A stretch of DNA of 64,000 nt, from the sequence record OR067834.1; one strand, 5' to 3'. Below, in pieces: positions 1 through 64,000 of this stretch (position 1 is the stretch's first letter; each line of letters begins with the position of its first letter). Made by a program: the position numbers and the translations under genes. The notes below the pieces were generated by a model. The model had not been told where the DNA came from. It ran no database searches and was given only the letters and a program-made list of their open reading frames with translations. This stretch comes from Escherichia phage KKP 3715.

Positions 1-246
1 TTCTTCAATACTTTTCTTACGCATAGTCTCGTTCATAGCTGTTTCTTCAGCTAATTTGTTTACGAATGTATGCATTTCTAATTTAGTACGAATGGCTTGT
101 TTCTCTGCCATAGTAGATACATATGAGTTAAGCATACCTACTGCTTTAGTAGCTGTGCCAAATGTATCTGCAACAGTAGTAGCAGCAGAGTTAACAGTAC
201 CCAGTAAAGTTCCTGCGGTCATACGTACAGTAGCGGTAGTAGTCAT
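1..246 (-). CDS. hypothetical protein, partial (gene runs off the left edge of the window)
   Basis: Minus-strand frame open from ATG (plus 244-246), preceded by a GGAG Shine-Dalgarno, to position 1 without a stop; translation begins MTTTATVRMTAGTLLGTVNSAATTVADTFG. Absent from the ORF track because truncated; track ORF 56..289(+) is its antisense shadow. Confidence 0.4.
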   Translation of the reverse strand, partial: MTTTATVRMTAGTLLGTVNSAATTVADTFGTATKAVGMLNSYVSTMAEKQAIRTKLEMHTFVNKLAEETAMNETMRKKSIEE

Positions 247-404
247 GATGATAGCTCCAATAGTTGATGATAGGACGACATGTCCATAACATGCGGAGCA
301 TGTGTAACGTGTAAGGTGGGGTAGGGTAGTGGCTACAGGGTCAACATACCGGGGGGGATGGTTGAGTGTAAGGGTGTAGCCCCAGCCACACCACTGTAGC
401 CATA

Positions 405-447
405 CATAGCTATCAACATTTTGACATGCAAAAATATCATAGCTATC
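405..447. promoter_or_regulatory. paired direct repeats CATAGCTATC (405-414 and 438-447, core ATAGCTAT is palindromic) flanking a perfect TTGACA hexamer (421-426); candidate operator/promoter
   Basis: Read directly from sequence in the intergenic gap between the stop of 448..774(-) and the start of the partial gene at 246. No convincing -10 element on either strand. Confidence 0.3.
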
Positions 448-774
448 TCACTTATAAGCAGTTAAATAGGAGGGAGCGTATACCAAATGGGGGGATTGTA
501 AGGCATCACTCATGATGAAGGTAAGAGTGTACTTATCTGTGTTCACATGCCAGGGGGAGTACATGGAGGATGACCACGGTAATGCCTTTCCTGGTTCTTG
601 TAGTTTTACAATAACTTTCCTGCCTAGTATTAGAGCCAAACCTCTCACTTCATGATGGGTTTGCTCATCTGGTACTAGGATAATGGGGGTGAGTCTACCT
701 GGTTCAAGGTCTTGCAAGGTTGTATGGATAGTGGGATTAGGTCCACCAGCATAACCTATCTTAGTTAATTTCAT
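448..774 (-). CDS. hypothetical small protein, paralogous family member A
   Basis: 108-aa ORF; contains IILVPDEQTHHEVRGLALILG, matching the shared motif of four neighbouring ORFs. Confidence 0.5.
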   Translation of the reverse strand: MKLTKIGYAGGPNPTIHTTLQDLEPGRLTPIILVPDEQTHHEVRGLALILGRKVIVKLQEPGKALPWSSSMYSPWHVNTDKYTLTFIMSDALQSPHLVYAPSYLTAYK

Positions 775-1085
775 TTAATATCCTTTAGTACCTGTTCAAG
801 AATGCTATCCATGTAATAGCAGTATGCTTCACTATTGCTACTGTTTATGGGCATACCAATATAGTCAAATACCCACAAGCAGAAGTGGTTTACTTCATGG
901 ATAAGAGTTGGCAATGGTTCCTTGAAAATACCCATAAGAACCTTATTGCCAGAGTAGGTAGTGTAACCCTTACAACCATCTATATCTGGTTCATATCCTT
1001 TGAGCTTCTTGTACTTTTTACGGAAGACTTCTATGTCATTAACTATCTCCAGGTGTACTGGATAGGGTGATGTGTTTAGTTTCAT
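771..1085 (-). CDS. small protein with HExxH (HEVNH) zincin-like motif
   Basis: 104-aa ORF with LIHEVNHFCLWVFDYIGMP; 4-nt overlap with the downstream gene suggests translational coupling. Metallopeptidase assignment rests on the motif only. Confidence 0.5.
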   Translation of the reverse strand: MKLNTSPYPVHLEIVNDIEVFRKKYKKLKGYEPDIDGCKGYTTYSGNKVLMGIFKEPLPTLIHEVNHFCLWVFDYIGMPINSSNSEAYCYYMDSILEQVLKDIK

Positions 1086-1405
1086 TAGAGGCTCTCGTCG
1101 CTAGATAAATATGAGGTAGAAGGGTAGAGGGTAATAAGTCTACCAGTAAGAGTAGTAGCTACCATAGGTTCACAGGAGGAGAAGATGTATACCCGTGCAA
1201 ACTCAGATACTTCAACCGATGTATCTATCTTAGTGAATGTAATAGGTATACCTAACATTAGACAGGAACCTATAAACTCATCAGCTTCTTCACTAGGTTC
1301 ATATAAAACGGTAGCACCATCCAGTATACCACTTAAGAAATCTTGCTTAGTTACCTTACTAAGATAGCAACTTGTACTTAATGCAATTAATGAATAGAAG
1401 TGCAT
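1085..1405 (-). CDS. hypothetical small protein, divergent paralogous family member B
   Basis: 106-aa ORF with TVLYEPSEEADEFIGSCLMLG, a weaker match to the family motif. Confidence 0.45.
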   Translation of the reverse strand: MHFYSLIALSTSCYLSKVTKQDFLSGILDGATVLYEPSEEADEFIGSCLMLGIPITFTKIDTSVEVSEFARVYIFSSCEPMVATTLTGRLITLYPSTSYLSSDESL

Positions 1406-1408
1406 AAC

Positions 1409-1723
1409 TTACTTCCTTACATAGTAGTAACGGTACTCACCCTTCTCATAACGACTCTCCCATTGGTATTCATCAGATACCAGCATGAAAGGTGTAGGGT
1501 CATTAGCATTGTGGTTTATATAGACAGAAGGCGGAACAAGACATACAACCTTACGGTTATTACCTGCTAAGAATAGTTGTCCTCTTACTGCATGGTAGTC
1601 CTCTAAGGTAGGAACCAGGATTACTTGATGAGGGTTGCTGTTCATGACTTCTTCTAAGGTGAAGTCAGTTGTGTACATGGACTCCCCTTTAACAAAACTG
1701 GGGACTGTCATTACGAATTTCAT
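1409..1723 (-). CDS. hypothetical small protein, paralogous family member C
   Basis: 104-aa ORF with VILVPTLEDYHAVRGQLFLAG; an internal Met (MYTTDF, start near 1678) would remove the overlap with the upstream gene. Confidence 0.5.
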   Translation of the reverse strand: MKFVMTVPSFVKGESMYTTDFTLEEVMNSNPHQVILVPTLEDYHAVRGQLFLAGNNRKVVCLVPPSVYINHNANDPTPFMLVSDEYQWESRYEKGEYRYYYVRK

Positions 1724-2087
1724 GATTGATTCTCCTTCCTTTAGGGATAGGCCTGAAGTAAATGGAAAGTGTCTTATTAAAGACGTTATGGTCAGCTATC
1801 AATTCCCAACCAGGTACTTTATAGAACCTAACTCCTGGGAAGAATATTTCGAAGTCTGCATACTCAGTAAGGTCGTACACAACCGGTTCAGTAAGTATAT
1901 GCGTATTGATTTGCAGGTTACTTAAGAAGAATGAACCAACTATCTCATGAGATTCTTCACAGTCAGGTAAGAATACTACTTGCTTATGAGTTAGGAACTT
2001 ACTAACCATCTCTGGTTCCCCCAGGTAGTAGGGGTCTTGTCCGTGTAGTACACCCGAAATGTCAATATCAAAAGCGTAGATGCTCAT
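1689..2087 (-). CDS. hypothetical small protein, paralogous family member D
   Basis: 132-aa ORF with VVFLPDCEESHEIVGSFFLS; ATG at 2087 preceded by GGAGG. Confidence 0.5.
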   Translation of the reverse strand: MSIYAFDIDISGVLHGQDPYYLGEPEMVSKFLTHKQVVFLPDCEESHEIVGSFFLSNLQINTHILTEPVVYDLTEYADFEIFFPGVRFYKVPGWELIADHNVFNKTLSIYFRPIPKGRRINHEIRNDSPQFC

Positions 2088-2100
2088 AATTGCATACCTC

Positions 2101-2139
2101 CAGAAAAAGAAATGGGGTAGAGCCTCTCGACCCTACCCC
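2101..2139 (-). terminator. intrinsic terminator (GGGGTAG/CTACCCC stem followed by U-tract on the minus strand)
   Basis: Plus 2114-2120 ggggtag pairs with 2133-2139 ctacccc; minus-strand transcript continues AUUUCUUUUUCUG. Sits between paralogues E and D. Confidence 0.5.
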
Positions 2140-2288
2140 TTACCGTTTTCAATCACGGGTCAGTTCATCCCCCTAGGTACTTATGTACCGTTAGACCTAC
2201 GGAGTAGGAAAGGAGCCGGGGAACCCTGACTGTAGAAGTTATTAACTCTTTACGAGTACCGCCACTGTCTACTAGGCGGTATGACTAA

Positions 2289-2579
2289 TCACATCATCAC
2301 CGTCATCCGAACGCTATCTTTGCTTCGTTTGATGGAGACACTATGAGGTAATTTTGTGAAGAACACAAGAGCTGAAAAACGTTTTTCTAAAGAGTAAGTT
2401 TCTCTTGGTTCTAGAATCTTAATACCTGGACGATTCTCTAACAGCATCATCCCAGCTAATTCATGATAGGTATCTTCATCATGTGTAATGATAATATCAT
2501 CCGGTAGAATACCAGCCTTGGTGTAGTCTAGCTCTTTGTATTCATCTTTAGAGTCGAGGACTCTCATATAGATTCTCAA
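2289..2579 (-). CDS. hypothetical small protein, paralogous family member E
   Basis: 96-aa ORF with IIITHDEDTYHELAGMMLLE; TTG start at 2579 with AAGGAG 7 nt upstream. Confidence 0.5.
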   Translation of the reverse strand: MRIYMRVLDSKDEYKELDYTKAGILPDDIIITHDEDTYHELAGMMLLENRPGIKILEPRETYSLEKRFSALVFFTKLPHSVSIKRSKDSVRMTVMM

Positions 2580-2750
2580 AGGTTACTCCTTTTGGGAATA
2601 GGGTCATCGGAACATTACATACTATTTAGTATCATGAACTTTTTCTATATCATGACTAAAGTGTAACTGTGTGATAGAGTTTCTTCAAGGGGTATCTCAC
2701 CCCAAGAAAAGAATCTTCGTTAATAGACATAACTTTGTAGAGAGATAAGT

Positions 2751-3440
2751 ATGAGTGAGCTAACTAAGCAGCAGATCATTAATGCCCTACCTGCTAACTT
2801 CAAGAACAGTGTTAGTCAGGAATTGGTAGACACAATTAACAACATAACCCAAGACCAACTGGTTGCTGAAGCATTCCGTGAAAACTTCATCTCTTACTCT
2901 GGTGTTATGAAGGAAGGTAAGTTTAAGACACAGGACTACATGAATGCAGTTCAGTATGTGACTTACAAACACATGGGCTACTCAAATAAGGAAGCCTACT
3001 TCAAAACATTCCCTAACCGACAAGCAGAACTCATAGCACGAGGAACCAGTGAGAAAGATATTAGTGCTTATGTATCTGCTTATCACAGAGGTAAGTTAGT
3101 TAACCTCATCATGGAACAAAGTTTGGTTCCAGTGTGGATTGTGAACCAAGACAATTATCAGAAGGCAATCAATGTTCAGGTTGAACTAATGACTACAGCA
3201 GCAAGTGAGAAAGTAAGATGTGATGCAGCTAACTCTATCCTTACTCACTTAGCTAAACCTAAAGACCAGGTGACTAATATCAATCTGGACCTGAGAGAAA
3301 ACTCTGGGTTGACTGACCTCAAGGCAACACTTGCTGCATTAGCTGAACAGCAAATTAATGCAATCAATAGTGGTGTACCTACTAAAGAGATTGCTGGTTC
3401 TAAACTAGTACGTGCAGATGAGGACATTACAGATGTCTGA
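2751..3440 (+). CDS. hypothetical protein immediately upstream of terminase large subunit; possible small terminase subunit
   Basis: 229-aa ORF overlapping the terminase start; position only, no diagnostic motif. Confidence 0.5.
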   Translation: MSELTKQQIINALPANFKNSVSQELVDTINNITQDQLVAEAFRENFISYSGVMKEGKFKTQDYMNAVQYVTYKHMGYSNKEAYFKTFPNRQAELIARGTSEKDISAYVSAYHRGKLVNLIMEQSLVPVWIVNQDNYQKAINVQVELMTTAASEKVRCDAANSILTHLAKPKDQVTNINLDLRENSGLTDLKATLAALAEQQINAINSGVPTKEIAGSKLVRADEDITDV

Positions 3441-5016
3441 GTTAATTAAACAGGAACTGGATGAATGGCTGGACCAGGTGGATTACTCTAATTCATCAAA
3501 CTATGTTCCTAGTCAGTTTGCTCTTACCTTTGCCAACTTTATTAAGTTGGTTAATGGCAAAGAAGGTGAATCCAACAAAACACCCCCGGTTCACCTGAAG
3601 ATGTTGGATAAGATGATTACCCCGAACCAGTATGTAGTTAACCTGTGTTTCCGTGGTGCAGGTAAGACTGCTGTGTTCATGGAATACTTTACTTTGTTCC
3701 TGGCAGTGTTTGGTCACTTACCTAGTTTAGGTAAGGTAGAAGGAATGATCTACGTATCTGACTCAATGGATAACGGTGCTAAGTCTGCACGTAAGAACAT
3801 TGAGTTCCGATACAAGAATAGTGAGTTCCTTCGGCAGTGGATACCTGAAGCTACTTTTACAGATAACCTGTTAGAGTTTCGCAATGCAGAAGGGCATCGA
3901 CTAGGTGTTAAGTTGTTTGGTGCTAAGACTGGTCTTCGTGGTACGAAGATATATGGTAAGCGTCCAACACTTTGTGTACTGGATGACTTGATTAGTGATG
4001 GTGATGCTAACTCTAAGACCAGCATGGAAGCTATTAAGGATACTGTCTATAAAGGTGTGAACCATGCCCTTGACCCAACACGTCGTAAAGTAATCTTCAA
4101 CGGTACTCCTTTTAATAAGGAAGACATCATCATTGAAGCAGTAGAGTCCGGTGCATGGGATGTCAACGTATGGCCCGTGTGTGAGAAGTTCCCATGTAGT
4201 AGGGAAGAGTTTCAGGGTGCATGGGATGACCGTTTCTCATATGACTACATCAAAGCCCAATACGACATGGCAGTTAAGACTGGTAAGCTGGCTGGTTTCT
4301 ACCAGGAACTTATGCTTCGTATTAGTTCTGAAGATGAACGTCTTGTTCAGGATAGTGAGATTAAATGGTATAGCAGGCAGCAACTGTTAAGGATGAAGTC
4401 CTGCTACAACTATTACATTACAACCGACTTTGCTACCTCGGAGAAACAGACCAGTGATTACAGTGTCATATCAGTTTGGGCTTATAGTTCTAATGGAGAT
4501 TGGTTCTGGGTTGACGGTGTGGCTAATCGCCAGCTTATGGATAAAAACTTTGACGACTTGTTCCGTCTGGTTCAGGAATACCAACCACAAAACGTTGGTG
4601 TCGAAATTACAGGACAGCAAGGTGGATTCATTTCACTCCTTCAGAAAGAAATGATTAACCGAAATGTCTTCTTTAACTTTGCATCCTCTGAGGGTGGTAA
4701 GCCTGGCATCCGTCCTGTAACCTCTAAGCTGTCACGCTTTAACCTGGTAGTTCCGTGGTTCAAAGCTGGTAAGATGTACTTCCCGGAAGAGTTGAGAGAT
4801 ACAACTATTATGGGTCTGTTCATGGGCCAGATTAAACTAGCTACCATTAATGGGATTAAAGGTAAGGATGACTGTATTGATACTATCTCCATGCTGGGTT
4901 ATCTCAATCCTTGGAAACCACAAGCAGGGATGACTTTGGTGGATAACAAGGGTGACCCGATGTGGGATGAGGAAGAAGAAGATAGTGTTAACCCACTACG
5001 TTCATACATTGTGTGA
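3412..5016 (+). CDS. terL: terminase large subunit
   Basis: 534 aa; Walker A-like CFRGAGKTAV and Walker B-like LCVLDDLISD in the N-terminal ATPase region; size and position match N4-like terminase. Confidence 0.9.
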   Translation: MQMRTLQMSELIKQELDEWLDQVDYSNSSNYVPSQFALTFANFIKLVNGKEGESNKTPPVHLKMLDKMITPNQYVVNLCFRGAGKTAVFMEYFTLFLAVFGHLPSLGKVEGMIYVSDSMDNGAKSARKNIEFRYKNSEFLRQWIPEATFTDNLLEFRNAEGHRLGVKLFGAKTGLRGTKIYGKRPTLCVLDDLISDGDANSKTSMEAIKDTVYKGVNHALDPTRRKVIFNGTPFNKEDIIIEAVESGAWDVNVWPVCEKFPCSREEFQGAWDDRFSYDYIKAQYDMAVKTGKLAGFYQELMLRISSEDERLVQDSEIKWYSRQQLLRMKSCYNYYITTDFATSEKQTSDYSVISVWAYSSNGDWFWVDGVANRQLMDKNFDDLFRLVQEYQPQNVGVEITGQQGGFISLLQKEMINRNVFFNFASSEGGKPGIRPVTSKLSRFNLVVPWFKAGKMYFPEELRDTTIMGLFMGQIKLATINGIKGKDDCIDTISMLGYLNPWKPQAGMTLVDNKGDPMWDEEEEDSVNPLRSYIV

Positions 5017-5022
5017 GGAACC

Positions 5023-5187
5023 ATGCAGAAACTATCGGAAGTATACCGTGGCTTGGCACTAAGTACCTTGAAGGGTACTGGCTCAGTCACGGATGACAGA
5101 CTAGGTATTGAACCAGATAGTAAGCCGGAGATACTAGCTGCTATTAATGAAGGACTGGTACGACTGCATAGTCGTTTCCCCCCTTAA
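5023..5187 (+). CDS. small ORF (54 aa); may be the N-terminal part of the next gene via +1 frameshift, or an independent small gene
   Basis: ATG 5023 with GAGGAA Shine-Dalgarno 4 nt upstream; ends at TAA 5185-5187 just after a C6 run (5178-5183). Not in the ORF track. Confidence 0.3.
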   Translation: MQKLSEVYRGLALSTLKGTGSVTDDRLGIEPDSKPEILAAINEGLVRLHSRFPP

Positions 5188-5734
5188 GACAAATAGCTGC
5201 ATTGTGGAGATGAAGGAAGGACGTACTGATTATCCCCTTCAATCCAAATATGCTTACTCCAGATTTACTAAGCCTACTCTTGAGGTTCAGTATCCATATA
5301 TCATGGATGGCTTCATGAAGCCTTTCCAGGATGACGTTATTAAAATCTTAAATGTGTTTGATAACTCTGGGAATCGACGTAGACTGAACGACGACTCAGA
5401 CCCTCATGCTATTTTCACCCCACGGCCTGATACTATTCAGTGTATGCGACCTCGACACTTCGAGGCACTTAACGTAACGTATCAAGCTAAGCACCCAGTA
5501 CTTACGGGTGATGAAGAACAGGAAGTTGATTTAGCTGATACGTTAATGACGGCACTTCATAACTGGGTGGGTTATCGTTACCACACTGGTTTGAATACTC
5601 CTGAAGCTAACGCTAAAGCAGCAGAGTATCTGCAAACGTATGAAAGCATCTGTGGTGAGGTTGTTGATTACGACCTGGCTAATGGAAGTATTTCAATTAC
5701 CGAAACTAAATTTGAACAACGAGGATGGCGATGA
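5147..5734 (+). CDS. hypothetical virion protein
   Basis: 195-aa ORF; its frame is open from 5138; weak RBS at the 5147 ATG. Confidence 0.6.
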   Translation: MKDWYDCIVVSPLKTNSCIVEMKEGRTDYPLQSKYAYSRFTKPTLEVQYPYIMDGFMKPFQDDVIKILNVFDNSGNRRRLNDDSDPHAIFTPRPDTIQCMRPRHFEALNVTYQAKHPVLTGDEEQEVDLADTLMTALHNWVGYRYHTGLNTPEANAKAAEYLQTYESICGEVVDYDLANGSISITETKFEQRGWR

Positions 5735-8457
5735 ACGCACATACCCCCTTCGATGCAAATCAGGATTGGACCAATCCTTACTGCCAGAACAGTTCCAATG
5801 ACCCAATGGTAGATGCACTACTTGGTAATGCTTACCACGTGGTTCGTACTGTCTACTGTAACCTGGGGAATCTCAAACTTATTTATGATTTCCTGAATAA
5901 ATATGGAATGGTACTAGGTGTTCAATCAGAAGCTGAACTGAAGGCCATGCCTACCAGTGCATCCTATGTACGTCTGTATGGTTTTGATAATACCAATAAA
6001 CGAGTCGTCACAGACTACCTGTATGTAGATGGTGACCGTACAGGTGTAATTCCGGATGACCCGTCTGCTACTGGTTCCTGGATTTTGGTTGCCACTTCTA
6101 ATTCAGGCAGTGGTGAAGATGGTGGTGATGGTAAAGCATCCACCCCATACATCCCATATACGTATAACAATGGTTTCTGCTATTGGGGGGAAACTACTAT
6201 CCCAGTGCCTGTTGGTACGGTTGGTGTACCGATGATTGTAGTTGAGGGCTATACCAACTTAGTTGGTTATGGTTTTACTTATGATGCAACTTCGCTAACT
6301 GTTACTCTGGCTCAACCATTGGAACCTGGTGATGAAGTTCATCTGTTCCTGACCGGTACTCCTGCTGTTCCAGATAATCCTAACGTAACTGACTGGGTTC
6401 AGATTAACTGGTTGTACAATGGTGGGTATGCTGTAGGTGGTGAGCAAGTAATTGTTATTCCTTATACGTTTGAATCTGTACCAGCCATCTACAAGAATGG
6501 CGAACGCTACTATGCAGGTTTGGCTGATAAATCTTATACAGTCGATGCAGCTAACCAGCGTATTCTTTTAACGGAACCTCTGGCTACCAACGACCGTCTG
6601 ATTGTAACTATTGGAGGTGAATCTACTACCCTGATTATGACAGACCGTACTGTTCAGGAAGTAGCACGTTCAGCTAATGTTAAGGATTCAGAGGTTATTC
6701 TGAGCACCAATACTACTCAGTATCTCAATGGTATGAAGGTTGTATTTGATGTTGTAGCGCAGAAGATTTACGGTCTTCCTGCATTACCAACTAACGTCTA
6801 CATCAACACTGTTTCTAATGGGCAATTAACTTATTCCCCGGGTAACATTACAGTTGATTTGCTGCCTGTATCAAATGAATACACTGATGTACTACGCACC
6901 GAACTAGCTGCCGAAACTGGTTCAGAATTGGTTACCTATAAATCTGCATTAAGTGGTGCTATTGCACGTAGCATTCACGAACGTCTTTCTGACTACGTAA
7001 GTGTTAAAGACTTTGGTGCAATTGGTGATGGGATTGCCAATGATGGGCCTGCCATCAATGCTGCATTCTTGGCAGCTAAAAAAGTATTTTTCCCAGCAGG
7101 TACTTACTACCATACCCAAGTAATTAACTTACAAGATGGTCTTACTGTTGACCTTCGTGGGGCAAAGATTAAACCAGCAGATACTATCTTGACTGCTGCT
7201 TGGGTAGGCAACAACCTCAATGATTTACATATTGTCGGCGGATTCTTTGAAGGTGCTGGGTTAGATAATACCTCTGGTAATGGTCAGTTGATGACCCTCA
7301 GTAATTGTGTTCGAGCAAAAGTTGAAGGTACTCATTTCACTAAATCACCGAATGATGGTATTCGTTTAGTTGGCTGTTCCTACTCTAGTGTTCTGGATGT
7401 ACATGCTTACAATAACTTGAGTGTTGGTGTACAAGACAGGGATGGGTTATCTAACTTAATTCATGGTTGCTACTGCAATTACAATGGCGATACAGGTACA
7501 GTTAGTAATACTGGTGGGCGTGGTATTCTTCTTTGGAGAACCAAGAAGTCACTGGTATCTGATTGTTACACCTATAACAATACGGAGTACGGTTTCCGTA
7601 ACTATTCTCAGACTGGTGATGCTAGTGCATCATATCAAAACGTTGTGACTAATCTCCGTTCCGGGGACAACCTTAAAATTGATGTCTATTCTTATAATGA
7701 AGAAGGCAGCATGGCTGAGATTGTATTTAGTAACTGTACTGTACGCAGAACAACGCAGCCTCAGGGTACTTGTGTATCTATTCAGGGTAAAAATACTAAT
7801 TACATTGGGGGCACTATTAAGAAAGAGGGTGACCGTCTTACTGTACCAGTGTTTTCTATTTATCAGACGACTCGTGCTTCTGTACGAAATGTCACTATTG
7901 ATAACGCTGGTCAACTTATTAGTTTGTCTTCTGATGTGGCTACTCAGTTGTCAGGGTTAGTAGCTGAATGCTCTACCATTAGTAATGGGGGCAATGCTAC
8001 TTACACAAACTGTTACTTTACCCATGGTGGTTCTGGTACTACAGATATTGGTATTGATGCAGGTACTGTGTCTACCCCAGTCATTCAAGCTTGCACCTTT
8101 GATGGGTTTTATCGTTGTGTATCGTGGACAGCACAGAAAATGGTATTGGTTAATAACGTTAGTATTAATACTACTGATGTATCCCTTCGTATGTTTGGGG
8201 ATGGTATTGCTAACTATTGGGCATCTGGTAACTGCTGGGATAAAGAAGGTAATCCGGATGTTATTAGTAATTTTACCAAACAAGGTGGACCAACTGCTAA
8301 ACCAGTTATTTATGTTAACAACGCAGCACCTACTACTCTTACGTGGCCTGTAGGTGCTATTGCAATTAACAAGACACCTGTGGTTGGGCAACCTAAAGAT
8401 TGGCGTTGTACTGTAGCGGGAACCCCCGGTACATGGGTTTCTGGTGGTAATCTGTAA
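5725..8457 (+). CDS. tailspike protein with pectate-lyase-like beta-helix (putative depolymerase)
   Basis: 910 aa; VKDFGAIGDGIANDGPAINAAF motif typical of phage beta-helix depolymerases; N-terminal ~310 aa plausibly the particle-binding part. Confidence 0.8.
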   Translation: MAMNAHTPFDANQDWTNPYCQNSSNDPMVDALLGNAYHVVRTVYCNLGNLKLIYDFLNKYGMVLGVQSEAELKAMPTSASYVRLYGFDNTNKRVVTDYLYVDGDRTGVIPDDPSATGSWILVATSNSGSGEDGGDGKASTPYIPYTYNNGFCYWGETTIPVPVGTVGVPMIVVEGYTNLVGYGFTYDATSLTVTLAQPLEPGDEVHLFLTGTPAVPDNPNVTDWVQINWLYNGGYAVGGEQVIVIPYTFESVPAIYKNGERYYAGLADKSYTVDAANQRILLTEPLATNDRLIVTIGGESTTLIMTDRTVQEVARSANVKDSEVILSTNTTQYLNGMKVVFDVVAQKIYGLPALPTNVYINTVSNGQLTYSPGNITVDLLPVSNEYTDVLRTELAAETGSELVTYKSALSGAIARSIHERLSDYVSVKDFGAIGDGIANDGPAINAAFLAAKKVFFPAGTYYHTQVINLQDGLTVDLRGAKIKPADTILTAAWVGNNLNDLHIVGGFFEGAGLDNTSGNGQLMTLSNCVRAKVEGTHFTKSPNDGIRLVGCSYSSVLDVHAYNNLSVGVQDRDGLSNLIHGCYCNYNGDTGTVSNTGGRGILLWRTKKSLVSDCYTYNNTEYGFRNYSQTGDASASYQNVVTNLRSGDNLKIDVYSYNEEGSMAEIVFSNCTVRRTTQPQGTCVSIQGKNTNYIGGTIKKEGDRLTVPVFSIYQTTRASVRNVTIDNAGQLISLSSDVATQLSGLVAECSTISNGGNATYTNCYFTHGGSGTTDIGIDAGTVSTPVIQACTFDGFYRCVSWTAQKMVLVNNVSINTTDVSLRMFGDGIANYWASGNCWDKEGNPDVISNFTKQGGPTAKPVIYVNNAAPTTLTWPVGAIAINKTPVVGQPKDWRCTVAGTPGTWVSGGNL

Positions 8458-8463
8458 TACTTA

Positions 8464-8481
8464 GCCCCTCTTTGGAGGGGC
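8464..8481 (+). terminator. hairpin GCCCCTC-TTTG-GAGGGGC after tailspike 1 (weak U-tract)
   Basis: Read from sequence; followed by ATTACTT. Confidence 0.35.
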
Positions 8482-8507
8482 ATTACTTAGAATAAAACGA
8501 GGTATAT

Positions 8508-10496
8508 ATGAAAGACATGTTTGCTCAAGGTGGTTCTGGTTCTGCTGGAATCAAGACCAATAAACAAGCAATTGCTCGTGCTTGTAACGTTAAAGTAAGT
8601 GAAGTCATTTATAGCAATGACACCATCACTACTCTTGATGGTAAAAAGGTTATCTATGATAAACCTAATCAGTATATCTGGGGCTTACCTTCTGGTATCC
8701 CATCTGGGGCTACCGTTGTAACTGTGACTGGGGCTACTCTGGTTTATAACCCTGGCAATATCTCAGTTACATTGGAATTAGTTCCTAATTCTTCTGTTAA
8801 CCAATTAAAACAAGATTTACTATCTTCAAACGGTTTTTCTTTAGTTGGTGGAATTAGGGGTATTGTTAAAACCTCTGAAGTAGCTAACTTAGAAGATGCT
8901 ATTACGTTAGCATTAGAAAATGATGCTGATGTTCTAGTAGATAATATTCAGAACATTACAGTACCAATCCGTAAATCCTTGAATGGAAAAGATATTAAAA
9001 TAATTTCTACACCTAGTGGTTGGATTAACTTTACCCCAACGGATGCTAACACTTACTATCAGGTTCTGACTTTTGACGGAACTGGGGTGGAAAGCGTAAC
9101 CACTAAAGTGAAGATAGATGGTGGTAAAGTTCGCGGCGTAGGTCGGGCTGTTGTAGGGATTACGGTAAATAACGTTTACGCACATTATGAAAGCTCAGAG
9201 ATGAGGAACATCAGCGCATGTGTAAACACAGTTACCGCCCAGATTCACCTGTGTTATGGGGCTAAATATTATAACGTATTTCAACAACTTGCTTCTCAAG
9301 ACTGGAGTGCTGGAGTGTATGGCTATGGTACTGTACCAATTGATTGTGAAACTGTATTAGTAGAAGCCAATACATTTGGTTTGTCCGGTCAACCATTAGA
9401 CCGTCATGCAGTTTATTGTTCTAGTCAAGCTGATGGAACAGGTGTAGTTCGTAATGCATTTGTCTGTAATAACACAGCAGTAATGCGTGACTACACCACG
9501 GAAACAGCAGAGACAACAAGTGAACGCTGCTTTAAATTCATTGGTACAAACCGGGTACATCTTCACCATAATACATTACGTGGGGGATATGGGTTCTGTC
9601 TGATAACACTTCATAAATTCCAAACCATGGAAAACATCCGCATCGATAACAATAGAGCAAGAACTTACGCAAGCGGAATTATTATCGCAGGACAGAACGA
9701 AGCCTCGGCAGAACCTGATGCAACATGGTACGTTGATGAATTACAGATGGCTAATAACCATTTCCGTATGAGAGCTACGGTAGCTGGAACAAGTAATGGG
9801 GCTGAGTGGCGCAACACGTATCGTGTTAGTGACGTTGGCAGTTCGTATGTAAACGAGGCATTTGCAACGGTGAATGCGTTAACTGTTTACTACCCAAAAA
9901 CAGACCGCATACGAACTGAGAGTTTCCGTTCCGAATCTTGCTACTATCAAGGGTTCCAAAATATCACCCGAGAAATGGCCCCCACTTACACCTATATAGA
10001 TATTACATGCCGTAATGCTGTTAACACTCAGAATCCCCTGAATGCATCCGGCGCTACTGTCCAGAATGTAAAAGTACGGAGTCTTGATAACACGGCGATG
10101 TGGAAGGATTACACGGCTACCGCAATTGTAGGGTTCTCATACTACGACCCTAGCTTTCTTAAATTCATAAGATGTGCAGGAGCTGGATTGTGGGAAGATG
10201 AAGATGGGTATCCAGTAGTTGGATTATCTACTGGCAGGCCCACTAGACTTCGTGAAGGTCTTAAATTCTACCAAACAGATTTAGCCACAATGATTACTTG
10301 GACCGGTTCTAACTGGGTTCTCCAGTCAGCAGGATATACTGGGATAATTAAATCAGGAACAACTCCACAAATAAACTCTGTGAACAAGGCATTACTTGGT
10401 TATGGACATGTTATATATAACACCGACACCAAAAAACCGGCTTTCTTTGATCAATTAGCTCAGTCATGGAAGTACGCAGACGGTAGCGCAATGTAA
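8508..10496 (+). CDS. second tailspike / tail fibre protein
   Basis: 662 aa; N-terminal residues ~20-96 are clearly homologous to residues ~313-386 of tailspike 1; remainder assigned as beta-helix-like from composition only. Confidence 0.75.
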   Translation: MKDMFAQGGSGSAGIKTNKQAIARACNVKVSEVIYSNDTITTLDGKKVIYDKPNQYIWGLPSGIPSGATVVTVTGATLVYNPGNISVTLELVPNSSVNQLKQDLLSSNGFSLVGGIRGIVKTSEVANLEDAITLALENDADVLVDNIQNITVPIRKSLNGKDIKIISTPSGWINFTPTDANTYYQVLTFDGTGVESVTTKVKIDGGKVRGVGRAVVGITVNNVYAHYESSEMRNISACVNTVTAQIHLCYGAKYYNVFQQLASQDWSAGVYGYGTVPIDCETVLVEANTFGLSGQPLDRHAVYCSSQADGTGVVRNAFVCNNTAVMRDYTTETAETTSERCFKFIGTNRVHLHHNTLRGGYGFCLITLHKFQTMENIRIDNNRARTYASGIIIAGQNEASAEPDATWYVDELQMANNHFRMRATVAGTSNGAEWRNTYRVSDVGSSYVNEAFATVNALTVYYPKTDRIRTESFRSESCYYQGFQNITREMAPTYTYIDITCRNAVNTQNPLNASGATVQNVKVRSLDNTAMWKDYTATAIVGFSYYDPSFLKFIRCAGAGLWEDEDGYPVVGLSTGRPTRLREGLKFYQTDLATMITWTGSNWVLQSAGYTGIIKSGTTPQINSVNKALLGYGHVIYNTDTKKPAFFDQLAQSWKYADGSAM

Positions 10497-10502
10497 AACT
10501 AA

Positions 10503-10524
10503 CCCCGCTCAGGCGGGGTTTTTT
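10503..10524 (+). terminator. intrinsic terminator (CCCCGC-TCAG-GCGGGG then TTTTTT)
   Basis: GC-rich stem and T6 tract directly after the tailspike 2 stop. Confidence 0.75.
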
Positions 10525-10527
10525 GTT

Positions 10528-10929
10528 GTGCCACAAACAAATCATTGGGTAGACTGTTTCAGTCAATTACGACTTAACCAACCTGAGAAAGTCCCTATGG
10601 GAAATGAACCAGATAACGTAACTCTAGCCAGACTCGAAGAGAGACTGAGAAACATTTTCGAAAACCAAACCCGTGAATCGAGGGAAAGGGAGAAAATGGA
10701 AGAGTCTATTAAAAAGCTAAGTGAGTCTATGGGCGACCTTAGTACCCGACTTAAACGGGTAGAAGAGAGCATCACTAAGTCTGAACCTACCATCGAAGAG
10801 TTCATCACTATTAAACATAAGGTTGCTGGTGCTGGAATTTTTGGTAAGTGGGTGTGGGCTGGAGCAGGTGCAATCATTGGTGTATTGGCTGCTGCAAGAC
10901 GGGAGATATTCGCATGGTTTGCAGGCTAA
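10528..10929 (+). CDS. membrane-anchored coiled-coil protein (C-terminal TM); possible lysis regulator
   Basis: 133 aa; charged helical N-terminus, C-terminal hydrophobic GAGIFGKWVWAGAGAIIGVLAA; likely starts at an internal Met (MGNEPDN). Confidence 0.5.
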   Translation: MPQTNHWVDCFSQLRLNQPEKVPMGNEPDNVTLARLEERLRNIFENQTRESREREKMEESIKKLSESMGDLSTRLKRVEESITKSEPTIEEFITIKHKVAGAGIFGKWVWAGAGAIIGVLAAARREIFAWFAG

Positions 10930-11174
10930 AAAGAAAGATAGGACTAGTACCTAACTGGAAGAAGTCCTGGAAGTGGGCATCTGTTCAGATTAGCACGTTT
11001 GGATTAATTCTGTTTTCCGTCGTAGATATTATCCAACCAATGCTAACAGGGCTACCTCGCCACATCCTGGAAGATATTCCACATGGTTCCAGCATTACAA
11101 TCGCACTATTTGCCTTAAACATTGTAGGCAGACTAATACGATTCCATCCAAAGGAAGATTCTCATGAAAGCTAA
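10914..11174 (+). CDS. holin candidate (two predicted TM helices)
   Basis: ATG 10914 with GGGAGA RBS; 86 aa with two hydrophobic segments (ISTFGLILFSVVDII and SSITIALFALNIVG); sits directly upstream of and overlapping the endolysin. Track lists it as 10848..11174. Confidence 0.5.
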   Translation: MVCRLKRKIGLVPNWKKSWKWASVQISTFGLILFSVVDIIQPMLTGLPRHILEDIPHGSSITIALFALNIVGRLIRFHPKEDSHES

Positions 11175-11799
11175 ACAGAAACTTGCTGCAAAAGGTGGTG
11201 CAGTGGGAGGAGTTGTCGCTGCTATTCTGGGGGCAGTGTTCTATATGGAAGGGGGGTACGTAAACAATCCTCGTGACCCAGGTGGGGAAACTAATCATGG
11301 TATTACTCAATCAGTAGCTAAGTCTCACAAAGAAGTTCTGGCTACTGAGTATGGTTGGGATGGTTCCATGAAGGGTTTATCTAAAGAGATGGCTGCTGAG
11401 ATATACATAGATGACTACGTACTTAAGCCTAACTTCGTAGCTTTCGCTGATATATCTCCTGCTGTAACACACAAACTGGTTGATGCTGGTGTTAACACAG
11501 GTGTAACCAGACCAGCTAAGTGGTTGCAGCAATCTCTTAATGAAATGTCCCGTGATGGCAAAGACTACCCTAAAATACAAGTTGATGGTAAAGTCGGTGC
11601 AGGTACTGTTAATGCATATAAAGCATTACAGAAAAAACGAGGCAAAGTTGCAGCATGTCAGGTAATGATTAAGTTACTTGATGCTAAACAACTGAACCAC
11701 TACACCTCATTGAACATGCCAGACTTTACGTATGGTTGGGTAGCTAACCGAATTGGTAATGTACCACTGGAGGCATGTAATGAAGATGCTAATCTCTAA
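11164..11799 (+). CDS. endolysin, GH108-type N-acetylmuramidase with C-terminal peptidoglycan-binding region; N-terminal signal-anchor-release-like segment
   Basis: 211 aa; GH108 signature EGGYVNNPRDPGGETNHGITQ; N-terminal Gly/Ala-rich weakly hydrophobic stretch GGAVGGVVAAILGAVFYM. Confidence 0.85.
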   Translation: MKAKQKLAAKGGAVGGVVAAILGAVFYMEGGYVNNPRDPGGETNHGITQSVAKSHKEVLATEYGWDGSMKGLSKEMAAEIYIDDYVLKPNFVAFADISPAVTHKLVDAGVNTGVTRPAKWLQQSLNEMSRDGKDYPKIQVDGKVGAGTVNAYKALQKKRGKVAACQVMIKLLDAKQLNHYTSLNMPDFTYGWVANRIGNVPLEACNEDANL

Positions 11800-12280
11800 A
11801 GGTTGGCCTTATCTTCTGGTGGTGGTCCTCGGGGCCACCATTTACTTTTGGGGCAATTCCAATGGGCAGTCTACTGTTCAAAAGAGGTGGGATGCCCAAA
11901 AGGTTGAAGACCTGAAGGCAACACAAAAACTACAGGACAAATACAATGCTCTCCAAAGAAACCATAGTTATGAAGTCGGGTTACTTACTTCCCGGTTGCA
12001 GACGGCTGAGAGTAATTACGCAAGCGAGCTTGCTCGCGTTAGCAGTGATTACGACAGCCGGATGCAACAGTCTGAAAGACGAGCATCGGTATATAAACGT
12101 CAAGCCGAAACCGGAACCCTTGAGTGCAGAAGTCTTGCAAGCCATGCAGCCAGACTCGACAACAGTCTTGAAGAAGGCAGACGTTTGGTTGAAGAACTCC
12201 GGGCAACTGTTAGACTCCGTGACAACCAACTAATTGAGTTGGGTAAGCAAATTCAGGCTGACCGTAAACTTTTTGAATAG
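11753..12280 (+). CDS. i-spanin (Rz-like)
   Basis: N-terminal TM ([16 protein letters not shown]) then a coiled-coil-like periplasmic domain; likely true start ATG 11780; directly downstream of the endolysin. Confidence 0.7.
11970..12233 (+). CDS. o-spanin (Rz1-like lipoprotein) embedded in the +1 frame of the i-spanin gene
   Basis: Track ORF 11946..12233; from Met 11970 the product has a signal peptide with lipobox-like ITTAG|C and a short Pro-containing mature domain. Confidence 0.65.
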   Translation: MKSGYLLPGCRRLRVITQASLLALAVITTAGCNSLKDEHRYINVKPKPEPLSAEVLQAMQPDSTTVLKKADVWLKNSGQLLDSVTTN

Positions 12281-12288
12281 GATTAACT

Positions 12289-14559
12289 ATGGAACACCAA
12301 GACACTTTTAAGCCTTTACCAGACCCGGCTCAATCAGAGAAGTTAACGGACTGGAAGAAGGAACCAAGTATCCAATTACTGAAGGGTGATTTGGAATCAG
12401 CTAAACCGGCTCACGATGCGATTATGGCACAGATTCGTGAGTGGAATGACCTGATGGAAGTCAAGGGTAAAGCTAAACCCCCAAAGGTTAAGGGACGCTC
12501 ACAAGTCCAACCCAGACTGGTTCGCCGTCAGGCAGAGTGGCGATATGCTCCATTGTCTGAGCCGTTCCTCTCATCTAATAAACTCTTTAAAGTAACTCCG
12601 GTTACCTTTGAAGATGAGTTAGCTGCACGTCAGAATGAATTAGTTCTTAACTACCAATTCCGTACCCAGCTTAATAAAGTAAAACTGGTAGATGATTACG
12701 TACACAGTGTCGTAGATGACGGTACTGGTATTGCTCGTATTGGTTGGGAACGTAAGACTGTTAAGATTAAAACAGAAACTCCTGTATTTCAGTTGTATCC
12801 AATTGAGAACCAGGAACAGGCCGATGTTCTCCAGCAGGCTTTACAGCTTCAGGCAGAGAATCCTCGTGAGTATGATGAAACAATGCCGGAAGATATTAAG
12901 GAAGCTGTTAACTACTTCAATGAAACTGGGGAAGCTACCTATGCAATCCAGACTGGGGTTACTGAAGTAGAAGTAGAGAAGGCACTGGTTAACAGACCTA
13001 CTGTTGAAATGCTTAACCCTAATAACGTAGTTATTGACCCAAGCTGTAATGGTGATTTGGATAAGGCTCTTTATGCAGTTATCTCGTTCGAGACATGCAA
13101 AGCAGACCTCATGAAGAACAAAGACCGTTACCACAATTTAGATAAGATTGACTGGGAAAGCTCCAGCCCTATGACTGACCCAGACCATGAGAGTAAAACC
13201 CCTAGTGACTTCCAGTTTAAGGATGCACTTCGTAAGAAAGTTGTTGCTTATGAATACTGGGGATTTTACGACATTAATGATGACGGTTCTCTGGAACCCA
13301 TTGTTGCTACCTGGATTGGTTCTACCCTTATTCGTATGGAGAAGAACCCATTCCCGGATGGTAAATTACCTTTAGTAGTTGTTCCTTACATGCCACGTAA
13401 ACGAGAACTATTCGGTGAAGCTGATGCTGAACTGTTAGGAGATAACCAAGCAATTCTTGGTGCAACTATGCGTGGGATGATTGACCTGTTAGGTCGAAGT
13501 GCAAACGGTCAACGTGGCTATCCTAAAGGGATGTTGGATACACTGAACCGTCGTCGGTATGACGATGGGCAAGACTATGAATATAACCCAATGCAGGGCA
13601 ATCCTAGTCAGGCCATTATGGAACATAAGTTCCCTGAGTTACCACAGTCGGCAATAATAATGACCCAGATGCAAAACCAGGAAGCAGAATCCCTAACTGG
13701 TGTTAAAGCATTCTCTGGTGGTGTAACTGGTTCAGCTTATGGAGATGTGGCTGCTGGTATTCGTGGTGCACTTGATGCAGCATCCAAACGTGAGATGGCA
13801 ATCCTTCGTCGATTAGCTAAGGGTATGGCAGACATTGGTACTAAGATTTGTGCAATGAATGCCGTGTTCTTATCAGAGAAGGAAGTAGTACGTATTACTA
13901 ACGAGCAGTATGTAGAGATTAACCGTGAAGACCTTAAAGGTAACTTCGATATTGAGGTTGATATTAATACTGCCGAAATTGATAACCAGAAGTCTCAGGA
14001 TTTGAGTTTCATGGTTCAAACATTGGGTAATACGGTTGACCAGACTATTACGTTATCTCTTGTAGCTAAGATTGCAGAACTTAAACGTATGCCTGACCTG
14101 GCTCATGAGTTACGTACTTGGCAACCACAGCCAGACCCTATGGAAGAGCAGCTTAAGCAATTGGCGATTCAGAAAGCACAGCTTGAGAATGAAGAGTTAC
14201 AAAGTAAGATTGCACTCAATATGGCTAAGGCTAAAGAGGCTGCTTCTAGTGGTGACCTTAAAGACCTGGATTATCTGGAACAGGAATCTGGTACTAAACA
14301 TGCCCGTGATATGGAAAAACAAAAAGCACAATCTCAAGGAAACCAGAACCTTCAGATAACTAAGGCATTGACAACACCTATTAAAGAAGGGGAAACTACC
14401 CCCAACATATCTGCAGCTGTTGGATATAATACTTTGACTAACGGGAACTCTATACCAGAACGTGATTTAGCTGCTCAACAAGACCCGGCTTATTCACTCA
14501 GTTCCCAATACTATGACCCTAGCCAAGACCCAGCATCGGCTCTTGGCATGAACCTGTAA
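12289..14559 (+). CDS. portal protein
   Basis: 756 aa; size and position (between lysis genes and scaffold/capsid) match the N4-like portal. Confidence 0.85.
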
Positions 14560-14572
14560 GGCAGACCTTCAC

Positions 14573-14917
14573 ATGAGTAAAGAATCAACAATCGCTGGAC
14601 TGGAACATCGACTGGAAGCTGCTAAAGGTGCAGTTGCACATGCAGAAGATGTACGTAAACTTCTGGAGAATCCACTGTTCCGTAAAGTAATCCTTCGCCA
14701 GTTCTGTACGGAAGATTGTGCACGTTACGTGCAAGAGTCTGGTGACCCACTGCTTGAAGCTAATAACCGTGCAGATGCATTGAACATGGCTCAAGCTGCT
14801 GGTCACTTACGTCGTTGGCTTGACCTCGCTATTCGTATGGGCGAAAACGAAGCTGACGTTATTCTACAGGTAGAAGAAGAACTCGACGCAGTTCGTGCTG
14901 AACCTGAAGACGAATAA
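14573..14917 (+). CDS. hypothetical head-morphogenesis protein
   Basis: 114-aa ORF between portal and scaffold. Confidence 0.5.
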   Translation: MSKESTIAGLEHRLEAAKGAVAHAEDVRKLLENPLFRKVILRQFCTEDCARYVQESGDPLLEANNRADALNMAQAAGHLRRWLDLAIRMGENEADVILQVEEELDAVRAEPEDE

Positions 14918-14936
14918 TTAACCGGAGATATTTCCT

Positions 14937-16157
14937 ATGACTACGGAAGCTGCAACCACAGCTTCCGACATTCTCGCAATGTCGGATGATGAGATTCTGA
15001 ATATGGAAGCCCCAGCAATTATCGCTGAGGAAGATACTTCCACTCAGAACAACCCAGAAACCAACGGCGTACAGACTCCTGATGAAGAAGTTGACACCCC
15101 TGCTGTTGAAGACCTACCAACCGAAGAAACCTCCCCTGAAGCCAAACCAGATGAAGAAGATTCAGCAAATCCTTTAACTTCTGATAAAGTTGATGATAAA
15201 GTTGTTGACACAGAAGTTGATAGTAACGGCGAGCCGATTACTAAAGCTGAACCTTCTACTACTGAACCAGGCCAGGAACAGAAAGAAGAAGGCAAACAGT
15301 CTGAAGGTCTGCCTGCTGACTTCAACTATAAGGAAAGTTACGAAAAGTTGATGGCTCCTTTTAAAGCTAACGGCAAAGTGATTACTCCCCGTTCACCGGA
15401 GGAGGCCATTAGCCTGATGCAGATGGGTGCTAACTATACTCGTAAGATGCAAGAACTAAAGCCTTACCGTAAGGTAATGCTGATGTTACAGAACAACGGT
15501 TTAATGGATGAGGATAAACTTTCTTTCCTGATTGACCTGGATAAAAAGAATCCTGAAGCCATTAAGAAGTTGCTCAAAGACTCTGGTACAGATCCCCTGG
15601 ACTTTAATCCAGATGAGGAAATTAACTACCAGGGTGGCAATCACCGTGTTACCGACACCGAAGCAGATTTTGCAACCGAAATTGACGACTTAAAGTCTAC
15701 TCAAGAAGGACAAGCTACATTAGGTGTTATCGGCTCGACATGGGATGCTGCCAGTAAAGATGCTCTTTACCAGAATCGTGGCCTACTCCAGACTATTCAT
15801 GAACAACGTGAGAATGGTATTTATGACACCATTGCAAACGAAGTGAACCGTCTTCAGATGTTAGGCCAGATTCCGGTAGGTACTCCGTTTATTCAGGCTT
15901 ATAACCACGTCGGTAACCTCCTTGCACAGCAAGGGGCATTTAACCGAGTGACTAAGCCTGAACCGGTACAAGCAGTTAAACCAGTAGTTCAGCCGGTAGT
16001 GCGTGTAGCACAACCTAAGCAGACTCTGGCTAACAGTGAGCAAGCTAAAGCAGCTTCCCTTAATCGGGCTGCTACACGTAAAGCTACACCTATTGTAAAC
16101 CCACTCGCTATGAGTGATGAAGATTTCGCTAAACTCCCAGTACCGGGTAGTCTTTAA
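14937..16157 (+). CDS. putative scaffolding protein
   Basis: 406 aa; acidic low-complexity N-terminus; located immediately upstream of the major capsid gene. Confidence 0.5.
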   Translation: MTTEAATTASDILAMSDDEILNMEAPAIIAEEDTSTQNNPETNGVQTPDEEVDTPAVEDLPTEETSPEAKPDEEDSANPLTSDKVDDKVVDTEVDSNGEPITKAEPSTTEPGQEQKEEGKQSEGLPADFNYKESYEKLMAPFKANGKVITPRSPEEAISLMQMGANYTRKMQELKPYRKVMLMLQNNGLMDEDKLSFLIDLDKKNPEAIKKLLKDSGTDPLDFNPDEEINYQGGNHRVTDTEADFATEIDDLKSTQEGQATLGVIGSTWDAASKDALYQNRGLLQTIHEQRENGIYDTIANEVNRLQMLGQIPVGTPFIQAYNHVGNLLAQQGAFNRVTKPEPVQAVKPVVQPVVRVAQPKQTLANSEQAKAASLNRAATRKATPIVNPLAMSDEDFAKLPVPGSL

Positions 16158-16173
16158 ACAGGAATAAGATGAT

Positions 16174-17376
16174 ATGTTAAACTATAACGCCCCAATTGAC
16201 GGCCAGAAATCTAGCATTGATGGTGCTGGTTCCGACCAGATGAATACCTATTACTGGCTGAAGAAAGCTATTATTCAGTCCCGTAAAGACCAGTACTTCA
16301 TGCCACTGGCTAACACCATTAACATGCCGAAGAACTACGGTAAAACTGTTAAGGTGTATGAGTACGTTCCACTGCTTGATGATAAGAATATTAACGATCA
16401 GGGTATTGATGCTAATGGTGCTACCATCGTTAATGGTAACCTGTATGGTTCTTCCCGAGACGTTGGTAACATCACTTCTAAACTGCCTCTGCTGACAGAG
16501 AACGGTGGTCGTGTTAACCGTGTAGGCTTTACTCGTCTGTCTCGTGAAGGTTCCATCCATAAGTTCGGTTTCTTCTACGAATTTACTCAAGAGTCTCTGG
16601 ACTTTGATTCTGATGACCAACTGAAAGAACACCTGTCTCGTGAACTGATGAACGGTGCTGTACAGTTGACTGAAGCTGTTCTCCAGAAAGACCTGTTGGC
16701 TGCTGCCGGTACTGTACTGTATGCAGGTGCTGCTACTTCTGATGCTACCATCACTGGTGAAGGTTCTACCCCGTCCGTAGTTTCTTATAAGAACCTGATG
16801 CGTCTTGACCAGATTCTTACTGAGAACCGTACTCCGACCCAGACTACTATCATCACTGGTTCTAAACTCACTGACACCAAAGTACTTGGTGGTACTCGTG
16901 TAATGTACGTTGGTTCTGAACTGGTTCCTGAGCTGAAAGCGATGAAAGACCTGTTCGGTAACAAAGCATTCATCGAGGTTCAGCACTATGCTGATGCTGG
17001 TACTCTGATGAATGGTGAGATTGGTTGTATCGACAAGTTCCGTATTATCCAGGTTCCTGAGATGCTGCATTGGGCAGGTGCTGGTGCTCAGGTTACTACT
17101 AACCCAGGTTATCGTTCTTCTATGGTTAGTGGTCAGGAACACTACGACGTATTCCCGATGCTGGTAGTTGGTGATGACTCCTTCTCTACCATTGGCTTCC
17201 AGACTGATGGTAAGTCTGTTAAGTTCTCCATCATGACTAAGATGCCTGGTCGAGAAACTGCTGACCGTAATGACCCGTATGGTGAGACTGGTTTCAGTTC
17301 CATCAAGTGGTACTACGGTATCCTGGTTAAACGTCCAGAACGTCTGGCTCTGATTAAGACTGTTGCTCCTCTGTAA
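16174..17376 (+). CDS. major capsid protein
   Basis: 400 aa, matching N4-like major capsid size; followed by a strong hairpin; codon-biased highly expressed gene. Confidence 0.85.
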
Positions 17377-17393
17377 TAGTCCTAAATAAAACA

Positions 17394-17413
17394 AGGGGGA
17401 CTTATGTCCCCCT
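17394..17413. terminator. 8-bp GC-rich stem-loop (AGGGGGAC-TTAT-GTCCCCCT) downstream of the capsid gene
   Basis: U-rich tract is better on the minus strand; may act as terminator or mRNA 3-prime stabiliser. Confidence 0.5.
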
Positions 17414-17443
17414 CTTAATAAAACTAGTTGAACCACAGGAAAT

Positions 17444-18085
17444 ATGAACATGAGCATTAACGATAAACCGACCACTGACGTAGAACTGGACGTACAGGGC
17501 AACGAAGATACCGTTAACGATATTGCAATGCCTAGCGAACTTGAAGTTCTTAAGCAACGTGCAACGTTGATGAATATTAAGTTCTCTAACAACATCTCCG
17601 TTGAGAAGCTCCGTGAGAAGATTGAAGCTGCACAAGCAAAAGATGAACCAGAAGTAAAAGAATCAGCAGTTAATCCTTTGGGTGAAAAACAGGAAGCTGG
17701 TGTTAAGAAAATGACCCTGGGTCAGAAGATTCGTGCAGAACAGACTCGACTGATTCGTGTACGTATCCAGAACCTAGACCCTAAGAAGAAAGACCTGCCG
17801 GGTGAGATTATCACCGTAGCTAACGAATATATGGGTACTGTACGTAAGTTTGTTCCATTCGGTGAAGTCACCGACAATGGTTATCATATTCCGTACTGTA
17901 TCTATGAGTTCCTTAAAGAGCGTAAGTTCATCAACATTACGACTCGTAAAGGTAAGAATGGCTTACCGGATATCCGTGCAACAGAGGCACGTGAGTTCTC
18001 CATTGAAGTATTGCCTCCGCTGACTGAAGCAGAATTGACTCAACTGGCTCAAGCACAGATTGCTGCTGGTAGCCTGAACGATTAA
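17444..18085 (+). CDS. virion structural protein
   Basis: 213-aa ORF in the conserved structural block. Confidence 0.5.
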   Translation: MNMSINDKPTTDVELDVQGNEDTVNDIAMPSELEVLKQRATLMNIKFSNNISVEKLREKIEAAQAKDEPEVKESAVNPLGEKQEAGVKKMTLGQKIRAEQTRLIRVRIQNLDPKKKDLPGEIITVANEYMGTVRKFVPFGEVTDNGYHIPYCIYEFLKERKFINITTRKGKNGLPDIRATEAREFSIEVLPPLTEAELTQLAQAQIAAGSLND

Positions 18086-18105
18086 CGTATAAGCTACAGT
18101 TCAAC

Positions 18106-18144
18106 ACGGCTCACTGGGGTAACTCCGTGGGCCGTTTCTTTTTG
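18106..18144 (+). terminator. intrinsic terminator (long stem ACGGCTCAC...GTGGGCCGT followed by TTCTTTTT)
   Basis: Read from sequence directly after the 17444..18085 stop. Confidence 0.7.
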
Positions 18145-18155
18145 AACCAAGAGGA

Positions 18156-18998
18156 ATGATTATGTCTTGTTCTGCTGAGGTAGAAGCTAACCGACTCCTA
18201 GAAGAGTTAACTAAGGGGGATGACTTTACCCTCCCTGACATTGATATGTCTGGTCCTGAATGGGATATCCCTGGTGGTGATGAATCCCCAATCTTTGGTG
18301 CCATTAGCAAAGTAACTAACGAATCGCTTACTACACGTGAAGTAGGTGGTAGTGGTACGTTTGATGCATTAATGGAATCTGCACACAATCACCTTAGAGC
18401 TGAGTATAAAGCTAACCGTATTACCGGTGGTGAATACACCAAAGCCTATATTGCCATGATGGAATCATGCATGAGTAATGCTGTTCAGTTCTTACTTGGT
18501 CGTGACCAAGCATACTGGGCTGCTGCTATGGCACAGATTCAGGCAGTTACTGCACGAGTGCAACTGGCAACGTCTAAGGCACAGTTTGTACTGGCTAAGA
18601 TTCAGGCACTGTCTGCTAAGAGTGAATATGCTCTTACTAAGATGAAGATTGCTACTGAGTCTGAAACATACTGTGCTGCATTGTTTAATGTGAATAAAAT
18701 TCTTCCTGCACAAGAACGTTTGATACAGGAACAATATGAAGTACAACGTGCACAGACCCAAGAAACTCGTTCTGATGCATTACCTATTCTTGGTTCTATT
18801 GGTAAACAGAAAGAGTTGTATTCCCAACAGATTACTTCTTATCAGCGAGATGCAGAAGTTAAAGCGGCTAAGCTGTTTACTGATGCATGGATTACACAGA
18901 AGACTATTGATGAAGGCTTGAACCCACCTAATGGTTTCACTAACGCAAGTATTGATACCATTCTGACCAAGCTGAAGTCTAACAACGGGCTGAACTAA
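18156..18998 (+). CDS. virion structural protein
   Basis: 280-aa ORF. Confidence 0.5.
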
Positions 18999-18999
18999 T

Positions 19000-21642
19000 A
19001 TGGGCTTATTCAGTGGGAAGACCAAAGTATACGTAGCATCCTCTGTCTATAACATGGCAGGGGATATACATAAGCGCCCAAACTATATGAAGACTGTAGT
19101 CATCGGTAAGATTGTTGCTGATACAGGATTCACTATGGCAGACACTATCTCTGATAGTTATCTGAATGGACCGGGTATTCGTATGCGACTGTTCTCCAGC
19201 TGGAGTAAGAACCACTATGATTCAGAAGTTGGTATGGCAGGAGCTTCATTAGGTGTGCTGGCTAAGATTGACCCTACTATTATAGAGGGTCAAATTACCC
19301 CACCTGCTGGGGAGACTGTCTATGTTCAGGCAGCAGAGATTGGCTTTGCTGACTTTGAGCAATGGTGTGACCAGTATCTTTATGAGAATGCCCCAAGTCG
19401 AATAATGGAGCGATTCGACGTAGACATTGATGAAGATACTAATGAAATTACTATGACCTCCCTTGATGGTGGTTCTACCATTACATTCACACCTACTAAC
19501 TTTGAACCAGGTGCTTTGTATCTCTATGCTGATTACACTTTCTATAAGTCCCCAGCTACCAATCCACCGGTAGTAGGGCCGACTACTGTCTATGATAATG
19601 AAGGCGACTTACCATCTACCCTGCTATGGACTACCATCTCAAGTGATACGACAGCTAATACAACCAATCTTACTAAGACTATACAGACTCATTCTGTTTA
19701 CTCTGATGGTAGACCGGATGAAGACAGTACTGTTACTGAACCAAGTGTGGATAACTGGAATTCTTACGTTAAGGTTTACCGTAGAGGATTTACTGAGAAA
19801 CCTGATGATGTAACTGTGGTTGTATCTGACAGGGTAATGACTCATACAAAGTTTGGTGAGGTTCAATCTAGCACTACTGTAACTACCAATGTTGTTGATT
19901 TAGGTGGTGGTGTTACTCGCACAGATACAATCACTACAACTACAGAGACACTGGTTCGTAAGTACTCATCCCAGACTACCCGTACTGATACTGAGATGAC
20001 TGCTGTTGGTACACCTAAGATGCTTATCTATAAGCAGAACTCAGGCAACGTTGCACTTGATTCACTGTTTGAGACTGAAGCTACCGATAACCGATTCTAC
20101 CCATTCATTCCAATCAGGAATGATAAGCAATGGGTAGAGAATGACCCAATCTACCCCCACTGTAAGAAGGCACTCTATAAAGCTACCGGTGGTAAACTCA
20201 ATAAAGTAGTGACTGAGCTTAAGAAGAATGACGACATAGATGATATCCAATACATCTATGGCACATTCGGTGTATCTCTTAATACTCCAGAGGATACTGC
20301 TAAGGAATACATCTACCGTTTCTTTCAGATGGCTACTGAAGCATTCCCACCTGACCCAACCTACCCTACACTGGAAGCAGTGATTGCAGGTTATCAGGCA
20401 GCAAATGATGCAGTTGATGCATACGTAGAATGGTGGAACAGGCAGGAAGGTCAGGTAGTTGGAACACCTCCTCCACTACCGGAATACCCTGTCATACCTA
20501 AGCGAGAGTTTAGGGTACATAGTAATAAGCAGTACAAGTATGACATGACTATTGGTTGGAACTATGTGTCTGAAACTACTCATTCTGGTGAAGCATGGTC
20601 TGGTGCTAAACAAGGACAACTTCGAGCCAGATATGCAGGGGATATAACTCTTACACGTAAGAACATACGTACAGGTGCTAACAAAAAGCTGGAAGTTACC
20701 ACTACGTTTTATTCTATGCAGGAGTATGAATTGCTTTGGCAGGATGGTAATGACACCTACCGTAAACTTAGGGTACTGGGTCTGAACCACAACAACAGGG
20801 TATATAAAAATAAGTCAGTGAGCATTGATGTTGCCGAAGCAATGGGTGATGCAGAAGAGAGTGGATTCATTATTCCACTACACACTAACATCTACCGTTC
20901 AATGTCACTGACTCGTAGTACTCAACTGTCTACTGCTTGTTCCTACTTAGTGATGAACTCATATAAGAAGGTTAAGCAGAAGTGGTATACGACATCTGCC
21001 TTTAAGATTGTGGTTGTTGTAGTTGCTGTGGTTGTATCCGTATTCACTATGGGTGCTGGTGGTGCAGGTATTCTTGGGGCATACGGTGCAGTTGGTGCAT
21101 CACTTGGTTTTGTTGGATTAGCTGCTGTAATAGTAGGTGCTGTAGCAAACGCTATTGCTGCAATGATTCTGGTATCTATTATCACTAAAGTATCCACTTC
21201 TCTGTTTGGTGATAAGCTAGGCTTTATCATTGCTGCTGTTGCTTCAATGGTAGCTATGAACGTTGGCACTGCTATGTCTACCGGTACATCCTTATCTACC
21301 TTAGCCAGTGAAATGATGAATGCCCAAAACATCATGCAGCTTACCAGTTCAGTAGGTAACGGTATTAGCCAGTATATTAATGCATCCACGGCTGCTACTA
21401 TTCAGAAAGCAGAGAATGTAATGCAGCAGTACAATACTGATATGATGGCAATCAATAAGCAGTATGAAGAAATGTTTGGTACTGCTGGACAGGGTGTAAT
21501 TGACCCTATGCAATTTGTGTCAATTGAGTCGATGGATTCTTTCCTCTCACGTACTCTTATGACTGGTTCGGATATAGCTGACATGTCTTTAAATATGATT
21601 GGAAGCTACTCTGATATGACTCTTAATACAGACCTTGTTTAA
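19000..21642 (+). CDS. large virion protein with C-terminal Gly/Ala-rich multi-TM region; putative ejection/channel protein
   Basis: 880 aa; residues ~660-760 are strongly hydrophobic (SAFKIVVVVVAVVVSVFTMGAGGAGILGAYGAVGASLGFVGLAAVIVGAV...). Confidence 0.6.
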   Translation: MGLFSGKTKVYVASSVYNMAGDIHKRPNYMKTVVIGKIVADTGFTMADTISDSYLNGPGIRMRLFSSWSKNHYDSEVGMAGASLGVLAKIDPTIIEGQITPPAGETVYVQAAEIGFADFEQWCDQYLYENAPSRIMERFDVDIDEDTNEITMTSLDGGSTITFTPTNFEPGALYLYADYTFYKSPATNPPVVGPTTVYDNEGDLPSTLLWTTISSDTTANTTNLTKTIQTHSVYSDGRPDEDSTVTEPSVDNWNSYVKVYRRGFTEKPDDVTVVVSDRVMTHTKFGEVQSSTTVTTNVVDLGGGVTRTDTITTTTETLVRKYSSQTTRTDTEMTAVGTPKMLIYKQNSGNVALDSLFETEATDNRFYPFIPIRNDKQWVENDPIYPHCKKALYKATGGKLNKVVTELKKNDDIDDIQYIYGTFGVSLNTPEDTAKEYIYRFFQMATEAFPPDPTYPTLEAVIAGYQAANDAVDAYVEWWNRQEGQVVGTPPPLPEYPVIPKREFRVHSNKQYKYDMTIGWNYVSETTHSGEAWSGAKQGQLRARYAGDITLTRKNIRTGANKKLEVTTTFYSMQEYELLWQDGNDTYRKLRVLGLNHNNRVYKNKSVSIDVAEAMGDAEESGFIIPLHTNIYRSMSLTRSTQLSTACSYLVMNSYKKVKQKWYTTSAFKIVVVVVAVVVSVFTMGAGGAGILGAYGAVGASLGFVGLAAVIVGAVANAIAAMILVSIITKVSTSLFGDKLGFIIAAVASMVAMNVGTAMSTGTSLSTLASEMMNAQNIMQLTSSVGNGISQYINASTAATIQKAENVMQQYNTDMMAINKQYEEMFGTAGQGVIDPMQFVSIESMDSFLSRTLMTGSDIADMSLNMIGSYSDMTLNTDLV

Positions 21643-22099
21643 CAGGAGAATCCCCATGGATTTGTCATTCTTAACAGGCAACCAAACCCCACAGCCAGCT
21701 GCTATGTCTTGGATGTCTAATAACAATCAGAACTTTAATACCCCAGCTATGAACTATAACCCTGGTGCAGCTATTGGTATGAATGCAGGTACAGGGTTAA
21801 CTACACCTACATCTTTCTTATCTGGTTCAGCTAATCAGTTAGGTATGAACGTACCTACCTTCCAACTAGGACTTGGTGCACTTGGTTCCTTAGCAGGTAT
21901 CTATAGTGGTTTCCAGGCTAACAAACTAGCCAAAGACCAGTTGAACTTTACTAAGAGTGTTACTAACACTAACCTGAATAACCAGATTAAGTCTTATAAC
22001 ACTGCACTGGAAGACCGTGCTCGTAGCCGTGCTACAGCAGAGAACCGTGATCAGTCTTCGGCTGATGCTTACATTGCAGCTAATAAACTAACTCGTTAA
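21635..22099 (+). CDS. virion protein
   Basis: 154-aa ORF; 8-nt overlap with the upstream gene. Confidence 0.5.
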   Translation: MFNRRIPMDLSFLTGNQTPQPAAMSWMSNNNQNFNTPAMNYNPGAAIGMNAGTGLTTPTSFLSGSANQLGMNVPTFQLGLGALGSLAGIYSGFQANKLAKDQLNFTKSVTNTNLNNQIKSYNTALEDRARSRATAENRDQSSADAYIAANKLTR

Positions 22100-22111
22100 T
22101 AGGAAACCATC

Positions 22112-24076
22112 ATGGCTCAAATTACATGGCGTAATGTTGATGCACCTAACTTCTCTGGAGTTGGTGACAGCATTCGCACATTTGGCAGCATGATTGGTAA
22201 CGCCACCTCCGGCTTAAGTGATGCACTGGGTAATTTCCAGAACGCTGCCAAGCAGGAGGCTGGCAATGCCGTCATGATGAATGCTATGCAGTACCAAGAC
22301 CCGAATGAATACCGAAATGCTTTGGCATCCGGTGCATTGTTTCAGGGGGTTGACCCTTCACTGGTAAACCAACGTACCCTTCAAAACCTGGATGAGCGAG
22401 CAGGAACACTACTGACTCAGCAGGGGCAGCAGGGAACCAATGACTACAATGCATATCGCTTTGGTCGTTTACAGGATACTAACTCTGCATTAGATAATGC
22501 TTCCCCGGCTATTCGTTTACTATCTGAGGCTTATCAGTCCGGTGACCAGAACCGTATTAATGCTGCATTAAGTCAGACCCGTGATGCACTGTCTGCACTC
22601 CCTGCTGACCAGCAATTGGACATGCTTGGTCGTCTTCAAGGTCAGGGTGGTCAGGCTATTAATCAGGCACAGAACCGTTTTGACTTGGGTGTGGCTCAAC
22701 GTAATGATGCCGATAGTCAGGCAGCTATGGGTGTAATGTCACAGATTACCCGTGGTGCTGAGAACCCCAATGATGCCCGTCTGTTGGCTGAAGCATATAG
22801 TAAGAACCTGTCCCCGGTTGCACAGGCACGTTTGCAGGGATTACTGGCTAATGCTTACCCGGGTGTGTACGGTAACAATGTTGGTGCTACGTCTGCTCCG
22901 GGTACTGCTGGTACTCGTCAGGGTTCCCCTTACGATGTTACTTACCAGTTTGCTGGTACATCTACTCCTATTACTCAAATGAGTATTGGTGATGTAATTA
23001 AACACCAGGATGGTATGAAGACGAACCAGGGTGCTTCACCTGTTGGTGCATTCCAGATTAACCAAGCTACTCTGAAAGACTTCGCTCCCAAAGTTCTTGG
23101 TTCAGATTGGCAAAGCCAGCCACTTTCTCCCGAGAACCAGGATAAGATTGGTAAGGCTATCTTTGAGGCCCGTAAGAATGGCAACCTTAAAGATACCTGG
23201 GCTGCTCTGCCTAACTCTACCCCAGGTGCTTATAAGGATATGACTTGGGAACAGATTAAACCTGTTATTGCCCAAGCTGAGGTGGGGGCTGACCCACTTG
23301 CTATGGTTCAGAATAATCAAGGTAATCAGGCAGTATCTACTCTGGCTCAGGGTATGATTGGTACTCGTTCTATGCAGGATAACACCGGTAGTCTTAACAC
23401 CGACTTCCTTGGTACTGTCACTGATAATACCCCAGTAGGTGAGATTGCTAACCGTCTGTTGGAAGGTGATTTTAAAGGTGCTGACCGTAACTGGGTACTG
23501 AACCGACTGAATGATATTTCTCAACGAGGGAATATGTCACCAGCTATGGCTGCTGCTGTTATGCAACGTGCACAGACGGGTGTACCGGAAGGTTACATTA
23601 GCCGTGCTATTGATGCAGTTAACCCATTCATTACCAATGAAGCCGGTAATGGTATGCGTCTTAATGACCGTCAGGTAGAACAGTTAATCGAGGGTGTGAA
23701 ACGGGGAGAGCCACTGGAAGGTAGTGTACGTAACCTTGGTCGTGCTCAGGCTATGCAGAACATTCAGGCAGCACAGACTGCATATGATGCTGCTGTAGCT
23801 GCACTGACAAATACCCAGAATAAGATTAACACCGGACAAACTGGTCTTACTGCACTGTTACCTGCACGACAGGAGGCTGTTACTAAAGCTGCTGCAATGC
23901 TCCAAGCTGCACAGGCACAAGTACAGGCTGACCCAGCTAACCTGGCTCCAAGAGGTTTCCAGTCACAGTCTAGTGTGGACAGGGCACGAGCTAAGGAAGA
24001 TGAAGAACGTGCTGCACGATACTTACGTCAGGCACAAGGACTGCCTGAGTATATGCAACCCAGACAAAATCGGTAA
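22112..24076 (+). CDS. virion protein
   Basis: 654-aa ORF, Gln/Ala-rich; immediately upstream of the virion RNA polymerase. Confidence 0.55.
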   Translation: MAQITWRNVDAPNFSGVGDSIRTFGSMIGNATSGLSDALGNFQNAAKQEAGNAVMMNAMQYQDPNEYRNALASGALFQGVDPSLVNQRTLQNLDERAGTLLTQQGQQGTNDYNAYRFGRLQDTNSALDNASPAIRLLSEAYQSGDQNRINAALSQTRDALSALPADQQLDMLGRLQGQGGQAINQAQNRFDLGVAQRNDADSQAAMGVMSQITRGAENPNDARLLAEAYSKNLSPVAQARLQGLLANAYPGVYGNNVGATSAPGTAGTRQGSPYDVTYQFAGTSTPITQMSIGDVIKHQDGMKTNQGASPVGAFQINQATLKDFAPKVLGSDWQSQPLSPENQDKIGKAIFEARKNGNLKDTWAALPNSTPGAYKDMTWEQIKPVIAQAEVGADPLAMVQNNQGNQAVSTLAQGMIGTRSMQDNTGSLNTDFLGTVTDNTPVGEIANRLLEGDFKGADRNWVLNRLNDISQRGNMSPAMAAAVMQRAQTGVPEGYISRAIDAVNPFITNEAGNGMRLNDRQVEQLIEGVKRGEPLEGSVRNLGRAQAMQNIQAAQTAYDAAVAALTNTQNKINTGQTGLTALLPARQEAVTKAAAMLQAAQAQVQADPANLAPRGFQSQSSVDRARAKEDEERAARYLRQAQGLPEYMQPRQNR

Positions 24077-24086
24077 TACTAATAAA

Positions 24087-24109
24087 AGCCCTACGGGGCT
24101 TTTTTCTTT
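24087..24109 (+). terminator. intrinsic terminator (AGCCC-TACG-GGGCT then TTTTTCTTT)
   Basis: Read from sequence. Confidence 0.7.
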
Positions 24110-24152
24110 AACTGGCTTACTGTAGAGTAAGTTACCTATATACGATATAAGT

Positions 24153-27100
24153 TTGAACAGGAAACATGCTATGTCAACATTTGACCGTCTGGCAGGTTTC
24201 GCAGACAGCATCACTAATGCTAAGCAAGTCGATGTCTCTACTGCAACCTCTCAGAAGCAAGCTGCACAAGGGCAAAGCCCTTTCCAATTAACCCCAGAGA
24301 ATGCTTACAATCTCCAGACTGGACGAGTAGGTAATCTTGGAATCGGTGCATTCGAACCAGATTCACTTCAGGCAGATTTCACTCAAGCCTCCCCATTAGA
24401 AATCATTAATAAATACGGTAATGAGCAAGGTTTACAGATTCTTAATAGCCGAGCTAATGCTGCTGATGTTGTACGTCAGGACTTATCTAAACAGCGTACT
24501 AACGCAGAAGCATTTGGCGATACTCTTTCTGGTGTTGGTCTTGGTGTTGCTAATACCCTTGGGGGCATTGCTGCTCTTGGCACAGGTCTGGTCAATGATA
24601 ATGCCGGGGCAACCATTGCTTCCGGGATGGATTGGTTGAATGAAGGCGTACACAATCTCCAGTCTGATGCACTGAATGCTACCCGTAAAGTTGTTCAGAA
24701 TCAGAACCAGATTTCTGCTCAAAAGAACCAGAAACTCTATGAAGAAGACATCAAAAATGGGGAGAGCGATTTGGTTGCCTCCTTGTCTCGCATTGGTCGT
24801 GACGCTTTCGATTCTGTTGCTAATACACTTGATAATGGTATGGCTGCTTCCGACGGACTGAGTGAAGGGGTTGGTTCCCTCTTTACTGGTGGTCCACTTA
24901 TTCGTGGTGTATCTGCACTTGGTAAAGTAATGGTAGGTGGTGATAAAGCTGTTAAGGGTATTACCTTAGCTGCTGGGTTAGGTTCACGCCCTGCACAGGT
25001 TGCATTGTCTGCTGGTCGTGTTGCTGCACCTGCTATTGCAATCGGTGGTATGGAAGCTGGTGGTGCATACCAACAGACTGCTTCTGAAATCATGAAGATG
25101 TCCCATCAAGAATTGGCAAGCAAGTCTCCTGTTTACCAACAACATATTGCTGATGGATTATCCCCTGATGAAGCACGTCGTCAGACTGCATCTGAAACAG
25201 GTATCATTGCTGCTGGCTTAACTGCTCCAGTTGCTGCTGCTACCGGCCCATTGGTATCTCGCTTTGAACTTAATCCACTTAAGGTAGGTTCACTTGCAGG
25301 TGCTGGTTCTAATATGCTGCGTGAGACTGTAGAGGAAGGTATTCAGTCAGGCTTTGGTCAATATGCCCAGAACCGTGCAATCAAGGAAAATGTTGATGCA
25401 TCCCGTGACGTTCTCAAAGGAGTCGGTGAGCAAGCAGGTCTGGGTGCACTTTATGGCTTCGGTAGTGCTGGTGTTGCTCAAGCTCCTGGTGCAACTGTTA
25501 AAGCTGCCGGTGCTGCTGCTGGACCTGCTCTTCGTACTACTCTGGCTGGTGCTTCTCTGGTTGGTAAAACATTAGCAAAAGCTGCATCTCCTCTTACTAA
25601 TATCCTGGTTCAACGTGGTGAAGAAGTTGCTAAGCGTAATGAACAAGCATCCCCTGTAGCTGATGCTACGGTTAATGCTGCTGCACAGGAAGCTGCTGCT
25701 CAGGCAGAGCAAGCACAGGCAACTGTACAGGAAGCAGTAGATGCAATGGATATCTCTCCAGAAGAGAAAGCTGCTGCTACCCAATATGCTGCTGACTTAA
25801 CTCAGGCAATGAAGTTTGATCCAGTAGAATTGGAACAAGCTAATCCAACAATCCGTGAAGCTGTTTCTGGTTCCACTAACCGTGTAGAAGCTATTCAGAA
25901 GATGGCTGACCTGGTTAATACTGCCGAAGACCCTAACGTTCAAATGGAAGCAGCAATCCAGATGTATGACAATATCATGTCCATGGATAGCTTCATTAAC
26001 CGTGACCCGGGTGCTCTGGCTAATCTGGAACAGGGTTCCCCTGCTGCTGCAATTGTAGACCAGTTCTCTGGCCTGATGGCTAACGTACAGAATACCCCTA
26101 AAGTACTTCGTGCATTCCGTGCTATTCATTCCATGATTCAGGAACAGGCTGAAGCAGGTAAGCTGAAAGCTACTGAAGAAGCTAACCAAGCCCAGGCAAA
26201 TAACATTGCTATGGCTGCTGATGTATCTCCAGAAGTGCTGGATGCAGATTCAGTGAACATGGTTCTGAAACATGCAAGTGAAGGTAAGATTACATTAGGG
26301 AATCGTCAACGTGCTGCCCTGCAATCTGCTGCTGCCTTGTTACAGGGTGCACGTGAGTTCGACGCTAAAGCAGAAGAACTAGGCTTACGTCCTCAAGACA
26401 TTGTTAGTAAACAGATTAAAACCGATGAGTCTCGTTCTAATGAAGGACAGTACTCTGCGTTGCAACATGCGAAACGCATTCGTTCTGCGTATAACTCTGG
26501 TAACTTCGATTTGGCCTCCGCTTATCTGAGCGACTTTATGAAGTTCGCCCAGCACATGCAGAATAAGGTCGGAGCGTTGAATGAGCATTTGATTTCGGGG
26601 AATGCGGATAAGAATAAGTCTGTTCATTATCAGGCTCTCTCGCCTTCCCGTGAATGGGTACGTAGTCGTACTGGCCTCGGTGTCAATCCTTACGATACCA
26701 AGTCTGTTAAGTTTGCCCAGCAAGTAGGACTGGAGGCCAAAACCGTAGCTGATATTGCTAATGCACTTGCTACGGCTTACCCGGAGCTTAATGTTTCTCA
26801 TGTGAAAGTTACCTCGTTGGATTCACGTCTGAACAAGCCAGCTGCCCAGGTAGTTAAAGAGTTCCGTCAAGGTGGTCTTGATGCCACTCAGTCTCAACAG
26901 ACTAATGAACCAGTGAATCAGGTTGATGAATCTCCTGCACCAGTGCAAGAGGACACTACTACTGTACAGCCTAAAGCTAAACCAGTGGTAGAAAATAAGA
27001 CTGCTCCTACTAAGGAGACTAGTCCAAAAACAGAAGAAGTCTCTACTACTAAGTCTGAAACAGTAGAAGCTACCCCCACTAATGAGGATACCATCCAGGA

Positions 27101-30100
27101 AGTAGCCAAAACCAAAACAGAAATGGAAACAGTGTTCCCTGTCTATAACAATGAAAAGACACCGAACCAGTTCCTGAAAGCATTTACCTTACCAGAGGAA
27201 CCTAAGTCTCGTACCGTTGGTTCTGAATCTCCTTTGGCTGATATTAAGCAAGCACTGTCTTCTGTTGCTCGCTTTGAGGCATTTACTCAAAAAGAAAATA
27301 ACGTTCTCACAGGTGATGTGATTAAGCGTTATCAGGACTTAATGGACTTTGGGGAAACTCTGAAGACTACTTTGTCTGAACGATTGGCTAAGTTCCTTGC
27401 TAATAAGAACGTTGGTAAACGTTTTGCAGAAGGTACTGAAGCTAACCGTTGGGTAGGTGGCAAACTACTTAATATCGTTGAACGAGATGGTGACACCTTT
27501 AAGTTTAATGACCAGTTGTTAGAGACTGCTGTACTTGCTGGTCTGCAATGGCGACTGACTGCTACACAGAATGCTGCCATTAAAGACATGAAAGATGTGG
27601 CTGCTATTACTGGTGTAGAAGCATCTTTGTTACCAGAAGGTATTCTGGCTGAGTTTGAGAATGCCCAGACTCTGGTAGAAGCTACTAACTCACTGGCTCA
27701 GAAGATTGAATCCTACTGGGGTTTAAACCGTAATCCTAATGCACCACTTGGGTATACAAAAGGCATCCCAATGGCAATGGCTACAGAGATTCTGTCTTCC
27801 CTCATTGAGATGGGTGAAGTTAAAGAATCTATGCTGGATGTGTCCGAGATTGACCCAGACTCCAATAAGACTGTCGGTCTGTATACTATTGAGAAGCTGG
27901 ATGACAACGATGCCATTAACAAATTCCCTACTGCTATTGAGGAAGCTGTCCTCTTAGAACCAGAAGAGAAAATGTATTTTGATGATGATATTCCTTCTGT
28001 GGCTCAAACTCAGTTGCGTAACCCTGCTGTTAAGAATACCCCAGAACAGAAAGCTGCACTTAAAGCTGAACAGGCTACTGAGTTCCGTGTACATATGCCG
28101 ATGGTTAACTTCTATGAAGCATTAGGCCGTGACAACATTCTGGAACTGATGGGTGCTGGTACTCTTAATCCTGATTTGCTGAATAAAAACACTGCCAAAT
28201 CTTTGGAAGGTAAAAACCTGTCCGTATCCATGGCATATGATTCTCTGTTCGGTGTAATTAATCAGATACGAGAACAAGAGAATGGTCTGGATACTCCTAT
28301 TCACTACGGTTACAACATGACTCGTGTAGGTCGTATGCAGATGCTTGGTAAGAACAACCCACAATCCAGTAAACTGGTTCGTGAAGCAATTCTGCCGACC
28401 TTCTCTACTATCGACTTGAGTAATGAAAACAGCCAAGCATTCTCTGACTTCCAGCTAGGACTGGCTCAGGCATTAGGCATCAAGGTACATAAAATGTCAC
28501 GTGAAGCTATGTCTGAAAATCTGACCAAAGCTCTGGAAGGCAATCTGAAGCCTGCTGTTGATATGATGGTTGAGTTTGATAAGGCTGGTTACTTACCTAC
28601 TGATGCAGTAGATATTCTGAAGACTTCTCTGGGTGATAACAAATCCTTCGTGGCTCTCATGGCTCTGATGGAATATGCCCGTTACCTGAACAGTGATGAC
28701 CGTGCTAATTTTACTACTCCCTTGTACGTTGAAGCTGATGGTGTAACCAACGGCCCAATCAACGCAATGGTATTAATGACTGGTGGTAAGTTCACGCCCG
28801 ACTGGATTAAGAACACTGCCAAAGGTGGTTTGTTCTTTGGTCGTGCTGGTAAAACGATGAACGAACACTGTTCTATCGACGATAATGTTGACTTGTATGA
28901 AGCATCTACCAATGGTCTGCAACAAGCACTGAATGAGTTACGTACTACTTACCGTAACAACGTTCCGGTTATGAGCCAGATGAATCATCTCCAGAAGTTA
29001 ATGGACTTGTTCATTAAAGACTTTAATCTGAACGAAGACGGTACTCTGGACCTGAAACGTGGTATCGCTAAAAACCCACTGACCATTACCATCTATGGTT
29101 CTGGTGCACGTGGTATTGCTGGCAAGATGGTTAGTGCAATTACTGACACCATCTACGAACGCTTCAGTGACGTTCTGCAAGCACGGGCTGCTGACCCTAG
29201 CATTTCCCCAGCTATGGCAATGTTTGGTAAGGAGGCTGCGTCTGAGGCTGATGCTCAGGCTATGCTGGATACTTTCCTTACTTCTATGGAAGCACTGACT
29301 GGCAATGTTCCAGTTATGCGTAAAGGTGAATTGTCTATTCAGCAAGTAGATGGTGCTCTGACTGGTAAGTTAGACCCTCAGAAGTTTACCGTATCCGGTA
29401 ATGCTCTGAAGAACTTACAAGAGAACATGCTCCACCTGTTCGTTGAACCAATGCGTACCGGTATCCGGAATACTGTTGGTGAAGGTCTGATGCACTCTAC
29501 TGAGAATTTGCAGAAGGCTACCCAGATTCAATCTCTGGTATTGCAGGATATGTTCCAGCAAGCAGTACAGGCTAAGCTGGCAGAAAAAGAAAAAGACCCA
29601 ACCTGGAAGAAGGGTGATTTCTTAACGCAGAAAGAACTGAATGAAATCCAGGAATCATTATCTCCACTGGCTCCAATGATTGAGACTGGCTCACAGACTT
29701 TCTACATTGCTGGCAGTGAGAATACTGATGTTGCTAACCAAGTACTGGCTACTAACTTAGATGATCGTATGCGTGTGCCAATGAGCATCTATGCTCCTTC
29801 ACAGGCAGGTGTTGCAGGTATTCCATTTATGACCATCGGTACTGGTGATGGCATGATGATGCAGACCCTTTCTACTATGAAGGGTGCTCCGAAGAATACC
29901 CTGAAAATCTTTGATGGTATGAACATTGGTATCAGTGACATTACTGATGCAAGTCGTAAAGCTAACGAGGCTGTATACACTTCCTGGCAGGGGAACCCTA
30001 TCAAGAATGTTTATGACTCCTACGCTAAGTTCATGAAGAATGTAGACTTCAGCAAACTGTCTGATGAAACCAAACAGGCTATCGCTAAATCTGCTCTGGA

Positions 30101-33100
30101 ATATGACCTGCGTGAGGGTGCTACCGATGACCTGTTACGTGCAGGTGCTGAACAGATTGAACGTAACCTACGTAACATTGCTCTGGGTGTAGATATTCGT
30201 CACAAAGTGATGAACCAGGTACAGACCACTGTTGACCAGATGGCTGCTGTAGGTGCTCCTTATGTGAACAACGGTAAAATCTCTCTGGAAGGTCTGACTG
30301 TAGACCAGCAAGTAGCTAAGCTAAACGAACTATTTGATGCTGAATTAAATAAGCGTCGTGATGCAGTACGTGCTGCTAAAGCAGAACCTGTTAAAGAAGT
30401 GCCAGCTATGGAACAAGTTGGTCGTGTACTGAAGTCTGGTGTACGTCTGTTGTCTAATACTGCTATCACTAAGCTGGCTAAAGAGATGACTTCTGAACAG
30501 CAAGCAGTATTGAAAGAAGTACAGAAATCCCTTGCTGCTAAAGACTACAAGGTTGTTTACGGTACTCCTGCTCAACTGGATGCTTATGCTATTGAGAAGA
30601 ACATTACTCGCCCAGCACCGGAAGATATTGAAGCTGCCGAAGCTGGTAATGCATATGGCTGGACTAACTTTGATGATAAAACCATCTACTTAGTTACCCC
30701 TTCCTTAGAGACTCTGGTTCATGAATTAGTACATGCTTCTACTTTTGAATCTGTACTGGCTCACTATGAGGGTACTCCTAACGAAGCAGTCCAGAACATC
30801 GAAGATCTTATGAACCAGTTCCGTACTCTGGATGTTAAGAACGAATCCCCGGCAGTACGTGAAGCATATGCTGATGCACTCAATACCATTAACGGTCACT
30901 TGTCTAATGGCTTTATTGAACCTGCAATGGCTAAAGCTGCTGCACTGAATGAGTACATGGCATGGGGCTTAACCAATCGTGAACTGATTGGTAAGCAGAA
31001 GAAGACCACTGCACTGAAAACTATGGTTCAGTCTGTGTATGAAGCAATCAAGCGTCTGGTATTTGGTCGCAAGAAAGCACCTGCTAATGCAGATGATATG
31101 TTCTCCGGATTACTGTTTAACTCTTCAGTAGTTATGCGTGGGCAGGCTCCTACTGCTGCTGTATCCAAAGACACTACCTTGTTCCATAACAAAGCATATG
31201 GAGATAATACCCGTCTTGAAGAATTGGGGCAGACCTTTGATAAGCTGATTACTAACTACATTGGTTCTGAACCAGTGCAGCAAGTAATTCGTAAAGGTAA
31301 GTTCTCTGATGCAGTAGTGAATGCAACTAAAGTAACTCGTGATGTTCAGGCTTATGGCTTTACCATGAATATGCAGGAACAGCGATTGTTCACTAATATC
31401 GTTGCTGCTTTGGCTACTGAAGCTGCTATTAGTCCGGCTGCTCTTTCTCGTGCACAGGAATACTATGCACACGTTACTAAGAACCTGACCGTTGAATCAT
31501 TCATGGCTGACCCGGATAGTACTAACCCTGCTGACCGTTACTATGCTCAACAGAAGTTCGATACCATCATGGGTGCTAACAATATTGAGTTTGATGCACA
31601 AGGTCGTTCTTCCTTACTGCCTACCTTTGTTGGTCTGGCAATGGTAAGTGAAGAGGTGCGTAACGTACTGGCTAACATTCCTGTTATGAAAGCAGATAAG
31701 AAATCTGGTAATACCGTTGATGCAATGCTGACTAACATTGGTACTGCTGCAATGTCTAGCCTGAACGCTCGTGTAGCAGGTGATACCAAAGCTACTAACG
31801 TACAGGAAGGTATGGATGCACTGGCTCAGACAATCATGCAGACAAGTCTTAATGCACAGTCATTCTATGATTCCGTTGCTACTCCTAGTGGTAATGCTAT
31901 TGACCGTGCTAACCAGTATCTGGTGGATTCTATTGATGCACTGTCTACTCGTGCTTTAGAAAGTGCTCGTGAAGTTGCAGCTAATACCAAGAACCCATTG
32001 GTTAAGGGTGCTGCTCATGCTGCACAATTGGTGGCTGCTATTGCTACTGAGAAGAACGGTGCAATCGTGGCAGAAGGTGTTATGGCTGCAATGAACCAGG
32101 GCAAGGTATGGCAACCTTTCCACGACTTGGTTAATGACTTAACTGGTCGTACTAAGAGCAATGCTTCTGTATACGATTTGATTAAAGCAGTTCGTGCACA
32201 GGTACAGGCTGACCGTCAGCAGTTCCGTGAACATCTGCCTACCACTATCGCATCTAAGTTCAGCCGTAAGCTGACTAACGATGAGTGGAAAGCAATGCAC
32301 ACCGGTATGGGTAAAACTGACTTAGCTGTTCTGCGTGACACTATGTCTCTGGCTGAAATCCGTGACCTGCTGTCTGACCAGAAGATTGTTGACCGTGAAG
32401 TGAATAAGCTGGAAGCAGATTTGCAGAAACAAGCTGGTCGTAACTGGCCTCTGATTAACCGTAAATCTAAGCAACTGGCTCAGTACATGATTAACGGTAC
32501 GGTCGGTAATAACCTGCTGCGTAATGCTACTGCAATCTCCCGTATGCTGGGTGAACGTCAGGCTGCTCGCTCTACTGTAGATGTAGCTCAACTGGATAAA
32601 CTGATTACCCTGTATGCACTGGAAGCAATGAACAAGTCCGACCGTGAGACGTTATCTTCACTGGCTCAGACAGAAGTTGAGGGAATGGACTTTGCTACTT
32701 CTTACCTGGTTGGACAACGTAAAGATGAAATGGCTAAAGCCAAGTCTGATATGCGTGCAACCCTGAACCAGTACAAAGGGCATATTCCTAGTGAGACTAA
32801 ACAGGGTGTTAATCTGATTGTTGCTGAAGATAGCCAGTTTGCTGATTTGATTGAGAAGTCCTATGTACGTCTGGGTACTTATCAAGGTAGCTCTGCTAAC
32901 CGTGGTCCGGCACGTAGCTATTACTTTGCACCAGTACAGGCACAGGCTCCTTTCTCACAGGGTATCCTACAGAACGTTCGTAATACTGCTGGTGGTGTAG
33001 ACCTCGGCACAGGCTTTACGATGGGTTCCATGGTAGCTGGTCGTATTACTGACAAGCCTTCCGTAGACCGTATCACTAAAGCACTGGCTCGTGGCGAACG

Positions 33101-34523
33101 TGGTAATGAACCACTGCTGCCTGTATATGACGATAAAGGTAATGTAGTTGCCTATGAGCAATCCATTGACCCTAATATGCTGAAGCACATTGAGGGTGAG
33201 AACCATCTTGCCCGTGCAATCGGCGTATGGCGTGGTCGTCAGGTGGAAGAAGCTAAGGCTCAGCGTTTCAACGATATGCTGATTGAGAACCTGCATAGCA
33301 TGTATGAGAACGACATTAAGATGTCTGCCTCTAATAAGTCCCAGTACGTTAACCTTCTTGGTTCTAAATTGGACCCAGTAACTGCTGATGCTCTTAAGCT
33401 AATGAATAGTGAAACCCGTCAGAAAGCAGAGAGTTTGTTCGGTGAGGGTGAACTGTGGGTACGTCGTGACATGCTTAATGATGCACTTGGTTATCGTGCA
33501 GCTTCTGTAGGTGATGCCTGGTCTGGTAATTCTCGTTGGTCTCCGGAAACATTGGATACCTTTAAGAAAGCTATGCTGGGTGTATTTGGTAACCGTGCCT
33601 ATAAGTACACAATGGGTGGTGAGAACCTGGTTCAAAACTTAGTTAAAGAAGCTAAGACTCTGATTGTAGTTAAGTCAGTAGTCGTACCTGCTGTTAACTT
33701 CTTAGCTAACCTTTACCAGATGGTTGCCCGTGGTGTACCGGTTAAGAACATTGCTAAGAGCATTCCACAGAAGACTGCTGAGATTAACCAGTACCTTAAA
33801 TCACGTCTGCGTCAGGTAGATGCAGAAGCAGAATTACGTGCAGCTACTAACCCGAACCAGATTCGTAAACTTAAGGCTGAGATTCAGTCCATTACTGATA
33901 GCCATAAGCGTATGAGTATCTGGCCTCTGTTGGAAGCCGGTGAGTTCTCTTCAATTGCAGACGCTGGTATTGGTCGTGATGACATCCTGATTACTGAAGG
34001 CAAACTCCACGAATACATGGATAAGCTGGCAGATAAGTTACCTAAGTCTGTGCGTACTGCCGGTCGTTATGCACTTATTACTAAGGATACTGCTCTGTTC
34101 CAGGGTATCCAGAAGACGGTTGAGTACTCTGACTTTATCGCTAAAGCAATCATCTATGATGAACTGACTCAGCGTAAAGGTAAGACTCGTGAAGAAGCAC
34201 TTGGGCGTGTAACGGAAGAGTTCGTTAACTATGACCGTTTACCTGGTCGCTTCCGTGGGTACATGGAAAGTGTTGGTTTAATGTGGTTCTACAACTTTAA
34301 GATTCGTTCAGCTAAGGTTGCTGTGTCCATGATTCGTAATAACCCTGTACATGCAACAATGGCGATGCTGGCTCCAACTCCTACCATGTTTGGTAACGTT
34401 GGCTTACCTATTCAGGACAACATCTTTAGTATTGCTGCTAAGGGTAGTCTGGATTACTCATGGGGCTTTGGTCAGGGTCTTCGTGCTCACAACCTGAACC
34501 CTTGGATGAACCTGGTAAACTAA
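24153..34523 (+). CDS. virion-encapsidated RNA polymerase (giant, N4 vRNAP-like)
   Basis: 3456-aa ORF, the hallmark of N4-like phages. Track start is TTG at 24153; ATG at 24171 with AGGAAA RBS is the more likely start. Confidence 0.9.
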   Translation: MNRKHAMSTFDRLAGFADSITNAKQVDVSTATSQKQAAQGQSPFQLTPENAYNLQTGRVGNLGIGAFEPDSLQADFTQASPLEIINKYGNEQGLQILNSRANAADVVRQDLSKQRTNAEAFGDTLSGVGLGVANTLGGIAALGTGLVNDNAGATIASGMDWLNEGVHNLQSDALNATRKVVQNQNQISAQKNQKLYEEDIKNGESDLVASLSRIGRDAFDSVANTLDNGMAASDGLSEGVGSLFTGGPLIRGVSALGKVMVGGDKAVKGITLAAGLGSRPAQVALSAGRVAAPAIAIGGMEAGGAYQQTASEIMKMSHQELASKSPVYQQHIADGLSPDEARRQTASETGIIAAGLTAPVAAATGPLVSRFELNPLKVGSLAGAGSNMLRETVEEGIQSGFGQYAQNRAIKENVDASRDVLKGVGEQAGLGALYGFGSAGVAQAPGATVKAAGAAAGPALRTTLAGASLVGKTLAKAASPLTNILVQRGEEVAKRNEQASPVADATVNAAAQEAAAQAEQAQATVQEAVDAMDISPEEKAAATQYAADLTQAMKFDPVELEQANPTIREAVSGSTNRVEAIQKMADLVNTAEDPNVQMEAAIQMYDNIMSMDSFINRDPGALANLEQGSPAAAIVDQFSGLMANVQNTPKVLRAFRAIHSMIQEQAEAGKLKATEEANQAQANNIAMAADVSPEVLDADSVNMVLKHASEGKITLGNRQRAALQSAAALLQGAREFDAKAEELGLRPQDIVSKQIKTDESRSNEGQYSALQHAKRIRSAYNSGNFDLASAYLSDFMKFAQHMQNKVGALNEHLISGNADKNKSVHYQALSPSREWVRSRTGLGVNPYDTKSVKFAQQVGLEAKTVADIANALATAYPELNVSHVKVTSLDSRLNKPAAQVVKEFRQGGLDATQSQQTNEPVNQVDESPAPVQEDTTTVQPKAKPVVENKTAPTKETSPKTEEVSTTKSETVEATPTNEDTIQEVAKTKTEMETVFPVYNNEKTPNQFLKAFTLPEEPKSRTVGSESPLADIKQALSSVARFEAFTQKENNVLTGDVIKRYQDLMDFGETLKTTLSERLAKFLANKNVGKRFAEGTEANRWVGGKLLNIVERDGDTFKFNDQLLETAVLAGLQWRLTATQNAAIKDMKDVAAITGVEASLLPEGILAEFENAQTLVEATNSLAQKIESYWGLNRNPNAPLGYTKGIPMAMATEILSSLIEMGEVKESMLDVSEIDPDSNKTVGLYTIEKLDDNDAINKFPTAIEEAVLLEPEEKMYFDDDIPSVAQTQLRNPAVKNTPEQKAALKAEQATEFRVHMPMVNFYEALGRDNILELMGAGTLNPDLLNKNTAKSLEGKNLSVSMAYDSLFGVINQIREQENGLDTPIHYGYNMTRVGRMQMLGKNNPQSSKLVREAILPTFSTIDLSNENSQAFSDFQLGLAQALGIKVHKMSREAMSENLTKALEGNLKPAVDMMVEFDKAGYLPTDAVDILKTSLGDNKSFVALMALMEYARYLNSDDRANFTTPLYVEADGVTNGPINAMVLMTGGKFTPDWIKNTAKGGLFFGRAGKTMNEHCSIDDNVDLYEASTNGLQQALNELRTTYRNNVPVMSQMNHLQKLMDLFIKDFNLNEDGTLDLKRGIAKNPLTITIYGSGARGIAGKMVSAITDTIYERFSDVLQARAADPSISPAMAMFGKEAASEADAQAMLDTFLTSMEALTGNVPVMRKGELSIQQVDGALTGKLDPQKFTVSGNALKNLQENMLHLFVEPMRTGIRNTVGEGLMHSTENLQKATQIQSLVLQDMFQQAVQAKLAEKEKDPTWKKGDFLTQKELNEIQESLSPLAPMIETGSQTFYIAGSENTDVANQVLATNLDDRMRVPMSIYAPSQAGVAGIPFMTIGTGDGMMMQTLSTMKGAPKNTLKIFDGMNIGISDITDASRKANEAVYTSWQGNPIKNVYDSYAKFMKNVDFSKLSDETKQAIAKSALEYDLREGATDDLLRAGAEQIERNLRNIALGVDIRHKVMNQVQTTVDQMAAVGAPYVNNGKISLEGLTVDQQVAKLNELFDAELNKRRDAVRAAKAEPVKEVPAMEQVGRVLKSGVRLLSNTAITKLAKEMTSEQQAVLKEVQKSLAAKDYKVVYGTPAQLDAYAIEKNITRPAPEDIEAAEAGNAYGWTNFDDKTIYLVTPSLETLVHELVHASTFESVLAHYEGTPNEAVQNIEDLMNQFRTLDVKNESPAVREAYADALNTINGHLSNGFIEPAMAKAAALNEYMAWGLTNRELIGKQKKTTALKTMVQSVYEAIKRLVFGRKKAPANADDMFSGLLFNSSVVMRGQAPTAAVSKDTTLFHNKAYGDNTRLEELGQTFDKLITNYIGSEPVQQVIRKGKFSDAVVNATKVTRDVQAYGFTMNMQEQRLFTNIVAALATEAAISPAALSRAQEYYAHVTKNLTVESFMADPDSTNPADRYYAQQKFDTIMGANNIEFDAQGRSSLLPTFVGLAMVSEEVRNVLANIPVMKADKKSGNTVDAMLTNIGTAAMSSLNARVAGDTKATNVQEGMDALAQTIMQTSLNAQSFYDSVATPSGNAIDRANQYLVDSIDALSTRALESAREVAANTKNPLVKGAAHAAQLVAAIATEKNGAIVAEGVMAAMNQGKVWQPFHDLVNDLTGRTKSNASVYDLIKAVRAQVQADRQQFREHLPTTIASKFSRKLTNDEWKAMHTGMGKTDLAVLRDTMSLAEIRDLLSDQKIVDREVNKLEADLQKQAGRNWPLINRKSKQLAQYMINGTVGNNLLRNATAISRMLGERQAARSTVDVAQLDKLITLYALEAMNKSDRETLSSLAQTEVEGMDFATSYLVGQRKDEMAKAKSDMRATLNQYKGHIPSETKQGVNLIVAEDSQFADLIEKSYVRLGTYQGSSANRGPARSYYFAPVQAQAPFSQGILQNVRNTAGGVDLGTGFTMGSMVAGRITDKPSVDRITKALARGERGNEPLLPVYDDKGNVVAYEQSIDPNMLKHIEGENHLARAIGVWRGRQVEEAKAQRFNDMLIENLHSMYENDIKMSASNKSQYVNLLGSKLDPVTADALKLMNSETRQKAESLFGEGELWVRRDMLNDALGYRAASVGDAWSGNSRWSPETLDTFKKAMLGVFGNRAYKYTMGGENLVQNLVKEAKTLIVVKSVVVPAVNFLANLYQMVARGVPVKNIAKSIPQKTAEINQYLKSRLRQVDAEAELRAATNPNQIRKLKAEIQSITDSHKRMSIWPLLEAGEFSSIADAGIGRDDILITEGKLHEYMDKLADKLPKSVRTAGRYALITKDTALFQGIQKTVEYSDFIAKAIIYDELTQRKGKTREEALGRVTEEFVNYDRLPGRFRGYMESVGLMWFYNFKIRSAKVAVSMIRNNPVHATMAMLAPTPTMFGNVGLPIQDNIFSIAAKGSLDYSWGFGQGLRAHNLNPWMNLVN

Positions 34524-34532
34524 AATAAAAAA

Positions 34533-34550
34533 GCCCCTCTAATGAGGGGC
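34533..34550. terminator. bidirectional intrinsic terminator (GCCCCTC-TAAT-GAGGGGC) between convergent genes
   Basis: A-tract upstream and T-rich tract downstream on the plus strand give U-tracts in both orientations. Confidence 0.7.
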
Positions 34551-34557
34551 TTCTATT

Positions 34558-34890
34558 TTACTTCTTAGCTACAAGAATTTTTTTACCAGTCTTGATTACA
34601 TAATCAATCTTGTTGGCTTCAAAATGAATATCTACAAAATCAGCATGTACACTTTGATAAGTACCATTGTTTCTACGAATACCTAACTTCTTACAGAGAA
34701 CCATTGCAATTCCTGTATCTGGTACGGCAATCCAATTACTACCATCAATTTGTACATCACAGCCAAAGGTTAAACGGTGTCTTGCTTTACGATGTACATG
34801 CAATCCACCAATACGCTTTGGTATAAGCTGACCTTTCTTAAAGAGTTCCATAGTGCCCCTAGAATCTTTTGATTCATTTAGTAAGAACAT
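34558..34890 (-). CDS. hypothetical protein
   Basis: 110-aa ORF, probably starting at an internal Met (MELFKKG); basic, GGLHVHRKARH segment. Confidence 0.45.
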   Translation of the reverse strand: MFLLNESKDSRGTMELFKKGQLIPKRIGGLHVHRKARHRLTFGCDVQIDGSNWIAVPDTGIAMVLCKKLGIRRNNGTYQSVHADFVDIHFEANKIDYVIKTGKKILVAKK

Positions 34891-34903
34891 ACAGATATGA
34901 TAA

Positions 34904-34933
34904 AGCCCTCACTAGGAGGGCTTGTTTTGTTTT
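34904..34933 (+). terminator. second plus-oriented terminator hairpin (AGCCCTC-ACTAG-GAGGGCT then TGTTTTGTTTT)
   Basis: Read from sequence; lies 350 nt after the vRNAP terminator and would block late read-through into the minus-strand genes. Confidence 0.5.
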
Positions 34934-35003
34934 GGCTTCTAGAGCCTTACCACATGTCGGGTAGTTCTGTACCTTTCGGTAAAAACTACCTTACCCTTAT
35001 TTG

Positions 35004-35384
35004 TTAAATGGTACAACCACCACCATCACAGGTGTTGATTTCTGCAAAGGAAGCCAGAGCCTTAGCAGTTTCCTCTTTCTCATGCAGTACCTGCCGTAGC
35101 AGGTAACCCTCTTTTTCCCAAATCTTATCGAATGCTTTTTCATATGCATACTGACGGCCTTTCTGCTCATCATAGATAGCCGGGTCAACACAGGCAGATA
35201 CACCTTCAACTTTGAAGCCGTTTTCCAGGATGATAATACAATGGGTTGTCAGACCCAGATTAGCCAAATCATCTGCTGGAATTGCAGATGGGTCAACGAA
35301 TGCAGACTTCACTGCATCTGCACCATTGAAATAGTAGACGCTCTTAATTTTAGCTTCGATTGATTCTTTACTTACTGTTGCCAT
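35004..35384 (-). CDS. hypothetical protein
   Basis: 126-aa ORF with a C-terminal CDGGGC motif. Confidence 0.5.
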   Translation of the reverse strand: MATVSKESIEAKIKSVYYFNGADAVKSAFVDPSAIPADDLANLGLTTHCIIILENGFKVEGVSACVDPAIYDEQKGRQYAYEKAFDKIWEKEGYLLRQVLHEKEETAKALASFAEINTCDGGGCTI

Positions 35385-35553
35385 TATTAGCCTCGTAGAG
35401 TGGTTTGAGTTTGTATTTAAACATGACTGCGTTGTTATAGGCTACGCTACCTGCAAACACCAAAGACTTACGTCCCCGGTTATCCGTTACCTCATAGGCA
35501 TACGGGGTTAAGATTAGGTCAATCATATGAATCGTCCTATAAGTAGTTCTCAA
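35368..35553 (-). CDS. hypothetical small protein (questionable)
   Basis: 61-aa ORF with TTG start lying inside the U-tract of the upstream terminator; an internal ATG at 35526 is possible. Confidence 0.3.
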   Translation of the reverse strand: MRTTYRTIHMIDLILTPYAYEVTDNRGRKSLVFAGSVAYNNAVMFKYKLKPLYEANNGNSK

Positions 35554-35590
35554 ATAAAAAAGTCCCCCAGAGTGACGGCTCTGAGGGACT
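35551..35590 (-). terminator. intrinsic terminator (12-bp stem, then UUUUUUAUUU on the minus strand)
   Basis: Plus 35561-35572 agtcccccagag pairs with 35579-35590 ctctgagggact (one mismatch); closes the tRNA-region transcript. Confidence 0.65.
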
Positions 35591-35826
35591 TAGTGACTTT
35601 AACGCAGTCAACGAGGCAGGCCGTCAAACTACTATCACTACAGGGTTAAGCGACCATGGGTTGATAGCCCGATAGTAGTAAGACGTAGGTTTGGATTTCT
35701 AAGTGTTACCTTCACTAGCGAAATTCCCGTCGAGGGGAATAACAATACATTAGCAGCCACTGGACTGTCTTACCAGTGTTGTCTTTAGAGTGCTGTGCAA
35801 TCAGGACTATGTTACTGCTGAATGGG

Positions 35827-35900
35827 TGTCCACTACTGGATTTGAACCAGTGACCTTCTGATTATTAGTCAGTTGCTTTCCCAGTCTAAGCTAAGTGGAC
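35827..35900 (-). tRNA. tRNA gene (cloverleaf parsed by eye; anticodon loop reads CUAAUAA, i.e. anticodon AAU, Ile-like; identity uncertain)
   Basis: Minus strand: acceptor GTCCACT/AGTGGAC, D-arm GCTT-AGACTGGGA-AAGC, anticodon stem ACTGA/TCAGA, T-arm ACTGG-TTCAAAT-CCAGT, discriminator A; 74 nt. Confidence 0.6.
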
Positions 35901-35909
35901 ATAATATGA

Positions 35910-35982
35910 TTACCCGGGCAGGAATCGAACCTGCGTCCTAGTTAGTTTACTAGTGGGGCTTTACCACTAAGCCTACCGGGTA
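35910..35982 (-). tRNA. tRNA gene with atypical anticodon arm (4-bp stem with 8-nt loop, or 5-bp stem with 6-nt loop); identity undetermined
   Basis: Minus strand: perfect acceptor TACCCGG/CCGGGTA, D-arm GGCT-TAGTGGTAA-AGCC, T-arm GCAGG-TTCGATT-CCTGC; anticodon region CUAG-UAAACUAA-CUAG. Confidence 0.55.
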
Positions 35983-36796
35983 TTAATGGAAGGGTAGTGC
36001 AGCCTTACACTGCCACAGATTGACTGCCTCGTAACTAGTACGAGCTACCCATAATAGGGTGAGGCTGTACCTCTGGGTGTAGCAGCCCAGTGTTGTGCAC
36101 CTACTGTAGAACATAAGTACAGCCTCAATTAGGTGAGTCATGCCAGGCTCTAACTGGCTCCTTCTTCGCAATCCTTACATACCCCTACATAATTATTGCG
36201 TTAAGCTTTTTTTGTTTAAGTTTAAGTGAAGGCGTTCTTGCTGACTCATTGTTTGGTTTCCTGATTACATGGGCTTCCACCATATCATGACGAGTTTGAG
36301 TCTGTGGAGCGACTTCCTCAATGCAGTTACCTGCCACCAGTAAACTGGCGTTCTTTGGTCCATCGTCTTCAACCATACTGTCTTAACCATATAGGGATTC
36401 AGGCAGTTTTGGCGGTAATCAGGAAATCTGGTTTGAGATGGGAGTCCGAGTCCTGTACAGCCTTACCGTCTCCACATTGGCAGCGTATCTAGAATAGCAC
36501 TTCCGGGTACGGATTTAACTGTTACATCTCAAATAGGGTAGGGGCGTCCAGAGGTTTCATCTAGTACTTACGCCGTCGTATTTACGACTTACCCCCATAA
36601 TTCCTTTAATCCAAAGAAATAATCTTTAAATATTCTCTTGTTAGATGAGGAGTTTGACGAATGACTAGTTCGTTACTACCTCGTTGTTTGCCATAAGTAC
36701 CTGGCGACTTCTATTTGGTTTTACCAATTCAGAGTAACACTCACACAAGAATGTGTCTTTGAATACCGGGAAGTATAAACGAGTGCTACTTTGAAT

Positions 36797-36830
36797 TGGT
36801 TACCAGTGAAGGATTCGAACCTCCGGTTGG
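36797..36830 (-). ncRNA. tRNA-like element: canonical T-arm plus acceptor 3-prime strand, discriminator and encoded CCA; 5-prime half not canonical
   Basis: Minus strand reads GGAGG-TTCGAAT-CCTTC-ACTGGTA-A-CCA. The only complementary acceptor partner (UGCCAGU) lies about 120 nt upstream at about 36914-36920. Confidence 0.3.
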
Positions 36831-36922
36831 AGTCTATAGCTTACCGCAGCAGCCCTCCAATCTAGCGGTGTCACACTTAGTCCAAACTTGAACATGTCAA
36901 GCCATCTCGTGCAACTGGCAAT

Positions 36923-36988
36923 TGGTTCCGGCGTCTGGACTCGAACCAGAACACTCATGTCGTGCACGACACTAGTACCTACACCGGA
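36923..36988 (-). ncRNA. tRNA-like minihelix (7-bp acceptor, T-arm, encoded CCA) of only ~63 nt, lacking separate D and anticodon arms
   Basis: Minus strand: UCCGGUG ... central hairpin UGUCG-UGCA-CGACA ... UCUGG-UUCGAGU-CCAGA-CGCCGGA-A-CCA. Confidence 0.35.
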
Positions 36989-37050
36989 ATAGTTGCCAGG
37001 GATTCCACCTGGCTCCATCTGTTTTTATAGTCACTCAGATATCGTCTGGA

Positions 37051-37126
37051 CTATGACCATCTGGGGATTCGAACCCTCATCTCGGTGGCCAACCGTGCAT
37101 TTGCCTCATGCTACTCTGGTCATAGT
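37051..37126 (-). ncRNA. tRNA-like structured element (9-bp acceptor-like helix enclosing a GGTTCGAATCC T-loop-like motif)
   Basis: Plus 37051-37059 ctatgacca pairs with 37118-37126 tggtcatag; internal GGGTTCGAATCCCC; T-stem weak. Confidence 0.3.
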
Positions 37127-37802
37127 TGGTCCCCCGTTTCTAATACATGGACGGGAGAACTCCACGATCGTTTGTTAATCAGGACGACTCACTCCTGACT
37201 GAGGTTACGCTGTTAGGCGACCATCAGATACGCTTCTTCGTTTGCATTTATGTTATTGGTTCGTTTCTAAAAAACCGCATAATCGCTACGAAAACTATCA
37301 ATGAGTACACTCTGTGGATTCATTTTACAGGGACTTCATTTCATTCCCTGACCTCAATCAAATGTACTCATTGATAGCCCATAATAGGAGGGAGGGGACG
37401 AATCCTCCCTTTATACCCTATGTTGCATGTAAGATCTAACAGTTCGGTGTTGTAGACGGATGGGCTTATGCTTACCGGCATTAAACTCCCGCCCCCTTAT
37501 TGGGCTGGGTTAATTAATATACTCAACATTGAGCAGTTAGTTTGATAAGGGATCTGAAGCCTTATCCCAAAGATACTAACCTTTGGGATATAGCCTAAGA
37601 TTCAGAAATGGCCCCTATAGGAGAGGCCATTGATTAACCCGAATGTTGCTTTACATTTTCTGAGGTAACCAATTCTTAAAATAGTCTGTCTGACGGATGG
37701 GGGGCCACCCCTAGCGTCAGTGCCATACGGCAAAGATTAAGTTAAGAAAGGTTATGATAGGAGTTCCTATCTCAAAGGATTCTGACAGAACCCTTCACGA
37801 TA

Positions 37803-38069
37803 TTAACTACTCTTTTTCAATGCTTCAACTTCACCATCTTTATACCAAGTATAAGGTATTAAGATTTTGCAGCCTTCTGAATCAATGTGGAATGCTTTGT
37901 TTCCTTCAGCGGGTTCTCCACCCATGAAAGAACTAACCTTTCCATTGAGCCAGTGAATAGTAAATTTGTTCATATTAACCCCGATTGAACCAATGGACTG
38001 GGGAGAGTATTCCAATCCACTGGTTCGGTTGTTGTTATTCTGGCGGCTTGTCACCACCGTGTTTACCAC
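37803..38069 (-). CDS. hypothetical protein
   Basis: 88-aa ORF; likely starts at an internal Met (MNKFTIHWLNGK). Confidence 0.4.
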   Translation of the reverse strand: MVNTVVTSRQNNNNRTSGLEYSPQSIGSIGVNMNKFTIHWLNGKVSSFMGGEPAEGNKAFHIDSEGCKILIPYTWYKDGEVEALKKSS

Positions 38070-38204
38070 TGCATTTCCACAGGATAATGACAGTGATGAT
38101 AAAAGCTATGTATGGAGCCGACACGTCTATAATCCTGACTAGTAGTAGCATCAGGACTATAAACACTACCACACCTAGCAGCAGCTTCTGAGCCACCTAC
38201 CAGA

Positions 38205-38654
38205 TTAACTACGTTTTAGGCCAGCGAACAGTGAAGGCTTCGCAGCAGGTTTCTCTGCTGGTTCTTCTGCCTTAACTTCCTCCTGCACAACTTCTTCTTG
38301 TGCTTCTGGTTCAGCTACTGCTTCTTCAGGTTCCGGCGTAGAACTCCCGTTCGGTCCACCAGTAGAGGTCTGGATTTCTTCCTCCTTTACCTCTTCTTCA
38401 GCTTCATCCTCAACAACCGGTTCCGGTTCTACCGGACGGTGTTTGGCTTCTTGGGGGTTCTTACGAGGACGGCGAGTCTTCTTCTCTACCACGGGGGGAG
38501 TGTCATCACTATGACCGACCTCTTCATTGATACCAATGGTGGCAGTACCATCTGCATTCACCAGGATATTAATGTCCCCGGCAAGGTTAACTTGTTCATT
38601 TACATAAGCTTCAATAGCAGCTTCTACTTCAGACTGGTTCAGAACGATTTGCAT
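38205..38654 (-). CDS. acidic protein with small N-terminal domain, basic RRPRK patch and long Glu/Pro-rich tail
   Basis: 149-aa ORF; C-terminal ~90 residues are mostly E, P, A, V, K. Confidence 0.55.
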   Translation of the reverse strand: MQIVLNQSEVEAAIEAYVNEQVNLAGDINILVNADGTATIGINEEVGHSDDTPPVVEKKTRRPRKNPQEAKHRPVEPEPVVEDEAEEEVKEEEIQTSTGGPNGSSTPEPEEAVAEPEAQEEVVQEEVKAEEPAEKPAAKPSLFAGLKRS

Positions 38655-38655
38655 A

Positions 38656-39210
38656 TTATGCCTTTATTAATTTAATGAGATTCTGGAAAGCTGGGAGATT
38701 TACCCCAGCGTGGATTGCACCGATTGCATCAGCTAAGTGCTCATTTTTATTCAGAAGTTTACCCTTCTTATCCGTGAGCCAGTTGGCTTCAGGATAGATG
38801 GCATGAGCAGCACGAATCATCGTGTCTTTGGATGCAGTTTTATCACCGACCAGTGCAAGTTTGTTTTCAATTGGGGATACTTCAAAGATTGGGCAACCCA
38901 ATGCACGGAATGCACCGATTAGTCCTACGCATACACCATAGGACTTCATACCGTTAGCAGACTGAGAGCCTACTGGTACTTCTACAAATACTGCTTTAGC
39001 AGACCGTAACCATTCCTCACAACCAAGAAACAAATCATGGGCAGCTTGTATATCTTTGGAGTTGGTTCGAACTTGTTTGTTGTGGTCAACTTCAGTTTGA
39101 ACCAGTTTAAGTTCGACCTGCTCAAAGACACCAGACTCAATGTCCAGCATCCCACGAGCTAATCCCCAATTGCGGAGGCTAATGTCTGCACCGACAATTG
39201 GGATTTTCAT
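38656..39210 (-). CDS. RuvC-like Holliday-junction resolvase
   Basis: 184 aa; N-terminal IVGADISLRNWGLA and C-terminal EHLADAIGAIHAG resemble RuvC catalytic-site motifs. Confidence 0.65.
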   Translation of the reverse strand: MKIPIVGADISLRNWGLARGMLDIESGVFEQVELKLVQTEVDHNKQVRTNSKDIQAAHDLFLGCEEWLRSAKAVFVEVPVGSQSANGMKSYGVCVGLIGAFRALGCPIFEVSPIENKLALVGDKTASKDTMIRAAHAIYPEANWLTDKKGKLLNKNEHLADAIGAIHAGVNLPAFQNLIKLIKA

Positions 39211-40013
39211 TAACGTTTACCGAACAGAGATTTACCACCGGCTGGAGTAGTACCTGTGCCAGCACCTGCACCCGGTTTAGGAGGCAAGCCACCTTTACCA
39301 TTACCACCAGCAGAACCCTTGGTCTTATCGCGGGTTTTACCTTTGTTCTTTTCCAGCCATGCTGCATAGAATACAGCCAGCTCTGGAGTCAGTTCTTTCT
39401 CAGCCTTCTCTGCTTCCTGAGCCTCGACGACTGTGACCAGCAGTTCCGGATGAAACACTTTCTGAATCTCGTTTACTTCACGAGTTTCGCCGGAGTCAAC
39501 ATAACCGTTGTCACCTTTAACCTGCTTAGCTTCCAGAACCTTTTCCAGAGCGAAGGTAACAGTCTGACCAACCAGGTCAACTGGAACCATGACAGACTTA
39601 TTGGTTTCAGCTTTCAGATCGAAGTCATAGACTTTAACAATCTTCTCTTCGAAGTCTGCATCCGGCAGTTCACAACCAGTAGCCATAAGCATCATGTCAT
39701 TAATGACAGTGTAACCAGGCAGGAAGTATTCTTTACCATTCTTCTCGTAAGTAGGCTTATTGCCTTTAGCATTACCAGAGGTAAAGTACACCTGAGCACG
39801 GAACTCACCAGCATCATTGCCGTCAGAACCTTTCAGGTTTTCAATGATTAACTGCATCCAGTCTGCACCAGAGTCAGCTTTACCTACGTAAGCTACTTTT
39901 ACAGTACCGGTGTAGATATCAGATTCTTTTGCACCGAAGCCACCACCACCAAGGGTGTCTTTTGCAGCTTCAACGTTTTTGGTCTTTTCTTTCAAGTTAC
40001 CGAACAGTGACAT
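39210..40013 (-). CDS. single-stranded DNA-binding protein (N4 SSB-like)
   Basis: 267 aa, matching N4 SSB size; Gly/Pro-rich C-terminal tail; conserved position next to the ATPase and primase. Confidence 0.6.
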   Translation of the reverse strand: MSLFGNLKEKTKNVEAAKDTLGGGGFGAKESDIYTGTVKVAYVGKADSGADWMQLIIENLKGSDGNDAGEFRAQVYFTSGNAKGNKPTYEKNGKEYFLPGYTVINDMMLMATGCELPDADFEEKIVKVYDFDLKAETNKSVMVPVDLVGQTVTFALEKVLEAKQVKGDNGYVDSGETREVNEIQKVFHPELLVTVVEAQEAEKAEKELTPELAVFYAAWLEKNKGKTRDKTKGSAGGNGKGGLPPKPGAGAGTGTTPAGGKSLFGKR

Positions 40014-40053
40014 AATATTTTTCCTAATAAGTGATTAACAACCAGGCAAACGC

Positions 40054-40806
40054 TTAAGCGTAGTATTCAGCCAGATGGTCTAAGAGTTTCTGGGCATCAT
40101 TGTCGATATAAGTCTGTGACTTATCAAACATACCCATCGGTGAGCGAAGACGTTTACCAACAGACTTCTTGGTTGGACGAGTCTGGAATACGTGCTTATA
40201 GCCTAAGTCACGTTCTTCTTCCGTAATATCAAGCATCTTGTTGCCATACTTCTCCAGTTCCTTAATGTCTACACGTTCTGCGTAAACCACTGTAGAGAAG
40301 TAAGCCTCAAGGCCATTGTTCTTCAGGGAACCCTTAACTGGGATGAATGTTTTCATCACACCAGCAGCTTCGTCGAGTTCATCTTTGGCATGAGCAGTAA
40401 TGATTACTGGTTTACCAAACTTAACGACTTTCTGTTGCAACAGTATTTTAAAGAACTGTGCAAAGTCTCCCCAGGCTTTCTGGGTATTAGCAGAAGGCAA
40501 TACATACTGGGATTCCAGCATGTCCATCATGAAGGTAGCAGAGTCGATAATGATGCCATCAACATCGTCTGCCATTTCACCACCAGGAGATGCAACATCA
40601 AATGCTTCCCAAATCTGATATGGGTCTTCAATGTTGTAGGTGTTGAACTTATTACGGAAAGGTAGACGCTTGCCTGCTTCTGTATTCAGATACAGCCATC
40701 GTTCCTGGTTCCGGATATTGCGCAGTGATGCTGATTTACCACTCGCTGAAAATCCTGCAATCAGGATTAGCTGAGTGTTCATATCGTTGGAGATTTCTTC
40801 GGACAT
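40054..40806 (-). CDS. P-loop ATPase (RecA-core, Sak4-like) of the replication module
   Basis: 250 aa; Walker A LILIAGFSASGKSAS near the N-terminus. Confidence 0.6.
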   Translation of the reverse strand: MSEEISNDMNTQLILIAGFSASGKSASLRNIRNQERWLYLNTEAGKRLPFRNKFNTYNIEDPYQIWEAFDVASPGGEMADDVDGIIIDSATFMMDMLESQYVLPSANTQKAWGDFAQFFKILLQQKVVKFGKPVIITAHAKDELDEAAGVMKTFIPVKGSLKNNGLEAYFSTVVYAERVDIKELEKYGNKMLDITEEERDLGYKHVFQTRPTKKSVGKRLRSPMGMFDKSQTYIDNDAQKLLDHLAEYYA

Positions 40807-40863
40807 TATTTTTTCCTCGTTTAGTTTAGGAGTCCTTCAAACCAAAGAAAGACTCCTGTTTTC

Positions 40864-43074
40864 TTACTTGCCAGCGAAGCGTTTAGCCACGGTGACCATT
40901 ACGGTTGAATTCAATTCATCATCTGGTAATGGATTAGCCAGTTTCTTATTGAATGAGTAGACGGCTTGCTGTACTTGAGCAAAGTCCCAACCACTGTCTA
41001 CTAATGCCAGTGCGTACTTAATCATTTGATTATTACGATTACCGGAGGCAATACGACCAGCGAACCAACGCTCCAGATTGTCTAACGACTGTACTTCCTT
41101 CATCTGGTTCTGGAACTGCTCGTTCTTACTGGTACGAGGAATAAAGTCACGTACATCCAACAGATTCGCATCAAGGTTGTAATGATAGGAACCAGTCTCA
41201 CAGGACATCCACTTCTTGGCTCGTTGGTTAGCAGACTCATCCGTTTCGAATGGTAGCCAAGCCATAACGTTATTCATGAACTCTTTGTATTCCTCTGTGT
41301 CGAGGTGTAACTCATAGTTCATTGGAATAATCAGACGGAAGCGGTTCTCTTCGTCGGTATGACGCTTAGTGGTATAGGTCATGAACTTATATTCCTTCAT
41401 TAGTTCATGGCACGTATGCAGAGGTACTCCACCGTCACAGTCAATAACAATCATGTTAAATCCTGGAATAACGTTCTCTTCAGAACGATGTCCATTCTTC
41501 ATGTGATGGTTTACCCAGTGCATACCGGGAGCTTGGGTTAATACATGTAGCTGGTCAAACGGTACACGTTCACCAACATAGTCATAAGCAAAGCTATCAC
41601 TATATGCCACTATCATCTCATTGGTGTCAGTCTCTTTCAGAGTCTCACCACGAAAGAACTCAATGCCCTCATTGAAGGTTTTCTTAATAATGATGTGCTG
41701 TTTGTAACCCCATGCTGTAGCAAGAGTCATCATCTCATTACGAGCTGCATTACCACTCTTATAGAACGGTAATGACTCCAGCAAGTCAGCATGAGTAACT
41801 TCTTTGCCCACAGAGGCAATGTACTTAGCCAGTTTCACATAGGCTTTCTCGCGATTGAGAATACCCTGGAATGCTGCCCCGGATTCTTCTACGAGCAGGA
41901 TTGCTTGTTTAAGGTGAGACATCTCAATGAATGAACTCTGATCAACAAACGCCAGTGCACCTGCCAGCTTAAGAGCCTTGAAGTAACGGTGAGAGATTTC
42001 AGCCTTACGAATTTCTTCATGGTCAGCCATAGCTTCTGCTTGTTTCTCACAATCAATTTTGTAAGTAATCAGAGCAATACCCACTGCATCTTCCACAATC
42101 ATCTTAAAGCCAAACAGGTTTGGGTCAGCCAGACTATGGAAGTGGTTAGCCCACTTACCAAGAGACTGAACGTTATCCTGCTTAATAAGGTTACGGTAGA
42201 TTTCTTCCGGGGTCATCGTTGCATGTGCTCGCTTGTCTAAGTGCCCAATGGCAAACAGACAACGACGTGCATACCCTGTATCAAGGAAGTCATAGAACTG
42301 GTCTTCAGTCTGCCCACCATCCAGCAACTTACTCGGAGTACCGAACAGCAGCAGGTTAGCAGGAGTCTTACCATCCAGTTCTTCACCACGAATACTTTCA
42401 GCAGTGTTCTTGGTTAACTTCTGTTTTACTTTCCCCTGGTCATATAACTCAAGGAACAGGTTAAGCACTTCAACGTTGGCAATGAGGTTGGAACCAATCT
42501 CATCAATCTGTAAGTTAATAGCACCACAACCAGCCATTAGCAGCTTGTGACGTAGCTGTTTTACAGCAGGTGCTGTACCAGAGTCGAATGTGAATGGGAA
42601 TGCCCCAGCACGTTTATACTCTGCTTCAACTTTGTCGAACTCATCATTCTGGTCCGTACCCTGACGAGCAGCCCGTTCGTTAGCAATCTTCCATAAACGG
42701 TCATTTGCAATAACGGGCATGGTGTCTTCCATAAAACGCTTACGGAAGCCAGTCATAAACCCGTCTTCAATGATATTTACCGAGTGACCTTTACCGAAAC
42801 CAGATGTAGCCAACGCCATAGCGTAGATGTTTACCGGCAGGTCACCACGGTCTTTAGTTACGATGGTTGCACCCATGCAGGATGCCATTTTAGCCAAGAA
42901 GTAGGCTACTTCGACACGGAAAAATCCCCGGTCGTTATTCTGGGTTTTATTGCAGAGCACATCTACGATTTCTTCAATCGCTGGATGGTGCACTACTCCG
43001 GTAAGGTCAATACTCATGATGGAAAATATCTCTCTCTTTGTTTGCAAATAGATGCGACAGGGCAGTAAAGACAT
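40864..43074 (-). CDS. DNA primase (archaeo-eukaryotic primase-like domain with C-terminal PriCT-like region)
   Basis: 736 aa; hhhDxD-type motif FNMIVIDCDGG followed by conserved His; likely true start at an internal Met (near 43017), which would remove the overlap with the upstream nuclease gene. Confidence 0.7.
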   Translation of the reverse strand: MSLLPCRIYLQTKREIFSIMSIDLTGVVHHPAIEEIVDVLCNKTQNNDRGFFRVEVAYFLAKMASCMGATIVTKDRGDLPVNIYAMALATSGFGKGHSVNIIEDGFMTGFRKRFMEDTMPVIANDRLWKIANERAARQGTDQNDEFDKVEAEYKRAGAFPFTFDSGTAPAVKQLRHKLLMAGCGAINLQIDEIGSNLIANVEVLNLFLELYDQGKVKQKLTKNTAESIRGEELDGKTPANLLLFGTPSKLLDGGQTEDQFYDFLDTGYARRCLFAIGHLDKRAHATMTPEEIYRNLIKQDNVQSLGKWANHFHSLADPNLFGFKMIVEDAVGIALITYKIDCEKQAEAMADHEEIRKAEISHRYFKALKLAGALAFVDQSSFIEMSHLKQAILLVEESGAAFQGILNREKAYVKLAKYIASVGKEVTHADLLESLPFYKSGNAARNEMMTLATAWGYKQHIIIKKTFNEGIEFFRGETLKETDTNEMIVAYSDSFAYDYVGERVPFDQLHVLTQAPGMHWVNHHMKNGHRSEENVIPGFNMIVIDCDGGVPLHTCHELMKEYKFMTYTTKRHTDEENRFRLIIPMNYELHLDTEEYKEFMNNVMAWLPFETDESANQRAKKWMSCETGSYHYNLDANLLDVRDFIPRTSKNEQFQNQMKEVQSLDNLERWFAGRIASGNRNNQMIKYALALVDSGWDFAQVQQAVYSFNKKLANPLPDDELNSTVMVTVAKRFAGK

Positions 43075-43994
43075 CTTTTAACCTGTCCCTCCACGACCTT
43101 GATAGCACCCTTGCCACCTTTTTCAGCCATGAAGATACGGGCAGATGCCATATCGTCAAAGTTTTTGGTACTTCTGGCTCCAGGTACATCTACCTTAGAA
43201 GCATCAGAGAAGTATTTGAACTGTGGCTCTGTTCGCCACAACTCCTCGTCAGTACATTCAGGGATTTCCTCTTCAGGTGCATCCCAGTACTTTTCGATTA
43301 GATGAATCTTCTCCTCTACCCAACGCTCAGTCTTCTCGACAGACAGTAACGGAATATCCTTATGCATAATACGATTAGCAGGATAGTTCGGATTGCTGTT
43401 AGCCATGTGTTTCATGAAGTCGGTGAAGATGTAGTTAATACGAATTACATCCTCAGTAATGATGTCGTTGTGAATCCAACGGTATAAGCTGCCTTGCATC
43501 TTGTGTTCATCATCACGAGAACCAGCAACCCAGGAATAGGTTGAGGTAGACTTGAAGTCTTGCAACAGACCTTCTGTTACGATGTCGAATTTACCACCAA
43601 TAGTCCATCCCCTAACCTGCTTGGTTCCACGTTGTTCAATGTAGATTGGGATAAGGTCAGGATTAGCAGCAAAGTCTGCTTTGGTTGGGTTAATGACTAC
43701 TGCATCAATTACTCGCTGAGGATAACCCAGCTTCTTCAATGCAGTTTTATGACCTAGCTTCCAGGCTTTCTCGATAGAATCATGTAAGCCAGTACCCATT
43801 GATGTGGATACAAAATCCATAACATCAATAGACTGGTCACTAAAATCTACACGATGTTTCATGACGATTTGCTTAATGGGCTTAAGCAATGTAGTAGCAG
43901 ACAGGTACTTAGGATTGTCTACGTAATCATACTCGTCATGTAATAGCCATACAGCCAGGGCTAGTGAGACATCATGGTTGTTGGTTATTTTCAT
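43014..43994 (-). CDS. PD-(D/E)XK nuclease with C-terminal Cys cluster (Cas4/RecB-like)
   Basis: 326 aa; GGKFDIVTEGLLQDFKST (D...D/ExK) and C-terminal CLYCPVASIC. Confidence 0.6.
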   Translation of the reverse strand: MKITNNHDVSLALAVWLLHDEYDYVDNPKYLSATTLLKPIKQIVMKHRVDFSDQSIDVMDFVSTSMGTGLHDSIEKAWKLGHKTALKKLGYPQRVIDAVVINPTKADFAANPDLIPIYIEQRGTKQVRGWTIGGKFDIVTEGLLQDFKSTSTYSWVAGSRDDEHKMQGSLYRWIHNDIITEDVIRINYIFTDFMKHMANSNPNYPANRIMHKDIPLLSVEKTERWVEEKIHLIEKYWDAPEEEIPECTDEELWRTEPQFKYFSDASKVDVPGARSTKNFDDMASARIFMAEKGGKGAIKVVEGQVKRCLYCPVASICKQRERYFPS

Positions 43995-44488
43995 TAGTAG
44001 AAAATCCTATAACGGTAAACATCTGCCCAATCGATATGTAGTTCTCCCGGAAAGCATGTGTATGTTTTACAATGGTTTTTGTACTCATACTCAATCTTCT
44101 TCCACTTACGCATGAAGGATGGTCTTTCATTACTGTAAACCCAATCGGTACAGGATTCTTCCAACGCAACTACTTCACCACTACACACAGAGTTAAGGAC
44201 ATCTTTGACTACTGGATCCTCTGCTAACCTTTCTTTAGCGAGAATACGATTAGCGTAATGAACCAGCTTCTCACATTCATACAGGGCTTTGTTACCTGGT
44301 TTACCATTACCCATACGGGCAGCAGCATTTCGCCATAGAGCTTTAAAGGCACAACCTTCATCGAAGGTCATGCCTAGTGCTTGGATAATATCCTCACACT
44401 CTGCTTGATATGGCTCTTGCTCTTTCCGTTGGGGATTCTTAATTGAAACTACATAGTAGTTATTAAGACCACCGGAGAGCTTAGTCAT
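43994..44488 (-). CDS. hypothetical protein
   Basis: 164-aa ORF, 1-nt start/stop overlap with the neighbouring gene. Confidence 0.5.
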   Translation of the reverse strand: MTKLSGGLNNYYVVSIKNPQRKEQEPYQAECEDIIQALGMTFDEGCAFKALWRNAAARMGNGKPGNKALYECEKLVHYANRILAKERLAEDPVVKDVLNSVCSGEVVALEESCTDWVYSNERPSFMRKWKKIEYEYKNHCKTYTCFPGELHIDWADVYRYRIFY

Positions 44489-44793
44489 TATTCCCCCTTG
44501 GGAATCATGTTTGCCTGGAACTCCGGTTCAGACATCAGACCCAGGTTGTTAATAGACAGATAAACAATGTCTTTCAGGTCAACCGAGGTGTCGAAACGCT
44601 GGTCCAGACTAATCTTCAGGGAATGATTGACACGGGCCAAATCTTTATAAGTCACATGAGGTTCGTCAGTGAGCAGCATTGTGTTCATGGTAAGCAGGGA
44701 ACCATCATCGGCTTTAGGAAGCTGGAAGATTACCTGTGCTGCCACCATCCAATGATATTTTTTGACGACGGTTTCTTTAGTACTTTTAGTCAT
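44488..44793 (-). CDS. hypothetical protein
   Basis: 101-aa ORF, translationally coupled to the DNA polymerase gene. Confidence 0.5.
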   Translation of the reverse strand: MTKSTKETVVKKYHWMVAAQVIFQLPKADDGSLLTMNTMLLTDEPHVTYKDLARVNHSLKISLDQRFDTSVDLKDIVYLSINNLGLMSEPEFQANMIPKGE

Positions 44794-47369
44794 GCGAATG
44801 CCTTTTGAATTATTTGATGAACTTCTTCTGGGGTAGCGTGATTTGGAATCTCAATCTCGTTAGCCCACGTTGGGTAAAACAAGGATAGTTCCCCACCCAA
44901 ACCAACTTCTGGATGAGCAATATCAGGATGGTCTTGCCAGTTAACGGCTTCAACCAAGTGCTTGTTCGTGTACTGCAAGGTATCCATGTTGTCACGAATC
45001 ATGAAGTACTGAGCATCATGAATGTGAATACTAGGACGTATATCTAACCTGAACTCACTGGCTCTGACTTTACGCATAAATTCTGAACCAGCACGGTTAT
45101 TCAGTAGACACCAGCTTTGCCCCAAGGCATTACCAGCAGTTCTACCTTCTGCTTCTGCTTCATATGGAGTCTTACATGTCCCACGTAATACCTGAGCCAG
45201 TAAAGGAGTACGCACTCTCAAACCAAATGCAGCAGTTACATAACCAGTCTTAGCAGCTTCGTCTAGTTTAGCCTGAACCCACATATCACTAACTACATAA
45301 AGGTCGTGATAACGTTTCTCTGTTGTCTTAGCTTTCTCTTCCGAGAAGCCACAGTTTTTCATCAAGCCCATATACGTGCCACCATAGGTAAGCAAGAATG
45401 TTGGGGCTTTAGAATCACTACGCAAGTGCTTGTACTTTGTCTGAATAGAATTAATTGACTCAACCGTATCTACAATGTCTGGCATCTGCTCACCAAAGTA
45501 AGCATACGCACGGAGACTATGCCCATCATAACCATCGGTATACACCTTAAGTTTCTGAGGGTCTTTCGTAGTCAATGCAGATATTCTGTCTTCCAGCGAG
45601 GCGAAGTCCAAACCGCAAAATATCCAGCCAGGAGGGGCTTCGAAGCATTTCTTAATCTTCTTGGCATATTTAGAACCGGATGGAATTGTTTGTAGATTTG
45701 GCTCTGAAGCCGATAGCCTACCGGAGACTGTGCCTCCCAGATTGAGGTTGCCGAATAGGTAGTGCCAGCCATCTGGCCCCGGTTGGGCATTCCTGAAAGC
45801 TGGTATAAAACTAGTGATAATCTTATCCACGAGTTTATAGTCGATAAGTGCATTGAGCAGTTCCTTAACATCTTCACTCTGCGTATGTGTACGCAGTGCT
45901 TTAATAGTGTCACCGTCAGTAGCAGGTTGCTTGCTCTTAGTAAGACCAAGAACCGGTAAGCCAATATAATCAAATAACAGTTTCTGTAATTGTGGACCGG
46001 AGTTAGGATTAAACTCGATGTCACAATCAGCCAGAGTTACCTGCTTCTTCTTTAGCTTAGCATTCTTATCGTCTACCCATTCTTGACGAAGCATCAGGGT
46101 GAAGTTTTTCATGAGCTTAGACTCACGAATAGTTTTCAGAGCCTGGTTCCTGTCAGTTTCCATCTCTTCAGCTACTTGGTTAACGGTTTCCATATTCATG
46201 GGCATACCGGTTAACTGCATCTGAATAATGTCTTCACAGGCTGGTTTAAAGATGTTGTTGTAAACATCCAATTGGTTATCAGCAATGAGAGTATCCCAGT
46301 GCTTCTCGTAGGTGTACCACGTACACAAACCATCAATGAGGTTGTAGCGTAGCAGTTGCTCATTAGGAATAAGACGAATGTCTTTAATATCATCCTGAGC
46401 ATAGTTACCAGCATATTCCTGAGCCTGATCTTTCAGGCTAAGGTGATTGCCAGCACAACTGTTAGTAGCCAGGTAGGTGATTAACTTAGTACAGTCCCAA
46501 TTACGTAGCATGATTTCCATGCCATGCAGTAAGCCTTCTGTATCAATCAGGTTATCCATGAATAACTGATAGATAAGTATGTACACGTCATAGCTAATGT
46601 TGTGATACATCTGCCGTTGAGTGTACTTAATGAAGAACTCACGTAACAGGTTACGAACAACATCATTCCTGTTAATACGCCCATAAGGAGCTTCAGTAGC
46701 CCCCTTAATCGGCTCGTAGTCCACATTAAAGGCTATGCCTTGTGTCTTACTCCAACAGAACGTAATCGTTCCTATGCCTGCGTTATAGTGCTTTAAACCG
46801 AATGATTCGATGTCTATAGCCAGAGGCTTATTCATCTCAAGCAACTGGTCTAGCCAGGCTTTAATTTTTTCGGGTGTATCTGGATAGGCTTCAAACTCAA
46901 TGATTCCCTGACCTGGTTCAGCATACTGTCCACGGATGTGGTTAAGTAATGCAACCATACCCTGAGCAATCTTGGCTTTTACTACAGGTGGGTCATAAAA
47001 GACCTGTCTGTAACTAGGTGTATAGATAACCTTCTGTTTACCCCATACTGAATCACAAACATAGCCGAGGTTAGCCTCTGCTTTAGCTTCTTTAGTCAGT
47101 ATTTTAAAGTAGTCAGAATCGGTACAGATAATGTACTGAGTTTCTGCATCATCCAGTACTTGTTGCAGTTCCTGCTGTATGAACTCTTTAATCTCCCTTG
47201 CAGGAGTTTTCTTCTTACCTGGGGCAGAATGAAGTTCAAGGAAGATGAAGTCTTCCATGCTTAGGTCATAAGGCAGCAGGTAGGTTTTAATCATCTCCTC
47301 CCTTCGGATTTGATGACCGAGGATAGCAATAGGATACTTGCCAGTATCCTGAGAGGTGATGTAACGCAT
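44790..47369 (-). CDS. DNA polymerase, family A (Pol I-like) with 3-prime to 5-prime exonuclease domain
   Basis: 859 aa; exo motif LAIDIESFGL; polymerase motif A region DFASLEDRISAL; motif B RSDSKAPTFLLTYGG. Confidence 0.85.
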   Translation of the reverse strand: MRYITSQDTGKYPIAILGHQIRREEMIKTYLLPYDLSMEDFIFLELHSAPGKKKTPAREIKEFIQQELQQVLDDAETQYIICTDSDYFKILTKEAKAEANLGYVCDSVWGKQKVIYTPSYRQVFYDPPVVKAKIAQGMVALLNHIRGQYAEPGQGIIEFEAYPDTPEKIKAWLDQLLEMNKPLAIDIESFGLKHYNAGIGTITFCWSKTQGIAFNVDYEPIKGATEAPYGRINRNDVVRNLLREFFIKYTQRQMYHNISYDVYILIYQLFMDNLIDTEGLLHGMEIMLRNWDCTKLITYLATNSCAGNHLSLKDQAQEYAGNYAQDDIKDIRLIPNEQLLRYNLIDGLCTWYTYEKHWDTLIADNQLDVYNNIFKPACEDIIQMQLTGMPMNMETVNQVAEEMETDRNQALKTIRESKLMKNFTLMLRQEWVDDKNAKLKKKQVTLADCDIEFNPNSGPQLQKLLFDYIGLPVLGLTKSKQPATDGDTIKALRTHTQSEDVKELLNALIDYKLVDKIITSFIPAFRNAQPGPDGWHYLFGNLNLGGTVSGRLSASEPNLQTIPSGSKYAKKIKKCFEAPPGWIFCGLDFASLEDRISALTTKDPQKLKVYTDGYDGHSLRAYAYFGEQMPDIVDTVESINSIQTKYKHLRSDSKAPTFLLTYGGTYMGLMKNCGFSEEKAKTTEKRYHDLYVVSDMWVQAKLDEAAKTGYVTAAFGLRVRTPLLAQVLRGTCKTPYEAEAEGRTAGNALGQSWCLLNNRAGSEFMRKVRASEFRLDIRPSIHIHDAQYFMIRDNMDTLQYTNKHLVEAVNWQDHPDIAHPEVGLGGELSLFYPTWANEIEIPNHATPEEVHQIIQKAFA

Positions 47370-47378
47370 AGCTTTACC

Positions 47379-47909
47379 TTAGAAAATCAGATGGGAAGCT
47401 GCATAGTACTCAATAGAAGGTAGAATCTTCTCATACTGTTTAATTGCCATAGCATCACCAGCAAGAGTCCATGCTGCTTCACGAGTACGTGGTAGTCCTT
47501 TGTACTGACCAGTCTGGTCTTGTGCTACCAGACATTCAGGTAAAGCATCACGTACATCCTGATAGGACATACAACCACGAACCAGGCGATATACAGTCTG
47601 GTTCACAAGGTGTACTTCCATAATCAGACGGCTGGAGGCTTTCAGATACTTGTCCATTGCAGGCCAAAGTTCTGGGTTAAGTGTTAATCGTTCACCGTAG
47701 GTTGGGGGTCTGGTAGCATTAGAACGCTGATAGAATTCCCCTTGGTGAAGGAATCCAGCCGATACATCCACACCATTGATACGGTCATTCTTATCAATGA
47801 TACCGTTTAACACACCATCAAGACGAACCAGTTCTGCTAAGAACAGATGCTTGACTATCTCACTGCTATTGGCAACTTGACCAATAGTCGCTGAACCAAT
47901 CTGAGGCAT
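47379..47909 (-). CDS. hypothetical protein
   Basis: 176-aa ORF between helicase and polymerase. Confidence 0.5.
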   Translation of the reverse strand: MPQIGSATIGQVANSSEIVKHLFLAELVRLDGVLNGIIDKNDRINGVDVSAGFLHQGEFYQRSNATRPPTYGERLTLNPELWPAMDKYLKASSRLIMEVHLVNQTVYRLVRGCMSYQDVRDALPECLVAQDQTGQYKGLPRTREAAWTLAGDAMAIKQYEKILPSIEYYAASHLIF

Positions 47910-47919
47910 ATACCCTCCC

Positions 47920-49230
47920 TTAGAAAGTTAGACCACCGTACTTACTGGCAAGATTGCCATAGAACACCACACGCTTACGGGCACGAGACACAGCGACGTA
48001 AAGCAGACGGGCAACCATATCAGGTTGGCGACAGCTTGAGAGGTCATTTGCATCAATAAAGATTGTGTCGTAAGTAGAGCCTTGTGATTTATGAACAGTA
48101 CATGCATGAGTAGCACGCAGGTCTGGAATGGTTTCTTTAAGACGGAAGTAAGGTTCCCAATTCTTCTCTTTACCCAACCACTTAACCAAACGGTTGAAGT
48201 AGTCCGGGTCGGTAGGAATTGGAACTTCACTAACAATACCACCATAACCAAGGTCTAGCGTACTATCACGGACTTCCAGTTCCAGGTCACCTGTAACTTT
48301 AATCATGCGAGTACTACTATCCTGGTCGATAAGTTTTACGTCCTGCTCGATAGACAGACGGTCATCCACACCTAAGCGAACGGCTGAGTTAGAAACAAGC
48401 TGTTCACCTATGGAGTATTCACCTACGTAGCCGTTAGCTTCACGAATGTAGTTATTATAATTAATAACTTGGTCATTTGTGTAAGCGACAATACGACTGT
48501 TGGTGGGTTGAGTGAAATGACTGAGAACCAGTTTCTCCATTTCTTCCTCCTGCACCCAGTCAATAATGCCCGGGATACATTTAATAGGCAGGAAGCCTGT
48601 CTTACCTTCCACCGTATCACGCAATTGCTGGTGCAATGCTTTGAGTTCCGGTGTATCAGTACGCATCTGTTCAGTCAGATAGTGTGTTGGGATATTACCT
48701 GCATACACTGGAGACTTACTCTCTTTAACAGGCAGAAGCTGACAAGCATCACCTACGAATACCAGTTTGCACTGGTGAGTACCTTCACGAGCATACTTAA
48801 GTAACTGACGGTCAATCATGGATGCTTCATCTACGAAGATAATTTTGTTCTTCTTAATAGTGAATGATTTAGAAGGTACGACATTAGCCTCACCAGTTTT
48901 AAAGTCATTCTTAACAATCAGTCCCTGGAAGGAATGATAGGTAGACGTTGGACGTCCTGTAGCTTGAGCCAGAACTTCAGCAGCTTTGTTCGTGGTCGCT
49001 GTCATGACAACTTCGTTATACAGAGGCTTGGTTCCCATCAGAGAACAGGTTTCCATATATGCAGGCATAGTGTCATCAATCAGGTGCGACATCAGGAATG
49101 TCTTACCAGTTCCCCCAGGTCCACTAATATTGAATTCTGAGGCATTAGGGTCGAGCAGGAAGTCGAAGAACTCCTTCGCAACCGCTTCTTGCCCCTGGTT
49201 CAATGGGGCTTTGGTAGGTTTGGAAAACAT
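47920..49230 (-). CDS. SF1 DNA helicase (Dda/RecD-like)
   Basis: 436 aa; Walker A ISGPGGTGKTFL; Walker B-like KIIFVDEASMI; size and position match the N4-like helicase. Confidence 0.8.
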   Translation of the reverse strand: MFSKPTKAPLNQGQEAVAKEFFDFLLDPNASEFNISGPGGTGKTFLMSHLIDDTMPAYMETCSLMGTKPLYNEVVMTATTNKAAEVLAQATGRPTSTYHSFQGLIVKNDFKTGEANVVPSKSFTIKKNKIIFVDEASMIDRQLLKYAREGTHQCKLVFVGDACQLLPVKESKSPVYAGNIPTHYLTEQMRTDTPELKALHQQLRDTVEGKTGFLPIKCIPGIIDWVQEEEMEKLVLSHFTQPTNSRIVAYTNDQVINYNNYIREANGYVGEYSIGEQLVSNSAVRLGVDDRLSIEQDVKLIDQDSSTRMIKVTGDLELEVRDSTLDLGYGGIVSEVPIPTDPDYFNRLVKWLGKEKNWEPYFRLKETIPDLRATHACTVHKSQGSTYDTIFIDANDLSSCRQPDMVARLLYVAVSRARKRVVFYGNLASKYGGLTF

Positions 49231-49239
49231 TTAAATCTC

Positions 49240-49265
49240 CAGTAAAAAACCCTCCGTAGAGGGTT
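49240..49265 (-). terminator. intrinsic terminator (AACCCTC-CGTA-GAGGGTT, then UUUUUUACU on the minus strand)
   Basis: Read from sequence between 49264..49722 and the helicase start. Confidence 0.6.
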
Positions 49266-49722
49266 AGATGTAAGGGGTTAAATCTGGGGGAGTGTAGTCT
49301 TTCCCCTTCATGACTTTCTTGTTCTCGTTGAAGATAGGTTCCCCATCTTCGAACTTGGAATAGTTTGAGCGATTGACTTCAGCCAATGCTCCGGGGACAT
49401 TCATCCCAAGGAAAGTACCGACGCCAGTTGCTGTAACAATCTGGTCAGCAATGCTGTCCAAAAGTCCGATACGGTCTTTCGCAACAATACCACCGTTTTG
49501 TTTAATACGGTCTGCTACGTAGTTAATAGCATCATGTAAGGAAGCAAGTATTTTAGCGTCATCTTTATTGACACTACTAATTGTCTCCAGCATTTCAGCT
49601 ACTTCTTCCAGATGGCATCCAACTTGTGTACTGATGTTTTTACTCGTCGGATTCGGTACGGCTTTTAGAAACCATTGCCGTGTGCTTTCCAGCGTACAAA
49701 CGGATGAACTTGTCATGCTCAC
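49264..49722 (-). CDS. hypothetical protein
   Basis: 152-aa ORF; its first ~27 codons overlap the upstream HTH gene, so the true start may be an internal Met. Confidence 0.45.
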   Translation of the reverse strand: MSMTSSSVCTLESTRQWFLKAVPNPTSKNISTQVGCHLEEVAEMLETISSVNKDDAKILASLHDAINYVADRIKQNGGIVAKDRIGLLDSIADQIVTATGVGTFLGMNVPGALAEVNRSNYSKFEDGEPIFNENKKVMKGKDYTPPDLTPYI

Positions 49723-50065
49723 TCTCTTGGTTAAGGTGGCGATTATTATATGCCTCCAGAATCAAGTCCCTTACGTATGAACGAATCTCATAAGCAGGAC
49801 CAACTTGCTCTGATAGCCAATCTGCCACATGGGTTGGTAATGGACGGAGTACATTCTCCATGAACGTCCGACGTGTATCGGCTGGTTCAATGTTTAAAGA
49901 ACGCAATCGCAAAGTAACCGTAGTGGGGTGAACCCCCAACGTCTTAGCGATAGTTGCGAGGGACAGACCAACAGCATTCATACGAATGATGTCTTCATCA
50001 GTTGCTTTGCGATTAACTCTGTAAACTTTACTCATAGTACATTTCCTCTTCAAATTTACCCTCAC
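49640..50065 (-). CDS. helix-turn-helix DNA-binding protein (putative transcriptional regulator)
   Basis: HTH segment NAVGLSLATIAKTLGVHPTTVTLRL; track start is GTG at 50065 but ATG at 50035 (MSKVYRV) is more likely. Confidence 0.55.
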   Translation of the reverse strand: MRVNLKRKCTMSKVYRVNRKATDEDIIRMNAVGLSLATIAKTLGVHPTTVTLRLRSLNIEPADTRRTFMENVLRPLPTHVADWLSEQVGPAYEIRSYVRDLILEAYNNRHLNQESEHDKFIRLYAGKHTAMVSKSRTESDE

Positions 50066-50084
50066 TTTATTATAAGTGAGGGTA
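50057..50084. promoter_or_regulatory. perfect 11-bp inverted repeat TACCCTCACTT-N6-AAGTGAGGGTA upstream of the HTH gene; candidate operator or terminator hairpin
   Basis: Read from sequence; the spacer reads ATAATA on the minus strand; lies between the rIIB-like stop and the HTH gene ATG. Confidence 0.45.
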
Positions 50085-50097
50085 TTTGAACAGGCTA

Positions 50098-52146
50098 TTA
50101 CTTAACGGCTTTGACCAGTTTGGTAGCTAACTTAGCTTCTTCTTCAGTCAGGCCCATTGCAGTGAATGACTTCTTAGCATGACGCTTATAGTCTTGCAGA
50201 GCATGACCTTTCTGATAGTCGGAGTAGGACGTATCATTCAGGATGCTACGCAGGTTATCGGCGTGTGTTCCATTAATTGGTTTAGGGGCAGCTTTAGTAA
50301 CCTTAGCTTTCTTCACTGGTTTTGGTTTGCCGATAGGTTTAGCTGTGTAAGTTGTACGTACATCAGCAATCTTAGCCACCACATCGGAACCAACACCTAA
50401 AGCAGCCCATGGCTTACGAGCCTTACCTCGCATTTCCACAAGTAAGTCAGCAGCAGCTAATTTATCTTCCGGAGTAGTAGCGTTAAGGAACTCTTTAATT
50501 AGTTCCTGGATTTGTTCTTTCACGGTAGGAGCCTTATTAACAATAGGTTTAAGGTCAGTAGCCTTCACTGGTTCAGCAGCTACAGCTTCATTCAGTGACT
50601 CTTCCATATTCAGTGCTTCTTTATTAGCAACTGTACGGAACTGTTCTACAGAACCAGACGAGAGATTAGTGTATTTGAGGTTAGTACCACGATGCCCACC
50701 AACCATAACAAGTGTGGTAGGTGAACTATGGTTCCCAACGATGGCATCATTAAGTAATTTCTTACCTACTTCTGTCTTAGACAGATAGATGCCATTGTTA
50801 ACGTTGCAACGTTCCTCTTCTGGTAGTTCAGCAATAATGTGATACGCAGCTACACGCATCTTATTAGTGTTGTACTCAGGAACAGCAAATACATCTTCTG
50901 GTGCTACTTTACCAAGGATAGTTACGTTACCACCGAAGGTACGGATGTAACTCATGGATGCTACGTGCAGACCATTAGAGCAGTCCTGACGACGGTCAGG
51001 GTCTACCAGGTCTTCTCGTACCTGTACTTTACAGCCTACCCACTGACGGATGTTGCCTGAGTGACAGTCAACAAATACACGTTTACCATTTTCTTCACCT
51101 CTGAACTTAAGGCGTTTCAGGAACAGGATAGAACCATCATCAGCGATAGGCAGTTCAGCAGTTTCCATGAACTTCATCAGGTCTTCCACTGAGTGCAGAC
51201 GGTCTTTAATAACCGGAGCCAGACGCTCAAGGAACTTGGTAAAGCCCTTATAGTCTTTTAGCTGGGCAGACTGACGTAGGTGACGTTGTAGGTTCTCAAT
51301 TCCAGGGATAACCCCATTGTTGGTAACAGCAACAACCACTTCATCCTCCTTCACATCAGTGTGGAAGTTAGCATCATCGGTACTGATAGCACCTAATGCA
51401 GCCAGCTTCTCTGAAGCAGCAGCCAGCTTATCCTGGTTCGTAGTTTTAACCACTTCCACATAAGGCAGTGGTGTTACCCCACTCCCACGGTTGGTAAATA
51501 CAACATGTACACCCTTGATGTTCTGAGCTTGTTTAGTAAACTCCCCCATTTCATCATCAGATACTGCACGAATTGCAATAGGCCATTCCTGTCTAAGTAC
51601 GATGTCGGTGAGGTCAGTACTCATCCATAGTACGTCGTTAATAAAACGAACCAGTGCAGGATGGTTATGGTCTTTATCCCAGCCAGTAACCCACATCAGA
51701 TTGTCACGTTTGTCGTAGTAACCATCTGCTACTGTTACCTCTGGTTCATTAGCCTGAACAGCCAAGAAGGTATCCATAGCTTTGGATACTAATGTCTTAG
51801 TAGGATTACCCAGCTTAATATCTGAAACAATACGGACTGGTGAAACACCTGTACCATCCTCGAAGAACTCTTTAAGTTTAGCCTTAGCTACCTTGAAGAA
51901 ACGGACGAATCCGTTGGTGTTCTTCTCTGCTTCTAGGTATTCAGTACGCAGTTCTACTTCTGGTGCAATGTTTACTTCTATTTGGTCTTGGGTAGTACCA
52001 AGACCTTTGGTCTGTGCTTCAGATACAATACGAGCAACCCGTGGGTCGCTCTGAGGATATACAACCGTGGAGCCATCAGGCTTCCACAGTGTGAGGTTTC
52101 GACTGTCAACTGCCAGTGCGATGATAGAAATCAATTCGATTTTCAT
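50098..52146 (-). CDS. rIIB: rIIB-like protein
   Basis: 682 aa; segment DCHSGN...CSNGLHVASMSYIRTFGG...KMRVAAY matches what I recall of T4 rIIB; immediately downstream of the rIIA-like gene. Confidence 0.65.
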   Translation of the reverse strand: MKIELISIIALAVDSRNLTLWKPDGSTVVYPQSDPRVARIVSEAQTKGLGTTQDQIEVNIAPEVELRTEYLEAEKNTNGFVRFFKVAKAKLKEFFEDGTGVSPVRIVSDIKLGNPTKTLVSKAMDTFLAVQANEPEVTVADGYYDKRDNLMWVTGWDKDHNHPALVRFINDVLWMSTDLTDIVLRQEWPIAIRAVSDDEMGEFTKQAQNIKGVHVVFTNRGSGVTPLPYVEVVKTTNQDKLAAASEKLAALGAISTDDANFHTDVKEDEVVVAVTNNGVIPGIENLQRHLRQSAQLKDYKGFTKFLERLAPVIKDRLHSVEDLMKFMETAELPIADDGSILFLKRLKFRGEENGKRVFVDCHSGNIRQWVGCKVQVREDLVDPDRRQDCSNGLHVASMSYIRTFGGNVTILGKVAPEDVFAVPEYNTNKMRVAAYHIIAELPEEERCNVNNGIYLSKTEVGKKLLNDAIVGNHSSPTTLVMVGGHRGTNLKYTNLSSGSVEQFRTVANKEALNMEESLNEAVAAEPVKATDLKPIVNKAPTVKEQIQELIKEFLNATTPEDKLAAADLLVEMRGKARKPWAALGVGSDVVAKIADVRTTYTAKPIGKPKPVKKAKVTKAAPKPINGTHADNLRSILNDTSYSDYQKGHALQDYKRHAKKSFTAMGLTEEEAKLATKLVKAVK

Positions 52147-52150
52147 CAGA

Positions 52151-54715
52151 TTATTTACCTTTCAGTTTATTTAGACGATTACGGTAGAGGGACTTAAACC
52201 CAGGAATATCCTCTGGATTCTTCTTGAGATGTTTAACTAAATTACCCAAGTCCAGGCTCTGTAGGATGTCACCAGCACTCCAGCTATAACAGAATAGTTC
52301 TTTGTACTTTTTAAGTACTTCGTAATGCTTATGCATACGAGGATTAACCATGCATTTATACGGCTCTAGGTCATACATCGACTTAATGAGGCCCATTTCA
52401 ATGAGTCTATCCTTGCTACTTGATTGGTTTCTTAAGAAGACGCATGCCCATTCATACTCTGGTTTAAAAACCAGACTCTGCAATGGTTTGAATGTCAGAC
52501 CCAGAATATCGAGGATTTCCCAATATTCTCTGTCATCCAGTCCTACGTATTCCAGAACACCGATACGCTGTTCAGTGGCATACTTCTTGAATCCCTTACT
52601 GGTAATAACAGACATCAATTCATTAAGACGAATATCGTCAATGTGAATAGCACCACGACGTTTGGCTTTGTTAACTTCGATTTGATTACGACAGACAACA
52701 GTCTCTGCTTTCATCTCATCAGACAACTCCCACCATTTCCACATGGTTCCAATCTTGGCAGTTTCTGGTCTATCAGAACCAACCTGATTGGCTGGTACGT
52801 AGTACTTAGGCAATTCTACTTCAACGAATCTAGGTTCCTCATGGAATCTCGGGTCAGCAAAATCCTTGTCAATGTGTGGTTTAGATACCAAATCTCCATT
52901 TTTATCTCGTACAGGGGTAGTACCAAGTACTGCATTCAATGAAACCAGTGCATTAGTTTTACCACCTGCTTTGGTTTTATTGGCAGCTATTGTCTTAGCA
53001 CGTTTCTCAGCAGCTATCTTAGCCTGTTCTCTGCGGAAGTTAGTTGGTTTGTCCCACTCATTATATTGAGTAAGGTCAATAACCCGATAACCCATAGCAG
53101 TGAACTTAGCTACAGCTTCTGCCGCTTCCCCTTTCTTAGGACCAACGACGTGAACAAAAGCAGTACGCTCCAGGTCACCTCGGTTGTACTCAGGGAAGTA
53201 TGAGAAAGAGTCTGCACAGTCAGATAAACGTCTTGTAACTACAACGTTCTTGGTAGTGAAAATACCAATACCCAAATGGTTGTTATAGCCCATCTTAAAG
53301 TAGTCAGTAAGTTTACCTTTCACCAAGTCAACACGGTTACCCCGGTTCATTATGTAACCAGACCACTTAGCACCAGTAGCTTTTAAAGCAGCAAGCTGAG
53401 GTAGGTGCAGATGACGGTATACTAAATCCTGGAATGAGTAACTATTATCACCTACACGAGTATTCTTAAGAGCACGCATAGCCTTACTATACAGTTTCTT
53501 AAGACCTGCATACTCAGGACGAGCTAACAATGCCTTATTGGATAGATTACGCCAGTGCTTAATATGATGTTTACGTTGCTTAGCCCACAAGCTAGAGGAC
53601 ATATAGCGTTGAACAGTTCTGTCTGTAACAGCACCCAGGAAAGATGGGTATTCCCAGTAACGAGTAGAAGATTCAGAGGCATATTCTTCAATCTGCTTAA
53701 TAGCTTCAGGAATCTTAGCCTTAATCTCTTTCTCCATACGGTCTACTAAATCTACGCATAGAGTAGTAATACCATCGTCAGTTAACTTCTGGTTAGACAG
53801 TGTTTCGCGACTAGGGGCAATAGCTAAGGTATCTGGTGCAGCCTGAACTACTAGAGTGTCAGCACCAATGATATTCATGAAGTTGAGGATAAGACCCACA
53901 GCCTCTTCACTAGCAGGACTAGATACTATTGGGTACATTACGTTACCGTAGCGAACAAAGATGTTACTGTTACCCATATAGCCTTGATACCAGCTATCAG
54001 ACATATCATATGAACCAGGTTCAAATGACATACCTAGGGTATTCAGTAGAGTGAAGTCACCCTGCTGAATACTATTGCCTGTTTCTTCACGAATTAATTT
54101 GGGAATACTAAGCTCAGCCTTAATTTCACCGTTAAACACAATTGATGTGATGTAGTGTACAAAGGTATTTACATCATGTTTACCTAACTGGAATTTAACT
54201 TCCAGTCCAGATTCCTCAGTAGGAATATTGGTAACAATAGGAACAATACCCGGTTTACCATCATTCTCAATCGCAGCCTTAGCTACGTTATATACCGACA
54301 TCTTTCCTTGGTTCCATGAAGTAACCTGGAAGCTATCTGTATAGGCGAATGGGGACTTACATCCCAGACCAAAGCCACCAGTAACACTACTGTTGGACTT
54401 CTTAGTAGATGCACCATAGACGCCATAAATGGAACCAATGAGTTCATCCGGGATTCCGTTACCAAAGTCACGGAAGGTAATAAAGTTGTCGGTATCAATA
54501 GTAATACGGATAGGAGTATCAGTCTTACCTGCTTCAATATGAGCATCCCAACTGTTACAGATAGTCTCACGGACTACTGCTAGAGTAGGGTTGTTATACA
54601 AGGAAGTACTTAATACGTGAAAGAATGCCGGGTCATCAGAGATGCCAAAGGCGATTGCTTCTTTGCCACCCAGTGTCGCTGAAGTAGCTGATTGATTGGT
54701 ATCTGCAACTAACAT
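52151..54715 (-). CDS. rIIA: rIIA-like protein (N-terminal GHKL ATPase-like domain)
   Basis: 854 aa; N-terminus LYNNPTLAVVRETICNSWDAH and GGFGLGCKSPFAYTDSFQVTSW closely parallel T4 rIIA N-terminal motifs. Confidence 0.8.
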   Translation of the reverse strand: MLVADTNQSATSATLGGKEAIAFGISDDPAFFHVLSTSLYNNPTLAVVRETICNSWDAHIEAGKTDTPIRITIDTDNFITFRDFGNGIPDELIGSIYGVYGASTKKSNSSVTGGFGLGCKSPFAYTDSFQVTSWNQGKMSVYNVAKAAIENDGKPGIVPIVTNIPTEESGLEVKFQLGKHDVNTFVHYITSIVFNGEIKAELSIPKLIREETGNSIQQGDFTLLNTLGMSFEPGSYDMSDSWYQGYMGNSNIFVRYGNVMYPIVSSPASEEAVGLILNFMNIIGADTLVVQAAPDTLAIAPSRETLSNQKLTDDGITTLCVDLVDRMEKEIKAKIPEAIKQIEEYASESSTRYWEYPSFLGAVTDRTVQRYMSSSLWAKQRKHHIKHWRNLSNKALLARPEYAGLKKLYSKAMRALKNTRVGDNSYSFQDLVYRHLHLPQLAALKATGAKWSGYIMNRGNRVDLVKGKLTDYFKMGYNNHLGIGIFTTKNVVVTRRLSDCADSFSYFPEYNRGDLERTAFVHVVGPKKGEAAEAVAKFTAMGYRVIDLTQYNEWDKPTNFRREQAKIAAEKRAKTIAANKTKAGGKTNALVSLNAVLGTTPVRDKNGDLVSKPHIDKDFADPRFHEEPRFVEVELPKYYVPANQVGSDRPETAKIGTMWKWWELSDEMKAETVVCRNQIEVNKAKRRGAIHIDDIRLNELMSVITSKGFKKYATEQRIGVLEYVGLDDREYWEILDILGLTFKPLQSLVFKPEYEWACVFLRNQSSSKDRLIEMGLIKSMYDLEPYKCMVNPRMHKHYEVLKKYKELFCYSWSAGDILQSLDLGNLVKHLKKNPEDIPGFKSLYRNRLNKLKGK

Positions 54716-54848
54716 TTATTTACTCTCCAGTTTAAATGTTGCTTATAGGAAAAGACTGAACACAACTACGGAAATACCTATGGCTGTTCCGTATGTACCC
54801 AATAGCTCGTTAAGTATGTAGGGTAGAGCCATGAAATAGTTGAATACT

Positions 54849-55223
54849 TCAACCATTGCGTTTACCTGCCATTGCTTGAAGAACGAATACAGCCATATCA
54901 GATGCCATATCATCAGTAATATCATTAACCGTTCCGTAAGGTAACGGACCATTATCTTCCCAGTTATCAAGCACATTCTGCACTTCAGCTAAACCAGCCT
55001 GAATCATCTCTTTGCTTGGTTCCAACCATAATTTACGTTCTTCTGCCAGTGCAGCAATGCACATACACAGGGAAGCGATATTAGCTGGGCAAGCAGCAAT
55101 ATCACCAGTAACTGCAATATCACTAAGTGGAACAGCCTTACCAGTTTTACTATGAATAACTTCAGGATTAATCATGGATTTGCTCCAGGTTATGGGCAGG
55201 AATTGGGAAGCATGGATAGTCAC
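54849..55223 (-). CDS. hypothetical protein
   Basis: 124-aa ORF. Confidence 0.45.
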   Translation of the reverse strand: MTIHASQFLPITWSKSMINPEVIHSKTGKAVPLSDIAVTGDIAACPANIASLCMCIAALAEERKLWLEPSKEMIQAGLAEVQNVLDNWEDNGPLPYGTVNDITDDMASDMAVFVLQAMAGKRNG

Positions 55224-55410
55224 CGGTAGGGTCCAGTGTTACAGATACATGCAGTGTATTTGTCATTTGAGTTAACATCAGAGCAGCATTGAAATCATCC
55301 TGGATACAGGCATATACAATGTCACCTTTCCCACCCTCACACATTAGTGGTGTGTCTTTGATACGGTATTTAGCAGGCATATGCCCTCCCAAAAGAGTTA
55401 ATAGATTCAA
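55168..55410 (-). CDS. hypothetical small protein
   Basis: 80-aa ORF; TTG track start lies in the upstream terminator, so ATG near 55380 is more likely. Confidence 0.4.
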   Translation of the reverse strand: MNLLTLLGGHMPAKYRIKDTPLMCEGGKGDIVYACIQDDFNAALMLTQMTNTLHVSVTLDPTGDYPCFPIPAHNLEQIHD

Positions 55411-55434
55411 AAAAAGACCTCCCGGAGGAGGTCT
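55405..55434 (-). terminator. intrinsic terminator (AGACCTCC-CGGA-GGAGGTCT, then U-tract on the minus strand)
   Basis: Read from sequence. Confidence 0.6.
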
Positions 55435-55439
55435 TAGGT

Positions 55440-55676
55440 TTACTTACGATTCCGTCCTACGAATTGTAATAGACGTTCCTTAGCAACATCCTGTTCCTTG
55501 ATAGCTACATAGTCGCGTGCATAGTAATACACACACCATAAGCCAATAGAACATGCAGAATATCGAGCCACTACGAAGAACATCTCTTCCAGGCTCTGTG
55601 CACCATGCAGTGCAAATACAAATTCCAGAACCAGGATGATACTTATAATCATTGCTTGGATAGCTAAACGTTTCAT
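55440..55676 (-). CDS. small membrane protein (two predicted TM helices)
   Basis: 78-aa ORF; hydrophobic segments IQAMIISIILVLEFVFAL and CSIGLWCVYYYA. Confidence 0.45.
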   Translation of the reverse strand: MKRLAIQAMIISIILVLEFVFALHGAQSLEEMFFVVARYSACSIGLWCVYYYARDYVAIKEQDVAKERLLQFVGRNRK

Positions 55677-56617
55677 TCTTTAATTGTTTCTCCGGGGATT
55701 AGTTTACGGAATTGGATGAAATCCAGTAAGTTACCTGAATACAGCTTACCTTCACGATCCATTGAAGTAACACCCTGTTCCCAGGTTAATGGGTTCTGGT
55801 TGTTAATGAACTTATCACCGAACAGCATAGGAGTTGCCTGGTGTTCGGTAGGGGACGCATGAATAGGTTGGTTCTCAACTAACTTAGCAAACAATCCTAA
55901 GTCTTCTTCAATAGTAGAAGGACGGCCCTCGAAGTTGTTGTAAGAAGCACGAGCACAACGAGCAGCACTTACTTTAAGAAGTAAGCCATACACTTCTGCA
56001 TCACTTGGTTCATCGCGAGTAATTCGTTGATGTTTGCAGAAATCATAAGCAACATAAAGATCATTATCAGTGATATACGGCATATGCCAATGCCCTTGCA
56101 TGAGTTTTGATGGAACACTTTCATTATGAGCCTTACGCATTGCTTGAGCCAGTTCACGAATCTCTGGTTGAGCATCTTCATGGTCACGTAAGCCATAGAA
56201 GTTAGCCCAGCTAGTTGAAGTTACCACTACACGGATATGTGTGAATGGTTCCAGAATACGGTTAACAATCTGCTTATGTACTTGTCCACGACGCAGTTGT
56301 TCAGCATAAACAGCAGCAGCAGATGCAGCGTTATCCCAGATAAACTTAGCATCCTCAATCTCCATAGGAGTGAGTTCTTCCTCTGCTTGCATACCTTTCT
56401 GGTTCTTGCCCCAGTGACTTGGCATCACTGGTTCATTACGAACCTGTTCGATGAGCTTAGAAGTAGGGATAGCACGACTACTTGAAGCATTTCTGTTGAA
56501 TACACGGTGGGTCATAAACTCACTGTGGATGAATCGGGGATAGACCAATTCAAAGGTAGTAATACGAGTACCCGTTGCATGATGAACGGAATCTGCAATG
56601 ACAGTTGCCTTAATCAT
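55673..56617 (-). CDS. thyX: flavin-dependent thymidylate synthase (ThyX)
   Basis: 314 aa; ThyX signature HRVFNRNASSSRA (RHR...S motif). Confidence 0.75.
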   Translation of the reverse strand: MIKATVIADSVHHATGTRITTFELVYPRFIHSEFMTHRVFNRNASSSRAIPTSKLIEQVRNEPVMPSHWGKNQKGMQAEEELTPMEIEDAKFIWDNAASAAAVYAEQLRRGQVHKQIVNRILEPFTHIRVVVTSTSWANFYGLRDHEDAQPEIRELAQAMRKAHNESVPSKLMQGHWHMPYITDNDLYVAYDFCKHQRITRDEPSDAEVYGLLLKVSAARCARASYNNFEGRPSTIEEDLGLFAKLVENQPIHASPTEHQATPMLFGDKFINNQNPLTWEQGVTSMDREGKLYSGNLLDFIQFRKLIPGETIKE

Positions 56618-57060
56618 TAGAATGACCTTAGATAGTTGGTAATACCACTACGGTTTTCTGTAATCCTCTTGGCCTGAACATATACCAGCTTAAACTCACT
56701 ACGGGGTAGTTCCTGTAATACTGCTATACCTTCAGTAAGGGCCACAGAACACGCTACAGCGGTTTCTTTTTTAAAGGAGTACAAGTCTTCATACATGAGG
56801 GCTTCATACTCTTTACGGAGCATACAGAGAGCATCTCTTGCCTTATCACTTACTTCTTGTGAACCAGCAGACATAGCTAAGCTGTATATGATAAAGACTT
56901 GTTCGAAAACAAAGTCCAGTAATCTATCAGGGTTGCTAGTCCCCATGAACAATTTTGTTATATAGGAACGAGCTTTACGGTTGAGTTCGTACTCATCCTC
57001 TATGCCTTTATTATAAAGAACAGGATTTCGCTCCCTTTTTCTTAGGAATGGAATACGCAT
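56617..57060 (-). CDS. hypothetical protein
   Basis: 147-aa ORF, start/stop coupled to neighbours. Confidence 0.5.
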   Translation of the reverse strand: MRIPFLRKRERNPVLYNKGIEDEYELNRKARSYITKLFMGTSNPDRLLDFVFEQVFIIYSLAMSAGSQEVSDKARDALCMLRKEYEALMYEDLYSFKKETAVACSVALTEGIAVLQELPRSEFKLVYVQAKRITENRSGITNYLRSF

Positions 57061-57548
57061 TAGTATTTACTACCTCTTCTATACCAAGGGTAATGGTGGG
57101 TAGTGCTCTTGCCTTTGAACACATCCTTGGTATAAGGATTCTTTTGTATTTGAGCCAGGTAAAGATGCATGTCGTCATAGCAAGGACTAAGCCAGAACTT
57201 ATCTATGATACGATCTACCTTAGCTTTCAGATGAGGTTCAGGAGGGATGTATGGGAAAACATTAAATGATCTACTAGTCCATCCTTTCTGAATAGCAGCT
57301 TGCATTGCTGCGTAAACATCGGGACCAATTCCATTTTCTTCTACTTGGTCATGTATAGTTTTACCTAAAGTAAGCATTGCAGTTTGTTCCAGTTTACTTA
57401 AGTCCAGTCCATATAAGATAGACTTACCATTTTGTCTGTTTGACATAAGAGTACCTGTAATTAAAAAAGCCCACTGGTTAGGTGGGCTTGGATTAGGAGA
57501 TGGATAAGCAATGAGCTGGAAGTAACTTCCACAAGCATCACTATACAA
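57060..57548 (-). CDS. hypothetical protein
   Basis: 162-aa ORF; a terminator inside the annotated N-terminus suggests the true start is an internal Met near 57446. Confidence 0.5.
   Translation of the reverse strand: MYSDACGSYFQLIAYPSPNPSPPNQWAFLITGTLMSNRQNGKSILYGLDLSKLEQTAMLTLGKTIHDQVEENGIGPDVYAAMQAAIQKGWTSRSFNVFPYIPPEPHLKAKVDRIIDKFWLSPCYDDMHLYLAQIQKNPYTKDVFKGKSTTHHYPWYRRGSKY
57461..57488 (-). terminator. intrinsic terminator (AGCCCAC...GTGGGCT, then UUUUUAA on the minus strand)
   Basis: Read from sequence. Confidence 0.6.
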
Positions 57549-57563
57549 TGATGCTTAGGTTAG

Positions 57564-57842
57564 TTACTCTGCTTTACTGCCACCATTGGTTTGAACAACA
57601 GTTACATTTGTAACTTGGTTCTGACCTTTGTTGGACAGTGACCAAATCAGTGCTACTACCCAGAAGACTAAAGACCAGCCTAATACGATATTGAGTACAC
57701 CAATGCCCCACTTAGAGGCATGGCCTCGTGCAAAAGCAATAATGGTAGGGATAAGGTATACAGCTAGTGCAAATAACAGAACAAGGATTGCTGCTAAAGA
57801 TTCCATGATGGTTCCTATGTGGGGTTGAGTTAGTTTCTTCAC
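57564..57842 (-). CDS. superinfection-immunity-like small membrane protein
   Basis: 92 aa; LIPTIIAFARGHASKWGIGVLNIVLGWSLVFWVVALIWSL resembles the Imm_superinfect (PF14373-type) motif as I recall it. Confidence 0.6.
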   Translation of the reverse strand: MKKLTQPHIGTIMESLAAILVLLFALAVYLIPTIIAFARGHASKWGIGVLNIVLGWSLVFWVVALIWSLSNKGQNQVTNVTVVQTNGGSKAE

Positions 57843-57879
57843 AAATAGCCCAACTATGCTGGGCTATTTAGGCAGCTAC

Positions 57880-58089
57880 TTACTCAGCATCTTTGCTTGC
57901 AGGAGCAAGAGCTTTCTTCAGGTAATTACGTACCGAACGATAGGTTTCTTTGGTGTCCATAGCGCTATCATTTACAAATACGATACGTGCACAGTCAGAC
58001 AGCGGAATCTGTTCTACTGCAATTACATTTGCAGCATTAATGGTTAAGCGTACATCTGAGGTTGCATGAGTTACTTGAAATACTGACAT
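57880..58089 (-). CDS. hypothetical small protein
   Basis: 69-aa ORF. Confidence 0.4.
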   Translation of the reverse strand: MSVFQVTHATSDVRLTINAANVIAVEQIPLSDCARIVFVNDSAMDTKETYRSVRNYLKKALAPASKDAE

Positions 58090-58119
58090 ACTGTTTCCTT
58101 GATTAATCTGGATAGCCTT

Positions 58120-58572
58120 TTATTTTGAAGGTCTAGCAGATACTGGTTTGTTTGGTTGACACTGGTACTTACCTTCATAACGACAATGCTCTGCTATCTC
58201 TTCGAAGATAACCTGAGCTATGCCAGTACCAGCTTTTATTGTAACAGGCAAAACACCCGAATAACGAAGCTCAAGAGTAAGGAAACCTTTCCACCCTGGT
58301 TCGATATTGGTTGTCATGCTTGCATCAATCCCCTTTCTGGCCCATGTACTCTTATTAAGTACACGGCCCATAAGGTTTGGTGGTACGTCAAACTCTTCTA
58401 TGGCTGACGCTAGTACGAATCGACGCCCCAAGAACATAGTCACATCCTGCTTAATACGAATATCGTATCCGCATTCTGTAAGACCCCAAGAGAAACCATT
58501 ACTGGTTTGCTTAGAGTCCACCATGTTCTTTATAGGAGCCAGTTCTAATAAACGACTGCGGTTAATAATCAT
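58120..58572 (-). CDS. dCTP deaminase / dUTPase-fold protein
   Basis: 150 aa; motifs GLTECGYDIRI, NKSTWARKGI, EPGWKGFLTLEL and GTGIAQVIF typical of the dCD/DUT family. Confidence 0.7.
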   Translation of the reverse strand: MIINRSRLLELAPIKNMVDSKQTSNGFSWGLTECGYDIRIKQDVTMFLGRRFVLASAIEEFDVPPNLMGRVLNKSTWARKGIDASMTTNIEPGWKGFLTLELRYSGVLPVTIKAGTGIAQVIFEEIAEHCRYEGKYQCQPNKPVSARPSK

Positions 58573-59978
58573 TTCATTCCTTTAGGGATATGAACTACCT
58601 CCCCAAAAGGTACGGTAGCATTGGGATTATTCAGAACACACCATATGATAGGAATATCAAATGGTAATTCTTCCATAGGGCGAACATACATATCAGAGAA
58701 TATGATTGCAGCGGTTGGCTTATTCTTAATAATCCAATCACGTACCGGTACAAGGTTTGTACCACCACGACCGGTAATCTTAATCTCTTCAAAAGTATCT
58801 TCTTCAGTGATGTCTATTTCTTCTTGGATAATATCGTCGAAGGTAATAAGAGTCATCTTCTTAGGATTGAACTGGCTCTTGACGTAGGCAACCTCTGAGT
58901 TAAAACGCAGAGAGTCAGCACTACTAATAGAACCGGATACATCTTCAAAGTAGGCTAAGTGCCGTAAACGTCCTTCATCATCTTCCAGTGATGGTAGATA
59001 GATGTCAGTGAATCGACGATTAGGTCTGGCCCACGTATAGTGTGTATCATCAATGTCGGTAAAGAAATTCAGCAGGACTTCCTGCCATGGAACCACTGGT
59101 TTTAGGAATTGGGTAATAACCTCTTCCATACGACCAGCACCTTTACCGGGCATCATTCCACCAGCCATCTTCTGGCTTTGCATTGCACGTACTACGTTGT
59201 TGACAACAGCACCCTGGGACTGCCCCGAAGAGGGAGCTTTCATGTCGCCAGCAAGACCTGCTCCAGCACCCCCTGACGGCTTCTGCCTTTTCTGAGGGTT
59301 CTTCATCAGGTCATCGTAGATGTCTTCTTCGACCCATCCTTTATATTGAGGGTCTTTGCAAATGCCTTCGTCGATACCAGTGAACTTGTAACCATCTTCC
59401 TCTAACTGAAGGTTGATGAAGTGGTCACATGCTTGGTTCCATACTTCCGGGTCACGGCTTCCACAACGGATGCCATGCAGATATGCTACATGCCAGAGTT
59501 CGTGCATTAGCACTGTTTCTCTTGCATCAGGGCACATCCAAATAAAGAAGTCTGGGTTGAAATGGAGTTCTATCCCATCGGTACATGCAGTGGGACAGTC
59601 TTCACGTTTCCATGAGAACTTAAGGCTACACAGCAATGAACCAAAAAACGCAGCAGACTTGCCTAGAAAGGCTTGGGCCTGAATACGGTCATACTCACGC
59701 ATGAGTTGTTCATCACTGAGTGTGTGCTGAGGTATCTGGTTCATGTTGTGATTATCCGTGAATGTAACGAGAGATGTTGGCAGCAGCCTTACGCCATTCA
59801 GGGGTAGCCTGAATTTCTGGTAATGCTTTGCCCACTGTACGGAAGTACAGAATCTTATGAGTGAACGTTTTAAAGCGTTCAATGTACTGAAGTACATCAA
59901 CGAAATTATCTTCAGTGGTCTTGTTAGCCAGATGGTTAACGGTAGCCCAGCACAGGTTATTATCTTCCGGCAGTGCAC
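58569..59978 (-). CDS. vWA-domain protein with N-terminal HExxH metallopeptidase-like region
   Basis: Likely true start ATG at 59744 (MNQIPQ), 7 nt after the ATPase stop; HExxH VLMHELWHVAYLHG; MIDAS-like FEDVSGSIS. Confidence 0.7.
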   Translation of the reverse strand: MHCRKIITCAGLPLTIWLTRPLKIISLMYFSTLNALKRSLIRFCTSVQWAKHYQKFRLPLNGVRLLPTSLVTFTDNHNMNQIPQHTLSDEQLMREYDRIQAQAFLGKSAAFFGSLLCSLKFSWKREDCPTACTDGIELHFNPDFFIWMCPDARETVLMHELWHVAYLHGIRCGSRDPEVWNQACDHFINLQLEEDGYKFTGIDEGICKDPQYKGWVEEDIYDDLMKNPQKRQKPSGGAGAGLAGDMKAPSSGQSQGAVVNNVVRAMQSQKMAGGMMPGKGAGRMEEVITQFLKPVVPWQEVLLNFFTDIDDTHYTWARPNRRFTDIYLPSLEDDEGRLRHLAYFEDVSGSISSADSLRFNSEVAYVKSQFNPKKMTLITFDDIIQEEIDITEEDTFEEIKITGRGGTNLVPVRDWIIKNKPTAAIIFSDMYVRPMEELPFDIPIIWCVLNNPNATVPFGEVVHIPKGMK

Positions 59979-60804
59979 AGCCCAAAGGGTCTTTGACTAC
60001 CTTCTCAATCGTAATCATACGATTATATACCTGGGTGAACTGAACAAACTCTACAGCCTTACCTGGTGTAACGAAACCACTGTAGTACAGGGAATCCTCG
60101 TCAGGCAAAGCACCTTCTGGTTGGTTCTTGAGGTCTTTATTAATGAAGTCCCAAGTACGAGGGCAACAGAATGTTTTGTTCTTATGAGCAGGATCGAAGT
60201 CGTGCAAATAACCCGGGTTAGCATGTAAGAATGCAACCAGACGCTCATCCCATTCTTGTGGAATCATTACGTCTTCAACAAAGATGTCGAAGTTAAGTTC
60301 CATTTCGAAGTGGACGACACGGGACTGCATTGCAGTACCCAGTGGGTTAACGATAGCACGGTCAGTAGCTTTGTTACCGGCACAGATAATCATCACATTA
60401 GGGTGAAGTTTCTTCTGACCAGTCATACGGTCGAGAATCAGTTTGTATGCAGCAGCTACTACTTCTTTCTTAGCTGAGTTGAACTCATCAAGGAACAGGA
60501 GCCAGCCATTATAACCTTCTGGTACTTCATCTCCCTCAATAGGGAATAAGTCAGCGAAAGGGATAAACTCTGCTCGGTCACCATTACGGAATGGTAGACC
60601 AGACAAGTCTTCCGGGGCAGAAGTAGACAGACGATGGTCAATCAGCTTCATACCAAATTCTTCTGCAACAGAACGAATAATTGCAGACTTACCCATGCCA
60701 GGTGATGAAGTCAGGAACGGTACGTTACCTGCTTGCAAGGCACGGATAATAAAGTTACGGGCTTGGCGTGTATTACATACAGTCAAGGAGTCAATGCTCG
60801 CCAT
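59752..60804 (-). CDS. MoxR-like AAA+ ATPase
   Basis: 350 aa; Walker A LTSSPGMGKSAIIRS; Walker B LLFLDEFNSA; partner of the downstream vWA protein. Confidence 0.75.
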   Translation of the reverse strand: MASIDSLTVCNTRQARNFIIRALQAGNVPFLTSSPGMGKSAIIRSVAEEFGMKLIDHRLSTSAPEDLSGLPFRNGDRAEFIPFADLFPIEGDEVPEGYNGWLLFLDEFNSAKKEVVAAAYKLILDRMTGQKKLHPNVMIICAGNKATDRAIVNPLGTAMQSRVVHFEMELNFDIFVEDVMIPQEWDERLVAFLHANPGYLHDFDPAHKNKTFCCPRTWDFINKDLKNQPEGALPDEDSLYYSGFVTPGKAVEFVQFTQVYNRMITIEKVVKDPLGCALPEDNNLCWATVNHLANKTTEDNFVDVLQYIERFKTFTHKILYFRTVGKALPEIQATPEWRKAAANISRYIHG

Positions 60805-60838
60805 TTACTTACTCTCCTAAAGTTAATGGAATTACTAA

Positions 60839-61165
60839 TTAAGATTTAACGCATGGATACGCTGTATCAATCGCTAACAGAACCATGTCTGATGGTATTT
60901 TTACTGCATTAACCTTTCGGTCATACAGAATAATAGAGGCCACTCTGTCAAAAATGTGCCCTAACTTCATATCGTCAGGTACACAGTTCTTTCCTGCTTC
61001 CACCCCCATAGTAACCATGCCCATGAAGTAACCCTGATTCACAAAGTTTGCATTATTGGCTTTGTAGTCAGCAGCAGCTTCCAGCAAGGTTGCACGACTA
61101 GATGCTTGAGCACCGAATGACAGAACTGATAAAGCTACTACAGCAACAGTAATTAAAGTTTTCAT
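60839..61165 (-). CDS. secreted/periplasmic small protein (signal peptide)
   Basis: 108 aa; N-terminus MKTLITVAVVALSVLSFGAQASS. Confidence 0.5.
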   Translation of the reverse strand: MKTLITVAVVALSVLSFGAQASSRATLLEAAADYKANNANFVNQGYFMGMVTMGVEAGKNCVPDDMKLGHIFDRVASIILYDRKVNAVKIPSDMVLLAIDTAYPCVKS

Positions 61166-61351
61166 TTAGTTACCTTTTAACTCATTGAGTTGAAGTACTC
61201 CGGTAGGGGTTAATGACCACCCAAGACCAGCATTGAACTGTACTAAGCCCAGCTTCTTAAGAGACTGTGCGGTTTTATTATTACGGTTGCTGGTGGCAGA
61301 ACCACCTTGAACCATGCGAAGGAAAATTGCTTGGGACTGAGTAAGTTTCAT
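61166..61351 (-). CDS. hypothetical small protein
   Basis: 61-aa ORF. Confidence 0.4.
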   Translation of the reverse strand: MKLTQSQAIFLRMVQGGSATSNRNNKTAQSLKKLGLVQFNAGLGWSLTPTGVLQLNELKGN

Positions 61352-61569
61352 TTCTTCTCCGGTACGAACTGCATTACACAGTTTTGATTACGAGGGATAT
61401 TCAATTCACATTCATGCTTGAGGGTTTGGGTTACAGAGTTTGGAGTAGAACCAAAGTAGGTATTAGAAATAGCTACAATTCCTGCACCAAAGAACCCTCC
61501 TAACACGAACGAGAAGAATGCAATCTCTTTATACATTTCCTGGCTCCAGATGTGAAAAACCCCAGTCAA
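61348..61569 (-). CDS. small membrane protein
   Basis: 73-aa ORF with one hydrophobic helix. Confidence 0.4.
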   Translation of the reverse strand: MTGVFHIWSQEMYKEIAFFSFVLGGFFGAGIVAISNTYFGSTPNSVTQTLKHECELNIPRNQNCVMQFVPEKK

Positions 61570-61597
61570 TGCTGGGGTTTATCTATCAGTTTATACT

Positions 61598-61858
61598 TTA
61601 CAGACCATGAGGTCGGCATAGACTACCTGAACCAAAGGAACGGTGTCCAAGTCGGCCCAGGATTAGATTGCTTACTTCAGCAGCAGCACGGCTGAATGCT
61701 TTAAAGTCAAAGACTACGACACCAAATAGCGGGGCTGCGATAGCAGCTACCATGACCGGTGTCAGGTCATTTAGTGACATACCCAAGATTACGTGGGCAG
61801 CATAAGCAATAAGGCCCATAACAGCACTACAACCGAATCCAATAGCAATTTTACGCAT
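61598..61858 (-). CDS. small membrane protein
   Basis: 86-aa ORF with two hydrophobic helices. Confidence 0.45.
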   Translation of the reverse strand: MRKIAIGFGCSAVMGLIAYAAHVILGMSLNDLTPVMVAAIAAPLFGVVVFDFKAFSRAAAEVSNLILGRLGHRSFGSGSLCRPHGL

Positions 61859-61912
61859 AGTTACCTTCTTAGTTAGTAGATTGATACATATTCATATAAC
61901 AGACAAACAATA

Positions 61913-61945
61913 GTCAAAAAAAGACCCCCCTTCAATAGGGAGGTC
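61913..61945 (-). terminator. intrinsic terminator (GACCCCCC/GGGAGGTC stem, then U8 tract on the minus strand)
   Basis: Read from sequence; preceded by a second hairpin GGGGTT-TAT-AACCCC at 61966-61980 directly after the stop of the upstream gene. Confidence 0.65.
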
Positions 61946-61995
61946 AATCTTGAGGGTTTCCTTTCGGGGTTTATAACCCCAAATAAGGGATACCC

Positions 61996-62829
61996 TTACT
62001 CTGCAACAGTAACAGCGATGGTTACGTCTACAGTACCATTGGTAACTACTACAGAAGTAGCATCACCAGCAGCCACTGGTTTAACTGTCAGTACGTTACC
62101 AGCAATGGTAGCTGTAGCACGGGCGGAATCCGGAGCAGTCTTGATAGATAAAGTACCAACAGACGCTCCAACAGGCATAGCAGTAATGGTTACAGTCTTA
62201 CCATCTGTGGTATCGTCAGCAACGGACAGAGCCAGTGAAGCAGGAGTAGCTACCAGTGAGCTTGCTTCGTAGTAGCCTACAGCCAGCAGTGAGGTATCTT
62301 CTACCGTGGTTCCATTAGCATCAGTAACAATCACTTTATAAGTACCAGCAGAAGCAGCTGTTACGTTACTAAGGGTCAGTGTTGCAGTAGCAGCAGATGC
62401 GTTATCACCAGAATCAATATCAGCGAATACTGCACCAGCAGTGTTAGCTTTGTATTGCCACTTATAAGTAAATGGTGCTTTACCGCCTGCTACATCAATG
62501 TGCCAGTTAATATCTTCACCTTCGATAGTGGAGATTACACGAGGCAGTTTGGTAGCAATAGTTAGTCGTGGAGTAGCTTGCATGTCGATAGTGACCGACT
62601 GCATATCCACGATGTTGTCAGGCCAGAAGCCTTCTTCAGCAGGGTTTTTAGCAGAGCGTTTATACAACAGGTCACGAACACCGTGAAAGATAACTAAGCT
62701 ATCGGGGTAAGTGGCATCTGGATGTACAAAAGTACCTACTTCCACAGAACCACCTGGAACACTACCACCTGAATCAAGCACGGTAGCAACGTTGGTAGTT
62801 TTATTAAACGCAATCTTTAAGGTTGGCAT
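61996..62829 (-). CDS. Ig-like domain capsid decoration protein (N4 gp17-like)
   Basis: 277 aa; Ig-like segment PFTYKWQYKANTAGAVF...TLTLSNVTAASAGTYKVIVTD and a C-terminal Ala/Thr/Val-rich repeat region; followed by tandem terminator hairpins. Confidence 0.65.
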   Translation of the reverse strand: MPTLKIAFNKTTNVATVLDSGGSVPGGSVEVGTFVHPDATYPDSLVIFHGVRDLLYKRSAKNPAEEGFWPDNIVDMQSVTIDMQATPRLTIATKLPRVISTIEGEDINWHIDVAGGKAPFTYKWQYKANTAGAVFADIDSGDNASAATATLTLSNVTAASAGTYKVIVTDANGTTVEDTSLLAVGYYEASSLVATPASLALSVADDTTDGKTVTITAMPVGASVGTLSIKTAPDSARATATIAGNVLTVKPVAAGDATSVVVTNGTVDVTIAVTVAE

Positions 62830-62903
62830 GCATGTATCCTCTTGAGTAAATATGCCTAATCATTATGAAGGCTGATAAAAAAGAAAGCCACCCTCAAGGG
62901 TGG

Positions 62904-63122
62904 CTAGTTGTTGATGTGGTAAATCCAGTAAGCTATCCAACCGGCTAATACAAAACATCCGGCAGAGTACGCTCCATAGTAGCAATAAGCAAACTTGGAT
63001 TTGTGGGCGTTAACTATAGTGAGTATCACAATAGCAGATAAAACTATCAGTACGGTTTTAGTAATAACATCATAGATGTCTGGCATGTTGACTACCTCCA
63101 AGCAAAAAATAAAAAGCCCCAT
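62904..63122 (-). CDS. small membrane protein
   Basis: Track start lies inside the upstream terminator hairpin; ATG at 63086 with GGAGG RBS is more likely, giving a 60-aa product. Confidence 0.4.
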   Translation of the reverse strand: MGLFIFCLEVVNMPDIYDVITKTVLIVLSAIVILTIVNAHKSKFAYCYYGAYSAGCFVLAGWIAYWIYHINN

Positions 63123-63138
63123 ACCCGAAGGTATGAGG
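63103..63138 (-). terminator. intrinsic terminator after the RNA polymerase subunit gene (stem CCUCAUACC/GGUAUGGGG with UUCG loop, then U-rich tract)
   Basis: Read from sequence. Confidence 0.6.
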
Positions 63139-63146
63139 CCAGTTTA

Positions 63147-64000
63147 TTAACTTAATGCATAATCCGTTTCAAGAATGTCCTGCCAGAGGCTGTCATCCAG
63201 CTTACCAGCAGAAAACTCTTGTCCCAGTACCTGAGACAGAATGAAGCCCAGCAAATCACTCTTAGCAATGTCAGACAGAATCTGATTGTACTGACGACGC
63301 AGGTCATTGCCATAGTTAGGGTGACAACGGAAGCAGTCATGTACGGTCATTACAGGGAATGGTTTCTTAGGCATGGTATTGATCATAGCCATGATTACAT
63401 CTGTATCAACCAATGCAATCGTTTCTGAGTCCAGATAGTCAAAGATACGGGTAGACAGGAATCCCGACTTCTCATAGCTAGCCCATAGTGTGTTAACCAT
63501 TTCATGGTTAGCATCAGGAACAACTATGTATTCACTGGTTCCTTCACAGAGGGACTTAATATAGTTCACCTGGTTCATGTTGAAGTTACAACGACGCAGC
63601 ATCTCACGTACCACCATCCCATCAATAGAGTGGGTGATGTTAGCAGAGAGCATACGAGTCTTCTCTTCAGTACCCTGAACCATACGAGTGATGTCGAATG
63701 GTTTACCTAAGAAGTTAACGGTCTGTACTTCTGGAACCATGACCTTAATGACAGCATGGTAGTTGTCAGGCAATACCCATACGTAACGGTTAGCATCCGG
63801 GTTACCACATTGCAGTAAGAACTTGTTCAGTGCCCAAGGTCCACTAGCAACAGTTTCCATTACATTCTCAAAAGTCTTGAGACGGATACCTTCACCGAAT
63901 ACTTCTTTAGGCTTAGCTTCTGAACCGTAGAACGCAGTCATAACTGCCTGCTTGGTGTCACTACGTTTAATACGAGATGCTTCACCAAGGATGTCCAGCA
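63147..64000 (-). CDS. T7-like single-subunit RNA polymerase, C-terminal (large) subunit of the split phage RNA polymerase II; partial, N-terminus beyond the window
   Basis: C-terminus TVHDCFRCHPNYGNDLRRQ ... ILETDYALS parallels the T7 RNAP motif C region and its C-terminal end; frame appears to continue to the window edge. Confidence 0.75.
   Translation of the reverse strand, partial: LDILGEASRIKRSDTKQAVMTAFYGSEAKPKEVFGEGIRLKTFENVMETVASGPWALNKFLLQCGNPDANRYVWVLPDNYHAVIKVMVPEVQTVNFLGKPFDITRMVQGTEEKTRMLSANITHSIDGMVVREMLRRCNFNMNQVNYIKSLCEGTSEYIVVPDANHEMVNTLWASYEKSGFLSTRIFDYLDSETIALVDTDVIMAMINTMPKKPFPVMTVHDCFRCHPNYGNDLRRQYNQILSDIAKSDLLGFILSQVLGQEFSAGKLDDSLWQDILETDYALS

Follow-up and report, generated by a model that had tools for sequence, protein, structure and literature searches.

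The window, the whole 64,000-nucleotide stretch of Escherichia phage KKP 3715 (record OR067834.1), carries a lysis cassette in which two small membrane proteins are encoded ahead of a predicted signal-anchor-release (SAR) endolysin, and the locus raises the question of which of the two triggers lysis. An earlier note on this DNA, made from the letters alone, had chosen the two-TM ORF next to the endolysin gene as the pinholin partner and had regarded the preceding coiled-coil protein with a C-terminal TM as a possible regulator. Gene structure, domain membership, orthology, conservation and dual-coding constraint were established directly in this analysis. It is highly probable that positions 10597–12280 (+) form the late lysis cassette of a G7C-like (Gamaleyavirus, Schitoviridae) podophage, gene-for-gene orthologous to N4 gp63-gp62-gp61-gp60/gp60a, in which the gp63-like protein triggers as the pinholin and the gp62-like protein is accessory, together with a SAR GH108 endolysin and a spanin pair.

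Results

The cassette is orthologous to the N4 lysis genes

Five overlapping genes, all on the plus strand and orthologous to N4 gp63, gp62, gp61, gp60 and gp60a, were located at 10597–12280 and are flanked by a tailspike gene and a portal gene (Table 1). All ORFs described in the earlier note exist on this strand, and its identification of a lysis cassette was upheld. The gene overlaps of 16, 11 and 20 nt fit the expectation for a translationally coupled cassette. A terminator-like hairpin closes the upstream tailspike gene (8508–10496) and delimits the cassette on its 5′ side; no sigma-70-type promoter was found between this hairpin and the first gene.

The nucleotide sequence of the cassette is about 96–97% identical to those of phages E20, F22, ST4, Bas96, PhAPEC5/7 and G7C. 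At least 80% of the region was covered in 57 phage records, the best of which are 96–97% identical, and the best-matching records are annotated with holin, endolysin, Rz, o-spanin and portal. The cassette is an ordinary, already annotated and already known G7C/N4-like lysis cluster.

Table 1. Features of the lysis cassette and its upstream boundary (window coordinates).
Feature	Position	Strand	Basis and remarks
Intrinsic-terminator-like hairpin and T-run	10501..10527	+	8-bp stem, 6 GC pairs, TTTTGTTGTG tail
gp63-like protein, 110 aa	10597-10929	+	Orthologue of N4 gp63 pinholin; start ATG 10597
gp62-like two-TMD protein, 86 aa	10914-11174	+	Orthologue of N4 gp62 (lysis regulator, late holin-like activity)
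SAR-type GH108 N-acetylmuramidase endolysin, 211 aa	11164-11799	+	Pfam domains, N4 gp61 orthology (muramidase activity predicted)
i-spanin (Rz-like, gp60 orthologue), 166 aa	11780-12280	+	phrog_6197, N4 gp60 orthology
o-spanin (Rz1-like, gp60a orthologue), 87 aa precursor	11970-12233	+	Embedded frame, lipobox; alternative start ATG 11946

The gp63-like protein retains the juxtamembrane motif and TMD of N4 gp63

The gp63-like protein consists of an N-terminal coiled-coil region (aa 1–61), a conserved ‘Receiver’ motif, PTIEEFITIKHKV (aa 64–76, nt 10786–10824), and a C-terminal Gly/Ala-rich TMD (~aa 77–99, nt 10825–10893). The TMD is followed by Arg-Arg and has one Lys within it, which makes the topology ambiguous. 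Alignment with N4 gp63 by blastp gave 59.6% identity over 109 of 110 aa (E = 2e-51), and the protein matched phrog_5211 (E = 3e-49). Identity rises to ~88% across residues 62–110, comprising the Receiver motif and the TMD, where PTIEEFITIKHKV-GAG--GKWVW equals the N4 sequence except for one V/A position. Residues P64, K73, K75, G78, A79, G80, G83 and W87 are invariant in the alignment, T65 is nearly so, and T71 is the same as in N4 and most relatives. T65 and T71 are two residues mutated in N4 rapid lysers, and both are kept here.

Pfam scans of 12 family members and a PDB profile search with the gp63-like protein returned only generic coiled-coil matches below the cut-offs, an NCBIfam search gave nothing meaningful, and no Pfam holin family was recovered for either of the two small proteins. 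One PHROG family with a weak match (E = 3e-4) bears the label ‘hemolysin’. Public records annotate gp63-like proteins as ‘hypothetical’ or even as ‘tail length tape-measure protein’.

The start of this gene had previously been placed at GTG 10528. Although in frame, that codon falls on the T-tract of the terminator, and in Bas96 and G7C the reading frame is interrupted by a stop 5 codons ahead of the ATG, indicating that the extension is not conserved; ATG 10597 was adopted instead.

The gp62-like protein has a predicted class II holin layout

Hydropathy analysis gave two peaks at aa 22–44 and 57–77 of the gp62-like protein, corresponding to TMDs at ~aa 21–43 and 58–76, between a basic N-terminus and a basic C-terminus, and on this basis the protein fits the two-TMD layout with both termini cytoplasmic of a class II holin or S21-type pinholin. 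A GGGAG Shine-Dalgarno sequence is present 8 nt ahead of its ATG. The protein is 56% identical to N4 gp62 and matched Pfam DUF7940, a family of unknown function (52.8 bits, E = 6e-14), and phrog_1356 (E = 3e-28), where ‘holin’ is an annotation label and not a test; its score against NCBIfam holin_3 was 16 bits, the cut-off being 80. Members of the family are labelled ‘holin’ in phrog_1356 and RefSeq, and ‘class II holin’ in Paxi.

A longer in-frame form of gp62 starting at GTG 10848 is possible and has no good Shine-Dalgarno sequence. It was considered as a conserved feature and rejected. Ahead of the usual start, the frame is open in Enquatrovirinae and Achromobacter phage Axy13 and closed in Paxi and Kuerle. 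The apparent conservation of the long form is forced by the overlapping codons of the gp63 TMD and is not independent evidence.

The endolysin combines GH108 and PG_binding_3 domains behind a SAR-type segment

Pfam domains called at the curated gathering cut-offs identified Glyco_hydro_108 (PF05838; aa 24–113, E = 6e-20, 71.9 bits, cut-off 21.2) and PG_binding_3 (PF09374; aa 117–196, E = 6.5e-8, 33.1 bits, cut-off 24.6), which confirmed the GH108 endolysin proposed previously. Among PDB entries, 6V3Z (E = 4e-27) and 6V40, both of the muramidase family, are the nearest, and 2IKB is a further relative. The catalytic motif, MEGGYVNNPRDPGGETNHGIT (aa 28–48), is of the EGGY...DPGG.TN.GIT type and is found, with its Glu intact, in all 12 relatives. 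Upstream, the SAR segment GGAVGGVVAAILGAVFY (~aa 7–28, nt 11182–11247) is 53% Gly+Ala and flanked by Lys. In the N-terminus, KAKQKLAAK-GGAVGGVVAAILGAVFYM-E, the core is weakly hydrophobic, with a basic flank and no acidic residue inside, and Glu29 of EGGY follows the segment immediately. Identity to N4 gp61 is 70% over the body of the protein, the N-terminal architecture is near-identical, and this SAR-type architecture is kept in 12 of 12 relatives. Position-independent biological hydrophobicity sums were similar for all hydrophobic segments of the cassette and did not separate the SAR segment from ordinary TMDs.

N4 experiments point to the gp63-like protein as the pinholin

The functional evidence comes from one preprint on N4 (bioRxiv 10.1101/2025.11.12.688109), whose proteins are 56–70% identical to those of the window. 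In that work, N4 gp63 behaved as a pinholin in all respects: it complemented an S21 but not an S105 defect, was lethal upon CCCP triggering, was the site of rapid-lysis mutations and was conditionally essential, and its deletion from a plasmid-borne N4 cassette delayed lysis by only ~20 min (bioRxiv 10.1101/2025.11.12.688109). N4 gp62 did not complement holin defects in the normal time frame, or within ~2 h, could be deleted from the phage without a block of lysis and yielded no mutant among more than 60 rapid lysers (bioRxiv 10.1101/2025.11.12.688109). When expressed alone, it nevertheless caused CCCP-triggerable lethality and late release of both SAR and soluble endolysins, and it gave faster lysis together with gp63 (bioRxiv 10.1101/2025.11.12.688109); the division of labour between gp63 and gp62 is therefore not absolute. 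These last activities, together with the S21 68-like arrangement of two TMDs with both ends inside and the ‘holin’ or ‘class II holin’ labels given to the family by PHROG, RefSeq and CPT, are what favour the opposite assignment, in which the gp62-like protein would act as the pinholin and free the SAR endolysin, with the gp63-like protein as only a regulator or antiholin. We regard that assignment as unlikely, in view of the N4 phenotypes and also of gene content: a gp63-like protein was found in 12 of 12 relatives and a gp62-like protein was missing from two, and phages Meara and RG-2014, which lack it, keep the gp63-like gene directly beside the endolysin gene. The proposal of the earlier note that the two-TM ORF is the pinholin partner was thus not borne out, nor was that of a possible regulatory role for the coiled-coil protein. 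Its choice of holin was an understandable inference that matches the conventional database label and is probably reversed; by analogy with N4, the gp63-like protein is most likely the true pinholin and trigger.

A further reading concerns the pair as a whole. G7C was reported to be without lysis inhibition, so regulation may differ from that in N4, and yet the near-invariant cytoplasmic Receiver motif and the two-TMD partner are kept here; the pair might then act as a general timing device of holin and modulator that does not depend on superinfection-induced lysis inhibition, possibly using the long gp62 isoform, whose first 22 codons would be read out of frame from the region coding for the pinholin TMD. 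We consider this improbable, more so than a pinholin role of the gp62-like protein; if true, the long isoform would represent a new kind of dual-start/overlap control of lysis timing. Least probable of all is that the endolysin N-terminus is a cleavable Sec signal peptide or a stable anchor, in which case lysis timing would not depend on a pinholin. A basic n-region with a hydrophobic core and the small residues (LGA) preceding VFYMEGGY are compatible with a signal peptide, and the crude hydrophobicity scale is uninformative on this point. However, more than half of the segment is Gly or Ala, EGGY begins 1–3 residues past it, so that cleavage would leave almost no N-terminus, and the architecture is conserved across the 12 relatives. 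N4 gp61 moreover associates with the membrane, cooperates with a pinholin and shows leakiness when expressed on its own, and acidic substitutions in its SAR domain, for example G12E, cause early, rapid lysis (bioRxiv 10.1101/2025.11.12.688109); its muramidase activity has been reported (as cited in bioRxiv 10.1101/2025.11.12.688109). Since gp61 is an experimentally shown SAR endolysin and the window protein shares its architecture, the SAR-type N-terminus proposed earlier is supported.

The o-spanin gene is embedded in the i-spanin gene under dual-coding constraint

The i-spanin has an N-terminal TMD (~aa 8–24) and a periplasmic coiled-coil domain with one Cys. It matched phrog_6197, ‘Rz-like spanin’, over its full length (E = 7e-77) and is 58.6% identical to N4 gp60. 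The start at TTG 11753 given previously is unsupported and was rejected in favour of ATG 11780, which Bas96 also uses in its annotation and which has GGAGG as Shine-Dalgarno sequence ahead of it.

The whole of the o-spanin gene is contained within the i-spanin gene and is read in the +1 frame, its stop falling 47 nt short of the i-spanin stop. Its lipobox, ...ITTAGC, assessed by the PROSITE-type rule, places the lipidated residue at Cys32 (nt 12063–12065), with N, not Asp, at +2. The predicted mature lipoprotein has 56 aa, 4 Pro and a single Cys, the lipidated one. These coordinates and the lipobox bear out the claim of a fully embedded Rz1. The protein is 62% identical to N4 gp60a, was found in 158 phage records by tblastn, and carries the annotation o-spanin in Bas96 and gp60′ in G7C.

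Loss of this frame in relatives, which the earlier note had named as evidence against an embedded gene, was not observed: the +1 frame is open with the lipobox Cys in 12 of 12 fetched relatives from 8 host genera. Third-codon-position identity in the i-spanin frame is 0.73 within the overlap, compared with 0.33 and 0.38 in the flanks, and DNA matches to distant phages stop exactly at the o-spanin stop. By a rough estimate, the probability that 105 codons of the +1 frame contain no stop under uniform codon use is ~0.6%; together with the presence of the frame in all 12 relatives and the constrained synonymous sites of the i-spanin frame, this indicates that the open frame goes beyond chance. 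The embedded o-spanin frame is a conserved coding sequence under clear dual-coding constraint.

Discussion

The activities in the window cassette, and their order, are proposed here on the basis of the experiments with N4 and of what is established about SAR endolysins, pinholins and spanins. After export, the GH108 muramidase would stay tethered in the inner membrane in inactive form through its weakly hydrophobic N-terminal SAR segment, with the catalytic Glu located right at the membrane boundary. The tail-anchored gp63-like protein, with its cytoplasmic coiled coil, juxtamembrane motif and Gly/Ala-rich C-terminal TMD, would accumulate and trigger as a pinholin, and the membrane potential would collapse. 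The SAR segment would then exit the bilayer and the freed muramidase would break down the peptidoglycan, after which the i-spanin/o-spanin complex would disrupt the outer membrane. The two-TMD gp62-like protein would be a non-essential accessory that modulates lysis and has slow holin-like activity.

The significance of the locus beyond correct annotation is small, as near-identical (96–97%) cassettes are deposited and the N4 orthologues have been dissected experimentally. The practical point for annotation is that public records call the gp62-like protein the holin, whereas the N4 data indicate the gp63-like protein as the pinholin. For engineering lysis timing in N4-like therapeutic phages, the gp63-like protein and the endolysin SAR segment would be the targets.

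Comparison with known lysis systems

The N4 cassette is alike in gene order, protein sizes (110 / 86–87 / 208–211 / 166–167 / 87 aa), overlaps and location between tail genes and the portal gene; each of the five proteins has its homologue there (56–70% identity), and the mature o-spanin has 56 aa in both. It differs in that the N-terminal half of the window gp63-like protein is divergent and mosaic, the internal alternative starts Met13/Met17 of N4 gp63 being Leu here. For the long gp62 isoform, the start codon would be GTG in the window and is ATG in N4, and the window o-spanin is without the internal Met that N4 has just ahead of the signal peptide, giving a longer n-region of the precursor. 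Lysis inhibition is a feature of N4 and is reportedly absent in G7C-type phages. The G7C-like phages themselves (G7C gp63-gp60′, Bas96_0006-0010, ST4, E20, PhAPEC5/7) share 96–97% nucleotide identity and an equal annotated gene set with the window, and the gp63-like and o-spanin proteins of ST4 are 100% identical to those described here. Inside the cassette only point differences are found; the tailspike gene upstream of it is not the same, and matches begin after window position 10494–10516.

The S21 68 pinholin and R21 SAR endolysin of phage 21, and P1 Lyz, provide the parallel of a tethered endolysin that is freed when a small-hole holin depolarises the membrane, and complementation of the phage 21 components was obtained with N4 gp63 and gp61 (bioRxiv 10.1101/2025.11.12.688109). 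There is no sequence relationship to these proteins: the window endolysin is a GH108 muramidase, not T4-lysozyme-like, and S21 68 has two TMDs, whereas the window pinholin orthologue has one C-terminal TMD and a cytoplasmic coiled coil. As in lambda Rz/Rz1, the gene for a type II membrane i-spanin harbours, in its +1 frame, the gene for the o-spanin lipoprotein, and N4 gp60/gp60a complement lambda Rz/Rz1 (bioRxiv 10.1101/2025.11.12.688109). Unlike the lambda pair, the window i-spanin belongs to another sequence family (phrog_6197), with sub-threshold matches only to other Rz PHROGs and DUF2514, and the lipidated Cys is the single Cys of the mature o-spanin.

Composition and relatives of the lysis cassette

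The region 10400-12400 matched 95 phage records by megablast. The best matches (96-97% identity) were Escherichia phages E20, F22, ST4, SP5M, Bas96, PhAPEC5, PhAPEC7 and G7C, which are N4-like podophages of the genus Gamaleyavirus (Schitoviridae, Enquatrovirinae). The cassette is already known and already annotated: its exact gene set is present in the records of these phages, in the order hypothetical, holin, endolysin, Rz-like spanin, o-spanin and portal in Bas96, and as gp63, gp62 ("putative holin"), gp61 (N-acetylmuramidase) and gp60 with the embedded gp60' spanins in G7C. Gene structure, domains, orthology and constraint were observed directly, the comparison set being 12 relatives from Escherichia, Klebsiella, Achromobacter, Stenotrophomonas, Erwinia, Pseudomonas, Burkholderia and Delftia hosts. 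The earlier note's observation of a lysis cassette was confirmed and its interpretation borne out in part; two start codons were corrected, and its holin and regulator roles are probably swapped.

Features of the lysis cassette and its flanks (gp numbers follow phage N4)
Feature	Position	Strand	Match
Tailspike-like gene, 662 aa	8508-10496	+	
Terminator hairpin plus T-run, 3' of tailspike-like gene	10501-10520	+	
gp63-like, 110 aa	10597-10929	+	
gp62-like, 86 aa	10914-11174	+	
Endolysin, 211 aa	11164-11799	+	
i-spanin, 166 aa	11780-12280	+	
Terminator-like hairpin	11818-11842	+	
o-spanin, 87 aa, nested in +1 frame of i-spanin gene	11970-12233	+	
Portal gene	12289-14559	+	SU10_portal, E = 4e-151

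The five genes are tightly packed, with overlaps of 16, 11 and 20 nt between successive genes and good Shine-Dalgarno sequences at starts 10914, 11164 and 11780. GTG 10528, previously given as the gp63-like start, lies on the terminator T-tract, and its frame is closed 5 codons before the ATG in Bas96 and G7C; since all relatives encode a gp63-like protein of about 110 aa, the start was assigned to ATG 10597. The alternative starts Met13 and Met17 of N4 gp63 are Leu in the window protein. GTG 10848 would open a longer gp62-like frame of 108 aa, the counterpart of a 109-aa form considered in N4. No convincing Shine-Dalgarno sequence precedes it, and the frame is closed in both Paxi and Kuerle. 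Because this frame overlaps the highly constrained gp63 TMD codons, its conservation carries no independent weight. The hairpin at 11818-11842, with 11 pairs (6 GC) and a weak T tail, falls directly past the endolysin stop, where the i-spanin TMD is encoded, and is probably a chance by-product of the GGTGGTGGTCC...GGCCACCA coding sequence.

Endolysin

The GH108 signature noted earlier was borne out by Pfam matches above the cut-offs (Glyco_hydro_108, 71.9 bits; PG_binding_3, 33.1 bits), and the protein also matched phrog_315 "endolysin" and relatives with solved structures (6V3Z, 6V40, 7DNP, 2IKB, 2IS5). Its N-terminus, MKAKQKLAAK-GGAVGGVVAAILGAVFYM-EGGY, consists of a Lys-rich head, a 17-residue core with 53% Gly+Ala and zero acidic residues, and the conserved EGGY...DPGGETNHGIT motif, an arrangement common to all 12 relatives. 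In an ungapped comparison anchored on EGGY, window Gly15 aligned with Gly12 of N4 gp61. A crude hydrophobicity sum did not set the N-terminal segment apart from ordinary TMDs. N4 gp61 works with a pinholin and is leaky if expressed alone, and negative charge in its SAR segment yields rapid-lysis mutants (bioRxiv 10.1101/2025.11.12.688109). Sequence character together with this orthologue thus argues for a SAR endolysin.

Spanins and the embedded frame

The i-spanin matched phrog_6197 "Rz-like spanin" over its whole length (E = 7e-77) and has an N-terminal TMD followed by a long helical periplasmic part. The o-spanin carries a lipobox Cys at residue 32 with Asn at +2, leaving a mature protein of 56 residues with four prolines. 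Conservation of the embedded frame, proposed earlier as a check, was found in 12/12 relatives: the +1 frame is open, with the lipobox Cys and the tail INVKP..PL....LQ.MQP.ST.LLKKA..W..NS.QLLDSV. Mean pairwise position-3 identity in the i-spanin codon alignment of ten non-redundant sequences was 0.33 before the overlap, 0.40 over the o-spanin signal peptide, 0.73 over the mature o-spanin and 0.38 after its stop; i-spanin position 3 is o-spanin position 2, so this is the expected signature of real dual coding. In distant phages the o-spanin is conserved better than its host frame (74% vs 53% in Axy13). Phages of Achromobacter and Stenotrophomonas match by blastn (up to 87.6% identity) at query positions 1493-1637 only (window 12089-12233), a stretch ending exactly at the o-spanin stop. 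By tblastn, the o-spanin was found in 158 phage records. These results clearly contradict the refuting case named in the earlier note, an embedded frame that is not conserved.

In Burkholderia phage HN02 (record L011, 1945-2709), the i-spanin frame lacks a stop at the usual position and continues for about 80 codons beyond other i-spanin ends, reaching the portal gene as annotated. Only the embedded ORF (ORF77) is annotated in the record, not the i-spanin. Either an error of sequencing or annotation or a genuine C-terminal extension may be responsible.

Probable assignment of the pinholin

The N-terminal region of the gp63-like protein matched generic coiled-coil models only. It precedes the near-invariant PTIEEFITIKHKV-GAG--GKWVW, after which comes a hydrophobic, Gly/Ala-rich segment at the C-terminus; the protein belongs to phrog_5211 (unknown function), and no Pfam family was found for it. 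GenBank and RefSeq records of relatives (for example phi G17, IME11, KP8, Bp4, Kuerle, HN02) often name it "tail length tape-measure protein", probably through a spurious coiled-coil match; such a role is implausible for a membrane protein of 110 aa with a pinholin as its N4 orthologue. The gp62-like protein has two hydrophobic segments and basic termini, and matched DUF7940 and phrog_1356 (labelled "holin").

The N4 lysis proteins were tested directly by the Ramsey laboratory (preprint, bioRxiv 10.1101/2025.11.12.688109). N4 gp63 complements a defect in the S21 pinholin and fails to complement one in lambda S105, its triggering by CCCP causes irreversible cell killing, six rapid-lysis mutations, including T65I and T71A, cluster in its juxtamembrane "Receiver" region, and it is deletable only with compensating gp61 SAR-domain mutations. 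N4 gp62 is deletable, left holin defects uncomplemented for about 2 h and yielded no mutant in a screen of >60 rapid lysers; its lethal activity is real, though slow, and the authors describe it as a regulator of lysis whose holin activity can be triggered. When N4 gp63 was removed from a plasmid cassette, lysis came only about 20 min later (same preprint).

The earlier note had the two-TMD protein as pinholin and the coiled-coil protein as a possible regulator. RefSeq and PHROGs also call the two-TMD protein a holin, and the CPT annotation of phage Paxi reads "class II holin, SAR endolysin, embedded spanin". However, the gp62-like gene is missing from Pseudomonas phage Meara and Delftia phage RG-2014, where the gp63-like gene directly adjoins the endolysin gene, whereas the gp63-like gene is present in 12/12 relatives; across the whole phage collection, records with a tblastn match numbered 149 for gp63-like and 123 for gp62-like. 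Over residues 62-110, window gp63-like and N4 gp63 share about 88% identity, with T65 and T71 kept. Together, the N4 experiments, the Receiver/TMD identity and the distribution make 10597-10929 the probable pinholin gene and 10914-11174 the probable gene of an accessory modulator. The functional data behind this assignment come from one preprint, on an N4 pair 56-60% identical to the window proteins.

Apparent recombination at the 5' edge

Short gp63-like relics, 90-93% identical, adjoin tailspike genes of unrelated large myophages. Window 10521-10672 corresponds to 3514-3665 of the A221 record (L014; Ackermannviridae), in a gap between two large "hypothetical protein" CDSs that are both tblastn-similar to the window tailspike; window 10708-10873 corresponds to 3992-4157 of the ZCKP1 record (L013; Phapecoctavirus), just downstream of tail spike gp111, where the annotation gives a hypothetical protein of 52 aa. 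Similar matches came from SKML-39 and PH4. The relics resemble footprints left by an exchange of tailspike modules whose breakpoints fell within gp63-like, in its variable N-terminal half.

Gamaleyaviruses share 94-97% identity with the window from gp62 through the portal gene. Window 10597-10760 was compared with the Mimir124/IME11 type (Mimir124, record L003; IME11, Bp4 and others): gp63-like of this type is only about 69% identical, and nucleotide matches begin near 10750. This places a recombination boundary inside the putative pinholin gene, where the variable coiled-coil half meets the conserved Receiver/TMD half.

The tailspike-like protein had no Pfam match; its tailspike/tail-fibre PHROG matches fall mainly in the first 90-140 residues, apart from a weaker one that spans aa 26-285. 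At the nucleotide level, the closest relatives begin to match only past the 3' end of its gene, so the receptor-binding part appears to be a module different from that of E20, G7C and Bas96.

Proposed lysis pathway and comparison with N4

By analogy with N4 and with established SAR-endolysin, pinholin and spanin biology, the SAR segment would pin the exported muramidase in an inactive state until triggering of the tail-anchored gp63-like pinholin depolarises the membrane; the segment would then exit the membrane and the enzyme degrade peptidoglycan, with gp62-like modulating or backing up this release, before the i-spanin/o-spanin complex breaches the outer membrane. G7C was reported to lack the lysis inhibition of N4. 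Identities to the N4 proteins (blastp, tblastn) are 59.6% for gp63, 56.1% for gp62, 70.5% for gp61, 58.6% for gp60 and 62.1% for gp60a, and the mature o-spanin is equal in length to that of N4 gp60a (bioRxiv 10.1101/2025.11.12.688109).

What the first reader, a model, noticed from the sequence alone, without database searches (positions are those of the whole stretch)
19000..21642. Large virion protein with a long Gly/Ala-rich multi-helix hydrophobic region
Residues ~660-760 of the 880-aa protein are almost entirely hydrophobic with Gly/Ala repeats, as expected for a protein that inserts into the host envelope during ejection of DNA and the 3456-aa polymerase.
Basis: inference. Interest (0 to 1): 0.35.

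Follow-up and report, generated by a model that had tools for sequence, protein, structure and literature searches.

The report
N4-type phage tail plug protein
The 880-residue protein matches the recently solved tail plug (gp53) of phage N4, where the greasy Gly/Ala-rich stretch is a cork that seals the tail tube, so the feature is real but already explained and is not shown to insert into the host envelope.

Summary
ORF 19000-21642 (+) encodes 880 aa. Residues 661-760 are a strongly hydrophobic, Gly/Ala-rich, almost charge-free block, far beyond what shuffling gives.

The window is a G7C-like (Gamaleyavirus) N4-family coliphage. The protein is the full-length ortholog of N4 gp53 (54% identity, PDB 9YFT) and sits in the conserved order gp54 tube, gp53, gp52, gp51, gp50 vRNAP.

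Published cryo-EM (Bellis et al. 2026, PMC13434306) shows N4 gp53 as a single-copy tail plug. Residues 29-56 and 670-716 form a "hydrophobic knot" of six short helices that corks the 12-mer tail tube. The last ~160 residues run up the lumen. Numbering is the same here.

Orthologs were detected in virions of N4, LIT1 and Moo19. The "inserts into the host envelope" part is not. That role was assigned experimentally to gp52, gp51 and the gp50 N-terminal domain, and the plug stays on emptied N4 particles.

Two points remain open. This phage lacks gp64/gp65, the N4 partner that holds the plug. On simple scales, gp53 also carries the only membrane-grade segments of the block tested (portal gp59, capsid gp56, gp55–gp50), so a secondary membrane role is not excluded.

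Verdict: new member of a known kind, low to moderate interest.

The parts
19000..21642 (+). gp53-like tail plug gene (880 aa)
   Evidence: ORF. phmmer full-length match to PDB 9YFT chain FA 'Gp53', E=0, query 1-879 to chain 1-883. PHROG 2220, E=0. 54% global identity to N4 gp53. 92-95% nt identity to 'hypothetical protein' genes of G7C-like phages.
19084..19167 (+). aa 29-56: N-terminal segment that joins the hydrophobic knot in N4 gp53
   Evidence: N4 residues 29-56 map to window residues 29-56. Knot described in PMC13434306. The AF2 model has helices 29-40 and 46-55.
19525..20043 (+). aa 176-348: Thr-rich 'beta-feather' of four very long antiparallel strands
   Evidence: Domain-only AF2 model, pLDDT 92.5, strands of 24-38 residues. 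Called a feather-shaped beta-sheet protrusion in N4. Absent or shortened in about 15% of aligned homologs and in DEV gp74.
20980..21279 (+). aa 661-760: the hydrophobic Gly/Ala-rich block the finding describes
   Evidence: hydropathy, composition, shuffles, conservation.
21007..21147 (+). aa 670-716: the part of the block that forms the cork ('hydrophobic knot') inside the tail-tube base in N4
   Evidence: Residue-for-residue correspondence with N4 670-716. Structure described in PMC13434306. Conserved Gly ladder G690/693/699/703/706/713.
21172..21639 (+). aa 725-880: C-terminal tail, unresolved in N4 and thought to lie in the tail lumen; includes the third hydrophobic segment 740-758 and the conserved motif 841-860
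   Evidence: [quoted passage not shown] AF2 gives helices with pLDDT<50. E843, F848, R851, T852 and G856 are invariant.
18156..18998 (+). gp54 tail-tube gene (the tube that the plug seals)
   Evidence: tblastn with N4 gp54: 63% identity. PHROG 2050 virion structural protein. Role from PMC13434306.
21656..22099 (+). gp52 ejection protein gene (start ATG 21656 behind AGGAG, not TTG 21635)
   Evidence: tblastn with N4 gp52: 56% identity from 21656. Sequence read.
22112..24076 (+). gp51 ejection protein gene
   Evidence: tblastn with N4 gp51: 50% identity. phmmer to PDB 11mn '66 kDa protein', E=3.6e-129.
24171..34523 (+). gp50 virion RNA polymerase gene
   Evidence: tblastn with N4 gp50: 66% identity over residues 1-3500.

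Best explanation
The gene encodes the tail plug of an N4-family (Schitoviridae, Gamaleyavirus) podophage, the ortholog of N4 gp53.

Inferred by homology to the N4 structure:
- Residues ~7-665 form a globular core plus a long beta-feather outside the tube.
- The Gly/Ala-rich hydrophobic helices 670-716, together with residues 29-56, fold into a compact, water-excluding knot. This knot corks the ~35 A tube opening and keeps the DNA and ejection proteins in.
- The rest of the hydrophobic block and the conserved C-terminal ~160 residues extend up the lumen next to gp52.

Inferred mechanism:
- On productive contact with the cell surface the plug is displaced sideways.
- Pulling its C-terminus out of the lumen releases gp52, then gp51, then the vRNAP and the DNA.
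- The small residues (a Gly ladder at fixed positions) allow the very tight helix packing needed in the confined lumen.

What is shown here: orthology, synteny, fold similarity, and conservation of the hydrophobic block.
What rests on homology to the N4 and DEV structures: location, copy number, knot geometry and release.
For: Orthology and context:
- Full-length phmmer match to N4 gp53 in PDB 9YFT (E=0), and a weaker match to DEV 'N4 gp53-like protein' 9ZE4_M.
- 54% global identity to N4 gp53, rising to 65-80% across residues 601-800, with identical numbering across the knot.
- Conserved gene order gp59...gp56-gp55-gp54-gp53-gp52-gp51-gp50.

Structure:
- The AF2 model is confident for residues 7-665 and unconfident for the hydrophobic C-terminus. 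This fits a region that needs the tube to fold.
- The top Foldseek PDB hit is the DEV tail-gating complex plug 9ZE4_M: E=8e-17, prob 1.0, TM 0.56 on the target.

Conservation:
- The hydrophobic block is among the most conserved and most length-invariant parts of the family, with position-specific Gly, Ala and Asn conservation.
- The family has 2456 representatives at E<=1e-3.

Literature:
- N4 gp53 is the plug, with a knot from residues 29-56 and 670-716, a 12:6:1 symmetry mismatch, and the plug seen on both full and empty particles (PMC13434306).
- DEV gp74 is the homologous plug (PMC12892993).
- Virion mass spectrometry found the LIT1 and Moo19 orthologs.
Against: - There is no structure or proteomics for this phage itself. 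The G7C GenBank record notes virion confirmation for gp51, gp54 and gp67 but not for gp53.
- The partner that holds the plug in N4 (gp65 domains D9-D10, with gp64) has no homolog in the window or in G7C. The gating arrangement must therefore differ.
- Moo19, a related Enquatrovirinae phage outside Gamaleyavirus whose tailspike N-termini match this phage's, showed only very weak, unassignable density at the tube tip.
- Segments 670-688 and 710-728 are as hydrophobic as true transmembrane helices. They are far more hydrophobic than anything in gp52, gp51 or gp50 of this phage. A simple cork does not obviously require this.
Confidence: 0.85

Rival explanations
1. Dual use. The hydrophobic helices cork the tube in the virion. 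After triggering they are pulled or pushed out and partition into the outer (or inner) membrane. There they anchor the tail tip or nucleate the gp52/gp51 channel. The analogy is to hydrophobic elements that first block a tail and then enter the membrane, such as the phi29 gp9 loops and the T5 pb2 C-terminus (own knowledge).
For: - Two segments have near-zero or negative summed insertion free energy, and a third is marginal.
- They are the only such segments in the tested gp59/gp56–gp50 block (gp58 and gp57 were not scanned). The best gp52 segment scores +5.7, gp51 +11.4 and gp50 +4.4.
- There is a glycine-zipper-like ladder.
- Homologs in Vibrio phages were auto-annotated 'TMhelix containing protein'.
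- This phage lacks the sheath/RBP gp65. The plug is therefore likely the most distal tail element and may touch the outer membrane directly.
Against: - In N4 the plug density is present on emptied particles, and the authors propose lateral displacement and re-corking.
- gp53 is single-copy, so it cannot form a homo-oligomeric pore.
- Channel activity was shown for gp51 and gp52, not gp53.
- Near-invariant N717 and fixed-position glycines fit a specific packed fold at least as well as they fit generic membrane helices.
Confidence: 0.15
2. The hydrophobic block is an assembly device. It transiently anchors newly made gp53 in the infected cell's inner membrane, or to a chaperone, and guides tail-tube polymerisation or closure. 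It would have no role at entry.
For: - Segments this hydrophobic would normally be routed to the membrane when made in E. coli (inference).
- The gp53 start codon lies one base after the gp54 stop, which suggests coupled synthesis with the tube protein.
Against: - The N4 structure places the segment inside the mature tube, where it has an obvious sealing role.
- There is no evidence of membrane-associated tail assembly in N4-like phages in the papers read.
Confidence: 0.05
3. The beta-feather plus the hydrophobic helices make gp53 a pore-forming-toxin-like membrane-attack protein.
For: Foldseek hits of the feather to ETX/MTX-2, aerolysin-type toxins and secretins, at E=1.9e-5 to 1e-3.
Against: - TM-scores are only 0.10-0.26, rmsd 16-30 A and identity 7-13%. 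This is generic similarity between long twisted beta-sheets.
- The feather is dispensable in DEV-type plugs.
- The protein is present as a single copy.
Confidence: 0.02

Closest known systems
Escherichia phage N4 gp53, tail plug (PDB 9YFT; Bellis et al., Nat Commun 2026, PMC13434306)
   Same: - Full-length homolog: 54% identity, 880 vs 885 aa.
- Same gene position.
- Same beta-feather.
- The hydrophobic block coincides residue for residue (29-56 and 670-716).
- The C-terminal motif is conserved.
   Different: - This phage has no gp64/gp65 sheath and receptor-binding protein to hold the plug.
- It carries G7C-type O-antigen tailspikes instead.
- The surface regions 161-200, 241-280 and 481-600 are only 28-42% identical.
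Pseudomonas phage DEV gp74, tail plug (PDB 9ZE4 chain M; PMC12892993)
   Same: - Homologous core and hydrophobic C-terminal block (domain 3).
- Best structural match in the PDB library searched.
- Also a single plug on a 12-mer tube.
   Different: - 740 aa, with no beta-feather.
- Held by the gp56-gp55-gp54 receptor-binding fibre, which is absent here.
P22 gp26 / Sf6 tail needle (own knowledge)
   Same: Functional analog: a distal plug of a podophage tail that keeps the DNA in and senses the cell surface.
   Different: It is a trimeric coiled-coil needle with no homology and no hydrophobic block, and it is expelled on infection.
Ejection (internal) proteins: N4 gp52/gp51/gp50-NTD and T7 gp14/gp15/gp16
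   Different: They are multi-copy, stored in the lumen or capsid, lost from emptied particles, and shown to form channels. gp53 is single-copy, mostly outside the tube, and retained on emptied N4 particles.
phi29 gp9 tail-knob hydrophobic loops (Xu et al. 2016, own knowledge)
   Same: A hydrophobic element occludes the tube in the virion. This gives a precedent for later membrane insertion.
   Different: The loops belong to a hexameric tube protein, not to a separate single-copy plug. There is no sequence or fold relation.

Membership tests
N4 gp53-type tail plug (PHROG 2220) | Full-length sequence homology to N4 gp53 | tested here: met
   phmmer E=0, 1-879 vs 1-883 of 9YFT_FA. PHROG 2220 E=0. 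54% global identity.
N4 gp53-type tail plug (PHROG 2220) | [quoted passage not shown] | tested here: met
   tblastn of N4 proteins against the window. G7C and N4 annotations.
N4 gp53-type tail plug (PHROG 2220) | Conserved hydrophobic knot segments (N4 residues 29-56 and 670-716) | tested here: met
   Same numbering and 65-82% identity in these stretches. Charge-free and gap-free in 255 homologs.
N4 gp53-type tail plug (PHROG 2220) | Fold of the extraluminal core matches a solved plug | tested here: met
   Foldseek vs 9ZE4_M: E=8e-17, prob 1.0, TM(target) 0.56. 9YFT itself was not in the fold library.
N4 gp53-type tail plug (PHROG 2220) | Single copy sealing the distal end of the 12-mer tube in the virion | not testable with these tools
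   Needs cryo-EM or proteomics of this phage. Shown only for N4 and DEV.
N4-type tail-gating complex (plug + gp65/gp64 sheath) | Presence of the gp65 receptor-binding sheath protein that clamps the plug | tested here: not met
   No tblastn hit for N4 gp64 or gp65 in the window. G7C goes from gp66 to gp63.1 to gp63. The two tailspike ORFs match Moo19, B2, G7C and CBA120 spikes.
Podophage ejection / membrane-channel proteins (N4 gp51/gp52, T7 gp14-16 class) | Membrane-competent hydrophobic segments | tested here: met
   Summed Hessa scale -0.7 to +2.2 for three segments. Homologs labelled 'TMhelix containing protein'.
Podophage ejection / membrane-channel proteins (N4 gp51/gp52, T7 gp14-16 class) | Stored inside the lumen or capsid in many copies and expelled (absent from emptied particles) | not testable with these tools
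   For the N4 ortholog the literature reports the opposite: single copy, mostly outside the tube, and present on empty particles.
Podophage ejection / membrane-channel proteins (N4 gp51/gp52, T7 gp14-16 class) | Inserts into lipid bilayers or forms channels | not tested
   No data for gp53 in the papers read. Such data exist only for gp51 and gp52.
Aerolysin / ETX-MTX2 beta-pore-forming toxins | Significant structural superposition of the beta-feather on the toxin pore-forming module | tested here: not met
   Domain-only model (pLDDT 92.5). Best hits have TM 0.10-0.26 and rmsd 16-30 A.

The most novel reading that the evidence does not exclude
In sheath-less Gamaleyaviruses the plug may be more than a passive cork. 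It would be the most distal tail element and so the sensor that touches the outer membrane once the tailspikes have worked through the O-antigen. Its glycine-zipper hydrophobic helices are the only membrane-grade segments among the tail and ejection proteins tested. On release from the tube they would partition into the outer membrane and seed or anchor the gp52/gp51 conduit. One protein segment would then serve first as seal and then as membrane anchor.
Probability: 0.15. Interest if true: 0.55.

Novelty: new member of a known kind. Interest (0 to 1): 0.25.

Why it matters
Practical value:
- The gene and its 92-95% identical relatives are still labelled 'hypothetical protein' in every close phage record. 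They can now be annotated as the tail plug.
- The family is very large: 2456 cluster representatives.

Biological value:
- The interest lies in the differences from N4, not in the hydrophobic stretch itself.
- G7C-like phages keep the N4 plug almost unchanged, cork included, but have lost the protein that holds and triggers it in N4.
- How an O-antigen-dependent, sheath-less N4 relative couples receptor recognition to unplugging is unknown, and it is directly testable.
- The plug's helices are far more hydrophobic than those of the proteins credited with spanning the envelope. This leaves a modest open question about what happens to the cork after release.

Tried and rejected
- Pfam scan of gp53 and its four neighbours: no family at E<=0.1.
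- Reading the second N4 structure paper (Structure 2025, PMID 40318628): not held.
- Beta-feather as a pore-forming-toxin domain: a domain-only AF2 model plus Foldseek gave only low-TM generic hits, so this was rejected. Weak whole-model hits to ssRNA-phage maturation proteins (prob 0.1-0.4, TM<0.1) were ignored as beta-rich noise.
- Lysozyme-like motif in gp51:
  - BLASTP against lambda R was not significant (E=0.49).
  - phmmer against the PDB found only N4 gp51.
  - A homolog search with the 141-aa segment returned nothing.
  - Only a sub-threshold Pfam SLT hit remained.
- Search for a gp65/gp64 homolog that could hold the plug: none in the window.
- No TMHMM or DeepTMHMM was available.
- The longest charge-free run alone is not a strong statistic (shuffle maximum 61 vs 60 observed). 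The 100-residue hydropathy statistic is the one that counts.
Full report
**What the window is.**
The 2643-bp ORF matches 57 phage records at 80-95% nucleotide identity. Almost all are G7C-like coliphages (E20, PhAPEC5/7, G7C, RudolfBernhard_Bas96). The gene is annotated 'hypothetical protein' in every close record.

G7C belongs to Schitoviridae, Enquatrovirinae, Gamaleyavirus. tblastn with N4 proteins places the whole late block on the + strand of the window:

| Gene | Window coordinates | Role |
|---|---|---|
| gp68 | 3433-5013 | terminase |
| gp67 | 5023-5731 | head-to-tail adaptor |
| gp66-like | 5725-8457 | tailspike |
| gp63.1-like | 8508-10496 | tailspike |
| gp59 | 12289-14559 | portal |
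| gp57 | 14937-16157 | – |
| gp56 | 16174-17376 | capsid |
| gp55 | 17444-18085 | – |
| gp54 | 18156-18998 | tail tube |
| gp53 | 19000-21642 | this finding |
| gp52 | 21656-22099 | ejection protein |
| gp51 | 22112-24076 | ejection protein |
| gp50 | 24171-34523 | vRNAP |

**Checking the observation.**
The ORF is 880 aa. Kyte-Doolittle 19-residue averages of 1.6 or more are confined to residues 661-760.

Composition of residues 661-760 against the rest of the protein:

| Measure | 661-760 | Rest |
|---|---|---|
| Gly+Ala | 32% | 12.7% |
| G/A/V/I/L/M/F | 76% | 38% |
| Charged residues | 5% | 20.6% |

Further checks:
- The best 100-residue hydropathy mean is 1.68. In 5000 shuffles it was 0.43 +/- 0.14, with a maximum of 1.11.
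- A summed Hessa-type scale (values from memory, approximate) gives -0.01 for 670-688, -0.71 for 710-728 and +2.2 for 740-758. No window elsewhere in the protein scores below +8.7.
- The description 'almost entirely hydrophobic with Gly/Ala' is accurate. 'Repeats' is loose: there are 11 overlapping small-xxx-small motifs and no true repeat.

**What it is.**
- phmmer against all PDB chains gives a full-length match (E=0, 1-879 vs 1-883) to chain FA of 9YFT, 'Gp53'. A weaker match goes to 9ZE4 chain M, 'N4 gp53-like protein'.
- Global identity to N4 gp53 is 54%. It is highest at the N-terminus (82% over residues 1-40) and across residues 601-800 (65-80%). Numbering is identical from residue 508 onward.
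- PHROG 2220 (function unknown) matches end to end. Pfam has nothing.
- An AF2 model built on 42 homologs is confident for residues 7-665: a globular core plus four very long strands at 211-334. It is unconfident (pLDDT<50) and helical from 666 to the end.
- Its best hit among solved structures is the plug of the DEV 'asymmetric tail gating complex', 9ZE4_M: E=8e-17, prob 1.0.
- The family is large: 2456 representatives of 50%-identity clusters at E<=1e-3, and 1226 at E<=1e-30. Many 730-850-aa members lack part or all of the beta-feather.

**What the literature says about the ortholog.**
Bellis et al. (Nat Commun 2026, PMC13434306) solved the N4 tail tip:
[quoted passage not shown] - One gp65 sheath protomer (domains D9-D10) clamps the plug core, giving a 12:6:1 symmetry mismatch.
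- The plug is seen on both full and empty particles. The authors propose lateral displacement on receptor binding, with the C-terminus acting as a 'ripcord' for luminal gp52.
- The envelope-spanning roles are given to gp52, gp51 and the gp50 N-terminal domain, supported by detergent dependence and bilayer recordings.

Other papers:
- DEV gp74 is the homologous plug without the feather. It is held by the gp56-gp55-gp54 receptor-binding fibre (PMC12892993).
- Orthologs were found in virions by mass spectrometry in N4, in LIT1 (gp74, 5 peptides) and in Moo19 (gp70).

**Conservation of the hydrophobic block.**
- In 42 homologs the blocks 601-720 and 841-860 are the most conserved. Blocks 681-720 and 741-760 contain no charged residue in any sequence.
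- In 255 members (31-95% identity, median 37%), positions 670-725 and 740-760 remain charge-free and nearly gap-free.
- G690, G693, G699, G703, G706, G713, A709, N717 (98%), G737 and G741 are almost invariant.
- Fixed-position glycines and an invariant Asn inside a greasy stretch indicate a specific, tightly packed fold. That is what a knot squeezed into a ~35 A lumen needs. They are more than a generic membrane anchor would require, although glycine zippers also occur in membrane proteins.

**Most likely mechanism.**
The protein is the single-copy tail plug. The hydrophobic Gly/Ala helices, together with residues 29-56, are the cork. The C-terminal ~160 residues lie in the lumen. Displacement of the plug on cell-surface contact starts the ejection cascade.

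Orthology, synteny, fold and conservation are shown here. Location, stoichiometry, knot geometry and release are inferred from N4 and DEV. Confidence in this explanation is about 0.85.

'Large virion protein' and 'multi-helix hydrophobic region' both hold. 'Inserts into the host envelope' is not supported.

**What remains open.**
(a) The window has no homolog of N4 gp64 or gp65, and neither does G7C.
- Instead there are two tailspikes whose N-termini match G7C, Moo19, B2 and CBA120 spikes.
- Gamaleyaviruses depend wholly on O-antigen and not on NfrA/NGR.
- So the plug is conserved while its N4 clamp and trigger are absent. What holds and releases it here is unknown.
- Moo19 cryo-EM saw only weak, unassigned density at the tube tip.

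(b) On the same simple scales, no other protein tested in the gp59–gp50 block has a segment approaching those of gp53.
- Best 19-residue sums are gp52 +5.7, gp50 +4.4 and gp51 +11.4.
- Homologs in Vibrio phages carry the automatic label 'TMhelix containing protein'.
- A second life of the released cork in the outer membrane is therefore not excluded. I put this at about 0.15. Against it are the plug's retention on emptied N4 particles and its single copy.

**The beta-feather.**
A domain-only AF2 model (aa 176-348) is very confident: pLDDT 92.5, with four strands of 24-38 residues. Foldseek returns beta-pore-forming toxins and secretins, but with TM-scores of 0.10-0.26 and rmsd of 16-30 A. This is generic long-sheet similarity and not membership of those families.

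**Verdict.**
The feature is real and statistically solid. It is explained by a recent structure of the N4 ortholog, so this is a new member of a known kind. Interest is low to moderate (0.25). It is carried by the missing clamp in sheath-less relatives and by the unusual hydrophobicity of the cork.

Noticed in passing
window 5023-5734 (break at about 5176-5186): The gp67 head-to-tail adaptor gene is broken by a +1 insertion in a C run ('TTTCCCCCCTT' here, 'TTT-CCCTCTT' in G7C). N4 gp67 residues 1-52 and 54-236 therefore fall in two frames. This is probably a homopolymer sequencing error. Otherwise the genome carries a defective essential gene.
   Followed up: yes
window 22112-24076 (gp51), aa ~288-375 = nt ~22973-23236: gp51 carries a lysozyme/SLT-like motif (…SPVGAFQINQATLKDFAPKVLG…SPENQDKIG…WAALPN), also present in N4 gp51. 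The Pfam SLT hit is sub-threshold (E=0.026, 14.5 bits vs cut-off 21.3). BLASTP against lambda R is not significant. A Roseococcus-contig homolog has a bona fide GH73 Glucosaminidase domain at the same position, aa 298-416. The N4 paper states that the ejection proteins have no known peptidoglycan hydrolase, and its construct ends at residue 359, inside this region.
   Followed up: partly
window 5725-10496: There is no gp64/gp65 sheath or receptor-binding gene. Instead there are two tailspike genes (910 aa and 662 aa). Their N-terminal anchor domains match Moo19, B2, G7C gp63.1 and CBA120 spikes, while their distal domains differ.
   Followed up: partly
L004 (Roseococcus sp. contig ctg13169, 296,681 bp; locus 1-22691): A complete N4-like late block sits near the end of a 297-kb bacterial contig: portal, capsid, gp55, gp54, gp53, gp52, gp51 and a vRNAP longer than 3538 aa. 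This could be an integrated or episomal N4-like element or a chimeric assembly.
   Followed up: no
window 24153-24173 and 21635-21658: Likely true start codons differ from the longest ORFs. The vRNAP starts at ATG 24171 behind AGGAAA (3450 aa, not 3456). gp52 starts at ATG 21656 behind AGGAG (147 aa, not 154), so gp52 does not overlap the gp53 stop.
   Followed up: yes
window 21656-34523 compared with 20980-21279: On simple hydropathy scales the published membrane-active ejection proteins are much less hydrophobic than the plug's C-terminal block. Best 19-residue windows score +5.7 (gp52), +11.4 (gp51) and +4.4 (gp50), against -0.7 for the plug.
   Followed up: partly
window 21520-21579 (gp53 aa 841-860): A second strongly conserved motif lies near the C-terminus (E843, F848, R851, T852 and G856 invariant in 42 homologs). 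It falls in the part that is unresolved in the N4 lumen and may be a contact with gp52 or the tube wall.
   Followed up: no
BFVD hits V5UQE7 (653 aa) and V5UR75 (246 aa), Shigella phage pSb-1: The pSb-1 ortholog of gp53 is deposited as two separate proteins, which suggests a frameshift or a sequencing error in that record.
   Followed up: no

Follow-up and report, generated by a model that had tools for sequence, protein, structure and literature searches.

A Phage-Encoded Tag Module Resembling the Messenger Part of tmRNA, with Complementarity to Host tmRNA, in the Stable-RNA Gene Cluster of a G7C-like Coliphage

We found that Escherichia phage KKP 3715 (sequence record OR067834.1) encodes, at positions 37130-37297 on the minus strand of the 64,000-nt stretch analysed here (the window), an RNA that resembles the messenger part of tmRNA and has no tRNA-like part attached. 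This tag module consists, in order, of a 32-nt antisense domain, an A-rich linker, a start-less frame of 10 codons and two pseudoknots. At the sequence level, it has extended and conserved complementarity to a defined site of host tmRNA. We see an even chance that the stable-RNA cluster to which it belongs contains a module that would dock on host tmRNA, covering the tag template there and providing one from the phage. The broader proposal, that a widespread phage RNA family reprograms ribosome rescue through ~30-bp docking and provides a viral tag in trans, is plausible but more tentative. A preliminary description of the region placed two tRNA genes and three tRNA-like elements correctly but overlooked the module.

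Structure and Conservation of the Tag Module

The features of the module and of its 5' flank are listed below.

37378..37409, minus strand: GC-rich hairpin, then CCTATTATGGG; candidate signal for the start of transcription (motif)
37295..37377, minus strand: leader hairpin, 15-bp closing helix CUAUCAAUGAGUACA / UGUACUCAUUGAUAG with a variable tip
37266..37297, minus strand: anti-tmRNA domain UAGUUUUCGUAGCGAUUAUGCGGUUUUUUAGA, inverted copy of host tmRNA nt ~67-106
37246..37265, minus strand: A-rich single-stranded linker, ending in AUAAAU directly 5' of the resume codon
37213..37245, minus strand: tag frame GCA AAC GAA GAA GCG UAU CUG AUG GUC GCC UAA, encoding ANEEAYLMVA-stop
37166..37199, minus strand: pseudoknot PK2, stem 1 GUCAGG/CCUGAU, with loop GUCG pairing with 3' CGAU
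37130..37164, minus strand: pseudoknot PK3, stems UGGA/UCCA and CUCCCG/CGGGGG

The CCTATTATGGG motif is repeated at 36048-36061 and also precedes the module in ECBP1. Judged from its sequence, the hairpin with this motif is a candidate promoter of the module; a consensus sigma-70 scan made no call at 37378-37409. An equivalent leader helix of other sequence occupies the same place in lambdoid phages (GGUAAGAGCA/UGCUCUUUCC) and in Ackermannviridae (CUGUUUGGGCA/UGCUCAAACAG). KpV2811-type copies begin at a promoter of their own and have no leader hairpin.

The tag of E. coli tmRNA is ANDENYALAA. In the linker of the module, U at −5 and A at −4 match U85/A86 of E. coli, and AUAAAU-GCA was invariant in the alignment (A1). 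The region 5' of the frame is nearly invariant; within it, CUUUG/CAAAG could pair in HK620-type sequences, though not in that register in the window. An in-frame UAG lies 8 codons 5' of the resume codon, with AUG, GUG and UUG absent between the two. All 132 copies that were compared (132/132) have 10 codons and a stop, often doubled, with third positions that vary synonymously, and their consensus over 63 clusters is A-N-[DE]-[DEN]-x-[YFVM]-L-[AM]-[AV]-A. This pattern of substitution points clearly to coding-type constraint on the tag frame. An alternative ATG frame over the tag region was rejected, its length not being conserved among the 132 copies. Sub-threshold matches to the tmRNA_permuted model recur at the tag site in unrelated phages.

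The pairing of both pseudoknots was estimated for 63 representatives. Stem 1 of PK2 was paired in 99% (slid controls, 48-54%) and stem 2 in 90% (slid controls, 28-63%), each with several compensatory pair types. Stem 1 of PK3 was paired in 92%, one of its pairs occurring as CG, UA or GC, and its stem 2 has been swapped wholesale among lineages (GCCC/GGGC, GCCCUGA/UCAGGGC, GGCGGGAG/CUCCCGCC). Over PK2 and PK3 together, pairing was 90-99% against 26-63% in slid controls.

Complementarity to Host tmRNA

The target site of the near-invariant 5' domain takes in the 3' strands of PK1 together with U85/A86, the resume codon and codons 2-6 of the tag. RNAduplex paired the domain with nt 64-107 of E. 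coli K-12 ssrA (−33.1 kcal/mol) in a duplex of about 29-31 bp. When its reverse complement was aligned to ssrA 68-106, the score was 28, against 14.2 ± 2.1 for shuffles; the reverse complements of the various domains lay 5.5-11 sd above shuffles at these positions. All 40 distinct 5' domains (40/40) pair with one site of the E. coli K-12 ssrA, the host sequence used for the comparison, from nt 64 (nt 69 for a single domain) to nt 98-130. The pairing energies of the 40 domains were −28 to −43 kcal/mol; with random bacterial 363-mers as the target they were −19 to −27 ± 3-4. Variation in the domain is located at looped-out bases and opposite G74, and lineage-specific insertions gain pairs with host AAACG. 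In 63/63 representatives, pairing with the host exceeded pairing with the element's own tag region (mean −36.6 vs −16.2).

The minimum free energy dimer of the co-fold contains the domain-tmRNA duplex, with a net gain of only −2.9 kcal/mol in this pseudoknot-free model. By the raw duplex energy of 40-mers the domain does not stand out (z = −2.1); GC-rich segments gave similar values.

Relationship of the Module to tmRNA

The module is not a tmRNA, because no tRNA-like domain is attached to it. ARAGORN detected no tmRNA in the window or in the 132 extended copies. We also scanned for acceptors, defined as a T arm followed by 7 nt, N and CCA with a matching 5' strand. No G3:U70 acceptor was found beside the module except for one of canonical length (77 nt), which ARAGORN calls tRNA-Arg, and no CCA or acceptor hairpin was found in the segment 5' of the module. 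This segment is a hairpin whose tip is non-homologous in close relatives, and it is missing where a promoter adjoins the module; a permuted tmRNA, with its acceptor piece encoded 5' of the coding piece, was rejected on these grounds. No Rfam family matched the module at threshold, and scores within the tmRNA clan were 9.7-33 bits against gathering thresholds of 47-84.

Distribution and Expression Context

We found the module in 206 phage records that belong to unrelated types, among them N4-like phages, the P22-like HK620, ~46-kb siphoviruses and ~157-kb Ackermannviridae. At least 120 IMG/VR contigs (63 clusters) have it as well, as do 147 of the 5,426 complete E. coli genomes; none of the E. 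coli matches listed bears an annotation at the module site. Most of the G7C-like relatives examined have it; in G7C itself the match is limited to the first 41 nt of the query, and N4 lacks the module.

In HK620 and lambdoid prophages the module lies within the Q-antiterminated late leader, and in KpV2811-type phages behind a TTGACA-17-TAGATT promoter. We found no description of the module RNA in the literature searched. HK620 (NC_002730) is not among the ssrA-bearing phages in surveys (PMC4131195, PMC11915505). The RefSeq record of HK620 long predates those surveys.

The Stable-RNA Gene Cluster

On the minus strand, positions 35552-37409 are where this G7C-like (N4-like) coliphage has its cluster of stable-RNA genes. 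The cluster includes one functional tRNA (Ile, anticodon AAU); an odd tRNA and elements A, B and C, which are tRNA-shaped and unable to decode; and two more conserved structured RNAs, D and E.

37053..37123, minus strand: element A, degenerate tRNA-like RNA, acceptor AUGACCA/UGGUCAU of 7 bp, fold z = −1.0
36989..37052, minus strand: conserved 64-nt leader 5' of B, hairpin CCAGG-UGGAAUC-CCUGG
36923..36988, minus strand: element B, 66-nt tRNA-like RNA, fold −26.6 kcal/mol, z = −3.1
36797..36920, minus strand: element C, 124-nt tRNA-like RNA (motif scan)
36435..36530, minus strand: block D, conserved structured RNA, closing helix GAGAUG/CAUCUC covarying AU/GC
35910..35982, minus strand: odd tRNA-like gene (ARAGORN; Rfam, 41.7 bits), fold z = −2.7
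35827..35900, minus strand: tRNA-Ile, anticodon AAU, loop CUAAUAA (ARAGORN; Rfam RF00005)
35752..35819, minus strand: block E, conserved structured RNA, closing helix AGCAGU/GCUGCU around two inner hairpins
35552..35591, minus strand: intrinsic terminator closing the cluster, 13-bp stem then T run, annotated likewise in AL25

The region had been described as an ORF-poor cluster of tRNAs and tRNA-like genes, and this agrees with our results: 35551-37802 contains no ORF longer than 75 aa, and every element was recovered in its place. The T-loop motif GGTTCRANTCC occurred five times in the 64-kb window, always on the minus strand and between 35838 and 37075 (shuffles: mean 0.19; five or more in 0/100). 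ARAGORN and Rfam, which were among the tools proposed for checking the cluster, both call two minus-strand genes (35827-35900 and 35910-35982). The only match to YrlA (RF02553) scored 21.7 bits against a threshold of 69 and ran across two adjacent tRNAs; 11 further loci with T-arm cassettes gave none.

The odd gene has perfect acceptor, D and T arms. Its anticodon arm, already noted as unusual, proved non-canonical by ARAGORN, Rfam and folding alike: ARAGORN reports 'tRNA-???' with a 2-base anticodon, the RF00005 model skips 18 nt of the arm, and folding yields a 5-bp stem and a 6-nt loop, equivalent to 4 bp with an 8-nt loop. It has neither a 5-bp stem with a 7-nt loop nor a conserved anticodon, the 'anticodon' (counted from the 3' side) differing among close relatives (ACU vs ACC). 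PBM-2 and ST4 share the arm apart from one difference in the loop, which is not the same in the window and PBM-2. At the 3' end the window has AUCA and PBM-2 has ACCA; Bas96 and ECBP1 lack the gene.

The three further elements with T arms reported earlier do exist, and B and C end in encoded ACCA as stated. Encoded CCA is no special mark of these elements, since the tRNAs of the homologous N4 cluster all end in CCA followed by AAUU. Element A has a weak T stem and lacks CCA; it received no ARAGORN or Rfam call in the window and sits where ECBP1 and PBM-2 have a 'tRNA-Cys(ACA)/pseudo' call. Element B has the acceptor UCCGGUG/CGCCGGA, the T arm UCUGG-UUCGAGU-CCAGA and then A73-CCA. Its single internal hairpin, with a UGCA loop, covaries, and the position of the anticodon loop is occupied by this 4-nt loop. 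Identity of B is 92-99% among N4, G7C-like and Klebsiella N4-like phages, its leader belongs to a 139-nt block with 94% identity to phage N4, and two records annotate B as 'tRNA-Undet'. As a TLD-only tmRNA fragment (DS6A type) B was rejected: the shape fits, but pair 3:70 is C:G; B has no match in the Rfam tmRNA clan. Element C combines the acceptor UGCCAGU/ACUGGUA, an insert of ~76 nt, the T arm GGAGG-UUCGAAU-CCUUC and A73-CCA. Its single-sequence fold is undistinguished (z = 0), and its acceptor has compensatory variants (UACCAGU/ACUGGUA, UAUCAGU/ACUGAUA, UACUGGU/ACCAGUA). The earlier suggestion of simple pseudogenes does not agree with these compensatory changes in C or with the 94-97% identity of B from N4 to G7C-like phages. 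Block D has 91% identity to N4 and no Rfam match; block E has 75% identity to N4 over 140 nt, with compensatory pairs in three helices.

Proposed Mechanism and Alternative Explanations

If the docking interpretation is correct, the phage RNA, once transcribed, would anneal to host tmRNA over ~30 bp. Annealing would open PK1 and cover U85/A86 along with the resume codon and codons 2-6 of the host tag, and the phage resume codon would end up ~20 nt from the former PK1 site. Host Ala-tmRNA-SmpB would still enter stalled ribosomes, translation would resume on the phage template, and rescued chains would end in AANEEAYLMVA, not AANDENYALAA. The tags of other phages, such as AANDDVVLMAA, would likewise replace the ClpXP degron AANDENYALAA. 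Products would be tagged in infected cells or lysogens, and a C-terminus of LMVA, LAVA or LMAA rather than ALAA may alter recognition by ClpXP and ClpAP. We know of no natural example in which a ribosome resumes translation on a template that is joined to tmRNA only through an intermolecular helix in this position; the known two-piece tmRNAs pair in another manner. Replacement of PK1 is tolerated in published work, and the proposed docking would disrupt PK1.

The complementarity could also be explained by a pure antisense inhibitor that blocks tagging or leads a nuclease such as RNase III to cleave the ~30-bp duplex, with the frame and pseudoknots as leftovers of an ancestral tmRNA fragment. 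In its favour, the complementarity coincides precisely with the resume codon and the bases that set the frame, the module has no tRNA-like domain attached, and the TLD-only RNA of mycobacteriophage DS6A is, in the summary given in PMC4131195, a precedent for inhibition of tmRNA by a phage RNA. However, over 132 copies in 63 clusters the module keeps a stop-closed 10-codon frame with synonymous changes and tmRNA-like residues, UA at −5/−4 is invariant, and the pseudoknots are maintained by compensatory change, although a vestige would decay. Moreover, blocking resumption without offering a template would presumably trap ribosomes that the phage needs. We consider this explanation unlikely.

It is quite improbable that the module is the coding piece of an autonomous multi-piece phage tmRNA whose acceptor is another phage RNA (B, C, a 'T cassette' or a 'Y' module), its match to host tmRNA reflecting shared ancestry only. 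The top Rfam matches are indeed two-piece tmRNA models, most contexts have RNAs with a T arm and CCA no more than a few hundred nt away on the strand of the module, and complementary boundary strands could close the module as helix P2 does. However, there is no constant partner: N4 has B without the module, HK620 has the module without B and C, and flanking cassettes are non-homologous among close relatives. The candidate acceptors lack the alanine determinant G3:U70, and KpV2811-type RNAs begin just 5' of the module. In addition, the 5' domain is the reverse complement of the host sequence rather than a same-sense homologue, and it does not track the element's own tag. Slightly more doubtful still is a tRNA cluster with decaying pseudogenes, debris or anticodon-nuclease decoys, in which the tag frame would be coincidental. 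In favour of this, phages are known to have tRNA variants that escape anticodon nucleases. Relatives have differing intact or 'pseudo' tRNAs at the same positions, truncated tRNA ends exist (a 3' remnant of tRNA-Met in KpV2811), and element A is degenerate. Against this, B, D and E are 75-97% conserved across phage genera with compensatory pairs, and the tag module is conserved across unrelated families under coding-type and structural constraint. No observation made here favours decoys; B lacks an anticodon-like loop, and the loop of the odd tRNA varies between close relatives.

Comparison with Known Systems

The module resembles bacterial tmRNA (SsrA; RF00023) in its start-less GCA resume codon with UA at −5/−4, its 10-codon frame of the form A-N-D/E...-A-A/V-A with the stop inside a small hairpin, the H-type pseudoknots 3' of the frame, and weak recurrent covariance-model matches. 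It differs in having only two downstream pseudoknots, no tRNA-like domain, acceptor end or G3:U70, and no significant same-sense similarity to E. coli ssrA; and, unlike any tmRNA, it bears a domain antisense to tmRNA. Its best Rfam matches are the two-piece tmRNAs of alpha- and beta-proteobacteria and cyanobacteria (RF01849-51, RF04321), at 19-33 bits against gathering thresholds of 47-84. In these, as proposed here, the template and the aminoacylated part are separable and joined by base pairing. However, their two pieces are products of a single gene, joined at the acceptor stem and helix 2, whereas the proposed partner of the module is a complete host tmRNA, at PK1 and the tag region.

The cluster is like that of phage N4 in its tandem same-strand tRNA genes with encoded CCA, interspersed stable RNAs and terminator. 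The T4 tRNA region has the small stable RNAs C and D, and such RNAs are processed like tRNAs. The cluster differs from those of N4 and T4 in the identity and function of the extra RNAs.

Phage-encoded tmRNAs have been reported in mycobacteriophages Bxz1, Cali and others and in Bacillus phage G (PMC4131195, PMC11915505), and DS6A, as summarised in PMC4131195, carries only the tRNA-like half of tmRNA, which interferes with host tmRNA. The RNAs of these phages are recognised by tmRNA finders. The present phage likewise carries a putative RNA of trans-translation and, like DS6A, one tmRNA half; here it is the messenger half with an antisense anchor, which ARAGORN and Rfam miss. The small RNAs and anti-sRNAs of pathogenic E. 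coli prophages (PMC4104026, PMC7547250) are similar as lambdoid late/pR' small RNAs that pair with host RNAs, but their targets are mRNAs or sRNAs and, unlike the module, they have no tag template. The term 'tmRNA' is not mentioned in Tree et al. 2014 (PMC4104026) or in some recent prophage-sRNA papers.

If the docking interpretation holds, this would be the first virus that rewrites the message of tmRNA instead of bringing a tmRNA of its own or inhibiting trans-translation, and the first natural case of an intact tmRNA given its tag template in trans. The long-standing question of the role of trans-translation in phage infection, where some phages need the host tmRNA, would become testable, a conserved unannotated stretch in lambdoid late leaders, including those of pathogenic E. 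coli prophages, would be accounted for, and a natural portable means of altering the fate of rescued proteins would be at hand. The conservative part alone is a new, abundant and readily recognised family of phage non-coding RNAs missed by annotation pipelines, and B, C, D and E are additional uncharacterised stable RNAs for the N4 model system.

The tRNA with Anticodon AAU

The tRNA-Ile scored 66 bits against the RF00005 gathering score of 29. Its AAU anticodon had been pointed out as odd, and we found it conserved: the 7-nt loop C-U-AAU-A-A, with U33 and a purine at 37, is unchanged in four relatives, while the anticodon and acceptor stems vary compensatorily. This conservation together with the compensatory stem changes indicates that the tRNA is functional and was not mis-parsed. 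A tRNA-Ile(aat) is present too in the siphovirus contig L057.

Genomic Setting and Content of the RNA Cluster

The region is a cluster of stable RNAs in which one stands out: a widespread phage RNA, so far without a description, that is probably directed at the host tmRNA. The region matches G7C-like coliphages (Gamaleyavirus, N4-like Schitoviridae; 85-96% identity), and the ORF at 24153-34523 (plus strand, 3456 aa) corresponds in size and location to the virion RNA polymerase gene that is annotated beside the equivalent N4 cluster. The RNA genes lie on the minus strand, flanked by two small protein genes. Their counterpart in N4 is the tRNA cluster of the gp47-gp48 interval, made up of tRNA-Asn, Ser and Thr, one tRNA-like gene of no assigned class, and tRNA-Pro. 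The features are as follows.

Features of the RNA cluster.
35552-35591, minus: strong terminator, end of the cluster
35752-35819, minus: block E, structured RNA; 75% identity to N4; compensatory pairs
35827-35900, minus: tRNA-Ile(AAU), loop CUAAUAA
35910-35982, minus: odd tRNA-type gene; perfect acceptor, D and T arms; anticodon arm with a 6-nt loop on a 5-bp stem, or an 8-nt loop on a 4-bp stem
36435-36530, minus: block D, structured RNA; 91% identity to N4; compensatory pairs
36797-36920, minus: element C, 124-nt tRNA-like version with a large insert
36923-36988, minus: element B, 66 nt; acceptor, hairpin, T arm and ACCA; fold z = −3.1
37053-37123, minus: element A, degenerate, with a weak T stem and without CCA; z = −1 for the fold
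37130-37297, minus: tag module, with the putative anti-tmRNA 5' domain, A-rich linker, 10-codon frame and pseudoknots PK2 and PK3
Before the leader hairpin, minus: GC-rich hairpin and CCTATTATGGG; motif again at 36048-36061

The preliminary description, made by a model from the sequence, had reported an ORF-poor region with two tRNA-type genes and three further tRNA-shaped elements. This agrees with our results: no ORF >75 aa was found in 35551-37802, both tRNA genes were called concordantly by ARAGORN and Rfam, and the three elements (A, B and C) exist. Five copies of the T-loop motif GGTTCRANTCC lie in the 64-kb window, all on the minus strand between 35838 and 37075; 0.19 copies would be expected by chance. 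Encoded CCA, which had been singled out, is indeed present; because CCA followed by AAUU forms the 3' end of every gene in the N4 cluster, it is the local norm and no special mark. The observations were confirmed, and the interpretation was supported in part: why B, D, E and the module are conserved is not explained by a reading as decoys or pseudogenes.

A Conserved Tag Module Related to tmRNA

A permissive Rfam scan gave a 25-bit match to tmRNA_permuted at 37213-37343, and sub-threshold tmRNA-type matches recurred at the equivalent site in relatives and in unrelated phages. The part aligned to the model is the frame GCA AAC GAA GAA GCG UAU CUG AUG GUC GCC UAA, that is, ANEEAYLMVA followed by a stop; the E. 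coli tmRNA tag is ANDENYALAA. By BLAST, the module core of ~100 nt is found at 75-87% identity in 206 phage records of unrelated kinds, including N4-like phages, the P22-like HK620, ~46-kb Klebsiella and Salmonella siphoviruses, ~157-kb Ackermannviridae and an 89-kb Salmonella phage, where it is almost never annotated. Among 5,426 complete E. coli genomes, 147 carry it, chromosomal every time, and no annotation was found at the site among the matches listed. A pattern scan of IMG/VR added at least 120 further copies, which together with the earlier loci formed 63 clusters at 88% identity.

In all 132 of 132 copies the GCA frame runs for exactly 10 codons before the stop, and a second stop often comes next. 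The residues follow A-N-[DE]-[DEN]-x-[YFVM]-L-[AM]-[AV]-A, and many variants are set apart by synonymous third positions alone (GCG/GCA/GCC/GCU, GUU/GUA/GUC and CUG/UUG, beside GAU/GAA/GAG). The hexamer AUAAAU directly before GCA is invariant, and the phage U at −5 and A at −4 are the counterparts of E. coli U85/A86. No AUG, GUG or UUG lies between the in-frame UAG eight codons upstream and GCA. An ordinary small gene in the overlapping AUG frame was rejected, since its length is not conserved (5 to 13 codons among copies). Judged from this pattern, the GCA frame is constrained as a translated tag would be.

Downstream of the stop codon there are two H-type pseudoknots. Pairs were counted in a MAFFT alignment of the 63 representatives, and the controls were obtained by sliding the partner column one or two positions.

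Pairing of the pseudoknot stems (stem; paired cells; slid controls; compensatory variants).
PK2 stem 1; 99%; 48-54%; CG/UA, GC/AU/CG, AU/GC
PK2 stem 2; 90%; 28-63%; CCGA/UCGG, CCAG/CUGG, CCAA/UUGG, GUCG/CGAC
PK3 stem 1; 92%; 26-61%; CG/UA/GC at one pair

Stem 2 of PK3 is wholly exchanged among lineages (GCCC/GGGC, GCCCUGA/UCAGGGC, GGCGGGAG/CUCCCGCC), and the stop codon is situated in the loop of a small hairpin (79% paired). The predicted layout of frame and pseudoknots is the architecture of the tmRNA messenger domain. The module is very probably a real, conserved RNA related to tmRNA.

Absence of a tRNA-Like Domain

ARAGORN found no tmRNA in the window or in any module copy, and no Rfam family scored above threshold at the module, so that YrlA, GOLLD, ROOL and any other Rfam family were rejected. 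A scan for T arm, acceptor and CCA near the module returned no G3:U70 acceptor except one of canonical length (77 nt), which ARAGORN calls tRNA-Arg. With no tRNA-like domain by any of these three approaches, a standard or permuted tmRNA was rejected. The hairpin upstream of the module was considered as a permuted tRNA-like domain and rejected too, because its tip is non-homologous in close relatives and it has neither T loop nor CCA; it is missing from the KpV2811-type siphoviruses. Closure of helix-P2 type by the flanking strands is possible in HK620 and Carvaje, but is not kept in the KpV2811-type copies or the window. Elements B and C were rejected as partners on account of their discordant distributions: N4 has B and lacks the module, and HK620 has the module and lacks B and C. 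Since no tRNA-like domain is attached and the neighbours are not constant partners, the module is neither a tmRNA, scoring below gathering, nor a member of the two-piece family.

A Probable Antisense Domain against Host tmRNA

The ~35-45 nt that precede the linker scarcely differ across lineages, whereas PK2 and PK3 vary freely. We compared this domain with ssrA, the tmRNA gene, of E. coli K-12, taken from the genome record; only E. coli ssrA was compared. RNAduplex predicted duplexes of −33 to −43 kcal/mol, while random bacterial 363-mers gave −19 to −27 ± 3-4 and shuffled queries were similar. The same site was selected by 40 of 40 distinct domain variants, with the first base at nt 64 (nt 69 for one variant) and the last at nt 98-130. 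Its core (nt 64-107, CUCGUAAAAAGCCGCAAAAAAUAGUCGCAAACGACGAAAACUAC) spans the 3' strands of PK1, the pseudoknot upstream of the tag frame, as well as U85/A86, the resume codon G90-C-A and codons 2-6. In the window, UAGUUUUCGU would pair with ACGAAAACUA (10 Watson-Crick pairs), GCGAUUA with UAGUCGC (7), and UGCGGUUUUUUA with UAAAAAGCCGCA (12).

When reverse-complemented, the domain aligned to ssrA 68-106 at a score 5.5-11 sd above shuffles, two gaps included. By this alignment, the DNA of the element carries the host resume region in inverted form and, behind it, a putative tag template in direct orientation and diverged in sequence. Recent capture of host ssrA was rejected, the same-sense local alignment being not significant (z ~2 or less). 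Lineage-specific insertions between UUUUCGU and GCGAC (CACGUUA, CAGAGUUG, UCUCGUUGUGC) add pairs to host AAACG, and variation falls mostly at two looped-out bases and at the base opposite G74, which is U, G or C, with C giving the perfect match. In each of the 63 representatives, pairing with the host came out stronger than self-pairing (on average −36.6 against −16.2), and the domain is not matched to the diverged tag of its own element. Other conserved segments (boundary strands, PK3 loop) showed no complementarity to ssrA (z ~0) and were rejected as tmRNA binders.

The minimum free energy co-fold includes the duplex, with a net gain of just −2.9 kcal/mol in a pseudoknot-free model, and when sliding 40-mers from across the whole region were scored as duplexes with ssrA, the site did not stand out by energy, since GC-rich segments scored equally. 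Thus, the antisense case rests on the evolutionary pattern and not on thermodynamics. On that pattern, the phage RNA probably pairs with host tmRNA.

Possible Mechanism

In the best-supported reading, the phage RNA would anneal to host tmRNA and mask the resume codon and tag. Its own resume signal and frame would then be presented ~20 nt from the former PK1 site, and the host tRNA-like domain with SmpB may bring ribosomes to the phage template, leading to a tag swap. In two-piece tmRNAs the template can be held non-covalently, PK1 is replaceable in tmRNA, and ClpX recognises a C-terminal LAA. The module may work like the coding piece of a two-piece tmRNA. That the phage RNA swaps the tmRNA tag is possible, if somewhat doubtful. 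The main rival is that the RNA is purely an inhibitor of tmRNA; the coding-type constraint on the tag frame speaks against it. An autonomous phage tmRNA in several pieces, the second rival, would be expected to have a constant partner and a G3:U70 acceptor, and the module has neither.

The nearest viral precedents for the module are phage-encoded tmRNAs and the TLD-only RNA of mycobacteriophage DS6A (PMC4131195, PMC11915505). Unlike the module, these are recognisable as parts of tmRNA and lack an antisense anchor. Our search of the literature on phage tmRNA-like RNAs, antisense RNAs to tmRNA and prophage anti-sRNAs found no description of the module RNA, of its tag peptides or of a phage RNA pairing with tmRNA.

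Expression Context and Cassette Arrays

The HK620 module is flanked by pR'/qut on one side and by the annotated late terminator on the other, upstream of the holin gene, and in other lambdoid prophages the module directly follows a tR'-type terminator. Because of this position in the late leader, every Q-antiterminated late transcript would have to contain it. KpV2811-type siphoviruses have a TTGACA-17-TAGATT promoter with a putative start just before the module; these copies and those of Ackermannviridae have their own consensus-like promoters. A sigma-70 consensus scan gave no match at the GC-rich hairpin and CCTATTATGGG motif of the window.

The lambdoid, siphovirus and Ackermannviridae copies lie within arrays of exchangeable cassettes, whose contents vary by phage. 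The separator is a sequence-conserved boundary helix, (C)ACAGGUAAGAGCAUUG ... CAGUGCUCUUUCCGUUGUGGUGAA, of ~15-20 bp (HK620, L007: 619-634, 688-705, 871-886, 955-975; equivalents in L012, L008, L010, L016, L028 and L054). As the same strands occur on both sides of the module, alternative pairings are possible. The helix may serve as a processing site, for RNase III or of another kind, or as a linker in recombination.

A tRNA-shaped "Y" module of ~100-130 nt usually follows the boundary helix (L007 967-1065, L012 953-1058, L010, L016, L035, L054). Its acceptor is (G)UUGUGGUG/CACCACAAC, without G3:U70; the hairpin GCGCAGGCUGAUGCGC is conserved, and another, GCCGG-AGUUCAGCA-CCGGC, resembles a T arm. 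The 3' end is G-CCA in HK620, A-CCA in L035 and AUCA or AACA elsewhere. A tRNA-like "T cassette", in which a single hairpin (GGCGACGUCGGAGAUCGCC) accompanies a canonical T arm (AGAGGGUUCGAAUCCCUAC), stands before or after the tag module in three lambdoid prophage contigs (L028, L016, L054). The boundary strands lengthen its acceptor to ~15 bp, so it has no free ends; an analogous unit with another closing helix is found in N4 (L133, 1690-1790). Downstream of the module, lambdoid arrays L014, L016 and L035 share a second recurrent inter-cassette segment, GUGGGUAACAACGGGCAU...GCCUUAGUAAAUCCC...GU(U/C)AGCUCCACGAAACG. KpV2811 (L008) carries a truncated tRNA-Met 3' end at 1077-1104 (UUCGAAUCCUGUCGCGGGAACCA), where the related pYD38-A has intact tRNA-Arg and tRNA-Met. 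By this comparison, the tRNA fragments in clusters of KpV2811-related phages are leftovers of deletions.

tRNA Genes and Neighbouring Elements

The AAU anticodon and the non-standard anticodon arm noted in the preliminary description were both borne out. The loop of tRNA-Ile(AAU) is the same in PBM-2, ST4 and ECBP1, with compensatory changes in the anticodon stem (ACUGA/UCAGA to ACCGA/UCGGA) and in the acceptor stem, and anticodon AAU is also found in a tRNA of an unrelated siphovirus contig. As judged from covariation, this is a real tRNA. The anticodon arm of the odd gene is retained in just two close relatives with differing loops, and we read this gene as probably tRNA-like rather than decoding. 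In Bas96 (L003, 2414-2498) the acceptor and T arm of tRNA-Ile are kept and the anticodon arm is replaced by CAGGAAAGCUUCGAGAGAACAAGGUGUCUG, the same arm as in the HK620 Y module; internal arms appear to be swapped between tRNA scaffolds.

Element A occupies the position of a "tRNA-Cys(ACA)/pseudo" call in relatives. Element B together with the 64-nt leader upstream of it (36989-37052) is 94% identical to N4, far above the surroundings; the leader is as conserved as B and contains the hairpin CCAGG-UGGAAUC-CCUGG. Instead of being a minihelix on its own, element B may form the 3' portion of a larger functional RNA. The acceptor stem of element C shows compensatory variants, and no Rfam family matched blocks D and E.

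Some G7C-like relatives have an extra atypical tRNA-like gene, absent from the window, between a promoter-like motif and the leader hairpin (ECBP1, L005, 1114-1185; L004 1096-1167; L006 1115-1186). It comes out as tRNA-Ala(cgc) in ARAGORN and as no more than a weak tRNA-Sec match in Rfam, and it has neither CCA nor G3:U70. Several strong hairpins, kept in ECBP1, lie at 37540-37800 between the module and the upstream gene stop (37803), such as GGCCUCUCC-UAUA-GGGGCC, with a U-rich tract after it, and AUAUCCCAAAG...CUUUGGGAUAA. Within the "non-coding" region, a short ATG frame of 18 aa (MSQQERLHLNLN..SLTQ; ATG AGT CAG CAA GAA CGC CTT CAC TTA AAC TTA AAC ... TAA) is kept in both the window (36194-36250, minus strand) and ECBP1 (L005, 2135-2191).
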